Source: Vitrella brassicaformis CCMP3155
Lineage: Eukaryota; Protista; Chromerida
Assembly (NCBI GenBank): GCA_001179505.1
Contig: CDMY01000352.1
Location: 1-64,000 of the forward strand
Reading direction: 5' to 3'
Length of the DNA: 64,000 nt
Positions 1 through 64,000 of this stretch are shown here, piece after piece. The position numbers and the translations under genes are program-made. Under the pieces are notes generated by a model. The model was not told where the DNA came from. It ran no database searches and saw only the letters and a list, made by a program, of their open reading frames with translations. The stretch's first letter is position 1. Every line of letters begins with the position of its first letter.

Positions 1-272
1 GCTCATGGAAAGAGGTGTCGAATGAGAACGAATGACAGGTCGACAGGACCGGGAGGGCGAGGCGGAGCCGATGGCAAGCTCCCCCCCGCCCTCGAGGGCA
101 AGGAGGGGTGCTGTTGGCCGATCTCAGTGCGAGCTTAGAAAGTGCTCTCTTGTCGGCGTGGGGGTTTGGGGTTTGAACCCTAAACCTACAAGACGAGCTG
201 CCACAGCTGCCACAAGATTGAAGTTTGGATCTGGGCGGTGGCTGGGGCGGTATGTGATTCTCTCTTGCCTGC

Positions 273-2120
273 TTGGTGAAGATGACTACCAACGACAGAA
301 GCATTGGGAACGACGAGCGGACGATGGAACACGCAGCAGAGGTGTCTGCCAACCAGCAGCAGAGCAACAGCCACGTGGTGTGGGTGGAGGTAGACAACAG
401 TGCAGCGTCCACAGACAACAAAACAGAGCCGGAGGCGCAGAAGGTATCTCCTCCCGGCGGGGCGGGTGAAGGCATGAAGACCTCTTCGCCGCAGCGTTCC
501 CCGAGAGATCCGTACTGGGACAACGCCAAGATCTATCTCGTCATCAATGTCTGCGTTGGCCATTTCCTCGAGGTCAGAACGATAAACAGCAAACACACGG
601 GGTGGTGGCTTGCGTCACAATGCGTCACTCTGTCCGCGGTTGGGTGGCTTGTGTTCTGTCTGTGTTGTGTGGCAGATCTACATGCCGCACGGGAAGTTTC
701 CCAACGTCGTGGTGCGCATCCTGTATGTCTACGCGGCGGGCTACATCATGCCTTCCTTCTGTATGATTGTAAGGAGGAAGGAAGACAGAGATCAGAAAGA
801 CAGAATGGGGATGCAGACAGACTGTGGTCGTGTTTATGTATGCGTCTGCATATCTCAGTCGGGCTACTTCAGCAATCGCACGCCCAAAGACGAGTACACC
901 ACGTTCAAGCAGTCCAACAGCCTCCTGTAAGGATGGAAGCGAAAAGAAAGACAGTCGGCCGCATTGGTACATGCATCTGTCTGGCTTGGCCATGTCTGTC
1001 TGTCAGTCGGGGGCTCTTCGTCCCGTATGTCATCTTTCAAGTGATCTACTCGCTCATGTATCACTTCCTCTACGAGAAGCCCGACCAAAAGCTGCCGGCA
1101 TTCGGTCCGCAAGTGCAGAGCAACTACGTGTGGCAGCCGTTCATCAGCCTGTGGTTCCTCATGTCGCTTATCACGTGGAGGTTGGTCGGCCCCCATTACA
1201 TGAGGGTCGTCAAGTACCCTCTCATCACCTCTATCGTCATCGGGCTGCTGGCAGGCTACTCCAAGTAGGCGAGACTAGCCAGAGAAGCGCGGAAAGCAGC
1301 TGCAAACAACACTTGCTCGTTGTCTGTGTGCTGGTCTTCAGTGCGACCCGGTTTCTGTCGCTGCAGCGGTCACTTGCGTACTTTCCCTTTTTCGTATTCG
1401 GCTGGCTGATGAAGGACAGCGAGCCCCTCTTCACGCACGTCAGACGGAAGTGCTACACCGAAAGTGGCATCTTGCCCTCTAAGCATGGCTTCATGGCCAT
1501 CGGCTTCTGCGCGCTGATGCTCGTGCCGATGGTGTTTTACGGCCTCTACGCGCCTGGCTACTGGGACTGCCCGATATGGTGAGTGGATGGGCTTTGGGGG
1601 AGGCCGTGTGCAGATGTTTGGTGGGCCACGCTGATCAGTGTATCCTGCCCATTGATTCAGGTTTGGGGATCCATATTGGAGTGAGATTGGTGAGTGCAAC
1701 TTCCCCCAGTGGTATGCGTTCGTGGTGCGGCTGTTCTGGTACGCCTTCGACTTTCCCCTGTCCATTGCCGTCCTGCTCGCCCTGCCGCCGTTCCGCATCC
1801 CACACGTGAGCGACAAGTGGGGCCCGAGGACCATGCTGCCCTACATCGCCCACCCCCTGTTCATCATCGCCTTCCAGCAGGCCGGCTACTACCAGATCGA
1901 GGGCCTCTCTGTGTCGGCCATGGTGGCCATATCGTTCTTCTTGGGTGTGGCAGTGGCCATCCTGCTGATGACCGACTACCCCTTCGCATTTTGGCTGCGA
2001 TATGTGGTGGACCCGCCGTTTCTGTCGTGGTTTCTCTTGAAGAGAGACGAGAACGACACACACGCGGCGAGGCGGAAGGCACGGCGGACGGGGCGGCCAG
2101 CAGAGAGTGACGGGGCGTGA
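273..2120 (+). CDS. Multi-exon acyltransferase family 3 (YkrP/fucose 4-O-acetylase-like) membrane O-acyltransferase
   Basis: Joined exons give RDPYWDNAKIYLVINVCVGHFLE, YVYAAGYIMPSFCMI, GYFS, LFVPYVIFQVIY, LWFLMSLITWR, RSLAYFPFFVFGW and GPRTMLPYIAHP, the motif order of acyltransferase-3 proteins, with many TM helices. About 5 GT-AG introns. Confidence 0.8.
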
Positions 2121-3758
2121 TGGACATTCAGAGACAGAAAGGGCAGACAGGCACGTGTCTTTGGCAGCTTGATTTGTCGCGCGACAGTTTTTGTTGTGTG
2201 TTTCTTTATGTTGAGGGAGAGACGTAGTTAATCAATCCATTTCGTATTTGTGTGAAGTGTACATAAAGACACCACGGGCAGGCAGGGCGTTTGTTGTTGG
2301 CGTGTGGGTGTTTGGAGCGACTGCTGTCCATCAGCAGAAGTGTTTACTGGCTGGGTGGTACACACATTATGCATTCACAGGCAGACGGGCACCCCAGCAG
2401 TGAGTCGGCCGGTCAGTCACCGCCCGACAGTCAACAAAGACCCGCGGGGGGGAGGGAGGTACACCACACACACATATACACATACACACACACACACACA
2501 CACTGGAGTGGAGGGAGGGAGGTACGCATCAGGCTGCACCCATGCCCTTCTCCCTCGCTCATACGTCATGCTGCCCGGGGACTTGCCTGTCTGTCTGTCT
2601 GTCTGTCTCTGCATATCTATATCTTTCTCTGCGTCTCTTTCTCTCTCTCTGCCTCTCCTTCTTCCTTCCTAGTTCCTAGTTACTGCTGTTTGTGTAGCTC
2701 TCACATGTGAATAATACCTACCGCACAAACTGACTTGCACTGCCCGTCGTGTGTGCTGTCATGGTCATGTGGATTGTGTGGCGACTTACCGCACTCTGTC
2801 TGTCTGTCTGTCTGTCGGTCTGTCTGTCTTTCTGTCGCGATGACCCTGGTGTAGTCTGCCCGTCTCTCTGGGTGTTGGATTGTTGCAGCCACTGTGCCTT
2901 TGCCCGTGAGTAATGCAGCAGAGCAACGCCACCAAGCGAATGTGTGGACCGGGTGGGTGGGTGGGCCATGACTGTGGAGGGACTTGGGCATGCTGTTGCG
3001 TGTGTGAAGGACCGTGAGTGTCGAATGAATCCATCCATCCATCAGGATGAGAGTGCCTCGGCACCGCCTCACAGACACAGACAGCCTGACACATAGACAC
3101 ACACCTGGATGGATGCAGAAGTTGAGCGGTATATTTATTGGCAACTTCAGCATTACCCGTCCTCTTAACGTGAGTCTCTGACAATCGTCACAAGCAGTCA
3201 CAAGCCATGCATCCCGCGCATGCAGCATCACATCACCACACCACAGAGAAACCAGCCAGCCAGCCAGTCCCGACGGTGTTCATGCGTGTGTGTGTGTATG
3301 TAGGCCACCCACACCGAGCTGTATCCCTCCAGTCATTGCACACACACACCTTTGCATATTTCCCTCGAGCTGGCAAAATGAAGGCGTCTGTCTGTCTGTC
3401 TGTATACACCAGCACGAGGATGAATGAATGCATCATGCATGCATGCATTCATGCAGCACACGCTCAGCTATCGAATTCCACGCTCACTCAACTACGAATC
3501 CCAGATTGGTGTGCTTAGCACAGCAAGAGGGGCAAGAGGGGCTAGAGAGAGGGGTGGGAACACTGACACGTCCATACCTAGTAGAATCCAGCCATCCATC
3601 CATCCATCCAACACCCACCCACCCGACGATTGGTGTTGTCTTGGGGCGGGTGTGTTGTGTCTTTCGAAAAGAAGAAGCGCCCAAAAGAAAGGGGGAAACA
3701 CACGAACGAAAACCATCACAAAACAAAGATGAGCAAACAAACCAGCCAGACGACAGCC

Positions 3759-3857
3759 AAACTAAAGGCGAGCGTCCAGAGGACACAACACCGATAAAGG
3801 CGAGCCTCCCCGGAGGGAAGTCAACACCGATAAAGGCTAGCACTCCCGAGGGAATGA
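3759..3857. repeat. Degenerate ~36-bp tandem repeat (2 full units plus 1 partial)
   Basis: AACACCGATAAAGGC(G/T)AGC..CCC.GAGGGAA starts at 3787 and 3823; a partial TAAAGGCGAGC unit lies upstream. Confidence 0.7.
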
Positions 3858-4943
3858 CTTACTTGCCAAGAAGAAAGATAGGATAAATAAAGGAGAACCA
3901 AAGGCAACGGGTCGGGCTGCTAAAAGAAAGACAGGCAACCATGAAAGGAAATGGAAAAAGGCCGGGAGGCAGCCGCTGCGGCCGCTGCCTGTTGTGTGCC
4001 TTGCACGTGGAAACGTCGTAATGGTTGATGCAATGCATCATTCACGCAAAGGAGGTACGTGTCAGTCAGTTATGCGCACAGCAACGCCAGGGAATGAAAG
4101 TGTCCTGACTTGACTGTTGAGACAGTGTCATACCACAGAAGAGGCCCGCCCTTTCCTCATCCAGCCTCCCGAATGTCAGCCACACACAGGGCAAACCCAT
4201 GGACTTACAACACACACACACACACACACACATCTCACACACCGATGAACACACGTATCGGGATCTGGCTCATTGTGAGATGCTCTCTGTGTATGCGGTG
4301 GCACAAGCTGCAAATGGGTCATGGGCAGAAACGGGCAGATGATGGGCGGGCGAGTGGGCGTGGCCACCATGCGGGCCGGGCCGCCAACCCAAATGGCGGA
4401 TGACAACAAGGAAGACTGCGGACAAAAGATGCGGAGTGGGTACACACGATATCAGTTGTGCGACGGCACAAGACAAGCTGCCGACAGAACAGCGGCTGAT
4501 GGGATGGACAGTGGTGGTGTCGCCGGAGGCTGGAAAAATGCGGCCGACGACAACAACCGGCGGAGAGAGCAGTGCTTCTGCCGCAGCAGGGAAGCTTCGT
4601 GTCGCGGCAGCAAGCGGCAGTAGGAGAAAGGTCTCTAAATCAGGAACACAAAGAACTGTGCTTCCGGCGGATGCGATGCGTGTGTGGGTGTGTGCGACGA
4701 GCCGCCAACGAAAACCGCGGGATCAGGAAGTAAGTCGAATGAACCGTATCTATCGTGGACCAAAAATATCAGTAAGACGCAGTCAGTCAGTGAATCAGTC
4801 AGTCAGTAGTAAGTCGACATGGATGGATTTGATCCACACGACAAGTAAGTCCATCAATCCACGTTCCACCATCCTCTAATATGCATCCCTCTCACCGCCA
4901 CCACTCGGTCCGTCCCAAACGCACGACCGTGCTTTTCGGCGAG

Positions 4944-6899
4944 TCACTCGACCAGCTGTGCGAGTCCGTTGCACTCCTTGACGGCCTTGGTGATGGCGTC
5001 GTCGAGCTTGCGCTGGGTGGGGGCCGACGGGGTAGATGCGCTTGGAGTGGTGGGTGCGGCCCCACCGGTCGGTGACGTACACCTTGAACGCACGGAGACG
5101 GCGGGAATAGCGGATGCCAAGACCTGCACATACAACAATGAAGGCACACGAGAGAGAAGGTGCCGATGGGTATATCTCTCTCTGCTTGTCTGCTAGACGG
5201 TGTGCAGTGCAGGACATACCTGAGTGAATGGTGAGCCAGGTGACGTCTGAGTGTCGGCACTCGTCGATGCGGCAGGCCGCCTCGAGGAAGAGGGCATTGT
5301 CGTCGAGGCGTTTGTCGCGGTCGTCGGGCACGAAGAACCTCTGCAACTCCTCGTCAAGACGCCGTGCGTCGAAGTCGGGGCTCCATGGGGGGATGGGAAG
5401 ATGCGTGGGACGACGGTGTTGTCGGCAACCAGAGGGTGGGCATGTGTGTGCGGGTGGGCGAGACGATCGTCGATTCGACTGAATCGACTACGCCTCCCTC
5501 CCACACCACAGACATCGCCTGAGCCATTCGTGATGGACGGGATACGGCCGAAGCAGCCTTCCCCCGCCAATCGTGAGTTGGCTCGGACGACTGACATGGC
5601 CCACCTGCCAAGGCACACACGCGAGACACACACGTGAGCCCACCGGTGGGCATTGCCTCGTGCCTCCAGTGCTCCCTCACGTACCTTCTGAAAAGTTGCC
5701 CGTATCAGCCCGTCGCGGCCCAAGTGGTTGGATGAGCATGGCCGCCCCGTGGAGCACCGCGGATTGGCAGCCGTCTCTTTCAGTGGCCTGTTGCTGCCGG
5801 CCTTGGAGAAGAACCAGTGGTCGGCCTTCTCACAGTACGACCACCTGCAGCACCCACACAACACACACCACGAGACGAGAGCCAGTATTCACCCATGTGC
5901 GTGTCGCCTGTGCAGTGCATATCCCATCCGGACTGTCTCTGCTGCCCACCTGAGCTGCTCTTTCTCCTTGATGGTTTTGACGGGCGTGATGGCATGGCAC
6001 AGCAGTAGTCCCCCTGCACGCCACTCGCCACCTCGTCCAGCAAATACAGGTGTCTGGGCACCGACACCCTCGCAGTTGGCCCTGGGCACCCACTCGGGCG
6101 CACTGGCGTCGATGGTGCCCTGGTTGATGGACACTGCAGGCAGCCAGATGCGAGCCATAAGATGCTGTCGCCAAACAGCACCGGGTCGGCCCCCGCCCTC
6201 GCCCCGGCGGCTTTGTCCTTCCTGTCCTGCCCGAATGTGGGCTTGTGTGACGGCTTGCTGGAGCCGTCGCGCTGTCCGGGCCAGTTCCACACGAGGCTGA
6301 GGTGTCCCAGCCAGTCGAGGTTGGCGATCTCGGCGCTGCATGGGATGGACATCCTGAAGCACTTGTCCCGCTCGGCCTTGAGGTCCGACTCGAGCTGGAT
6401 CTTGCCCCCATAGGGCAGCAGGAGGCCCTGGAGCATCCTGCTGCGGATGTCCTCGGTGTAGTGGGCCGAGCTGCTGTTGGGGCCGGGTGCTCGGCTCCAG
6501 CTGCCAGATGTAGCCGTGCATGCGCTGGTAGTTCGAGTTGAAGATCTGCTCGTCGGTCTCGAGATGCACGGCGCGGTAGGACGGTAGCAGGCAGCGGTCC
6601 AGCAGCAAGGAAAGGGACAGGTAGGCCTCGGCCTGGGTGCGCAGAAAAATGGTCGACTTGAACAAGTCATGGTCCTCATCCAAACCTATGTATGCAGGAG
6701 GGAGCCACACACCGAAGGGAAAGGTGGATGTGATGTGTGAGCTGAGGTCTCTCTCCCTGTATGTGTGTGTGTGTGTGTCGTTGGTTTGCTTACCGACGGG
6801 TATCATTTCATTGTCGACCTCTACGTTGATCTCGTTCTCCCCTCCCGCCTCTTCCTCAGCTGGAACCGGTGCGGGTGACGCCGATATGGAATCAGCCAA
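4944..6899 (-). pseudogene. Frameshifted multi-exon gene of unknown family, copy A
   Basis: GC3-rich segments (FKSTIFLRTQAEAYLSL; HYTEDIRSRMLQGLLLPYGGKIQLESDLK; RIWLPAVSINQGTIDAS; RFFVPDDRDKRLDDNALFLEAACRIDEC; KLDDAITKAVKECNGLAQLVE*) lie in different frames within one apparent exon. A deletion relative to copy B lies at ~6480. No domain recognised. Confidence 0.6.
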
Positions 6900-7782
6900 G
6901 TATGCAGCTAGCTAAGCAGGCCGGGCACCGCTCTCCTTTTACCCACACACGCGGCCCCGGCACTAAAACTTATCTGCCGCCACACACGCTGCCCTCCCGC
7001 CCCGCCCCACCCCGAGACACACACACCCCACCCCACCCCACCCCACAAGCACAATACAACACGGTGCGAACAAGAAGCATGGCACCATCACGACACAAAT
7101 GGGAGAATTCACGGCAATAAATCACAGTAAACGCACCCATTCTTGCAGCCATACCGCTATGTATCGTGGGACAAATATACGCAAAGCAACGGTATAATGC
7201 AGCCACACTAAGGGTAAATCGCAGGACAAACACACACGCATAAATGAATGACATCGACCGACAGAGAAAGAGGCGCAACCACACACACACACACCAAGAA
7301 AGAAGCGCACGCACGACAATGAGGGTCCGTGCGACAGCTGCTATCTCTGGGCACGCACGCTGCTCTGGTCGGAGTGGACACCACACCATCAAATGGTGTG
7401 TGTGGTGTGTGTGGTGTGTGTGTTTACTCTACAGAGAGAGACGTCGGAGTGCTGCGTGAGCTCTCCTCCCCCCTCTTCTCTCTCACGCTCTTTCGCCCGC
7501 TCTATCTCTCCGACGAGATTGTCTGTTTGTCTGTCTGTCTGTCCGGTGAGTATCAGTCCACGAATGCAGTGAGGGAGCAAGGCAGGCAGTATCGTCCGTC
7601 TATCTGTGTGTGCGGGGGGAGGGAGGCAGGCAGGTCGATACATACAGCCAGACAGCCAGTAGTAAGCCAGCCACTCACATACGTATGCATGTATCTCTAT
7701 CCCGCCACCCATCCATCCATCCATCCATCCATATCATGTCTGTCACCTTCCCACCACCCTCCCTCCCGGCACAATCCGCCAC

Positions 7783-9421
7783 TCACTGCGTCATGCGGAC
7801 ACTCCTGACCGTCTTGGGCTTCCAGGTGCTGATGGTGGCGTTGGCCGCACTCACATGCGGGGCCGCCGCGCTGCACCGCCGCACCGTCTTGACCGTGTTG
7901 TACCCCTCAGACACCAACGAATGGCCCTCGCCACGGACGAACGAAGTGGACGCCTTTGCGGCGCCATCCTGGGGCTCGTCGGCAGGAGCCTCGTTCTGGA
8001 CGGGTGTGATGGGCTGCTCGTCCTCCATGGGCTCGCGCGGGGCGGAGATCAGCCCGGGAGCAGCGGCAAACGGCTCCGCAGCAGCACCAGAGGCGTCACA
8101 CAACTCGACGTCGACGGCCTGCAGACAGAAACCAGCAAGGGAGACACAGGCAGTGCAGTGCAATCCATTCACTTTTGCTGGGTGAAGTATGCAACACAGC
8201 TGTGTGTGGGTCGGCCTCACTCATCCCCCCACCTGTGCAGAGCCGTCGCTGGCCTCGTCAGCAATGCCCTCCACCTCACCCACCATAGCCGCACCGTCGT
8301 CAACGGCATCATTGCCGTCGATGGCCATTGGCGTCGACTCACACACACCGCTGTCGTGCTGGGAGGGGGCGGGGAGGGGGGAGGGAGCACCAGCAGACAC
8401 GTGGAGCGCCGCAGCATCCGGCTGGTCGGCATGAGCCGCCACGATGGCACACGAACGGCCCTCGTCAGCACAACGATACACCTAAAGACAGACACACAGA
8501 CCCAAGTACCAACAGAACACACACGTGCGCCCACCATATGCTAATCTCGTGTGTGGAGTCGGTCGGCTTCACTCGTTCCCTCACCTGTGCAGAGCCGTCG
8601 TCAACCTCGTCAACAATACCCTCTACAACATCTATGGTCCCCAAGCCATCGCCACCCTCCCCACCACACCCACCCTCGCCAGCAGCCCTGCTACCCTCCT
8701 GCACCACCCCTCGGCGGCTCGTGTCGTGCTGTGTCGTCAGGCGGGGGGCGGGGGAGGGGGACACACGCACTGCCGACGACTGACGGTGCGAGGCTGACTT
8801 GTCCGCACCCCCCGCTGCACGCCCCTTGTCGCCCACACGTGTGCCCTTCGTCACGTTGGCGCGGGTGGGCAGCTTGGCCGGCGGAGCCTTGCGGGCGACT
8901 GAACACAGTCGAGCACCGCCGCCGCCGAGCTTGGGGTTCTTCTGCAACATCTCCCGATACCTCCTCAGATCCTCCTCCTTAGCCCTCTGGTGTGCCCTGG
9001 CCTTGGCCGCCGCCCTCTCCCTCTGGCGCACAGCCGCTGCCGCCATATGCGGATTGACGTCAGGTCGACCACTGGGCGGCTTGCTGGCGATGCATGCACC
9101 GCTGCCGAGTCCTGCAGGCCGCTGAGGACGGCACTGGTGGCCACTGCCCTGATGCTGCGCCTTGCTGCTGTTGCCGGGGGGTCCATTGCGTGGGAAATAG
9201 ATGCCGCAGCCCATGTAGCTTGCGCGCCCCGAAAGTCCATAGTCCGCCGCGAGACCGTTCTTCTTCACCGCCGCCGGCGGCATAGTCGTCCGAATACGAC
9301 GCGAAACGACGAGAGAACTTATCAAACGCTGGTAACTGTTCTGTTGCTGCCTCCTCTTGCCTCGGCACTACTTTTTCTCCTCGTTTTCTCTCCAACACAG
9401 GTGCGAGCTTCATAGCTCGCA
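7783..9421 (-). pseudogene. Low-complexity Ala/Gly/Arg-rich hypothetical gene, copy A (probably degenerate)
   Basis: Exon-like segments (AAAVRQRERAAAKARAHQRAKEEDLRRYREMLQKNPK; GNDAVDDGAAMVGEVEGIADE; AVDVELCDASGAAAEP) are separated by GT-AG introns and conserved in copy B. The 5' frames differ between copies. Confidence 0.45.
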
Positions 9422-9588
9422 TTGATCGCGGGCAGCAGCCAACACACCTTGAGCAAGGTGAGGGCACGGTTCGCGCGAGGGGGTCAGTGCGATACACTCG
9501 TGGAAGATTGGTGAAAGATCCCGTCGTTTTGGCTGCGGTTGTGTCCCTCCCGGCCTGCAGAACTCAAACCCTCCGCGTCGCGAGCGAG

Positions 9589-10875
9589 ATGAGGACGCAG
9601 ACGAACGCGCAAGGGCGGCGGCTGAAGATCCTGTGCTTGCCAGGTCAATTTCAGAGAGGACAGACGAAACACCGATACATCTGCACCCAGCTGTGTGTGC
9701 TCTGTCTGTCTGTCTGTCTGGTGCCTGCAGGCTGGCGCACGAACTCGAGAATCTTGAGGGATCAATTGCTTCTCTCGGGGCTGACGCACCTGCTGGCAGT
9801 AAGCGCACATCAATCCCTCGACCGTACCGGCAGGGCACACACAGCACACGGATGGCTGTGCTGTGCTGTGCTGTGCGTCTTGCCTCGCAGGACATTGCTG
9901 AGCTGAAGTGCCTCGACCCGTGCCAACCTGCGCAAGGGCCGACAAACCCAATCGTCAAAGCGGTCAGTAAGTCGCCACATGGGACTATCATATCATCGCA
10001 TCATGCCACCTGTGTGTTCCTTCCTGCAGGCGTGGCCTGATGAGACTGACTTTTATCAGTGGTGGTACACGAATGAGAACACCATGGAGTACGATGCTGG
10101 CGAGGCGGCGGTCGACTAGTAAGAAAGCATGACTGACCAACTGACATGACACGCTGCCAATGATTGACTGGTCCATTCATTTCGCTACTGTCTGTCAGCA
10201 TTTCGAAGAAGATAAGGGAAGAGGGTCCTGTGGATGGTAGGCATCGCATGTGTGTCGGACACGTGCCCAGCCCAGCCAGCACATGGGGTGTGTCATTAGT
10301 CGTGTGTTTCGGTGTGTGTGCAGGTCTGCTGGGCTTCTCGCAGGGCGGGGCGCTTGCGTGCATGTGCGCAGCACTGCAACAAAAGGTCAGTCAGTTTGTC
10401 ACTCCGCCGCCACCTCCCACATCGGCCTCATGCAGGCAGACCTGTCTGTGGCGGATGTGTGTGTCAGGCAGACGACGAGAGGCTGAAGAATGCCCTCAAA
10501 TTCGTCATCACCATCGCGTCTTTCTCGCCCAGGTCGCCCTCGTGGAGCCACATTATCGAGAAGGAGCAGCCCCTGACGCTGCCGTCGCTGCACATAGCGG
10601 GCAAGAAGGACGAGCTGCACCCCGCCAGTGTACAGATGGCGCAGCACGTCTTCCAGGGCGGGGTGCTCATCGAACACGATGGCGGACACACCATTCCCAA
10701 ATTAGGTGAGTCATGGCTGGCTGGACGGATGAGGGATGGATGGGGGTAGGTGACTAACTGCAATGCATTCATTGTGCGCGTGTGTTTGTTTGTTTGTGTC
10801 TACGGTGCAGATGCCATGAAGGGTCAGCAGCTGCGTCACTTCCTGATGGCTCACATGGCAAATTCGCTGCTGTGA
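9589..10875 (+). CDS. Serine hydrolase FSH1/OVCA2 family (alpha/beta hydrolase)
   Basis: Exons give LKILCLPG|WRTNSRILRDQ, FYQWWY, GPVDG|LLGFSQGGALA (nucleophile), LPSLHIAGKKDEL (Asp) and EHDGGHTIP (His). Confidence 0.88.
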
Positions 10876-11378
10876 GATGTCAGTGGATGGGGCAGGGAGG
10901 ATGCTGGCGCGGGGCTGGTTGATCGATCCATGGGTTGGTGGAGTGGATGGGTGGGCGGTAGGGTTGGTCGAGTCGGCTTCTTGTGTGTCGATAGCTAGAT
11001 GGATAGATGTGCGATGCAGGGTGTCATGCCTGCTTAGCGCTCCTGTCCATGGCTGGCATGACTGACTCAGCGACGAATTTCTGTGTGTGTTTCTTCATTC
11101 AGTAACGAGTGGTCACGGACAAAGTACGACAGAGACACATACAGGCACACGCACTCCGAACACCCTCAAGGTCGGTATGATCGGCCGTATCCACTAGCAG
11201 GTCCGTGCAGCCATGTAGCCGCACCACTCCGTTTCAACACTGTACATTAAGTGCCATTCAGTGCGATGCATGCAGGAGGAAAAAGTCAGACAGGCGATGT
11301 GTGGACGAGAAAACCCTCCAATAAGCCGGTCAGCCGGTCTGTCTGTCTGTCTGTCTGTATGTCTGTCGGCGACGAGCC

Positions 11379-12699
11379 TCAGCTCTGCGTAGATGCGCCA
11401 ATCACACGCACCTCAGTCATCACGCCGCCACGTTTGTTGTAGAAGGGCAATTTGGCGAGGGACCGCCACTCTCTGACAAACAGAATGGCCATCACCAGGA
11501 CGCAGAGGGTAGGCATCGAGAGCGCAGCCGTGAGCCAAAGGGCCAGGCTGTCAGTCGTGTAGAGCAGCGCGAGCTTCACCGACGTGTTGAAGATGGTGTG
11601 TACCACCACTGGCAGCCACAGGAATGAGGCATAATCGGTGAGGGACGGACTCTTGGGTACGCGGTCGGGGCTGGAGAAGACGAACTTGGCGAGTCGGCAT
11701 GAGGCGTATCCTGTGGCTGCGATGTGGCCTGGGACGCACATGACTGCACGGTGAAGGCACAGGAGGAGGGCGGCCTGCAACCCCTTGGGCTTGAAGACAA
11801 TGTACTGGATGTTCTCGATGGAGGCAAAACTGAGGAACACTCGGCTAAAATGGATGCAGACGGGTGCGGTCGTGTGCTTTCTGGCGTGTTCTCACCCAGC
11901 CGCCGCAGACACGCCGACCAGTGCGAGCGAATACGGAGCATCCACCACTCTCGGAGCATCCACTACTGTCCACCACGACGCACACACACGGGGCACCGCA
12001 ACCTCGTCAAGCCGCACACGATACCTGGCGATGGCGAGCTTGCACTGAAACACACGCAGCACAGACACATCGACTACAGGTATGGTGCACGTATGCGTCC
12101 CTGTGCGCCTGTTCAGAGAGGGACTCTCTCTCACCACTTCCTCAGTGAGACCGACCAACAGCATGGACAGAAGACACCCCACCACATGGCTGCTGCTGTC
12201 CGAATCGTCACCCCTTGAAGCCGTGGAGCATGGATTCGCAAAGACGTCGAATGTTGTTGTTCAAGCACTCCGCCACCAGTCCGATCTCCACGAAACCGGC
12301 AAAGAATATCTCCAGCAGGAGGGCAAGGGACATCTCGTGAGTGTGGCCCATGTAGAAGAAGGAGAGGATGCCGGCCGCCGGGATGATGCTCAGGGGGAAG
12401 AGGAGCACGGCCCTCCAGCCCTTGAAGACCATTAAGTACACCAGAAACGCGACAAACACCAGCGCGGCGGACCTGGCGGACCTATCGCCGAGCAGCTGGC
12501 GAGAGTGGTCTGCAGCACACGGGTGAGATGGGAACAAACCAATCACGGGTGTATGGATTGCATTCAGTGGTCCTTTGGCTCCGCTGACTTCGGCTTTGTG
12601 TGGTGGAGGGCGACGTGAGTGCGGCATCTTCCTCTTCTTCCTCAGGCACTGAGGGCGAGATGAAGGGTGTGACCTCACTCTCACACGCGGCCGCTCCAT
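11379..12699 (-). CDS. PrsW-family intramembrane glutamic/metallo-protease
   Basis: The spliced product has all four PrsW motifs in order: GLTEEV|CK (EExxK), FASIENIQY (FxxxEN), RAVMCVPGH and VHTIFN (HxxxN), in a multi-TM protein. Confidence 0.82.
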
Positions 12700-12794
12700 G
12701 ATGCGCGGTTCGATGGATTCGCTGCGAGCCGTCTGTAAACACCCGTGAATTCCTGGCCGCACCAGACGGAAGATCTCTAGATCCGCCGTTCGCG

Positions 12795-13268
12795 ATGGCA
12801 TCGGAGCGTCCTTCGCAGCGTGCCGAAGACGCCGCCCGCCTCATTGAGGTGAAGGCCAAGCTGCAGGCCGCACAATGCGCCGACACAGGTACCATCCGAC
12901 CGTGAGCATCCCTGCCGCATAATTCTCCGGTGTCCATCCCGCCGAATGGATGGTTCTCTTCCTCTGACCCTCCCAATGGCATGTGTGGTGCAGGCGAGTC
13001 GCCGGTAGATGACGACCGTGAGGATACTGAGTTGCTGCACATCAAGCGGCAGAACCAGCTCAAGAAACGCCTCCGTGAGCAGTCGGGTTGGAAGCCAGAG
13101 CGGGGCATCGACTGGAGCCGTGTGGAGGCCGAATCCATCTCGACCATGACGACGGCCCCCCACAGCACCACCACATCCGTCCAGGGCACGGCGGGCGGCA
13201 TCGGAGGCAAGAAAGAAGGCAAGGAGGGCGGGGAGGCGGCGAAGCAGGCCGACACCGCCAAGAAATGA
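12795..13268 (+). CDS. Small two-exon hypothetical protein (~120 aa)
   Basis: MASERPSQRAEDAARLIEVKAKLQAAQCADT|GESPVDDDREDTELLHIKRQNQLKKRLREQSGWKPERGIDW...; GT-AG intron at ~12889-12992; GC3-rich codons. Confidence 0.6.
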
Positions 13269-13992
13269 ATGATCGAGGAATCACACACACCACAAGGGCA
13301 TAGGTGCGGGAGTCAGGGAGGGGTCGGAGGTGGCAGGTAGCGAGCAGGAGAGCAGGGGAGAGGAGTACGCTTGTGTGTGCATGTGGTGGGTTGTGGTGTT
13401 TTATCAACAGGGGACGGACGGACGGGATGGGAGGATGGGAGTCATATCTGCAGTGGCGTGCGGCTGCCTTCCGTGTTGTGTGAAACGTGTTGTAGGTGTG
13501 CAATGCAAAGGGGTGGGTGCAGACACATTCTCGGACGTTGACGCAAAGGGGTGACGAGCGATAGCGCATGGTTCACTCAACAAATGCCATCCATCCATGC
13601 AACACACAGGGAACGTACACGCACGGCATGTCAGACAGGCAAGCACGCAAAGTCAAATCAACCAACCAACCCTTCATTGTCCTTCCTGCCTGCCTGCCTG
13701 CCTGCCTGCCTGTCGGTGTGTGTGCCGTGTGCCAGCCAGCCGGGGTGTGGTATCTGTCTGGACATAGCTATGTGGATGGTGACAACATGTGCAGTGCAGC
13801 CAGCCATGTGTCGATTGATTGATGTGTGGCCAGCGGCAGAGAAACAGATCGATCGACTGGCTGGTGACCATCCATATGTGATCCCATCAGAAGTTGATTC
13901 ATTACTTGACCGACAAGCACACGTGAGACTCAATGTGGGCGTGAATCCGGCACGAGCAAATTTACCCCCGTACGGGCCAAGTTGTGGGACCC

Positions 13993-14850
13993 ATGCTTCG
14001 GCTGCTTTCGTTCGCCGCCCTTCTTTGTCTCTCACGGGCCTTCTTCCCCTCCGTCCAAGACGAATGGCCGGAGCAGAAGCCGACGGAGGAGCCCGAGCCC
14101 CCGACAACTGACGATGGGACAGACAAGGACCGTGACGTGATCGATTCCGTCAAGGACATTGTCATGGACACAGTCGAGGACATCACGACTGCCAAGGACA
14201 TCGTCAGGGACACCGTCAAGGACATCATAGACCTACTTCTGGGCAGTGGTCGCTTGAGCGCGGACTCTCAGAGTGTGAAGGACCTTTTCAGGTACATGTA
14301 TCTTCTGGACGGCCTCGCTCCATCAGTCAATCAAGACAGTGCGCCAGGCCAAGGTACACGCAAGAGGGGGTCGACTCATGTGAAGATTTCTTATTGTCCG
14401 TGCGTGTGTGTGTTTCCGTTTCATGCTTCTGCTTCGACATGACAGTGTGCGCAGGTCTGTGCAGCAGTTGAAGAGCTGGATGCCGCGCCATACTTGTCCA
14501 TTTCTGCGTTTTTGTCCCTGGCTTTGTTTGTGCTGTCTGCAGGGGTCACTCCATCTCTCGCGGGCTTGCGGCTGCTCGACCTCAAGAGGCCGCAGTCCGA
14601 GGGTAGCGCGAAGACGATCAAGGACGGCACGACTGACCTGGTGATTCCGGCTGAGATGGGTCTGGACTTCACCTTCACGGCCGTTCCCGTCTCGATATGC
14701 GTCACGGCCGTCCAGTTCCTCCTATTCGACGTACGCTGCGTCCATCCACCCCACTCACAGACACACACACATGGCCTCTGTGTGTGTTGCTTCGTTCAGG
14801 CCAAGGGCAATTTCATCGACTGGGACACGTACGACAACACGCACACGCAC

Positions 14851-14881
<31 letters not shown>

Positions 14882-15228
14882 TATGCGCCTTCGTGCCTTT
14901 ACTGCTCAGCCTTCGAGACCCTCCGTATCTCGAGAGCGCCAGCCGGGGCACCAGGGGAGGACCATTCACGGCCTTCGGCAACACCGAGCCGAGCGCTGGC
15001 CGGGAGGCGGAGGCTCTGTCAGCTCGTGAGGCCATCGCCGGACCGGGCACATTCACATTGGCTGCCCTACCCTTTAACGGAGACATCGAGGGAGACGACA
15101 TCGAAGTTACATGTACGGAGGCTAACTCAGTGAGGCAAGTCCTGCCGCAATTGTGCGCGTCTTTGCTTGCAGTTTCAGTGCCTCCCTCTCTTTATCTGAA
15201 GCCGAAGTTCCTGGGCAGCGACGAGTGA
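13993..15228 (+). CDS. Secreted hypothetical protein with acidic D-[TS]-V-[KE]-D-I repeats
   Basis: Signal peptide MLRLLSFAALLCLSRA, then VIDSVKDIVMDTVEDITTAKDIVRDTVKDIIDLL. Downstream exons (LRLLDLKRPQSEG...; GPFTAFGN...FTLAALPFNGD) could be the same gene or a second one. Confidence 0.55.
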
Positions 15229-16862
15229 TTGGCGGACACCGCAGCCACTTGTCTTTGCGTTGCACTTGCTGTGTGTGTGTGTTAGCGAGTGAGTGTGTCG
15301 GCGTGGATTTGGTGGCCGTCTCGGGTGTCAGTCGGTGGTGCAGGAGGCAATGACCTCGCGAGAGGTCCACCCGATCGCTGCTCATCGGCACATTCGACAC
15401 AAACCAAGAGAGAGACTTCATGTGTGTGATGACTGAGAGCGCATGCACAAAGGTCGTTACCCCTTTTTCGTTCGTCTCACACTCTCTGTCCTCTTGTCGC
15501 CCGCAGGTAGGTAGGTAAGCGGCTGTCATGCGATGATGCGATGCGTGCTCCCGTGTTGGTTCATGTGGATGAGGTGAGTATCCAGGTAGGTGGTTTGTGT
15601 GTCTGAGCTTGTCGTGTGTCCGTGTTTGTGTGTGTGTGTGGGTGGGTGGGTAGTATGTATGTAATCGTCCGTGCTGTGCCGGGCTAATTGTTGACAAACA
15701 GGTGGACGGATTCTGATTTGGTTTAGTTGTCGATAGGTTGTCGACAGACCACATTCAGCATCATGAGGCAGTTGCCAAGATTCTCTTGGTTGGTGTGGAT
15801 CGTGTACGTTTGCCTTTTTGTGTGCCTTGCGCGTGGAAAGGTCGATATGGTTGATGCAGTGCATTCACGCAGAGGACGTACGTGTCAGTCAGTTATGCGC
15901 ACAGCGTTGCTGTCTTCAGCAAGAGACAGCTGCAGAGAATGAAAGTGTCAAGTGTCCTGACTTGACTGTTGAGACAGTGTCACACCACAGGCCCGCCCTT
16001 TCCTCATCCGCCTCCCGAATGTCAGCAAAGCCACGGACTTACAACACCATACACACACACACACACATCTCACACACATCTCACACACGTCACACACCGA
16101 TGAACACGCGTATCGGGATCTGGCTCATTGTGAGATGCTCTGTGTGTGCGGCGGCACAAGCTGCAAATTGGTCATGGGCAGAAACGGGCAGATGATGGGC
16201 GGGCGAGTGGGCGTGGCCACCATGCGGGCCGGGCCGCCAACCCAAATCGGACAAAAGATGCGAAAGATGCGGAGTGGGCACACACGATATCAGTTGTGCG
16301 ACGGCACAAGACAAGCTGCCGATAGAACAGCGGCTGATGGGATGGGCAGTGGTGGTGTCGCCGGAGGCTGAAAAAATGCTGCCGACGACAAAAACCGGCG
16401 GAGAGAGCAGCAGTGCTTCTGCCGCAGCAGGGAAAAGCTTCGTGTCGCGGCAGCAAGCGGCAGCAGGAGAAAGGTCTCTAAACCAGGAACACAAAAATAT
16501 GTGCTTTTGGCGGATGCGTGTGTGGGTGTGTGCGACGGGCCGCCAACCAAAACCGCGGGACCAGGAAGCAAGTCGAATGAACCGTATGTATCGTGGACCA
16601 AAAATATCATTAATACGCAGTCAGTCAGTCAGTCAGTAGTAAGTCGACATGGATGGATTTGATCCACACGACACGGGCATGGGCATGGCATGGCGTTACG
16701 CTCACGCCTCTCCACGCCTCTCATGCGCCGCATCCATGCATCTGTCGTCTCTCTATCCACAAGTAAGTCCATCAATCCACGTTCCACCATCCTCTAATAT
16801 GCATCCCTCTCACCGCCACCACTCGGGTCCGTCCCAAACGCACGACCGTGCTCCTCGGCGAG

Positions 16863-18900
16863 TCACTCGACCAGCTGTGCGAGTCCGTTGCACTCCTTGA
16901 CGGCCTTGGTGATGGCATGGTCGAGCTTGCGCTGGGTGGGGGGCTCGACGGGGTAGATGCGCTTGGAGTGGTGGGTGCGGCCCCACCGGTCGGTGACGTG
17001 CACCTTGAACACACGGAGACGGCGGGAATAGCGGATGCCAAGACCTGCACTGCACATACAACAATGAAGGCACACGAGAGAGAAGGTGCCGATGGGCATA
17101 TCTCTCTCTGCTTGTCTGCTAGACGGTGTGCAGGACGGACATACCTGAGTGAATGGTGAGCCAGGTCACGTCTGAGTGTCGGCACTCGTCGATGCGGCAG
17201 GCGGCCTCGAGGAAGAGGGCATTGTCGTCGAGGCGTTTGTCGCGGTCGTCGGGCACGAAGAACCTCTCTCTGCAATTCCTCGTCAAGACGCCGCGCGTCG
17301 AAGTCGGGGCTCCATGGGGGGATGGGAAGAGGTGGGATGACGGTGTTGTCGGCAACCAGAGGGTGGGCATGTGTGTGCGGGTGGTCGAGACGATCGTCAC
17401 ACACATCGCCTGAGCCATCCCTGATGGACGGGATACGGCCGATGCGGCCTTCCCCCGCCCATCTGGACGGGATACGGCCGATGCGGCCTTCCCCCGCCCA
17501 TCGTGGGCTGGCTCGGACGACTGACATGGCCCACCTGCCAAGGCACACACACGAGACACACACGTGAGCCATTGCCTGGTGCCTCCAGTGCTCCCTCACG
17601 TACCTTCTGAAGGTTGCCCCGTATCAACCCGTCGCGGCCCCAGTGGCTTGATGAGCATGGCCGCCTCGTGGAGCACCGCAGATTGGCAGCCGTCTCCTTC
17701 AGTGGCCTGTTGCTGCCGGCCTTGGGAGAAGAACCGGTGAGTGGTCGGCCTTCTCACAGTACGACCACCTGCAGCACCCACACAACAGACACCATGAGAC
17801 GAGAGCCAGCATTCACCCATGTGTGTGTCGGCTGTGCAGTGCATATCCCAGCAAGACTGTCTCTGCTGCCCACCTGAGCTGCTCTCCCTCCTTGATGGTT
17901 TTGACGGGCGTGATGGCATGGCACAGCAGTAGTCCCCTGCACGCTATTCGCCACCTCGTCCGGCAAATACAGGTGTCTGGGCACCCACACCCTCACGCAG
18001 TTGGCCCTGGGCACCCACTCGGGCGCACTGGCGTCGATGGTGCCGTGGTTGATTGACACTGCAGGCAGCCAGATGCGAGCAGATCCTGTCGCCGAACAGC
18101 ACCGGGTTGGCCCCCGCCCTCGCCCCGGCGGCTTTGTCCTGCTCCTCCTGGCCGAATGTGGGCTTGTGTGACGGCTTGCTGGAGCCGTCGCGGTGTCCGG
18201 GCCCGTTCCACACGAGGCTGAGGTGTCCCAGCCAGTCGAGGTTGGCGATCTCGGCGCTGCATGGGATGGACATCCTGAAGCACTTGTCCCGCTCGGCCTT
18301 GAGGTCCGACTCGAGCTGGATCTTGCCCCCATAGGGCAGCAGGAGGCCCTGGAGCATCCTGCCGCGGATGTCCTCGGTGTAGTGGGCCGAGCTGCAGTTG
18401 GGGACGGGCCAGCCCAGGAGGTCCCGCCGCGCGACGGTCTTCTTCTCGTTGCCTTGGACGGTGTGAGGGGGTGTGAGGGGGGTAGGGCCGGGTGCCCGGC
18501 TCCAGCTGCCAGATGTGGCCGTGCCGTGCATGCGCTGGTAGGTCCAGTTGAAGATCTGCTCGTCGGCCTCGAGACGCACGGCGCGGTAGGACGGCACCAG
18601 GCAGCGGTCCAGCAGGAAGGAGAGGGACAGGTAGGCCTCGGCCTGGGTGCGCAGCAAAATGGTCGACTTGAACAGGTAGGTCATGGTCCTCATCCAAACC
18701 TATGTATGCAAGAGCCACACACCGAAGGGAAAGAAGGTGCATGTGATGTGTGAGCTGAGGTCTCTCTCCCTGTGTGTGTGTGTGTGTGTGGTTGCTTTGC
18801 TTACCGACCGACGGGTATCATTTCATCGTCGACCTCTACGTTGACCTGGTTCTCCCCTCCCGCCTCTTAACCTCAGCTGGAACCGGTGCGTGTGGCGCCG
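16863..18900 (-). pseudogene. Frameshifted multi-exon gene of unknown family, copy B
   Basis: Paralog of 4944-6899, with 4-, 4-, 5- and 10-nt tandem duplications and a further frameshift near 18080. Confidence 0.6.
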
Positions 18901-19782
18901 AAATGGAATTAGTCAAGTATGCAGCTAGCTAAGCAGGCCGGGCACCGCTGTCCTCTTACCCACACACGCGGCCCCGGCACTAAAACTTATCTGCCGCCAC
19001 ACACGCTGCCCTCCCGCCCCACCCCACCCCGAGACACACACACCCCACCCCACCCCACCCCACCCCACAAGCACAACACGACACGGTGCGAACAACAAGC
19101 ATGACATAATCATGACACAGATCGGAGAATTCACGGCAATAAATCACAGTAAACGCACCCATTCCTGCAGCCATACCGCTATGTATCGTGGGACAAATAC
19201 ACGCAATGCAACGGTAGGTAATACAGCCAGACTAAGGGCAAATCGCACGACAAACACACGCGCATAAATGAATGACATCGGCAAAGAAAGAGGCACAACC
19301 ACACACACACACACACAAAGAAAGAAAGAAAGAAACGCACGCACAACAATGAGGGTCCGTGCGACAGCTATCTATGTGGACGCACGCTCCTCTGGTCAGA
19401 CTGGACACCATCAAATTGTGGGTGCGGTGTGTGTGTTTACTCTACAGAGAGAGGTGTGGGAGTGCTGTGTGAGCTCTCCTCTCTTTCTCCTTCGCCCGCT
19501 CTATCTCTCCAACGGGTCTGTATGGCTGTCTGTCTCCCTATCCGGTAAGTATCAGCCCACGAAGGCAGTGAGGGAGCAAGGCAGGCAGTATCTATTGTCC
19601 GTCTATCTGTGTGTGCGGGGGGAGGCAGGCAGGTACATACAGTACAGCCAGACAGACAACCAGTAGTAAGGCAGCCACTCACATACGTGTGTATGTGTAT
19701 CTATCCCGCCACCCATCCATCCATCCATCCATATCATGTCTGTCACCTTCCCATCACCCTCCCCCCCGGCACACACAGCCAC

Positions 19783-21423
19783 TCACTGGGTCGTCCGCAC
19801 ACTCCTGACCGTCTTGGGCTTCCACTTGCTGATGGTGGCGTTGGCCGCACTCACATACGCCAATGCCGCGGTGCACCGCCGCACCGTCTTGACCATGTTG
19901 TACCCCTCACACACCAACGAGTGGCCGTCGCCACGGACGAACGAAGTGGACGCCACAGCGGCGCAATCCTGGGGCTCGTCGGCAGAGGCCTCGTTCTGGC
20001 TGGGTGTGATGGGCTGCTCGTCCTCCTTGGACTCGCGCGGGGCGGAGATCAGCGAGGGAGCAGCGGCACACGGCTCTGCAGCGGCACCAGAGGCGTCACA
20101 AAGCTCGACGTCGACGACCTGCAGACAGAAACCAGCGAGAGAGACACAGGCAGTGCAATCCACTCACTTTGCTGAGTGAAGTGTGAACACAAGGCAACCG
20201 CACCCACCCATCATCAATCCATCCCGGTGTTGTGTTATCATGTGTGTGGGTCGGCCTCGCTCATTCCCTCACCTGTGCAGAGCCGTCGTGATCCTCGTCA
20301 GCGATGCCCTCCACCTCACCCACCATGGCCACACCATCGTCAACGGCATCATTGCTGTCGACCGCCATTGGCGTCGACTCACACACACCGTTGTTGTGCT
20401 GGGAGGGGGCGGGGAGGGGGGAGGGAGCACCAACAGACACGTGGAGCGCCGCGGCATCCGGCTGGTCGGCATGAGCGGCCACGATGGCACACGAACGGCC
20501 CTCGTCAACACAACGGTACATCTGAAGACATACAGACAGACACACCCAAAGAACAACACAACACACACGTGCACCCACCACATGCTAATCTCGTGTGCGG
20601 GTCGGCCTCACTCGTTCCCTTACCTGTGCAGCGCCGTCGTCAACCTCGTCAACAATACCCACTACGACATCGACATCTATGGTCCCCAACCCATTGCCAC
20701 CATCCCCACCACATCCACCCTCGCCAGCAGCCCTGCTACCCTCCCGCACCACCCCTTTGCGGCTCGTGTCGTACTGTGTCGTCAGGCGGGGGGCGGGGGA
20801 CGGGGACGGGGACACACGCACTGCCGACGACTGACGGTGCGAGGCTGACTTGTCCGCACCCCCCGCTGCACGCCCCTTGTCGCCCACACGTGTGCCCTTC
20901 GTCACGTTGGCGCGGGTGGGCGGCTTGGCCGGCGGGGCCTTGCGGGCGACTGGACACAGTCGAGCTCCGCCGCCGCCGAGTTTGGGGTTCTTCTGCAACA
21001 TCTCCCGATATCTCCTTCGATCCTCCTCCTTTGCCCTCTCGTGTGCCCTCGCCTTGGCCGCCGCCCTCTCCCTCTGACGCACAGCCGCTGCCGTTACATG
21101 GGGATTGACGTCAGGTCGACCACTGGGCGGCTTGCTGGCGATGCATGCACCGCTGCCAAGTCCTGCAGGCCGCTGAGGACGGCACTGGTGGCCACTGCCG
21201 TGATGCTGCGCCTTGCTGCTGTTGCCGGGGGGTCCTGTGCGTGGGAAATACGCTGTAACAGTCCATAGTCCGCCGCGAGACCGTTCTTCTTCACCGCCGG
21301 TGGCGGGCATAGTGGCGGATACGACGCGAAACGACGAGAGAACTTATCAAACGCTGGCAACTGTTCTATTGCTGCCTGCTGTTGCCTCGGCACTACTTTT
21401 TCTCCTCGTTTTCTCTCCAACAC
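19783..21423 (-). pseudogene. Low-complexity hypothetical gene, copy B (probably degenerate)
   Basis: Paralog of 7783-9421; frame changes near the 5' end differ from copy A. Confidence 0.45.
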
Positions 21424-21499
21424 AGGTGCGAGCTATGAAGCTCGCACGGGATCGCGGCCGAGGAGCCACACACCTTGAGCAGCGGGAGCAGCTGTCCAT

Positions 21500-22500
21500 C
21501 GCTGGTGCAGGTGGGCGAGAGAAACGCCGTTTGCAATGGATGGATGGGTGGTGCTTTGTGCTGCGTGTGTCCCGGCCTCAAGTGCAATGTGCACGGTGTC
21601 AAGGACGTGGCCGCCGAGACCTTCATACACGCAGACGCCAAACAGCTAAAGCGGTCTGCGGCTCGGTCCCTCCGAAGATCTCGCCCCCTCCAGTCACATT
21701 TCCCTGCACAGGCCTCAGCCATCACCGAGAAAGCAGCACGCCACGACGCATCATCCATTGTGTCCATCGCCCTCTGCCTCTGATGGTGAATGCGAATCTG
21801 CCGCGGGGCTCCACGCGAGATGGTTCGGCAGTCCGCCGCCAACACTGCCCTCTGCACCGACCTACAGGGGAGCGGAGTGGGTTCGCTACGTCCTGTGGCC
21901 GTCCACGCAGTCGCTCCCACTCGGGCAGAAGGGTGTGCTGTTTGCGAGTGTCGTGCGAGGAGGGAGGGTCGTGGTGGCATTAACCGCGCGCCGTGAGGAT
22001 GTGTTTTGACAGGTTTGGTGGCCGGTCAAGTGTGCTCGAGAGGGAGAAGCGGGCGAGGGAGGCGTTGCGGGTGACCACTGGCAGGGAGGTCAACAATGCC
22101 CCCGGCTGCGCCCGTGGTGGAGCTGAGGAAAGGCGTCAACAATGCCGATCCGACGTCGCTGGCAATTGGTAAGACGATCAGGCGATGGACGACGAGCGAA
22201 GAAGGTACATGTTCTTTTTTGGCATCTGACTGCTGCAGAGCGTGTTTCCGAACCATCCGTTTCCATCCCCCCTCGCCAAGTCCCTCCCCGTCTCTCCCTC
22301 CCCCTCTTCGGCTCTTCCGGCCGCCCCCAAGCCCCGCAAATGGCTGAGCGGCTTCTTCAGGCGGTCCAGAGAGGGCCGGCGGGCATGATGCGCCCGTCAT
22401 GATGCGCGACGCGAGCCGGCCATGAATGCGGTGGCCGGCGGGGATAGTGACGACACCGAGCTCGACAAGACGATTGGCGGGCGGTGGATGGAGAGGTGGC
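21500..22500 (+). other. Possible exon fragments of an unidentified gene
   Basis: Short coding-like stretches (HGVKDVAAETFIHADAKQLKRSA; GVNNADPTSLAIGKTIRRWTTSEE|GT; DSDDTELDKTIGGRWME). No coherent gene model could be built. Confidence 0.25.
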
Positions 22501-22821
22501 GCGTGACGCACGAGAACCGACACACTAGGGCATACTTCGAGAGAATAGCCAGCAAGGGAAGGCAGGGGGGGAGTGACCCATGGATGGATGGATAGAAAGG
22601 AGTGAGTGAATGGGCAGAGGACAGGGCACACCCCTGTAGGTGGATTTTTGGTACGTGATTTTTGTGGGTGTCTTCTGCTCGGCATGGCGTGGATGAGAGA
22701 CCGCTGAACGAATACATTTGCGATTGAATGCACACGTCCGACCGATCGACACACACACACACACACATATTGATTACATATGCAGACAGACCCACCTACC
22801 TACCAGCCTAAAGACAGCAAG

Positions 22822-25374
22822 TCATCCCTCCCCCTGCCCCTCAGCTGCCATTTCCCTTCTTTGCCTTTCGCCCTCTATCTCTTGCCTGAGCCTGTCCTGC
22901 TCCTCGTCACCTGCACCAGCTGTCCTGTTGCCCCCCGTTGCCCCTGTTGGTGGCGGCAGCGGGTGGCCGTGGATGGCTGCCTTCATGATGCCCTCCAGCT
23001 CTTGTGTGGATCTCAGCCGCCGATTCTCCTCCTCTGTCAGCTCAGCCGTCAGCCGGTCAGACTCGGTACGCAGACGAGACACCTCTGCACACACACACAC
23101 ATGATGATGCCTTCCTTGTTGTGTGTGTGTGTGTCTCGGTGTCTCTGTGCGGCTTGTCTTGTCCGCACCTGCACTGATGTCTATTCTGCAGGGTGGCATA
23201 TGTTCGCCCTTTTTGCACACTTTGGCTTCAGCGGCGACCGAGTCGGCGCAGCACTGGCTCTTGCCGCCCGCATACGCCTCACAGCCGGGTCCCCCGCACC
23301 TGTCGCACTCGGAGGCGGGACAGCACGCTGACGCAAGCTGCACCGTCGAGTTGTCGATGGACACCTTGCCGCCGAGCGAGCTGCAGATAAAGTCGCGGGC
23401 CCTCGCTGTGTCGTTGGCGAGGAGGGCCGTCTCGGCATCGAGGACGGCTTTCTTCTGCTGCAGCAGGTCGGCTATCTTGCTGTCATACTCATGAACCGCC
23501 GTCAGCAAGTCTGAAGAGAGCACAGACGCGGGCATCCAGATTGACCGACGAAGATTGAGGATGCGTGTGTGTTCTGTTCTATGATGTGTGTGTGTGTCCA
23601 GTCACTCTGCTGTCTGGAGATGGCTTCGGGTGGGAGTGGATGTGGGGCGCCCGGCTTGTGGCCGGGGGGAACTAGGCCCTCCTCCCTCGTCTCTCGCTCG
23701 ATCCTGCCTTCACCTGCACACATACACCACCCCAGAGAGAGAGACAGAGAGAGAGAGAGAGACAGACAGAGAAAGAGACTTCATCACACTGTAGTGAGTG
23801 ATGGATAGGGTGCATACTAGAGAAGACGCCACCCTCGACGAGTTCATCGTGTGGCGCCCCCGCAGGCCTCTCCTCTTCGCCGGGCAGAGCTGCACAGACA
23901 CCAAGACCCGACGGACAACTGTACCGGTCGGGTCGGTGTATGCGTGCACCAATTCAATCTCACGTACGTTCTGCCTGCGGTGGCCCTGCGGGCCCTTCTT
24001 CTTTCCCTGCCTCCTCTTTCAGCTTCTCCCTGTGATGCAGCTCGTGGTGTTTGCGGAGCTTCTCCCTGAGTGCCAGCTCTCTCGCAGTGAGGTCTGCCTC
24101 CCAGTGCTCCAGCTCATCCTCCCACTTGTCCAGTTCGAACCCCTTGGCCTTCAGCTGCTCGGGCGTCAGCGAAGACAGGTCGGGGGGCAGCGGGTTGCCG
24201 GAGATGTTGTGGGGCTGGGACGAGGCAGCGGAGGTCTCCAGAAAGGAACCTGGTGGCAGTGGGGTGGCGGCAGGGAGGGTGATGGTTGAGGGTATGTGTT
24301 TCGCTTACCTTCTTGGTCGCAGCTGGTGCATTCGTCGCCATAGATTCCGACTCTCATGCAGGCCCGGCCGTGCCATGCCTTGGCGTAGATGCGGACCGCC
24401 CCAGCGTGAAAGGGGATCCCTATCTGGTGACTCACCTGCACACACACATGAACACACACGAGTGCAGGTGGTGTCTCGTGTGTCATTTTCTGTCTGTCAG
24501 CCCACTTAACTTACTTGGTCGACGTTGTTGGTGTTCGCATCAAGCACTGTCTGGATGGATCCTATGTTGAGGGCGTCGTTGTACGTCATCCAGTTCTGGA
24601 ATGCCGGCCGGGAGTCGTAGGCATGCTTTATCGTTATGTTGGTCACCCACGACTGCTCACACGCATTGGCTGCAGCCAAGCCACCACAACACAGCACCCA
24701 CACAAGACAAGACAGACCCCTGCTTCAGCGATAGAGACACACATCCATGCTGTCTGCGGCACCTTGTGTGACGACGCGCTTGATGGTCTTGACTCCAGAG
24801 AAGGTGACTTGAATGAAAGGCTCCTTGTCAGTGTTGGCGGCGCACCAGGCGCGGCCCTTGTAGCCGAGCCGTGCGCGCGTGATGAAGTGTTTGGCGTCGA
24901 GTGGGTCCAGCTCCTCTGCGCGTCGACACGATTCGACTTCGATGGGTTGTGAGTAGTAGGATGCATTGACGGACGAGGCCTTGATGTCGCGGTCCATGAC
25001 GATGCGATTGATGCCCGTCATCTCCACCGCACCAAAGAGGTCCTCGCTCACTGCATCATACCAGAGGATAAGCACAAAGGCGTTGCTCTATTTCTCTCTG
25101 TGTTACGGCACGCCCACCGTCTGGCTGCATGAGTGCTATTCTTCTCTGCGATGATGCAATCACGCGTGTTCTGTCGATGCGGCCGCCGGCACCCACCGAA
25201 ACCCTCTGCAAACGGACAAAACTCTCCCCACAAAGCCATGGCAGAAACATGCCCGAGGAAATGTGTGCCCACGTGTGAGTGCAGGTGTAGTGCATTGACG
25301 AGAGCAGCAGAAGCCAGCACAAACAGCACCACATGGGCCGCTCTGTTGATGACATCTAACCATCGCAGCCTCAT
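22822..25374 (-). CDS. Secreted F5/8 type C (discoidin) domain protein with coiled-coil and Cys-rich modules
   Basis: Signal peptide (MRLRWLDVINRAAHVVLFVLASAALVNA); ARLGYKGRAWCAANTDKEPFIQVTFSGVKTIKRVVTQG, SWVT and AVRIYAKAWHGRACMRVGIYG match the FA58C pattern; later coiled-coil exons and CCPASECDRCGGPGC...CC...C...PPC. Confidence 0.78.
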
Positions 25375-25711
25375 CGCGGGGAGAGAAGGGATGCCGTAGT
25401 GGGGGCCAAATCGGTCTTGGGGGCACCCAGCCGCGACGCAGTATCTGTCCGACTGACGTGTACTGACGTGCTGTGGTCACACCGCCATCTGTCTTCCGTT
25501 TCTTCCCACCCAGACCACCATCTCCTCCCTCCCCCACCTGTTCTGTCGGGGCGAAACATGAGGTGGGAACAGGAGGTCGAAGATCTGCCGCTCGCTCTCG
25601 TCGCTGCTGAGTGAGGAGAGACCTGCCCGATAGCTGTGTGGATTGTGTCTGTTGGGCAGTGGAAGGAAACAAGGCTGGCCTCTGCGGGACGACTTAAGTG
25701 CTTCTGGAGGG

Positions 25712-25795
25712 TTTTGTCTCACTGCAAGGCTGGCCCTGTGAGTGCAAGGCTGGCCTTTTAGCTGGAGGGCTGGCCCTGTGGCTGCAGGGCCAGCT
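25712..25795. repeat. Imperfect ~20-bp tandem repeat with core GC(A/T)(A/G)GGCTGGCC
   Basis: About 4 units here and about 6 units in the paralogous spacer at ~30635-30750. Confidence 0.7.
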
Positions 25796-27122
25796 TTGCG
25801 CACAAGTCGCTTGCATTGCATTTTCTGACGTGGATTCACCGAGGCGCCTTCAGGTAGCTTGAAGGCATTGATGGTCACCGGCGTCGATTGGATGAGCAGA
25901 AGTGCTGCCGGAAAATGTGCGTGTCTCTCTTGCCATGCTTAATTTGACGTGAATCTCTCGGGGCCTGGCTTCCGTTCTCCATTCCATCGTGTATCCGTGT
26001 GTGTCTCAACCTCAAAACACATGTATCAGAGAAGCAGAGGCCGTCGCAAAGGTACGAGTCACGAAACCACACCATAACTGAATACATCCGATCCAAATCA
26101 TGGAACGCAGCAGCCAAATTAACGCCGACACAAACATAACCATGGCCAACCCACCAATGTCACATCTTGGCTTGCAAGAGAGAGACGAAAACGGTGGATG
26201 TCGTGCGAATGAATTTGGGTCTCAGAGGGGTGGGGCGACGGACCGCCTTCTTGTGACGGCCTGCCCTCCCGCTGACTCCCATGTGTTTCTTACATGGGTG
26301 TGTGTACTGTATATGTATCTGTATCTGTATGTGGGAAGGCAGACAGAGCCAACAAACGAGTGACCGCTCGAGAGCGATTGCCACATGTGATGCTGCTCTG
26401 CTGCCTCGCCTCTTCTCTACCGCACTGCACTGCACTGTGGCGACGCTCGTGGCTTGTATGATCACAGACCACTTGGCCGCTCACAGGATGCCTGACAGCA
26501 GCAGAGACACATAGAGAGAGACGTATCAGATTGGTCTGTATGCGTGCCCTCACTGTGTGTCGGGACGTTGGTGTGTATGTATGCGTCTATGTCGATGGTT
26601 GCGCATGAAGCAGTCATCGATTGATCGATCATCCATTCATTGCAAGTTCGCATTGCATACACACACGCGTCTGCGTTTGTGTGTGTGTCTATTGGGTACT
26701 CATCTGCTACTCAGTGACAAGAAAGTATGCATGGAGCGCTACAGGTTGCTCTATCGCTGGTGCTTGGCTGGCTGGCTAGAGGGAAAATCGCCAGTATCGA
26801 TCGATGTGGTTGGTGGTGAGCTCTCTCTCTGACACACCCACCCACACGAACACGAAGAACATGAACATGTAACTGCGGTGACGGCATTCAAACGCCGATT
26901 CAAAGCACAGACAGCTGAGGCTGGTCGCCTCGCATGCGTACGTATATGTATGTATATACGTATATGTATGCAGACGTATGCAAGTGTGCAAGTAGGTATG
27001 CAAGTATGTATGTGGCGACATGCATTCATGCATCCCTCTTTCCGCGTGTGTACGCATACCATGACCAGGTCCTTGCCTGGGGGATGGTGTGTTGATGAGC
27101 TGAGTTGCGTCGATGAAGAGAA

Positions 27123-30100
27123 TTAGTAGCTGGGTGGAAAGCCGTCGAAGTCGTCACTGAACAGACACGCAACGATGAATGATGGATCACCGATCGTCAT
27201 TGTGTCGTGCATGCAAGGATTGACCTGCGTGGGGGTGCGCCGCGTCCGCGTCCGCCTTGCCGCCCTTGCCGCCCTTGGGGGCCTTCTTGGCCGCTTTGCC
27301 CTTCTTGTCCTTGCCGCCCTTCTTCTCCCCGGCTGTATCCGACAACGAGCACGTGAGACTGGTCGGCTGTGGCAGCACTTTATTGAGAGCCTCCAGCACA
27401 ACACTGCACACCACACACACACACGCACGGAGGGAGGGCGAAAGACAAAGAAACAAACATGCAATCCATGCCGTGCATAAGAGAGACATGAGGTGCGTCC
27501 CCGGGCTTACGTGCACAGCTCTTCAAAGCCTGTCTCTGCCTCAAATGTGACAATGAGAGTCTTGACGAGCGTCTCAACCGCCTCTGCGGAGAGTTTCTCG
27601 AGCAGCATGTCTTCAGGCAGCTTCAGTAGGTCGACAAGCAGCTCCTCCGCATCCTTGAGGCCGAGCACCTTGAAGAGCTCCTCAGCGAAGCTATCGAGGG
27701 CAATGCTCTTGGGAAGGTCGAGGATTGAGAAGACTGCGCACATCCAGACACAGACAAGACGGGCAGGCACACACGACATCCATCCGTGCGTCCACGCTTC
27801 CAATCGTCACGTATTTGTGGAGTACGTACCCAGAACTTCTGCCTCATAGGTCTTGTTTGCGGCGATGAGACAGTCCACATAATCCTCGACGGTCTTGTTA
27901 GCGATCAGCTCCGGAGCGTCCAGAAAGTCGCACATCGTTGCCATCTCTCCTCGGTTTTGTCGGCGACGTCTGTAGGGACAGAAGGCCGGGTAGCCGTAAT
28001 AGTCGCTACAGCAGCAGTAGGGGTAGGAGTAGTACGTGGTGTAGTAGATATAATCGTAATTGCCGCATAGGTAGCTACAGGTGCTGGCAGTATATTGTTC
28101 TGTGCTGCCGTCCAGAACATCTGTCGCGGAATCCGCAAGATCCGCCGCTTCTGTGTCGTTCAGGGTCGTATTTAGAACATCCGTCACGCAATCCTCAACA
28201 TCCGCCGTAAGTTGTTCTTTCTTGGGGGGTTGGTCTTTGGCGGCCATTTTGGAGAGCTCCTTGCCCTTCTTCTTCGCAACTTCAGCAATGACGTGTGTGA
28301 TGATTGCCTTGCCGTCAAGCTGGCACACATACACACACAGGTGACCGCAACAGACAGGCAATGATGAACCAGAGAGTGAGTGAGCATCCAATGAATGCTC
28401 GTGAACTGAGTGAGCACCGCGGCGGTGGTCACCTTGGTGGTCATGACGCTCTTGTCGCCCTTTCCGCGAGCCAAGCTGATGACGGCTTGCAGCGCCTTGC
28501 GGTCCAACCCACTTATGAGATCACTGCATCACACACACACACACACACACAAATCAGATGTGAGACCTGTTGAGCATGTGCGCCTCGCACTCACGGGATG
28601 GCTTTGTCGAGGCCCTTGTCATTCTTGAATGCGGCTACAAACCCTTCCAACATGGCAGCCGCCACCGATGGCGACTCGAACGTCCTGCCCGCGATCAGGT
28701 CTTTCGAAGCGGCCAGGCCGCGGCGACCGAAGATTGCTGACGACCAACACAGCAACCAACAACCAAGCACCACAGACACACAGGACAGCTGACGTCTGTG
28801 TGTGCGTGTGTGAGTCGTGAATGGCTACAACTGAGGATGTCGTCGGATGTTGTCGGACACGCCCAAACAAAGGCCTCCGCCACATCCACTGCGAGACATG
28901 CGTACATGTGATAATGCAGGCTCCCATGTCAACACACTCAGCCATCTCAGAACTCACGTTCTTCTTCCTGCGAGAGGCCAGCGAGGCATGTCTTGCTGAA
29001 TGCCTGGAGCTGAGCGGTGGTCGGTGGGTCAGACGCCAAAATAGCCTTGATCTCTGCAGAGGTGTCGCAGGCGTCGACCAGCGGAATATCATCGTCAGCC
29101 TTGACATTGCTGGCGTCCAGTCGCGAGATGACGCCATCTACAGTGCACACGCCTCCTCGGTTGCCTTGCCATGCTTGCCCTTTTTCTTGCGCTTCTCCAC
29201 GCCAGCCTTGGGCTTCTCTCCCTTGAGCTTGGCCATCGCCTTCTTGGCTGCGTCAGCAAAGTACGCCGCCACAGGCCTACCCTCAACCTTGAACGAGAGA
29301 AGGGATGAGTCACCCTTGCCGGCAGCCGACCCGCCGAATGTCTTCTCCAGCACGTCAAGGAGCATTCTCGGCTCCAGGCTCTCCAGGATCTTGGTGAGCT
29401 CCTTGCCAGCGCCCGGTGTGTCGGCAAACTGCTTGGCGTACTTGAGCAGGAAGGGGACGGCGAGCTCGGGGTGGTTCTCGGGCTTGAAGAGGTCGCTGTC
29501 GAAGAAGAGTCCGACCAGCTTGGTCGCCTCAGAAAGCCCCATGTCCTCCAGGATGAAAGTCAGCGCCTCCAAGTACTTAGGCAAGTTGACGAAAACAGTG
29601 ACTGAGTGTGACAGTAAGGAAACCAATCAGGCAGTAACATAGCTGTCTATGGGCTCTGGCGGCGCGTACCGATGCCCTCCAGGAATTGGTCTGGCGTATG
29701 GACCAAGTCCTTGAGGACCTTCGTGATGATCGGCGCTATCCGTTCACCGTTCTTCTCGGTGGGACATACCATCCACACGACACACACGGACACAGACACA
29801 GGCACAGACAGAACAAGCGAACATCATACACGGAACGGAAAAATTCCCAGCCACAGTCGTGTTTGTATTCCAGCAGCTGCCCCAACGTACTACAGCTGAC
29901 ACGTCAAGCTCGGAAACGGCGTCGACGATTCCATCGATGACGTCCGCTGGCACATCAGTCTGCTCCTTCTTGGCGCCTTCTGCATACATATCACGGCATG
30001 ACACAGCACGAAGAAAGTGAATCCAGTACTCGTCGAGCGGTGTTTGTGGCGTCCTTCACCTGTTTGCGGTGTGAGGAATGTGCCGGGCTGCTGCGGCGGG

Positions 30101-30159
30101 GCGGCCGACGCAGAGAGGATGAGGGCCGCCAGGGCGGCTACCGCTACATTCCCCCTCAT
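27123..30159 (-). CDS. Secreted modular acidic protein, short paralog (one apparent frameshift at ~29148)
   Basis: Signal peptide MRGNVAVAALAALILSASA; multiple exons; acidic modules separated by K/R-rich linkers; own last exon DDFDGFPPSY*. KATEEAC is followed by TAG at 29138-29140, while CTVDGVISRL continues in another frame. Confidence 0.65.
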
Positions 30160-30279
30160 TTGGGCCGTATACTACGCGGTAGGAGATAAACAAGGCAGGC
30201 TTTTTAAGCGGTGGCTTAGCACAGCGTTCAATTAGCCAACGGCCGATCTTTGTAAATTTGGCGTCGGGAGCTCTTGCTG

Positions 30280-30470
30280 TGTGCTCCGTTCGGTGCTGCT
30301 GGTGACCGCCGGCCACGCGGCAATCGCGGCCGACCCCGATGCGGTGAGAAGGGAGGGAGCTCCAGGAGGGAGAGAGAGAGGGCCAGACAGGGAGAGCCGC
30401 ACATGCCGAATCACCCACCCGCCACACTGCCACAACAGCTGCTATCACACACACACTTACACACATACAC
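30280..30470 (+). pseudogene. Truncated PEBP remnant
   Basis: Matches 38531-38578, then jumps straight to GACCCCGATGCG|GTGAGA (~38755), an internal deletion of ~170 nt. The start codon is lost and the remnant ends at the duplication junction. Confidence 0.8.
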
Positions 30471-31589
30471 AAAGAACTGATCGCCTCTCCACACCGGAGT
30501 AAGAGGTCGAAGGTCTGCCGCTCCCTCTCGTCGCTGCTGAGTGAGGAGAGATCTGCCCGGTAGCTGTTGGGCGGAAGGACACACGGCTGGCCTCTGCGGG
30601 ACGACTTAAGTGCTTCTAGATGGTTTTGACTCATTGCAAGGCTGGCCCTGAGTGCAAGGCTGGCCTTTCAGCTGGAGGGCTGGCCCTGTGGCTGCAGGGC
30701 TGGTTCTGCAGCTACAAGCTGGCCTTCTGACTGCAGGGCTGGCCCCAGGGGCAGACATGGCAGCCTTCGGCCGCAAAATGTCCGTGTCTCTCTTGCCATG
30801 CTTAATTTGACATGAACCTCTCTCAGGGGCCTGGCTTCCGTTCTCCATTCCATCGTGTATCCGTGTGTGTCTCAACCTCAAAACACATGTATCAGAAGAG
30901 CAGAGGCCGTCGCAAACCACATCATAAGTGAATGCATCCGATCCAAATCATGGATCGCAGCAGCCAAATTAACGCCGACATGGCCAACCCACCAATGTCA
31001 CATCTTGGCTTGCAAGAGAGAGACGAAAACGGCGGATGTCGTGCGCATAAATTTGGGTCTCAGAGGGGTGGGGCGACGGACCGCCTTAATTGTTTTTGAC
31101 GGCCTGCCCTCCCGCCGACTCCCATGTGTTTCTTACATGGGTGTGTGTACTGTATATGTATCTGTATGTGTCTGTGGGGAGGCAGACAGAGCCAACAAAC
31201 GAGTGACCGCTCGAGAGCGATTGCCACATGTGATGCTGCTCTGCTGCCTTGCCTCTCCTCTACCGCACTGCACTGTACTGTACTGTACCCAGCTTCAAGC
31301 GCACGTGTGTGTGGAGTGGAGCAAGAAAGACAAAAAGAGAGAGACACTACCGCCTCACTACCGCATGAATGAATGGCATTAGGGCAGCATGTATGGACGT
31401 ACAGAAAATTGCCCGGCCGGCTGCATGGCCATGCAGCCATGCACATGTGCGTACATGTACGTATCGAAAAACGCCGACCATATCACTGACCTATGGCAGC
31501 CCCTTGTCTTGCCGCCCTCCCTGCTCGATGCCGACCGAGTTGACGATAACCACCATACACCAACCACCATCTTCCAAGGATGCGGCCCG

Positions 31590-34500
31590 TTATAGGAAGG
31601 CATCTTTGAACTGTTGGATCAGCTCTGCATTTGCCTCCAGGGCCTCGAGTTGCGCTTCGACAAGACCTGCACAAGAGACGGAGCCACAGGCAGGCAGAAG
31701 ACAGACAGACCGGGGTGGGCACATACACATACACACATACGTACCTGCAAAGTCTTCGGCGGTGCAATTCGGTGGCAACGTGTCGCGGAAGGTGCCAACG
31801 AGAGTTTGAAACGCATCCTCGTTGCCCATGAAATCCACGAGAAGGCCAGCTGCACGCGACGGACACCACACTTTTCACACATTCAGCTAGCTGGCTGTGA
31901 TCGGCTGTGTCTGTCTGGCTCGTCCATCGATTCAGCTTACGGACACGCACGTGCTCACTTACCGAGTAGGGCAGCGAGTTCCTCGCAGTCCTGTTCCTTG
32001 ACGGCCTTGCTGCCCTCCTTCTGCTTGCCAGCCGTCTTGCCGGGTATCACGGGAGTGGCATCGGTAGGGCAGGTGAAAGTCATGGTCTTGAGTGCAGCAG
32101 TGAAAGCGTCGACCTGGTCGGGAAGTAGCTGCTGTTTCACTTTCTCTAGCGCTGCGTCTGTCACCACACATGAGTCAGACGAGACGAGCAGCTTGCATCG
32201 AGTTATATACTGTGTGACAACCTCGTGTATTGTACCCATGAAGCCATCGAGGCCTCCTGAAGATTGGCAGATGATCAATCCGTAGATACCCAGGAAGAAG
32301 TCAATGGCTGCCCCATCACCACCATTGGCGCCCGTGAATATGGAAACTGAAGACAGCGAGAGAGAGACGCCGATGGAAATGCCGTTGTCTTCGCCTTCCT
32401 GCCTTGCGAGAATCGCTCTCTGCTCATCCATCCATGTGTGCATGCTTACTCATGATGACAATCAGCACAGTAAAACTAATAGTGAACTGTTCCTTGACGG
32501 CCTTGCTGCCCTCCTTCTGCTTGCCAGCCGTCTTGCCGGGTATCACGGCAGTGGCATCGGTAGGGCAGGTGAAAGTCATATCCTTGAGTGCAGCAGTGAA
32601 GTCGTCGACCTGGTTGGGGCTGGTGGAGATCATCTTCGCTTCGACAGAATCTAGATGTCATCACACACGCATCAGACAAGTGGGTGTGTGACACATACTG
32701 TCTGATGCGCCGCGTCGCGTACCGAAGAAGCCAGACAGGCCTCCTGAGGATTGGCAGATGAACAATCCGTAAATACTCAGGAAAAAGTCAATGGCCTTGC
32801 CATCACCGTCACCGCCCGTGAATATGGAAACTGAACACAGCCAGAGAGAGACACCCATCGGAAATGCTCTTGTCTTCGCCTGCCTTGCGAGAATCGCTCT
32901 CTGCTCATCTATCCATGTGCGCGCGCTTACTCATGAGCACAATGAGCACTGAAATAGTCTGTTCCTGGACGGCCTTGTCGCCCTGCTTCTCCTCGCTGCC
33001 TGCCGCGTCGGAGGCCTGCCGCAAGGCGTCAATCAGCTCGTCAATCTTCGCGTCCGTCAGGCCAAGCTTGCCGGCCTGGATGCGCAGCTCCTCAATGATG
33101 TCAGCTGCACAGCGAGACGGCCAATCGTGGGTGCATACGTGTCCTCTTGTCATCAGCTGTCCTCCCTCCCTCCCTCCCTCCCTCCCATGTGTGTGTGTGT
33201 GTGTCGGTCTCGATGTAGGTGTACCAACCAATAGAGAGGTCACTGAGCTTGAAGAGCGCCGTCGCAGTGTCGATGCAGCTGGCGTCTTGACAGATGGACA
33301 GGAACAACCGGACTGAGACATCACACACACACATGGCAGCACAGACACAAGAGCAGATGTCAGTCAGTCAGTCTGCCTGTCACCCTGCCGCGCTGTGTGT
33401 GGTATGCGTGGATGCGTACCGAACTGTTCAGGCTTGAGAAAACCGGGGATGGTGACAATAGGGCCCTGCTCCTTGCCCCTCTTGCTGCCCTTGTCCTTCT
33501 GCTGCTTGCCCTTGTTGTCTTTGCACACAACGGGGTTGTCGGCGTCGATCCCTTCAAGCGCGTACTGCACCGACACAGTGAACTGGACACTGTCGACAGC
33601 CTCTGGACGCACACCCAACACAGGCGGGGGGAAGGGGAACGAACGACGAATGGGTTCTTCCAGTCAGCTCTCTCTCTCTCTCTCTGGATGTGTGTGTGTG
33701 TGTGTGCCGGTGTGTGTGACGACACCAGCTTACTTACCGAGGAGTTTGTCGAGGCTCTCGGGAGGCACCGTCGAGCTGACAAACTTGGCCACCTCACTGA
33801 AGCATTTGTCGCGAATCCTCACTTGGTTGCAGGGGCCCTCAAGGTATGCTTCTGAGAGGACGGACGGCACCACCGACAGGCAGATAGAGACACATGGGAC
33901 GGATGGATCTGTTCGGTGCGTGAACCAAGTGCGTACTTATGACTCTTGCGATCTCGTCCACCTTGGCCGCAAAGTCAGCAGGGTGACTGGTGCCTGAAGC
34001 GGTCGTGGTATTAGTCACGTCTCCAGTCGTCTTCATGACAGACACGTCAGATACTTCAGTCTTATTGGTTGGCTGAGATACTTCTCTCTTGTCGATTGTC
34101 GTATCCTCCTTCTTGGCGGTGCTGCCCTGTGACCGCCGGCAGATGACTTGGTCTGAGCAGGCGAGCGTCGAGAAATCCAGCAGGGCCTGACTCACAGGCT
34201 CCAGCTGTGTCCACGCATTGAACTTGGCTGCGAACTCTGGAGCACGGGTGGTGCCCTCGTCGGCGTCCACCGCCTTGACAGTACACCACACATCAGCTGC
34301 AGCCACCCACGCACGAACGCACGCACCCACCAAGATATGTCGAGTCGTGTGCGTGCTGTTTTGGCGTGTGCCTCACTGGCAAGTGACTGAGCGGATGCCT
34401 GGTTGGCCCCCAGGCCGAGTTGCCTGAACGCCGAGTTAACCAAAGCCTGTCTCAGGTCTTCACCAGCGGCATCGACGGCCTTAATAGCCTTGTACGAGAA

Positions 34501-37500
34501 AGCTGCATACACACACACACACACACAGACACACACATCCATGTGGTGCACATGAATGTTGCATGTCCGTCCGTCTGTCTGTCTGTCTGTCTGAATGTGT
34601 GTGAGTACCGAGCTGATCCACAAGCAGGGGGTTGTAGTCTTTGAGGTTGACGAGGCACAAAAGAACATAGCTGTCGACGTCGGCCGACTGGACCGGTAGG
34701 TCTCCGCACGCCTCGGGGGCGTCGATCTCTTTGGTGCGAGCGCACCGGGCCCCTCCATCCCTCCCCGTGGCTGTGCTGGCAGCCGTCTCAGCAGCCTCTA
34801 CGATCTTTTCTATCTGATCCTCACGTAGACCGGCTTTAGTCGCCAAATCCCTGATGGACAGGACAGCAGGACGATGGGTGGTCATGACCGATGAATGTAT
34901 CCATGTGTCTGTGTGTATGGCCGCTTACGTAACCACAGCTATATCGAACGTGAACAGGTCGCCGAGCTCGAGGGCGAAGACTTCAAGTAGTCTCTCTTCG
35001 ACATCGTTCTCGAAGACCTCCTCCGCAATGACCGCCTCCAAAAGCTTCAAAGTCGTTTCAAAGTCGTCAAGCGCGCCACCGAACAGGTTCTCAAGGAAGA
35101 GGGCCTCCTCCTGTGGGTCGAGTTTCTCGAGAATGTCCTTGAGCAGCTCAATCTCATCAGCGGAGGTTTCCAGGAACTCCATAGCAATACCTACACAGAA
35201 GAGTTAGAGACCAAAGATCCGTGTGCGAATGTCTTGCGCGTGCCAGTCGCCTGCGCACCGAACAGCTTGGCATCCTCAGCAACGTTGTTCGTGATGCTAA
35301 GGAAGCAGCCGACTTCTGTGATTGAGCAGGGGAAGTCCATCTCCTTGCGCGCCTTTCCGCCCTTGGTGGCCTTCTTGGCCGGTTTGCCCTTCTTGTCCTT
35401 GCCGCCCTTCTTCTCCCCGGCTGTATCCGACAACGAGCACGTGAGACTCGTCGGCTGTGGCAGCACTTTATTGAGAGCCCCCAGCACAACACTGCACACA
35501 CACACACACACACACGTACGGAGGGAGGGCGAAAGAAAAAGAAACAAACATACAATCCATGCCGTGCATTAAAGAGACATGACGTGCGTCCCCGGGCTTA
35601 CGTGCACAGCTCTTCAAAGCCTGTCTCTGCCTCAAATGTGACGATGAGAGTCTCGACGAGCGTCTCAACCGCCTCCGCGGAGAGTTTCTCGAGCAGCATG
35701 TCTTCAGGCAGCTTCAGTAGGTCGACAAGCAGCTCCTCCGCATCCTTGAGGCCGAGCACCTTGAAGAGCTCCTCAGCGAAGCTATCGAGGGCAATGCTCT
35801 TGGGAAGGTCGAGGATTGAGAGGACTGCGCACACATCCAGACACAGACACGACGGACAGGCACACATGACATCCATCCGTGCGTCCACGCTTCCAATCGT
35901 CACGTGTTTGTGGAGTACGTACCAAGAACTTCTGCCTCATAGGTTTTGTTTGCGGCGATGAGACAGTCCACATAATCCTCGACGGCCTTGTTAGCGATCA
36001 GCTCCGGAGCGTCCAGAAAGTCGCACATCGTTGCCATCGCCGTCCGGTTTCGTCGGCGGCGGCGGCGTTGTTGGGCCGCTTCGACGGCCTCCTCAAAATC
36101 TGCGACATCTGCGGCCGGAATAGACTCAAGAGAGCTCTGGACGGCAGCTGCATGCAAAAATCAATCCCATGGCCACTGCATTGTCCATCGTCCTCTGCCA
36201 TCTGTGTGTGGCGGGGTACTTACTGATAAATGGAGAATCGGCTCCGAAGTCGTTGACGACTTGGTTGACGAGCTCTTGCTGCTCTTCAGTGGGGCCGTCG
36301 ACAAGGTTGGGGTCATCCAGCACCACGAAAACCGCAGCTGCATAGACGGCCGACATCCAAGGCGACACATGCTGTTTGTGTTTGCTGTTGTTGTTTCACT
36401 CAGACGTACCAACGGCCGCCTCCTGGAAATCTAGGCTCGGCAGAGAATCGATGCAGGAAGCGTAGAAATCCTCCACATCTTCTGGGCTGCTCAGGGTCGT
36501 CCTTCCAGCCAGAACATCCTCCACGCATCCCTGTTCTTTCTTGGCGGGTTGGTCTTTGGCGGCCATTTTGGAGAGCTCCTTGCCCTTCTTCCTCGCAACT
36601 TCAGCAATGACGTGTGTGATGATTACCTTGCCGTCAAGCTGGCACACATACACACACAGGTGACCGCAACAGACAGGCAATGATGAACCAGAGAGTGAGT
36701 GAGCATCCCCTGTAATGCTGCAGTAAGAGCGTGATTTGAGTGAGCACCTTGGTGGTCAGGAGGACGCTCTTGTTGCCCTTTCGGCGAGCCATGCTGATGA
36801 CGGCTTGCAGCGCCTTGCGGTCCAACCCACTTATGAGATCACTGCATCACACACACACACACACACAGATATAAGACGCGTTGAGCATGTGCGCCTCGCA
36901 CTCACGGGATGGCTTTGTCGAGGCCCTTGTCATTCTTGAATGTGGCTACAAACCCTTCCAACATGGCAGCCGCCACCGATGGCGACTCGAACGTCCTGCC
37001 TGCGATCAGGTGTTTCGAAGCGGCCAGGCCACGGCGACCGAAGATTGCTGACGACCAACACAGCAACCAACAACCAAGCACCACAGACACACAGGACAGC
37101 TGACGTCTTTGTGTGCGTGTGTGTGTGTCGTGGATGGCTACCACTGACTAGTTGCAGGGCGAGCTCAGGGTCGAAAGCCGAAAAGGCGGCCACCAAACCT
37201 CCTAGGGAGACAATGGCACGGTAGCATAGGAGGAGAGATGCCAACAGTTGCCAAAAGAGTGCTTTCTCCGGGAACTGACCGATAATCGGTTGCAGCTCAG
37301 TCGCCGAGAGCTCATCGAGGCACTCTTCGACAAATTCGTCGACGTCAGGGAGCACAGCCGCCAAGTCGCAGCCCCAGTCGACTGGAAGACCCTCCAAATC
37401 ATCAATGAGCTCCTCCAGCGTCGATTCCTTGACCGCCTTGTCCTGCTTGCTCTTTTTCTTGCGCTTGTCTACGCCAGCTTTGGGCTGCTGTCCCTTGAGC

Positions 37501-38416
37501 TTAGCCATCGCCTTCTTGGCTGCGTCAGCAAAGTACGCCGCCACAGGCCTACCCTCAACTGTGAACGAGAGGAGGGATGAGTCACCCCTGCCAGCAGCCG
37601 ACCCGCCGAATGTCTTCTCCAGCACGTCAAGGAGCATTCTCGGCTCCAGGCTCTCCAGGATCTTGGTGAGCTTCTTGCCAGCGCCCGGTGTGTCGGCAAA
37701 CTGCTTGGTGTACTTGAGCAGGAAGGGGCCGGCGAGCTCGGGGTGGTTCTCGGGCTTGAACAGGTCGCTGTCGAAGAAGAGTCCGACCAGCTTGGTCGCC
37801 TCAGAAAGCCCCATGTCCTCCAGGATGAAAGGCAGCGCCTCCAAGTACTTAGGCAAGTTGACGAAAACAGTGACTGAGTGCAACAGTAAGGAAACCAATC
37901 AGGTCGAAACATAGCTGTCTATGGGCTCTGGCGGCGCGTACCGATGCCCTCCAGGAATTGGTCTGGCGTATGGACCAAGTCCTTGAGGACCTTCGTGATG
38001 ATCGGCGCTATCCGTTCACTGTTCTTCTCGGTGGGACACACCATCCACACGACACACACACACACACACACACAGAACAAGCGAACATCATACACAAAAT
38101 TTCCCAGCCACGGTCGTGTTTGTATTCCAGCAGCTGCCCCAACGTACTACAGCTGACACGTCAAGCTCGGAAACGGCGTCGACGATTCCATCGATGACGT
38201 CCGCTGGCACATCAGTCTGCTCCTTCTTGGCGCCTTCTGCATACATATCACGGCATGACACAGCACAAAGAAAGTGATTCCAGTACTTGTCGAGCGGTGT
38301 TTGTGGCGTCCTTCACCTGTTTTCGGCGTGAGGAAGGTGCCGGGCTGCTGCGGCGGGGCGGCCGACGCAGAGAGGATGAGGGCCACCAGGGCGGCTACCG
38401 CTACATTCCCCCTCAT
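31590..38416 (-). CDS. Large secreted modular acidic protein (putative polyprotein), long paralog, ~20 exons
   Basis: Signal peptide MRGNVAVAALVALILSASA; successive GC3-rich exons encode acidic, helix-like, Cys-containing modules with recurring K..KEQ-type linkers; ends LIQQFKDAFL*. Continuity over every intron was not verified, so it could be two genes. Confidence 0.62.
31985..32975. repeat. Internal ~490-bp tandem duplication of one module plus linker
   Basis: IFTG..G...AIDFFL.IYGL.ICQSSGGL and TFTCPTDAT.VIPGKTAGKQKEGSKAVKEQ each occur twice, about 490 bp apart, with the introns duplicated too. Confidence 0.9.
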
Positions 38417-38520
38417 CTGGGCCGTATACAGGGAAATATCAGGGCAGGCTTTGAGCGGCGGTTTAGCACAGCGTTCAATTAGCCAACGGCCGTAAATCTG
38501 TCGTATCGGGTCGTTTTCTT

Positions 38521-39610
38521 ATGACGCGTTGTGTGCTCCGTTCGGTGCTGCTGGTTACCGCCGGCCACGCGGCAATCGCGTTCGGGGCGGGGGCGGCCGT
38601 GTCAGTCCGAGGCGATGTGCGTGCGGACGGCCCTGCGGCCGCCCCAGCGCGGTTCACGCAGGACTTTGACCTCAGCTCGGACACGAGCAGCCTGGAGGTG
38701 CGGACAAATGTGGAGCTGGATGATGACGCCACACAGGCGACCCTCATTATGGTGGACCCCGATGCGGTGAGAAGGGAGGGAGCGCCAGGGAGGGAGAGAG
38801 GGCCAGACAGGGAGAGCTTCACATTGCCACGTCGTCACTGCTGCAATCCTTTGTGTTTCTTTCGCGTGTGCGTGAGTCAGCCTAACGGTTGTCAGGGCAA
38901 TGCCAAAGCCAAGAAGCAAAACAAGGTAAGGTCCTGCCTTCAACGCAGACAGCGGCACGTGCTCTGTGTGATTGTGGCCGGCAGGACTACTTCCACTGGT
39001 GGGTGGCGAACCTAACAAAAGGAAAGTTCACACCCGAACAGGAGAAAGGTCAGCTCATACCCACCAAAACACACTCGCTGACTTTCGGTCCGCTTCGTGT
39101 GTGGCTGTCCAGCTTGTGAGGGTACCGTCGTGGCACTGGGTCCGAGCAAGAGCTGGTCGGGCTGCGAAATGCTGGAATTCGTCCCGCCCTCACCGCCCAA
39201 GGGCATGGTAACTAACACTCACTCAGGCAGCCGCCACGTACTAGAGGAAAAGGAGGAATGGACCGTTGCCGTCTGTCTGTCTGTCTCTCACACTACACAG
39301 CACCGTTACCAGATCTACATAGTGATGGGCGGCAAGAAGGCCGAGCTCCCTAATGCCCCCGAGGGACGCGCACAGAAGAAGGTACGTGATGTCACTGCTT
39401 AGCTTACTGACTGTTCTAAACGCCCACGTTGGCTTGTTTGTCGTTCAGAGCTTCTTCCAAGCCATAACCAAGTCTGCCGGGGTCGAAATGGCGCCACTGG
39501 CGACCTTTTTTGCGTGTGCTGACAGTTCTGAGCAGCTGTGCGAGACGGCAATGAGTGAGCAGGAACTGCCCAAGGGATGCGAGGTAGAGTCGGTACCTGG
39601 CATCAAATAG
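38521..39610 (+). CDS. Phosphatidylethanolamine-binding protein (PEBP/RKIP family) with N-terminal hydrophobic leader
   Basis: TLIMVDPDA|, DYFHWWVANL, FVPPSPPKG| and HRYQIYI are the PEBP signature motifs in the expected order. Confidence 0.88.
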
Positions 39611-40672
39611 ACGGACGGATGGATCTGTAGAAGACAAGCAAGTATCTGGCTGGCTGCGTACCGACGGTAATTTGTGCGCCTTTAAGTATCCACACCACCA
39701 GGCCGCCGTGCCTGAGCACCGAGAGAGGATGGGGGGTGGGGGGGGTGAGGGGGCTGGTGTGGTGGGTGCCGTTACGTAGGTTTGCGCGTACAGACACCCC
39801 CATTTAGGCGGTGTGGGTTGTGGATGAAATTACGTATAGATATCGATGTTATCTCTGTATCTCTGTCTAACTGTTTGTTGACGAGACAAGTTTGCACAAT
39901 ACACAAACCGTTTGTGTCGTGCAGTGCATGTGTGGGTGTGTGGGCTGGCGGAATGAATCGAGTCAGTCAAGGAACGGACGGACTCGAGCAACTCGATTGA
40001 TTGAAAATGTGATCGTCGTGTCGCGACTCTGTGATCGTCGTGCCGCGCCTGTCCGTCCAGCCACTCGACATGCACCACATATCACCTCACCTCACCAGCA
40101 GCGTAGCATGTATGTGTGTAGAGACCAAACTCACGCAGGCACGCACGCACGCACACAAAAACCACTACACTCGATCAGCCAGCCAGACAGTCATTGATCG
40201 GTTCGATGCCTCCGGCCATCCCTCGCGTCACGTCACGCTCTGCGCGTGCAGTGTGTCCATTCACTCACTCTAGTGGATTGGATGCATGGCGGCCATTCTT
40301 TCGAAGCCAGCCGACCGACTTCATTTCTTCAGACTTGGCGTGCGTGTCTCTATATCACGCACCAGAGCGACCGCTGTCCTCGCTGTCTGCCTGCCAGTGT
40401 ATAGGGCCCTTCGGGCGCCAAAGCAGGTCTCGCCCCACACACACGCAAATCCATCCAATCCCAGCCCAGGGCCCGGCCAAGCGCACAATAGTCAGTCAGT
40501 CAGTCGGCCAGCCAAGCGAGCTACTCCCCCCCTCTCACTCCACGCGTGCATCCGAGAATGGGCATCACATCAAACAGTCGGCAAAAGGAACAAAAGGCAC
40601 GGCACACAGTCGGCACAACACACACGGCCCTGTGTGTACGCTGGTGGCTGTCTGTGTGGTCGGGTCGGTTGT

Positions 40673-42136
40673 TTAGTGGTATTTCTGTTTGGCGAGTGAG
40701 TAGAGGAGTGTGCCGCCGACAGCGATGGCCGAGCCGATGCCGCCCACGAGCGAGATGGGGTTGCGGAAGACTATCACCGACGCCAAGATGATCACCACAC
40801 GCTTCAGAGTGTTGGCCACAGCATGAGTCACCGCATTCAGTCTAAACACACACACATCCACCCAACACACGCCTTGATGTGACGACCGTGTGTGGGGGGG
40901 GAGGGGGTAGATTCTGACCTGCCGAGGGTGATGAATGCGACTTCGTTGTATGAGTAGTACCAGACGCCGGACAGCAGCGTGTACCAGGCAATGCTCTGCC
41001 AGGTGTTGCCGCTGTCGATGGCCGTCGCCTTTTCCCACTCGCCGCTGATCTCCTTGCCCTCGATCATCAGCGCCACCACTGTGCTCAGGAGCTGATACAC
41101 ACACACACACAGACACACACACACACACACACACACACATATGGGGGGGGTTCAACCATGGTGGTGTGTGTCGGTGTGAGCTTACCGTCGAGACGATCGT
41201 CAGGAGCGAGTACAGGTTCGCGGAGTCAAGGTTCTCACCGATCTCCTTGGTGTCCTTCTGAACCCTCTTCGCGAAAATGCCTACACGCACACAGAGAGAG
41301 AGAGAGCAAAGGGCTCTTCTCCGGGCCCCCTGCCCGCCCACCACACGAGTTCGTTCTCACTTCTGAGTGACGATCCCAGGTTGGAGACCATTGCGCCGGT
41401 GAACGAGAGCCAGGTGAAGGAGAGTTCCTTCATGGCCGCCACGGCCACGCCGCCCACCACGGGGACGAGCGCCAGGTAAGTGAGCGGGTGGAAGACCTCC
41501 TTGAGCATCACGCCCGCCAGCAAAGCCGTTATGGCCGGCTCGCCCGCCTTGACGATGTGCGTGAACGACACCGCACCAGCAGCTGGACAGACACCACACC
41601 ACACAACCACACATAGTTCAGTCACATCACATGGGACGCCTTCCTGTTGGTTCAGTCAGCGACCTGACCTACCCATTGACACGGCGGCGCCAGCGTGGAC
41701 GCCCAAGTGGAAGACGCCCTGTGGGGCGATTTTCTTCCAGAATGCGGGCCAGTTGTTGATGATGGGCATCTTGCGGCCGCCGGTGAGCCAGAGTGGCCAG
41801 AACCAGAGCCAGCCGATCCAGAGCTGGATGGTGGAGATGGTCCATGGCAGGTTGAGCATGTTGACGGCCTTCTTGTTGTGGATGTTGTACCAGGTGTTGA
41901 GGAAGTACCACAGAGCCACCAGACCCAATGTGATGAGCGTCTCCCTCATGTCGCTTGAGGCCGCCTTCTTCTCCTCCTGCGTCAATGAGTGAGAGAGGAC
42001 AGGACGACGGACGACATCGACAAGAGCGCATGATTGCCTGCCTGCCAGCCTGGCTGTGGCTGAGTGGCTGATGTATGTATACCTCCTTCTTCTCATTGTC
42101 CCTGAAGGTGCCGTACGCTGCGCCGCGGGTCGTCAT
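40673..42136 (-). CDS. Plastid triose-phosphate/phosphate translocator, leaderless APT1/oTPT type
   Basis: WYFLNTWYNIHNKKAVN, AVSFTHIVKAGEPAITA, ELSFTWLSFTGAMVSN, YYSYNEVAF and AVTHAVANTLKRVVIILASVIVFRNP; short N-terminus MTTRGAAYGTFRDNEKKE. Confidence 0.93.
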
Positions 42137-42381
42137 GGTGTGGGCTGCTCGGCTGCCTGGGAGATCTACCAGACAGGCAGACAGCACGTTCACACACGCC
42201 ACATGCACATGCAGACAGGTTTTCGTTGTCGTGGGGCAGATGTGGGTACCTGAGCGGTGCCTCGTTCGTTCGTCAACCTCACAGGGACCTTGCCTCAGAG
42301 CGACGTTCACCAAAGCTGATTGGTGGGGTTTGGATCGCCTGCCCTAACCCTAAAACCCTGCGAGCAGCGGTGTGTAGATGG

Positions 42382-43349
42382 ATGTCGAGTGATTTGAGTC
42401 ATTCGCCGGCGCCGCCGCCAATCAAACCGAGGAGTCACAAGACCGTGCTGCTCGGGTGAGCGAATGATGAGGTCACAGCACCAGGCAAGAAGCAGAAGCA
42501 GCGGCAAGCTGTTCTCGTTGCTGTCTGCAGGGATGCGTCAGTTGGCAAGTCGAGCATAGTGATGCGGTTCGTCAAGAACGTCTTCTCGGACGCCATGGAG
42601 GCGACTGTAGGTATTGAGAGCATTCACACACATATTCTATTCCACATCAGCACACACACGGAGCCACGCACAGCAGCAGAGGGATGGATGCATGGTTGTT
42701 TGCAGAGAGCATTGCATACCGTTCTGATTGAGTGACTGACTGACTGAGTGTACCAGTGTCTGTCTGTCTGTGTGCGTCTATCTGTTCTGTTGATTCCTTT
42801 CGTGCAGGTGCGGCGTTTGCCACCCAGACGCTTGACGTGGACGGCAAGACAGTCAAGTTCGAGATATGGGACACCGCTGGTGAGTGGGTCAATAAGCATC
42901 GTGAGAGAGAGGGTACACCCATGGCATGCGCTGGCTTATTGGTTGGCGTTCTCTTTCATCTCACGCATCAATCCATCAGGTCAGGAGCGGTTTTCGAGTC
43001 TGGCTCCGATGTACTACAGGGGCGCGTCAGCGGCCATTGTGGTCTATGACCAGAGCAACAGACAGTCTTTCGAGCGCGCACAGACATGGTACACACGTGG
43101 CTGTGTGTGTGTTTGGAGGGAGGCACTGCACACCACACCTGGATGGGATGTGTGTGGGGTGCATGTGTGGTTTGTGTTTTGATGTATCAGGGTGAAGCAG
43201 CTGCAGCTGTCGGGCAACCCCAACATCGTGATTGCGCTGGCTGGTGGGTCCACACAAACACACACCACACAGAGAGAGAAGCGTGGGACTGACTGCCATG
43301 ACATCGACATGGTCGGTGTCGTGTGTGTGTGTGTGTTTGTGTGTGTTTT

Positions 43350-43389
<40 letters not shown>

Positions 43390-43951
43390 TGTGTGTTGCC
43401 GCGTCCGTCCGTCAGCCAACAAGATGGATTTGCCTGAGAGGGCAACTTCCCTTGAGCAGGCCAGGCAATACGCTGGTCGGTGAGCTCAGCTCGGTGGGCT
43501 GGCTACAAGCACGCCATCCATCCATCCATCCATCCATCTATCCAATGTACTTATTGATTGGCTCAGATGACAACGGCTTGTTGTTTATCGAGACATCCGC
43601 CAAGACGGGGCAGAACATACAGCAGCTCTTCAGCATGCTCGGTCCGTCGACAAAGAAATAAGGAGACACTCGCTCACGGTCCGTCTGTGACCTGATTGAT
43701 CATTGCAGCACGGCGGTTGCCTGAACAGCCAGTGCAGCAAGCTGCGGCAGGTCAGACAGAGAGAGAAAGAGAGAGCGCCAGTGGGGCGAGGCGGCGACGA
43801 TGCATGCATCATTTCGTTCGGTGCTTGGTGTGTCGTGTGGTGTGTGTCGTCGTGTCTGTCATTGTCAGGTGCGTTGCGTTTGGATGCGACCCCCAACACG
43901 GCCTCGGCCAAGCCAGCCACGCTGTCATCGCGGTGCTGCTCGAGTGCGTGA
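42382..43951 (+). CDS. RAB5: Rab5-family small GTPase
   Basis: KTVLLG|[19 protein letters not shown]|[12 protein letters not shown]|[24 protein letters not shown], |NKMDL and FIETSAKTG; C-terminal prenylation motif RCCSSA*. Confidence 0.93.
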
Positions 43952-44648
43952 GAGCCGACAGACAGACAGACAGACAGGCTGCCTAAGTGTGCGTGCGAGG
44001 TGATGGAACAGACAGGGCGGACCGACCGGCGGGGCGGGATGGATACGTTTCGTTTTTTGACGACGCTGACTGACTGACTTGGCAGACCTCTGTGTTTGTT
44101 GTACATGTGTGTGTATGGGTGTTTTTGGGTAAGAATGTGTTGGTATAACGCACACACACACACATCATGGGTTCAAACCCTCCCCCTCGTGCTACCTACC
44201 TAACTCTGTCGGCTCTCGGCCGTGTCAGTCAGTCATGTGTTGATTGATGGATACATGTCACGACGGGGCTGAGGCCTGCAGACCAGCAAAAGACTGCTCG
44301 CTAGGGCTGGCCACCTCCAGGCTGCGAACGACACGTGCCCCCGCGGCCGGCCACACGTGACGGACCAGACAGACTTGTCAATGGGATACATGGCCAGGCA
44401 GACCATTCTATCTGTCCCATCCCCACAGAAGCATCCATGGCATTAGACACACGAATCACGCCATCCCCCCACGCCCGCTCAGCCCGTCACGAGGGCCTAT
44501 CCTTCCCACACACTCATTCCCTCTGTCAGTCAGTATGTCTATGTCTGTCAGTCTGTCTGTCTGCAGACGAACACACGCCAGCCGGACCTATGCTTCAAAA
44601 CCCGCTCCTAGGCACATCACTCACTCACTCACTCAGCCAACAACTCAT

Positions 44649-47600
44649 TCACCACTCATCCTCCTCGTTGTCATCGGTGGCACCACCGCCGGCCCCACCA
44701 CCACCGCCCGCGACAGGTGCGGGTGCAGGCATCACCCACCTGCGGACCTCGCCACGCTGCTCGTCTGCTGCTTGCTCCTCGGTGGGCTCGGTGCTGCTGC
44801 TGGCCATGCTGGCACTGTGGCCGTGGGAGGGGGTGGGGCCAGGCGCCTTGGGCACATAACGCTGCATACACACATATGCACAGAGAGACGCGGGGGTGGA
44901 TGGATGGATGGATGGATCGGTGCCTCTTTGTTCGTGTGTATGTGGTGCATGTGGGGTGGTGTGGTGTTTGTTCACCTGGCTGCCCCCTCTGCCACCCGGT
45001 GCGGGTGGCGGCATTCCTCCGCCCCATGAGCCGCCCCCTCCTCCTCCCCCTCCCCTGTCGCTGCTATTCCTACGGTGTCTACCGGGCCCCTTGATGTGTC
45101 TGCGATTCTGGCCCTGGCCCTCTCCACCACCACCCTGCTGCTGGTGCTGCTGTTGTTGACCTTCCGAGCCCGCCTCGTCATACATGGCGCGCTTCCACCC
45201 TTTGCCCCCTCCCCCGCCACCTCGTGTGCTCTGGTTCTGCCGCCCCCCTCCGATGAGATTGTCCTTAGCCGCCGCCTTGCGCTTCCACACCGTCTTGTGG
45301 TTGCCGCCTTGACCCTGGGCCTCACTGCCTGGCGACAATTGCTGCTGCTGCTGCTGCTGCTGCTTGGAGCCGTTCTCGTGCTGGTGCCGGAGTTGGGAAG
45401 TGGTGGGCTGGCTGTGTCTCTCTGTTGTTGTGTGGCGTGTGTTGGCCGGGAATGGAGCAGCTGCTGGGGCAGGTGCAGGTGCAGGTGCAGAGGCAGGGGA
45501 TGGGCCTGGGGTGTCTCTGCTGCTGGTGCTGCTGGTGCTGGGGATGGCGTGACGCGAGGCGGGCGAGCTCGAAGGCGAGTTCGCGTTGATGACGACCTTC
45601 ATGGCCGACCTAAACACCGCACCGGGCCTCTCGCGCGACGATCTTCCTCTCCCCCTGTCATCCCCACCACCACCACCACCGCGCCTCTCCTCTCTCTCTA
45701 TGGGGGATGAGCGCCCCTGCAGAATGGACAGCAGCTCTTTGCCCGCTTCAACGCCCTTGAGTCTGGCTCCCGTGGATGACGCCTGTGTGCTGTCGGCTGT
45801 TGTGCTGTCGTGTTGTTGCTGTTGCTGATGTTGCTGATGTTGCTGATGTTGCTGATGTTGCTGATGTGGCTGTGCGATGGGGTGTGGGGCGTTCTTTAGT
45901 GTGTCGAAGAGGCTGGGCGGGGAGACGATTGTCGGCGTGGTGTGGGAGAAGGGGATGGGCGGGATGGTCGCGCGAGAAGAATGCTGCACCCACATGACAA
46001 TGAACATGACAATGTCATGTATATGTCAAGAGAGCTGTGAGGCCTCTTCCCGTGCACACTTACCATTCCGTTGTCCCTGTCAGTGTGCCCATTCCTCCCC
46101 CCGCCCTCTTCCCCCACCCCCACCTGCTGCTCCTGCCCACGGCCCCCACCATTGCCCGCACCCTGGGCAAGTCCAGAAGTCTCACGCAACCGCTCAAGCA
46201 CAAAACTGATCCCATCGTCACCACCATGATGGTTTTCGCTTCTGGCCGCCACACCGCTCTCCTGCCCCTGGGCCTGCTGCTGCTGTGCTTGTGGGGGGAA
46301 CAACGCTGCCAATGATGGGGGCAGCTGCGCGCCGGGCGGTCGCGGCGGGGGTGCAGTCACGAGTGGCACCGTCATGGGGGCAGGGTGTGTTCGCGAGGGA
46401 ATCGACGAGCCGCTGGCCGACTGGCTGGGCGATGGGCGAGAGGAGGGGTGGGAGTGCAGGGCTGCGAAGGGGTCGTGATGGTGCGGCTGGGTGCTGGGAT
46501 GGATGTGGGCGGTGTGGGTCTCGCTGTGGTTGCGCCCCCAGGGAGGAGCATGCGTGTGGGTGTGAGTGTGCGGCCAGCCGGGCTGCGACGCGCTCGAAGA
46601 GACCGCTCTGAGGTCCCGATGGTTGTGGCCGTGGCTGCCGTCACCCCGCCCTGCCCCTCCGCTTTTGGCCATTTCCTGTGAGATGAGGTACTGGAGCATC
46701 TCGCGGCCATTCTCGTCGAGCTGGTTCAGGTGCTGCAGCAGCTGATTGTGGCTCATGTGCTGATACTGCTGATACTGCTGGTCCTGCAACTGCTGCAGGT
46801 GCTGCTGCTGCTGCTGATGCGCTTCATGGTGGCCATGGTGGGAGGGGTAGCCGTACGCCGACGAGGGCGAGTCTGGTGAGCCGGGTCGCCAGTCGATGGG
46901 TGGGGGGTGTGTCGGGGGCGGCGGGTACATGTATGGCTGCATCGCCGGGGGGCCGGCAGGGGCAGGAGGGTGGGGGTGGGGAAAGATCCCTCTCCCTGCT
47001 GCTGCTGCGGGTGCTGGAGGGGGCTGGTAGCTACTCGATGGGGGCGGGCGAGACAGCGCATCAACCTGAGGAAGGAACAGAATTAGTAGGACACACAGAG
47101 AGGGCCCGGCGCACTGTGTCTTGGGGGCGGCGCGCTGACTTTGGCTTTGAGTGCAGCGTCGGGTGTGTATCCCGCCTCCTCCATCTCACGAACGTACGCA
47201 CGAGACAGTCCTTCGTCGCCACAACTGCACACGCGCACCGCGGGGCACCCCATAGACACAACAGACGATTCCTTTGCCTCGTGTATGTGTGTGTGTGTGT
47301 GGCTGACTTGACGGCGGTAGTGAGTAAGAGGTTGTATGTCTGTGGCGCGATGGGGATGTTGGAGGCATTGAGGTCGTCCATCACCTGCACCGCCACATCC
47401 AACTGCTGATGACGCGCCGCCCTGAGAGCATTCACAAGGACACACATGCCCATGGTCATCCAAGCAAAGCATCTTAGGACTTCTCTCTGTCTGCACTGCA
47501 TATTGTGTTGTCGGGTACTCACTCCTTGAGTATTTTGACGGCCTCCTTGTTGCCGTCGATGAACCGCCGATGGTGGTCCAGATTCGCACCCGATAACGGG

Positions 47601-48965
47601 GGCGTGCCCGCATCAGCACGACCCGACACACCCGCACCCCTGACACCACCGTCTGCCGCTACCGCTCCCTCCTCTCTCTGCGTGGCGAGGGTGGTGCTGT
47701 CACCCGTCACACGCGGCTGCTTCTTCTCCTCCTTGTTGTGTATGCGGTGCACGGCCTCTCGCACCAGAGCCATCAGCACACGCTCCATCAAACTCCCGCC
47801 CTCCTCTGCTACCGGAACCTCTGCGCTTTCCACCCCAACACCAGCACCAGTATCGACCGTGGCCGTGGCTGTGGCTGCTGCAGTAGGTGGTGGGGGTGGG
47901 GGTGGGGGAGGTATGGCGTCGGCGACTCCGTGCTGCTGCTGCTGCTGCTGCTGTGGCGGTGGGGGCGGCAGTTGTGTGACGGGTTTGCCGACGTTGTGTA
48001 CTTTGCGTAGGGTGGACCGGGAAGGGGACCCTGCCAGAGGGATGGGCGGCGGGGGCTGGGTGGGCAGTGCCGGCAGGGCACCCAGAAACTGACATACATG
48101 AGGAGGACAAGAGAAGAAAGAAACGTATGAGAGAGAGAAAGGGTCTCTGTGTGCTGTGCTGTGCTGTGTTGTGTTGCGTACCTCTGATGGAATGACTTGT
48201 GGCTGTGGCGACCCGACAGACGGTGCCGTCCGTGACTCCAACATCGCCTCTACGCTGTCCTCCCCCTCAATATGCAGATGACGCCCCTTAGAAACACCAG
48301 CAGCAGGCGCAAGACTTGCCGCGGCCGCCTCCAGCGGCCCCCTGACGTCCAAACCGCCCATCCTCTCCATAATCGCATCCACCCCAGCAACGCCACCGAT
48401 CCCAACACCCTCATCATGGCCACCATCCAAGGGCGTCGCGTGTGTGAGCACCGATGTGCTATCAGCAGCCACGAGAGGGGGCTGCGTATGCACCACGGGC
48501 AACGGCAATGGCGCCAGTGGTGCAGGCGCTGCCGTTGCTTGTGTGGGTGATTGAGTGTCGACTGGAGGTGCCGGTGCCGGTGCCGGTGCTGGCGGGGGTG
48601 GGGGAGGAGGGGGCGGCGGGTGTGCGGGGCACGGAACCGGGGATATCACCGACGGCGGGGCCGCCGAGGGCATCCCGAACTGGTGCGCCTGCATCACCGG
48701 CAGCCAACCTTGCTGCTGAATTAATTGCACAGACACACCACACACCACCCACAGATTCACAGATTGATTCACAAGTTCCATGCGTTTGTGGTTATGGGTA
48801 CCTTACCTCCATGGCTGGTTTGGTGTTCTGTTTGGTGGTCTGTTTGGCGGATCGGTCGTTGCGGCGAGAGGGCCTGGCGCCACGGGTGGCGGGAGAGCCT
48901 GGACCTGCCGCATTGGGGGCCGAGGGCGAGAAGGGATGCCGACCCTCATAACTGACATGGGCATA

Positions 48966-49000
<35 letters not shown>

Positions 49001-50042
49001 GGATACCCAACGCGCACAAGACAAGATTCTCCCCTCCCCCTGTTTGTTTGTTTGTGGATGGATTGCGTTGCGTGTGTTGTGTACCCCACCCTCTCTGTTG
49101 CTCGGCGAGTCTTCGCATCCCTGCCCGGGCCGGATCAAAGACGAGCTTGATGCCGTCGGCGCCAGGCGGCCGCTCGCCAGACAATTCACCCAGCTATAAA
49201 CGCGCGGCGCACACACATAGCATACAAGGAGGGGATCACCCATTCACCCACCTACTTACCATGCTCCTCCGCACCCGCAGCATGGTGTGCACAGAGTAGC
49301 GGCATTCCCTCTCCCTCTCCCGCCCCATCACGGCCGTCCGTGAGGGCGGCAGCAGCCCGTACGCCGTCGGCGGCCGACTGGGAGGCAACGGCATCCCCCT
49401 CCCAGCCCCCATCGGAGGACGCGCCACCGAATGCGTCGTATGTGTGGGGGGCCGGCGGGGCGGCATTTGGGCAGCGGCAAGAGGGAGGGTGGGCGTGCCG
49501 CCACGGGGTGAGATGAAGGCCGGGTCGGCGGTATGATGCTGTTGCTGCTGCTGATGCTGCTGATGGTGCTGTCTGGGGTGGTGGTCACGGTGAGGGTCTT
49601 CTCGGCGGCTGGCGTGGTTGTTATCTTTCTTGGTCTTCTTCTCTTTGCCACTGGCGCGTTGCGAGGCTCTGTCAGATTGTCGCTGCTGCCGCGGCCGGCC
49701 CGACACCACAAACCACACCAACGCGCATATCTGCAGCCAGACGAACAAACGCCGACAAGACAACACACCACACCATACCAGCGAAGAAGCCTGGACAGAT
49801 CTCTCCATCCATCTCTGCATCCTATCCATGAGTGTGTGCGCATCTTCCACCCACATGGATGAGCGAGTGGATGAGCTGAGTATTGCTTTGCTTACCAGCG
49901 GCACGGCGATTCGGATGACCCATACGATGATGTTCATGACCTGCATCGTCTGGCTGCTGTGTGTGTGGCCGCCGCCGTCCTCCGTTGCCACGGCGCCATC
50001 GCCCGGTCCGCCTGGCGCAAAGTATGAAGAACCCCCATCCAT
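44649..50042 (-). CDS. Very large low-complexity (Q/P/G/H-rich) protein with an N-terminal TM segment and PPR-like repeats; may be two genes
   Basis: N-terminal MNIIVWVIRIAVPL|..ICALVWFVVS; long open exons at 47519-48781, 45896-46942 and 44649-46007; QQLDVAVQVMDDLNASNIPIAPQTYNLLLTTA and LSRAYVREMEEAGYTPD resemble PPR motifs. Confidence 0.55.
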
Positions 50043-50168
50043 TTCCTCCACAAACGACACGCAGCCGTCCGTCACAACACCGTAACGACTTGGCGCAGAA
50101 TGGAACGCACTTTCTCGGATCTTCGAAGAAATTTACGGGGGTGAAGGGGGTTCGTGAGGTGTATCGGG

Positions 50169-50237
50169 ATTGGTTAATTCACTTTTTTTCCCATAATTGG
50201 TTAATTCACTTTTTTTCCCATAATTGGTTAATTCACT
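50169..50237. repeat. Perfect AT-rich 27-bp direct repeat, 2.5 copies
   Basis: ATTGGTTAATTCACTTTTTTTCCCATA starts at 50169 and 50196, with a partial copy at 50223. Confidence 0.95.
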
Positions 50238-51634
50238 GAATTAGTGGTCACATTTGTCCGGGCAGCACGCACGCCACGCCACGCCATGCCGTGTACGCCA
50301 AGTCATGCCATGCCATGCCGACTCGGGAAGATTAAACCCTCCACACAGCCTCCACAGCGCAGGCACACAGACATGCGCACCACACCACACCACACCATGA
50401 TACGGCAGCACGACAGAGAGAGAGGGAGAGAGAGAGAGAGAGAGAGTGCGCTGGGTGGGGTCGGTGGGTGGGCGGGGGCAGGAAGGCAGCTGTGCCAGCA
50501 GGCAGCCTCTCTTCTGCGGCTCTCTCTGGAGCCACGAGCCACTGTGCGCTGCCTGCCTGCCTGTCTATCATATGCCCCACCATGGGGTGGGGGTTGCTAG
50601 GCTAGATCAAGTCGTTCGCCCGGCGCGCGTGTGATCCACTGATGAATGATGAACAGATGGATGTAACGGATGCGTTAGGCATTGGATGGAAAAACCTCAC
50701 GGAGGCAGACAGACAGACAGACAGATGTCACCCATCCCAAAAGCAAATGCAAACAAACGGTTTGTCTGTCTGTGTTTGTCTGTGCGGCTCCCAGACCACC
50801 CTTCCCCCCCGGCCTCCATCTCTCCTCCCGTCGTCTCAGCTGCCTGGCTGCCATCCTATCATATCTTTCTCTGGCCGGGCCGGCACTGGCAATGACATAG
50901 GCAACAAGGGAGAGAGGGAGGGAGGGAGGGAGGGAGGGAGAGCATAGCGATGTGGGAAAAACACCATAGACGTAACAGACAGATAGATGGATGGATGCAG
51001 TGGCCTTGTGTGTCTGCTGGTGTGTCGTTCATAACCACAATCAGTCAGTCAATCGACAGTACATCATCCCATCCACTGCCAGTCAGTCAGTCAGTCAGTC
51101 TTGAGTCAGTCATCCCATCCTGTAGCTCAGTGGGCAGTGCGGTGGGGGTGTGTGGGGGTCACTCGAGAACAGGATGGTAGGTACGAGGCTGCTGGGTAGC
51201 TGTACACTCGTCAAGACAGACAGGCAGAGAGGATCTGGCAGACAGACAGACAGGGAGAGGGAGGAAGACAGGCAAGCACCGGTCCGTTCATTCGTATGCA
51301 AATTAGATAGATAGATGTGTGTCGGTAGGTATGCAAAACCATCCTCTTGGCCAGGCCATGTAGTGGTTGGTCACACAGACAGAAAATGCGCTGCGCTGCG
51401 TTGCCTTCACAACAACAAGGAGTGGCGGGTGATGTGGCGAGGCAGTGTGTGTGTGATGGTGCCCCCGTGTATGTGTTGCCCATGTGGCTCTACAGGTGCC
51501 CATCCCATCCCATCCCCCCACCCATCCCGCACCCACAGGCACTAAGCTACAAAGGAAGGAAGAGACCAGTATGCAGCCGGCCATCCATCCATCCATCCAG
51601 CTGAGCCTCCCCGCAGCCAGCCATTCACACACAT

Positions 51635-51934
51635 NNNNNNNNNNNNNNNNNNNNNNNNNNNNNNNNNNNNNNNNNNNNNNNNNNNNNNNNNNNNNNNNNN
51701 NNNNNNNNNNNNNNNNNNNNNNNNNNNNNNNNNNNNNNNNNNNNNNNNNNNNNNNNNNNNNNNNNNNNNNNNNNNNNNNNNNNNNNNNNNNNNNNNNNNN
51801 NNNNNNNNNNNNNNNNNNNNNNNNNNNNNNNNNNNNNNNNNNNNNNNNNNNNNNNNNNNNNNNNNNNNNNNNNNNNNNNNNNNNNNNNNNNNNNNNNNNN
51901 NNNNNNNNNNNNNNNNNNNNNNNNNNNNNNNNNN
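51635..51934. other. Assembly gap (300 N)
   Basis: Run of N in the sequence. Confidence 1.
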
Positions 51935-52028
51935 GGGGTGGGGGAGGAGGGGAGGGCGAGTAACCGTCGACGGTGCAGACTGATGGATGGCCTGGGGCGC
52001 ATCTCGCCGCACCTGGTCACTCACTCCT

Positions 52029-54412
52029 TCAGGCTTTATTGGACGAGACTGGGGGATTCAGATAAATAACCTGTACGCAGCCCAGCCACACCGCCGGCAG
52101 ACAGACAGACAGACAGACGATGAGATGTCGCGGAAGGACCAGACCAGTGGAGTGGGGGTGGGGGGTGGGGTGAGTGCGGTGCCTTTCGCTCACTTGCACG
52201 GTTATGTCGTCGACCACGTTGCCCTCCTCCGCCACCCACCTGTCAAACGAACGCCACACAACACAACACAAGACAAGACAAGACAAGATGCAAGAGCAGC
52301 TAGATTAGATAGATGTGTGATAAGGTGTGTGTGTTGTGTTGTTTCACAAACCGTTTCCATGACTCTCCGGCGAGTGTCTCGGCGGCCTCCTGGACGTTCT
52401 TGATGGGCCTGCTGGCGACCATGTCGACGGCCTCCTGGGAGGAAATGAACTCCCACACGCCGTCGCTGCACATGATGATGAACTGGTCCTTGGAAGGGTC
52501 AAGATTGTACACTGATTGATGGACGCACCCACATCATGTCATGTGGTGTGGTGGATTGGATTGGATTGTGCGAATGGTCTGGTCCGTGTGTGTGTGTGAT
52601 CTGTTCTCTTCTGTTCTGTACATGTGATCTCTGGTTCGGCGATGACCCCTGCTGATGAGCCGACAGTGTCACCCAACGCTCTGATATACACACACAGACA
52701 GACAGAGAGAGAGGGAGACACACATATGAGACACACAGGGGAATGCAATGCGTGTGTTGTGTTGTGTTGTCGGGTCGGTGGGGCCGGGGCAGGGAGGGGA
52801 GGGGAGGTGCCCACCTAGACATGGCGAGTCCGGGGTAGAGTTTGCCCTTGACGAACACGCGATACGGAATGTCGCCCTCCAACCGGCGAACCTGACCACC
52901 TGCACACAAAAACAGAGACACAGACACGCACGGGCGTCGTTCTGGGGCATTCTAGTCAGAGGTGTGTGTGTGTGTGTGTACCTGATGCGACGATTCTTTT
53001 CTTCTCAGCCTCCAGGTTGGGCTTGTGGTCGTTGGTCAGATCCACAGCCCACACGCGACGAGCTGAAGCAACAAACACACACACACACACATACACACAC
53101 ACACTCCTTATTAGAGCCAGGCTACCCACAGCCAGCACGCACACACACACCTGTGAAATGGTTGTCACCTTTTTGGTCTACTTTGCCGAGTACGCATCTG
53201 GAGTCGCCGACGTGGGCCACCCACAGCTTGTGCTCACTCATGCGGTGCAGCGCCACAGTGGCGGTGCTCCCGCTCAACGTGCAGTCGAACCGACCCGTCG
53301 CAGCCGTCTGCTCCAACAACTTGTGCACCTGCAAAACCAAACACACACACACACACACACGTCGCCACACGTGAAAGAGGGGGAGGGGGGGGCACGGGGC
53401 GTGTGTGTTGTGTGTGTATGATGGGATGGATGGTAGGGAGCGACCTGTAGGAATGCGTATCTGAGTGCGGCTTTAGGGTCTGTCTGGAAGTTGGAGTGGC
53501 CGCAGACGAGCTTGGGGATGTGCTGCTGCACGAAATGCGACACGTCATGGCCGTACGGGCCGTGACCTACACACACACACACACACACACGATCACACAC
53601 ACATGTGAGCACAGGGCGGGGCGGGCATGCACATAATCCAGTGTCCATCGACTTGACTGTCTGTCTGACTGTCTGTCTGCCTGTCTGTCTGTCTGGCTGA
53701 CCGTCAAACACGCCATACAAGGCCCAGTCCCCCATCCTGACACACACACAGACAGACACGGCAAGGCAAGACCAGGAAAAGATATGTCGTCCCATCCATC
53801 CCACATCTCAGCTGTCTGTCTGTCTGTCTATGTGAACGAGCCGAGCCCTACAACCGACCTGTAGATGAAGAAGTCGTCCTGGTTGGGCGACTCGGGTTTG
53901 AGCCCCTTCCTGCAGGCGTACCCCACACCCACGTCGCCAAACGACATACCGTCACCGCGCAGCTCCTGCATCTTGTTCTGATGAGATGAGATAGATGAAC
54001 CAAACACATAGCAACACATACCAACAAACACACCGTCAAATCATCAACCAACCCACACCTCCCTCTCTCTGCTCACATCGAATCCCCTCTGGACTCCATT
54101 GGACGGCGCGCCCGAGACGGAGAGGCGTCTGCCCGTGTTGGCGAACTGGCCCATCCAGTTCTGGTCGCCCACCTTGTCGGGCGCCGGTGTGGCCTCGGTC
54201 TGGTGGTTGCTGGAGGCCATGGTGCTGCCATTGCCCTCGAGTGGCGGCAGCTGCGTCCCCACCGAACCGCGAGGCTCCTCTTCGTCAGACGAGACGGGCC
54301 GCGCCTCGCTGGACTGGCTCACCGACAGCCGCCGTCTGCGGTCGGCAATGCGCTTGCCGGCGGCGTCATCGGTGACGTCGTCCGTGGCGCTCTTGCTGCC
54401 GCAACTACCCAT
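52029..54412 (-). CDS. PPM/PP2C protein phosphatase with N-terminal acylation motif
   Basis: MGSCGS; YACRKGLKPESPNQDDF, LYGVFDG|HGPYGH, SGSTAT, VAHVGDSRCVL, DLTNDHKP, GLAMS|RALGD, FIIMCSDGVWEF and DDITVQ|VIYL. Confidence 0.93.
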
Positions 54413-54762
54413 ACTAGCACCCAGGGTCCCTGAAGCCGGTGGTGCCGCACCGCCGACGGTCTTCCGCTTGGGTTTGGCCCGTGCTGGCGTCTGCACGGGA
54501 AGATGCGATAGGGTCCTCTTCTTCAACTGCCGATGAGACAAAATCTTGAACGACGGGGGAAGGGACGCAACGCGGCTGAGCAGGCCGCGTGACGACCTCA
54601 CAGCAGCACGGCAGGGGGCGGGAGAGCCGAGCCTCACTGGAAATGTGCCAAACGACTGCCTCCGAACCCTCTACGCCAAAATCGCAACCATCGCCACTCG
54701 AGCTCGCAGATTTAAATGGTTTCGCCCACGCCCTAAGAACCCTGAGCAGAGGAGGCCCATGC

Positions 54763-56196
54763 ATGGCAGGAGCGGGTGAGCCCAACACCAAGAAGGTGTC
54801 GGCATGGATGAGCCGATACAAGAAAAACAATGCCGTGCTGGACACCCTCACTGAGCAGGTGGAGAGGCTCCGTACCCAGGTCCACAAGATGGAGCGGGAG
54901 GTGCTGGCAGGCGAAACAGAATACGGCAGAGAGGTAAGGGTGAGGGAGGGGAGGAAAAGACAACAAATGCGACAAATAAATGGGCGAGGAGTGCCGTGCC
55001 TGCTGGATTTCGTGTCCAGGTGAATCTCATCCTGCAAGACCTCAAGCGGCGCTCAGAGGAGGCACGGGTACGCTCCTTGACTTAGAGACGCTCCTTGGTC
55101 ATTCGGCCGCGCAGGCTGTTCTCTCTGCGTGTGCATGTGTGTGTTAGGAGCAGCTGCAAATAGAGAAGGAGAAGAACACGGCCGTGGCGCGTCAGGTGGC
55201 CGAGGGCCGCAAGGCCAAGCTCTCATTGCAGAAGCAGTGGGAGTCGCTCGAAGTCGACTATGCCAAGAAGCGCGGCCTGTACGAGAAGCGTGTGCAGGAG
55301 AAGGAGGCCCTGGACAAGCAGATAGAGGCCCTCAGCCACAAGCTCGAGAACCTGGCGCTGCAGAAGGCCAAGTGCCAGGCCGAGTTGGCACAGCTGCGCG
55401 AAGACAGACAGCTGGAACAGTCATTCCTCGGTCGGTGAACAAACACGGATGCACCGCTTTAAGCTGCATCAATCACTTGTGTGGATGAATGGTGTCGTGT
55501 GTGTGGATCGGATCACCAGATGTGCGCAACACGGAGATTCGTCTGTTGTCGGATACCCTGACGTCCACCCAGCACGCATCGACCCTCCACAACGTGCGCC
55601 ACCCGCTACACCTCGACCCCGCCCTCACAGACGCCTACGAGCACAACATGCACCTCCCACCACCCGCCTCGCACCACCACCAGCAGGGCGATGACCACAT
55701 CGATCCCGAGCACATCGACCTGGACGACGAGAGTGCGTGTGATGATGACGATCATGACTCGGGCATCCCCCACGCCGTCGGTGCGCCCAGCGGGCCTCTC
55801 GACACCATCCCAGAACTTAGCGAGGATCCTTCCAACACGGTCACACCCGCCCGGCACACCCCGGCAGATCGCCTGTTGCTGCCCCCTGCCGGCTCGCTCT
55901 CACTCATGCGTCAACAGGGTGTTGGGCAAGACATGGCGGCCGTCGGCACCCCACCGGCCCCCGTGTTGATGATGTGTGAGGGTGGTGTTGGCTGCTCGGG
56001 CAGCAACGAGGTCGAGGACGGCAGCAACGAGGCTGTGCAGGGTGAGTCGCCCGAGTGTGTTGATTTGGGTTCGCCTGTGCCGCCGGAGGTGTCGGCGATG
56101 CCCACACACATGCCGGGCGAGATGGCGATTGGAGCACAGCAGGCAGGAGGCGTGGGAGGCGGCCAGGGGGCGCGGCGAGAGGTGCAGATGCAGTGA
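54763..56196 (+). CDS. Hypothetical coiled-coil protein with acidic/His-rich disordered tail
   Basis: Heptad-rich exons (LDTLTEQVERLRTQVHKMERE; LEVDYAKKRGLYEKRVQEKEALDKQIEALSHKLENL) and a long last exon at 55489-56196. Confidence 0.65.
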
Positions 56197-57486
56197 CGCA
56201 GGGTGGATAGAAGGGAGTAGATGGATGGATGGACGGACGGATGTAAAGGATAGAGAGAGAGATTGAGAGAGATTCCCGTGTGTGTGCAAATCCATCGCAT
56301 GTGTGTGTGTGCGTGTGTGTGTGGTGGGTGAGTGACTCACTAACGTAGCTGCTAATGTTCAGACAGCATTGACTGACTTGACAGCGACGCAACTGCAGGA
56401 TGTGGTTGTCTTGTTTTGACGCGTTGTTTGCCTGTGGATTGCGCTGCTTATAAGACTGCACACACAATAGTCAGCCCTGATCACCGTCATCACGGCCATC
56501 GATCAGGCTCGCCGTCGTGTGTGTCGTCTCATGAGCCGCACAAGACCAGGACCGCCGATATGACTACTTGTACCTGTTCGGGTGTGCAGAAAGACAGAGA
56601 GATGAGGGGGAACGACTTGGGTGTGTAGATATATATGTGTCACAGCGCTGAGTGACTCGACTTGCTGGCGACTTGCCTTTGCTTACTGTATCTTGTCGAC
56701 TGTGCTGCTCGTGTGCCGACGCGTGCGACGGCAAATCGGATTGGGCACCTCAAACAACGGTGCTCGATCAGGTTCGTTGTCGGGTGCATCGTGCATGATC
56801 GGTGCAGGCCTGGCCAAGACAGCTTACTGGAATACTTGATGCGTGTGTATATTGGCACACACAGTGGAATGTCCGCTTCGTTAAGATGACCAGTCAGTCG
56901 GCTGATGCAAACCAAACCATGCAAGTCGCGTCGCTTCCCGCGACAGGAAAGGAGCATGTCTCACTCATCCAGTCCACCACATCAGTCTATCTCACGCAGC
57001 CACCAATCAGACCAAAACACAAAAATACCCCCTCGTGTGTGTGTGCAGTGCGCAGAGGGTCCCAGAGAGAGGAAAGGTTCGATCGTTTGTATGTACAAGC
57101 AGCCCAACCAGCAGTCAGCTTAGCGGCAACCTATACAGACACCACGGACGGCAGGCAGTGTACTGCACACAGTACTTGAAACCAGCCAACCATTCACTCA
57201 CTCACTCACACTCTCGGATGCAGCCATCGTCATTCAAATGTAATTGATTGCGCGCGTCACGTATGGTGACGAGTACGCACACACGAGCTCCGTTACGCAG
57301 ACCACCAGTTGGCCCACCACACGCAGCAGCTCAGCCTGGCTGGCTGGCTGGCTGGCTGCTTGTCTGCCTTGGTGCGTGTGGGGACACCTCATCTCATTGA
57401 CACACTCAGTCACTCACTCAAGAAACTCTCTGCAGCGTAAAGCTACACTCCTTTATATGCTGTCCACGTCACGTCACTCACGTCCG

Positions 57487-59094
57487 TCATGAGAATACCC
57501 TCCCCATCATCTCTGTCAGAGACGCCAAAACTGTTATGCCCTGTCAGACATACACAACACAAACCCACCCGACACACGGAAGACGTCCATCCCTGTCTGC
57601 CTTTCTGTCGCCGAGTGCTTCGCTTTGCCACCCAGGTACCTGTTTAGAGAGTGCCTCGAGGAAGGTGTTGCCGGCGAAGAGCAGAAAGACTACTCCCCCT
57701 GCCAGCGCTGCCGCACGCTCAGACACATAAGACGTCAGAAGCGAACCTGACATCACATCACGCCACACCACACCACACCACACACACAGAGGCAGATCAG
57801 ATGCACTCATGTGTGGGGATTGATTGGCAGGGATGGCAAAGGCTTCTCCTGACCTCCGACGACGGCGATGAAAGTGGCGATCATGTGTCCGACTGATCCG
57901 CCCACGACGACTCCCCATGGGTTCTTGGCCGCACCCAACGCTATCGTGCTGATCATCGACTTGTCGCCCCACTCAGCCACAAAGATCAACGAAAACGTCT
58001 CTACGTAGACACACACAAACACCGCGATGAAGAACAGACAGACGCACCTCCCACAACATAAGCCTTCCCACTCACTGACCAACAAGAATGGCCCATTGTG
58101 TGGGAGAGAGACCGAATCGTGTCTGCTGTTTCTCGACCTCCTGCTGGGCCTCTTCGAACTCCTCATTCTCCTCGCCCTCCTTGCCCTCCTCCAGCCCCGC
58201 CTTGATGTTCTGCACGCCGAATAACACCAGCAGGGCGGCGGCGGCGTAGTCGTCGAAGGGGACGGTGGTGGTGAAGGGCAGCGCGTGGAACACCTGACCT
58301 ATCAACACCGATATTGCCGTCATCAGTATCAACGCACCAGTCGTCCCTAATGGCACACACACACACACAGCCACACAGCCACACAGCCACACAGCCACAC
58401 ACACGCAGATCCCATTGGTGGCTGGCAGGCAGGCAGGCAGGCAGACAGGCGTACCGATGAAGACGAGCCGCCTCGAGTACTTGAGCGAGAGCAGGGCCGA
58501 GATAAAGAAGGTCTTGTCGCCGATCTCAGACAAAAAGATGAGCGAGAAGCCAGCAATCAGCGCCGAATAGAACTCAGGCACGGCAGTCTGCAGGAAGGGC
58601 AGCGTGGGCAGCGTCAGGGCCGCTGGCGGGAAGGGCGGCACCGACGGCAACGGCGGGCTGGGAATCGCCACCGACGCAACAGCGGGAATCACGCTGCTGA
58701 TCAGGGGCATCAGTGCCACCGCCACAGCAGTTACACCCGCAACCATCTTCCGCAACCTCTTCGGGTTGGCCCTCATTCTTGCAAGCCAGCTGTCCATGTG
58801 CGCATGGTCGTCCTCGAGAGGGCTGAAAGACGGTGGGACTGGGACTGGTCGTCGTAGTGGTGACACCACCTCAGGACCATCATCGCGATCAGCGGGTGGG
58901 TCCAGATCAGTCACCCGCCTAGACAGCAGCGGCGTGTGGCGGATCTCTGTCAGCGGCTGTTGCCTGCGTGATGCATCTACAGGGATGGCTGTGCGTCGGA
59001 GGGCAGCGGGACGAGCAGGTCTGAATGCCGCGATGGGTGCCGCCAGCGACAAAAGCAATGACAGCGCGGATAGAGGCACCACTGATGCTCTCAT
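57487..59094 (-). CDS. GDT1/TMEM165 (UPF0016) Mn2+/Ca2+ transporter, plastid-targeted PAM71/CMT1-like
   Basis: Two family motifs, [11 protein letters not shown] and [10 protein letters not shown], with an acidic central loop; bipartite leader [34 protein letters not shown]. Confidence 0.92.
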
Positions 59095-59264
59095 CGTGGC
59101 GTAGCCTGGCGGTGATTAAGGGGAGCTCTCCAAGCTTACTAGCTCGCACGGAGCAGAAAGATTTCTGTGTTCTCCTTCTCCTTGGGCGTTCCCAACGTTC
59201 CTACCTATCGGCGAGGCGAGAGCGACGTTTGAATTCTCCCCACCGGAGTGGGAGCGGTGTTTTC

Positions 59265-61167
59265 ATGACCGTCGACGATGGCTGCAGCGCCAGCGAGGCA
59301 GTGGCATCCCCTGCCACCTTCCTCGCCACACACACACCAGCGCCGCCGCACAAATCCAGCAGCCCTCGCGTCAATTTCAGCTCACCTGATGATGGTGCGT
59401 ACCGACCTGCAGCCACCTGTCTGGGACGGAAGCACGATGAGGCTGATGATGTTGACGACAGCACACCCCAGTTCGAGTGGACGGCGACGGCGCAGTCGAC
59501 GGGCTCGACGCTGTCGCTGCCCGATAGCCCCACACACACCGACACGGCGAGTCCAGGGGCCCTCCACTCCCTCTTTGGCAGACCCCTGTATGCCAAGCTG
59601 GGGACTGCAGACGACTCGCCGGCACGCAGACAGCAGCAGCACCAGCATCATCAAGACGCAGACGTCCTGGAGGTCACGAAGCTGACAGTCAGTGTCGACA
59701 GTAACAGCGATGCTGCTGTGGCTGTGGGTGTGGGTGTGGCGGCCCCACCACGGAAGCGGGGCAGATTGGAGGCTTCCCTCGGCCTCATCTTATGCGGCGC
59801 CTCCGCATTCTTTTTCGCCTTGGCGTGTAAGCAGAGGCAGAGCAGAGCACCACACATGGATATCGACCCACAAAGCAGTCCTCATCACACGACAAACAAA
59901 CCTTTGTCGTGTGTGTGTTTCCTGCGTGCAGCGATGTTTGTGAAGATTGCGAGCAAGGAGGTCCCCGTCGCCTACATCATCTTCTCGCGCGGCTTCTTGC
60001 AGACGGTCTTGGCGGTGGCCAGTATGCTGCTGCAGGGGGTGATGGAGGGGCGGTGGGTCAACTTGCTGGGCCAGCGGGGCATCAGGCATCTGCTCTTCTG
60101 CCGCGGCCTGTTTGGGGCTTTCGCTGTGGGCTTGTTCTTCTTCACTGTCACGCAGCTGCCGCTTGGGGACGCGTCGGCCGTCTTTTTCACCTCACCTATT
60201 GTTACGGTACAGCAGCACACCGACACCGACACAGAGAGACGGAAAGGCAGACAGACATGTGTTTTGTCTGTGTGTGTGTTTCGCCGTTTCCGCCACTCCA
60301 CAGGCGTTGCTAGCGTACCTGGTTCTGGGCGAGGCGTGGGCCGCATCCAACTGGATCATCGCTTTCGTGTCCTTCTGCGGTGTGATGCTCATCGCCCGCC
60401 CATCTGCGCTCTTCCCCCCCTCCCTCCTTCCCCCCGACCCATGCGCTGCTGGCGGCCACCGGCTGCTGTCAGACCACGAGCTGTACCCCCTGCACGCCGC
60501 CCTCGACTGCTCTCACCGTGCCTCGCCGCCACACCTGGTGCCTCGGACAGGGGCCGTGTGTCTCGCCTTCGTCGGCGCTATCAGCGGTATTAGGGTGGGG
60601 GAGAGATGCGCATGGCATGTGGTCCAACGTATTCATCATGTGCTGTTCTGTGCTGTCACACGTCACACAGGAGCCGTTGCGCTGTGTTTTGTGCGTTTGA
60701 TCGGCAAGCGGACGGAGCCTTTGGTGCTCGTCAACTACTTTGGCCTGTGCACGTCAGCGGTGTCTTTGGCGCTGGTGATGGCCTTCACTCCGCCGCAGAC
60801 AGTTGACTTCGCCTCGGTGTCGATGGGCTCGTGGCTGGCCACTGTCGGTGTGGGCTTCCTGGGCTTCTCGGCACAGTGGTGCCTCAACAAGGGTCTCCAG
60901 CTGGAGAAGGCAGGACCGGCAGGTACGGTACCCAGAAAATACACAACCACACCCAGAGTGCTCTCAATCACTCGTCGTCTGTTCTGTGTGTCCGTGGGTG
61001 TGGGCGTGTGCGCAGCGTTCATGCGGAATTTGGACGTGGCCTTGGCCTTCATTTTCCAGGTGTGCATACTGGGGGTCCCCCTGGACCCGCTGTCCGTCAC
61101 CGGCGCGGGCCTTGTAGTGGGCTCTGCCTCGGTGATGGTGCTGCGCAAGTGCGTGAGTGGCCAATAG
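59265..61167 (+). CDS. EamA/DMT superfamily transporter (SLC35G-like)
   Basis: IIFSRGFLQ, LLFCRGLFGAFAVGLFFFTVTQLPLGDASAVFFTSPIVT, VMLIARP, GFSAQWCLNKGLQLEKAGPA and NLDVALAFIFQ; long disordered N-terminus. Confidence 0.88.
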
Positions 61168-62215
61168 GGGAGGAGGGCAGAGAGGGCGGCGTGACGCGAC
61201 GCATGATACGTGCGTGTTGGTTGTGCAGACAGACAGACAGAGAGGGACGTACACACACATTTTCAGTATGTATCCATTTTCATCACGCAAGGTGTGGTGT
61301 GGGTGGACGAGCGAAGCTCTTGCGTGACGTGCATCTGTGGCTTTGTTGGTTGATGCGTCTGTCAGTGGGCCTCACGCGGCCCTTGTTGGTTTGGTAGAAG
61401 GAAGGCAGATAGGGAGCTTTCTCTGTGCACGGCCAGGCCAGCGTGTGTGTGTGGGTAGTCAGTGCGATGACACGAACACAGGGATGGACCTGAAGGTGGG
61501 TGGGAGGGATTCCTTCTGTTTATGTGTGACCTGACCCTATCGTGTGTGTTGTCTGTCTTGATTCGTTTGGAGAGGGTTGAATGGATAATTGACAATTTGA
61601 GCTGTTGAACCCCATCCCTCCCCTTACAGCCTCACAACATCTCAACACTGGCTCTCTGATGTCCTGCAGTGGTCCATTTCATCCATCACCTAGAGCTGGA
61701 CAACAGACGCGATGGATACCTTGAGTGTACCACCAAGTCTGTAGCGCAGCTGGAGGTGACGGATGAACAAGACCACAGTTGCGAGGCGACATCACATCAT
61801 CAGGTCATGGAAACCCCCCGCCCCATCTCATTTCAGTCCACCCAGCGAGATGTACACCACCGCCGCCACAGATGCCGCCAACGCTCTTCGCCCATGTCCG
61901 CAGCAATGAAACAGATCTGATGGATGCTCTGCGTGCATCATCAGGTCTGTGTAATGGCTGTGGACACGGCAGAACGAGACACTGACCACATCAAGTGGGC
62001 GCAACAACTGACAGAAACTGGGCAGCCGACACCCTGCTCTGCTCACTACTCAGGAAAATGCGTCATTGACCGGCTGGCTGGCCGACTGGCTGTTGGCAAA
62101 ATGAGAGCTTCAAAACTGTAGGAAACGCTATGCACATCACACAACCATCTCCCTCCCTCCCTGCCTCCTCTACACACACTCACATACATGCACTGCACAC
62201 CATCGGTTGGTCGGG

Positions 62216-62271
62216 TCAGCCTCCCTTCTCGACCGACGCCTCATCCAGTGCACGGCGCCAATCCTTTGCCA

Positions 62272-62306
<35 letters not shown>

Positions 62307-63222
62307 GCATTCAGGCAGGGCGACAGAGAGAGAGAGAGATGCACACCACCAGTTGGGCGTGTTCTCGCGCCCACACTCACCTCACCTGCCATTTGTCGAT
62401 TCTGGGTCGGTCGTCGAATCGCTTGTTGTACGGCTGTGTGAAGAAGACGTGTCGCCAGATGGGCTCCATGAGGCCGTCCACCACCGTGGGTTTGTCGTCG
62501 AACAGAATGTCGCCCCGGATGAGCGTCTTGTCTCTGGTGAGTATGAGGCGCTGCTTCCACTCGACGCCCAGCTGGTCCACAACCCACTGCACCTTCTCGT
62601 ACGCGCACAGGTCCGTGCAGTTGGGATCTACACATACAACATGGCCGTCCGGCCGATCAGTGCACTGCACCCCTATATGCCTTCACATACCTACCGGGTG
62701 CAGACACGAGGAAGACGTCATGCCCCTCGCTGAGCATCTCCTTGACGGCCTCGATGCCGTAGTCGTTGGGCCTCATGGTCCGCCAGAACCCCGCCACCCC
62801 TGTGATGGCCTCGACGGTGTCGAAGTGCTCAGGCGGAAAGTCCTTGGCGTGGTGCCACTGCTGCCGCTGGTGGGGCTGCAGCAGGGGCACCTCGGGGTGG
62901 TGGATCTTCATGTGGCGGTTGAAGCTGCGGAACACAACACACACGTGCCCATGCGTGAAGACGCCAGTGATCACTTGTGTGATTGTAAGGATCTTCCCAC
63001 GCACCTTTCCTCCCAATCGACGAGGGTGTTGTCCATGTCCACCAGAATGGTCTTCTTCGTCCTCGTCGACGCAGCGCCGCCGTTCATCAGACCAGTAAGC
63101 GGCAATGCAGCAAAAGCCGCCCGGATGCACAGAGTGTCAGCAGATCCAGATAGTATCGCTGGAATGCAGCTGCATGCACTCACCAAGACCCAGAGAATGC
63201 TCATCCAACTCTCCCACCGCAT
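62216..63222 (-). CDS. 5'(3')-deoxyribonucleotidase (NT5C/NT5M, HAD family)
   Basis: ILVDMDNTLVDW (HAD motif I), GFWRTMRP, EKVQWV, LILTRDKTLIRGDILFDDKP and FTQPYN; hydrophobic N-terminal extension. Confidence 0.9.
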
Positions 63223-63421
63223 GCGAGCTTGTAGCCAGAAATTCTAAGCTCGCACTTGTCGACGCTAGTCTAGCTGCTGTTCGACAGCACACAAGCCGCC
63301 TGTGAATGGCTTGTTACAGCGTATCGACTTTCTGAAGAGGAACGAGGTGTATGATCGCTGCGGCACCCTTGACGCCTGTCTGTCTGTCGGCATTCCCTTT
63401 TTTCTATCGCTGATTGATTAG

Positions 63422-64000
<579 letters not shown>

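Follow-up and report, generated by a model that had tools for sequence, protein, structure and literature searches.

At one locus of the chromerid alga Vitrella brassicaformis CCMP3155, two tandem gene copies are near-identical over long blocks, introns included, and switch at three places to sequence that does not align. Does this mosaic reflect the exchange of protein modules at basic linkers, as an earlier note on this DNA had proposed, or ordinary duplication followed by structural damage to one copy? The explanation that we put first, with about even confidence, is a recent duplication (dS ~0.045) followed by structural remodelling of one copy at linker DNA that is prone to recombination or breakage. 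All positions refer to the window, the whole 64,000-nt stretch that was analysed.

For convenience, the tandem units are called A and B. Unit B (30503..38828, minus strand), delimited by BLASTN blocks and a self-BLAST of the window, carries a long, apparently intact gene. Unit A (25573..30407, minus strand; BLASTN) carries a short, remodelled copy. The units share four blocks that are ~95% identical, introns and flanks included; the collinear BLASTN matches are A 25573-25790 / B 30503-30700, A 25907-26438 / B 30770-31281, A 27255-27965 / B 35343-36058, A 28213-28834 / B 36532-37147, and A 29163-30328 / B 37435-38580. Identity is 94.5-96.5% with gap columns excluded, and the divergence of 3.5-5.5% is the same across all four blocks. 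Introns (JC 0.054) are conserved as much as synonymous sites (dS 0.045), and the flanks diverge by 0.06-0.07. BLASTN of the units leaves three segments between blocks unaligned. Mismatches are evenly distributed, with neither a pile-up nor a decay of identity near these switches, indicating that the boundaries are abrupt. The near-identity and the sharp replacement described in the earlier note are both borne out, and its switch coordinates agree with the BLASTN gaps to a few bases. The uniform divergence and the even mismatches fit a single recent event, after which the copies changed in structure rather than by substitution. The window also holds a second duplication (4098-9455 versus 15950-21481, ~88-92% identity in the self-BLAST).

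The inferred model of gene B (31590..38416, minus strand) has 1403 codons in 23 exons, separated by GT-AG introns that keep the frame, from an ATG at 38416 to a stop at 31592-31590, with no internal stops. Exons of the A and B models were spliced together in a script to check that the frame continues, and the searches and the fold prediction were run exon by exon. B would encode an acidic protein of ~1400 residues (pI 4.7, 24 Cys for the inferred protein), in which a helical N-terminal domain is followed by short Cys-pair modules and flexible Lys/Arg-rich linkers. By inspection, the N-terminus has a basic residue, then a hydrophobic stretch of ~13 residues and a cleavage motif of small residues. 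The protein is thus predicted from its sequence to be secreted, and it may be cut at the linkers. Five linkers of the inferred protein are strongly basic, and a K-A-V-K/Q-E(-Q) ending recurs at four sites. In the DNA, an identical 15-mer is present at four B linkers (expected matches, 0.01). For B exon 4, single-sequence AlphaFold predicts only helices and a disordered linker, with a mean pLDDT of 58, too poor for a fold search.

In the whole 72.7-Mb assembly, six-frame and DNA searches find the constant blocks in these two copies only, and peptide and DNA searches match every variable segment to itself only. Therefore, donor cassettes are absent from the assembly, and the genome-wide search for alternative modules at the same linkers, which the earlier note had suggested, adds nothing to the two copies. 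The protein has no relative in the databases either. B exon 4 has no match among 1.84 billion representatives, and searches with the same exon gave no transcript-derived protein. A word-index search returns no homologue of B exon 4 or of the first module of A, the JGI metagenome contigs give no match, and the Atlas feature search stays below the recognition threshold. Pfam has no family for ten exon peptides, and Rfam finds nothing in 24-40 kb. The statement that no known family is involved therefore holds for every database searched, Pfam, the 1.84 billion representatives, the word index, and JGI among them.

The reading frame of gene A breaks at the junction of switch 1. Part 1 of the gene (29138..30159, minus strand) consists of four exons, 245 codons in total, that run from the predicted signal peptide through the helical domain at the N-terminus to linker 1, and it ends at an in-frame TAG (29140-29138) four codons past linker 1. 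Part 2 (27187..29150, minus strand) has 476 open codons with B-like splice phases, in a frame shifted by -1 against that of part 1; its stop (27189-27187) lies within a fragment of a dispersed repeat. The switch 1 segment of A (28835..29162, minus strand, 328 nt) is genome-unique and out of frame with the upstream exon. It is nevertheless coding-like, with an open frame (P ~0.10), a coding-like GC3 pattern, and a consensus GTGAGT donor; the same stretch is likewise open in the antisense frame. The corresponding segment of B (37148..37434, minus strand, 287 nt) is in frame and encodes a Cys-pair module related to the second B module (z 5.1); the B model places an intron within it, at 37202-37279. 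Splice rescue of the A frame was considered and rejected: all the enumerated GT/GC-AG pairs would define introns that are very short or have poor signals. Compared with its intact paralogue, A thus shows a premature stop and a frame break, and it would be a decaying or truncated paralogue with a product of at most 245 residues, unless the break is an assembly error. A one-base error in the assembly could account for it.

Are the replaced segments truly unrelated? The first modules of A and B give no BLASTP alignment, and their Smith-Waterman score does not differ from that of shuffled sequences (z 0.09). Compared with a small profile of B modules, the first A module scores weakly (p ~0.04-0.06) and the second scores p ~0.02. 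At the DNA level, the first modules share a single 18-nt match at the second Cys motif (E ~0.1). A Cys motif and an intron position that appear shared when the first modules are aligned by eye had no statistical support, and were dropped.

At switch 2, A carries 247 nt in one open stretch (27966..28212, minus strand), which contains a 63-nt local duplication and TAC-rich low-complexity sequence. The segment remains in frame (P ~0.03 for openness alone). The 473 nt of B (36059..36531, minus strand) contain the remainder of the module, an Arg-rich linker, and an additional exon, with two introns in the inferred model. The first ~55 nt after the linker align between A and B at 70% (z 7.4; E 4e-5). 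The claim that the switch 2 sequences are unrelated thus fails for these ~55 nt. The A version looks as if a deletion had been combined with a local duplication and sequence of low complexity. Because B has two introns and an extra exon where A has a duplication and filler, A would represent the simpler derived state at this site.

At switch 3, the non-aligning gap extends over 26439-27254 in A and 31282-35342 in B. The A side consists of ~820 bp from the end of a dispersed repeat of low copy number (26435..27256, no strand assigned), with an end-to-end match to the repeat terminus. At least five further contigs (C407, C509, C18, C701, and C799) carry copies of the repeat, often at contig ends. 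The copies are 79-88% identical in the genome search and 88-96% identical for BLASTN sub-blocks, range from 100 nt to >6 kb, and have a common terminus, which corresponds to the 26436 side in A. No Pfam domain, and no transposase or reverse-transcriptase domain, is found in the ORFs of a long copy, and no terminal inverted repeats are seen in the A fragment. Judged by these matches, the A sequence at switch 3 is a fragment of a dispersed repeat, and it provides the last ~22 codons and the stop of A. The B side (31282..35342, minus strand) is 4061 nt of genome-unique sequence lacking from A, with ~11 further exons of modules and linkers and the B stop. The extra modules that the earlier note attributed to one copy are thus present in B, but in A the repeat end stands in place of the 4061 nt, a disruption by repetitive DNA and not a module swap.

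What do the three switches have in common? Defining a purine-rich tract as 30 nt with a purine content of 80% or more, we find exactly three such tracts in gene A, each 0-45 nt upstream of a switch start. By our own arithmetic, three tracts would fall at three switch starts by chance with a probability of ~2e-4. The tract of linker 1 (A 29161..29209, minus strand; B 37425-37475) abuts the start of switch 1, that of linker 2 (A 28257..28286, minus strand; B 36576-36605) lies 45 nt upstream of switch 2, and that of linker 4 (A 27281..27340, minus strand; B 35335-35428) lies ~25 nt upstream of switch 3. The switch ends are of different kinds: switch 1 ends at a splice donor, switch 2 at an Arg-rich linker, and switch 3 at the natural terminus of the dispersed repeat. 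The coincidence with basic linkers is therefore confirmed for all three starts, but not for the far end of switch 1. We infer that the linker DNA, which is of low complexity, purine-rich, and alike between linkers, may itself be the mutational cause of the coincidence. The boundary of a 490-bp tandem repeat in gene B also lies directly after a linker.

Under the explanation that we favour, a gene restricted to this lineage would have undergone a young tandem duplication, with neutral divergence of ~5%, and three structural mutations would then have occurred in A, each starting at or just past a purine-rich linker-coding tract. The first would have replaced the first module of A by 328 nt of unique sequence, shifting the frame and exposing the stop. 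The second, in the second module, would have combined a deletion with a local duplication and filler of low complexity. The third would have removed the distal 4 kb, where a truncated copy of the dispersed repeat is now located. Copy A can be taken as the derived one at all three switches, with the direction of change given by parsimony between two copies that have no outgroup. The pooled dN/dS of A versus B is 0.57, calculated from only 43 substitutions and no outgroup, and is compatible with one constrained copy and one relaxed copy. Several observations count against a remodelled A. Its switch 1 and switch 2 segments are coding-like and the 476 codons of part 2 are open, which is not expected of random filler. 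The dN/dS is alike upstream (0.52) and downstream (0.65) of the frame break, the counts being small. The 328 nt at switch 1 find no source in the assembly. If this ordinary explanation is true, the locus is a worked example of how a young duplicate of a repeat-rich secreted-protein gene decays from linker-seeded structural mutations, and a caution against taking such mosaics for designed module exchange.

Alternatively, the variable modules could be old diverged paralogous or once-allelic forms, the constant blocks having been homogenised later by gene conversion or by recombination between diverged haplotypes; the outcome would be a mosaic of conserved and variable blocks resembling the dimorphic merozoite surface protein 1 of malaria parasites. 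We regard this as possible but doubtful. It accounts for boundaries without identity decay and for a 70% stretch that adjoins 95% blocks at switch 2, where both versions are open and in frame, yet two introns and an exon apart, suggesting long separate histories. The weak profile matches of the A modules and the 18-nt match at the Cys motif point the same way, as does the same mosaic of conserved and unalignable sequence within gene B. Its internal tandem repeat (31991..32996, minus strand) has a period of ~490 nt, with one exon and one intron per unit; identity is ~87% in the intron and 95% over the 132 nt adjoining the linker, and the units do not align over ~90 nt at the splice acceptor and the beginning of the exon. 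However, conversion is not demonstrated in these repeats, since the synonymous divergence by the linker (0.067) does not differ significantly from that of the intron (0.13). In addition, independent conversions would not yield four equally diverged blocks, and the homogenised tract would need to span 4.8 kb, intergenic flanks included. The first modules give no significant match when compared directly, A has a stop at its junction, and switch 3 is plainly a repeat-associated truncation.

An artefact of assembly is unlikely. Two haplotypes, or a mis-resolved collapsed repeat, might have been placed in tandem, or a local misassembly might be the origin of the odd segments and the broken frame. 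Short-read assemblers have difficulty with tandem copies that are 95% identical, the window contains the second, similar duplication mentioned above, and the repeat is one whose copies often lie at contig ends. However, N runs are absent from 24-40 kb (the sole gap is at 51635-51934), and the sequence is continuous at the junction between the units. Moreover, misassembly yields identical or chimeric sequence, not unique coding-like segments that are absent elsewhere in the assembly.

It is equally improbable that copy A is functional, a shortened paralogue that has acquired a new function along with two novel modules and a different tail, its break being a sequencing error or bypassed by a -1 shift at a run of lysine codons. 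Part 2 is open with correct splice phases, its frame is exactly -1, an A-rich run of lysine codons lies in the linker upstream of the stop, and switch 2 is in frame. However, a duplicate that has diverged by only ~5% should still have open frames, and long chance ORFs are common in GC-rich DNA, as the open antisense frame over switch 1 illustrates. The A run is merely five bases long, and no well-signalled intron restores the frame.

Less probable still is that the linker tracts are true recombination joints at which Cys-pair modules are replaced, the A modules being in working order, the break an assembly error, and the donors located in other haplotypes or unassembled DNA; if so, a mechanism of module-level diversity would exist in a free-living relative of apicomplexan parasites. 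The dedicated cassette exchange inferred in the earlier note, in which modules are copied at linker joints from a store of alternatives and diversify a secreted ligand or effector, is very improbable: the switches start at linkers, the 15-mer could guide recombination, and the orphan protein is modular and predicted to be secreted, but there is no store, each variable segment occurring once in the assembly beside two gene copies, one "cassette" is a repeat fragment, one swap breaks the frame, one ends at a splice donor, and one keeps partial homology. Silent-cassette conversion systems, such as trypanosome VSG, Borrelia vlsE, and Neisseria pilE/pilS, need a silent donor archive. The locus resembles them in the replacement of segments flanked by conserved sequence in a gene for a surface or secreted protein, but whole-assembly searches find no such archive here.

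Another likeness in pattern is offered by Plasmodium merozoite surface protein 1, whose conserved and variable blocks are dimorphic, the two forms being intact alleles kept in populations. In both cases, the protein belongs to the apicomplexan-chromerid lineage and is secreted or at the surface, and near-identical blocks alternate at fixed positions and with sharp borders with blocks that align barely or not at all. However, there is no sequence relationship to gene A or B, and here the forms are two tandem copies in one genome, of which A has a stop and a truncation by a repeat fragment. Should the modules of both copies turn out to be functional and polymorphic, this locus would be a counterpart, in a free-living relative, of the block dimorphism known from surface antigens of apicomplexans.

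In the focal diversification of the conotoxin type, many-member secreted families keep a signal-peptide region that is more conserved than the mature part. [quoted passage not shown] The A/B pair shares with these families the clustering of predicted secreted paralogues and the conserved non-coding and signal-peptide parts. However, those families have many members and substitutions under selection, whereas here there are two copies and the changes are structural and include intron sequence.

Repeat polyproteins processed by proteases include the fungal Kex2-processed repeat proteins and the nematode polyprotein allergens. B would resemble them in its predicted signal peptide, small units, and basic linkers, and its linker, of the K-A-V-K-E-Q type, is the best-conserved part of the repeat. 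It differs in that its units are mostly not recognisably alike, relatedness being detectable in only some modules, and in that the motif is not plain KR/RR, the classic dibasic site; processing is putative, and B has no sequence or Pfam relationship to such proteins. Gene B would encode a 1400-residue orphan of a chromerid alga, predicted to be secreted, in which a basic motif that recurs at the linkers is conserved best. This motif makes processing into small acidic Cys-pair peptides, or a role in building a matrix, testable by proteomics.

The two neighbouring minus-strand copies, A (25573–30407) and B (30503–38828), are tandem units delimited by repeat finding and BLASTN. They share four collinear blocks of 94.5–96.5% identity (neglecting gap columns), interrupted by three segments that do not align between the copies by BLASTN: switch 1 (A 28835–29162, B 37148–37434), switch 2 (A 27966–28212, B 36059–36531), and switch 3 (A 26439–27254, B 31282–35342). 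These borders match the switch coordinates proposed in the earlier note. No N run occurs within the A/B stretch, and an Rfam search of it returns no match; the only N run in the window, a scaffold gap (51635–51934), lies in a stretch of low GC content (0.48 at 50–52 kb). A minisatellite with a 20-nt period is located at the 3' end of both units (25722–25790 and 30635–30745).

The shared blocks have a dS of 0.045 and a dN of 0.026, and the introns and flanks diverge by 0.054 and 0.06–0.07, respectively. Each of the four blocks has 0–9 mismatches per 100 columns, with no increase on approaching the switches, indicating that the blocks have one common age and abrupt borders. Therefore, the differences between A and B point to structural events rather than locally fast substitution. 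A second segmental duplication in the window (4098–9455 and 15950–21481; ~5.4 kb, 87–92% identity, ~12 kb apart) has minus-strand ORFs with a K-A-V-K-E stretch at 4974–4988 and 16893–16907. Recent duplication seems to be favoured in this region, unless it is the assembly that tends to duplicate it.

The start codon is the same ATG in both genes (30159 in A, 38416 in B), followed by a signal-peptide-like N-terminus and then three short introns. In B, one or more frame-keeping GT-AG introns of 64–315 nt can be placed at each junction between successive coding stretches. The inferred model of gene B comprises 23 exons and 1403 codons, with no internal stops and a terminal stop at 31592–31590. Its exon chain is derived from the sequence, the exons being joined solely to check frame continuity; database searches and the structure model were run on single exons. 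The predicted product is acidic (pI 4.7), with 24 Cys and five strongly basic linkers, the Lys/Arg-rich spacers between short Cys-pair modules. Structure modelling of exon 4 from the single sequence gives, at low confidence (pLDDT 58), an all-helical fold whose linker is disordered. The earlier note recognised no known family. In accordance, Pfam detects no family in any exon tested, and no relatives are found among 1.84 billion representative proteins, by word-index search, in metagenome contigs, or in the Atlas. By these searches, the gene is an orphan.

B also contains an internal tandem repeat with a ~490-nt period, the last unit of which stops directly after a linker. Introns of the repeats are 87% identical, ~90 nt are unalignable, and 132 nt adjoining the linker are 95% identical; as aligned, this is the same mosaic as that of A and B, at an older scale. 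The drop in synonymous divergence on the linker side is not significant, and therefore gene conversion is not claimed. An element within a predicted intron of B (33664–33718, ~50 nt) has >40 genome matches at 87–97% identity and is, by these matches, a high-copy short repeat.

Switch 3 does not turn out to be a module swap. Over its whole length, A 26435–27256 matches the terminal portion of a low-copy dispersed repeat on other contigs of the assembly (C407:69443–75778, C509:812–3752, C18:3–3345, C701:1–3450, C799, and others), with several copies located at contig ends. Copies of 100, ~300, ~820, ~2900, and >6300 nt share one starting terminus, and the longer ones run >6 kb beyond the point where A's copy joins the linker. 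A common terminus with variable copy lengths is typical of truncated insertions. A Pfam search of the repeat's ORFs recognizes no domain. The fragment stands in for 4061 nt of B (~eleven exons) and provides the last ~22 codons and the stop of A.

The two versions of switch 1 look unrelated, as the earlier note held: BLASTP finds no similarity, neither the alignment score (z 0.09) nor a profile test (p ~0.06) is significant, and DNA comparison gives at best an 18-nt match (E ~0.1). The B sequence at this switch keeps the frame and is related to the second module of the same gene (z 5.1). The 328 nt of A have no second occurrence in the assembly and no match in protein databases. The switch starts at a linker, as proposed, but there is no linker at its far border, which lies ≤6 bases from a conserved splice donor. 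The exon-4 frame of A reaches a TAG at 29140–29138, four codons past the linker, after which the open frame is shifted by exactly −1 from that of exon 4. Intron enumeration at this break yields no well-signalled intron that restores the frame. The 476 codons of A downstream are all open, with B-like phases. Recoding (−1) at the break (29140–29190, minus strand) is conceivable, but the A-rich lysine codon run in the linker upstream of the stop is only five A long. A 273-codon ATG-started ORF at 28821–29642 (plus strand), antisense to exon 4 and switch 1 of A, is probably open by chance in this GC-rich sequence, because the antisense frame over switch 1 lacks stops.

Switch 2 is not wholly unrelated sequence, since alignment persists at 70% over the ~55 nt that follow the linker (z 7.4; E 4e-5). 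Past this point, B completes a module and contains two inferred introns, one additional exon, and a linker rich in Arg. The A sequence there is a single open stretch, in which 63 nt are locally duplicated and a low-complexity run is rich in TAC. Because A's version stays in frame without a stop (P ~0.03, openness alone), it was probably still coding when formed.

Parsimony over the two copies would place all three derived states in A. On this placement, the stop, and the repeat fragment, we give about an even chance to A being a remodelled, probably decaying duplicate. Speaking against this, the unique segments of A are coding-like, and this, together with the open codons past the break, keeps three other readings alive. 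The segments may be old diverged forms amid homogenised blocks, which we consider rather unlikely. Improbable, and to the same degree, are a short but functional paralogue whose junction carries a sequencing error and an artefact of the assembly.

The proposed coincidence of switch starts with linkers stands: all three purine-rich, linker-coding tracts of the A gene lie 0–45 nt upstream of a switch start (chance ~2e-4 by our arithmetic). The linkers have near-identical DNA words in common, and a 15-mer encoding K-A-V-K/Q-E is present at four B linkers, versus 0.01 matches expected by chance. We tentatively put the coincidence down to this linker DNA, which is purine-rich, low in complexity, and alike from linker to linker, and which may slip, break, or pair ectopically. 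The earlier note's reading, a dedicated exchange system, is very improbable: the cassette store on which it centres is absent from this assembly (1064 contigs, 72.7 Mb), in which the constant blocks occur only twice and each variable segment once. The upstream neighbour (40676–41344, minus strand) contains a triose-phosphate/nucleotide-sugar transporter exon (Pfam TPT, E 3e-19).
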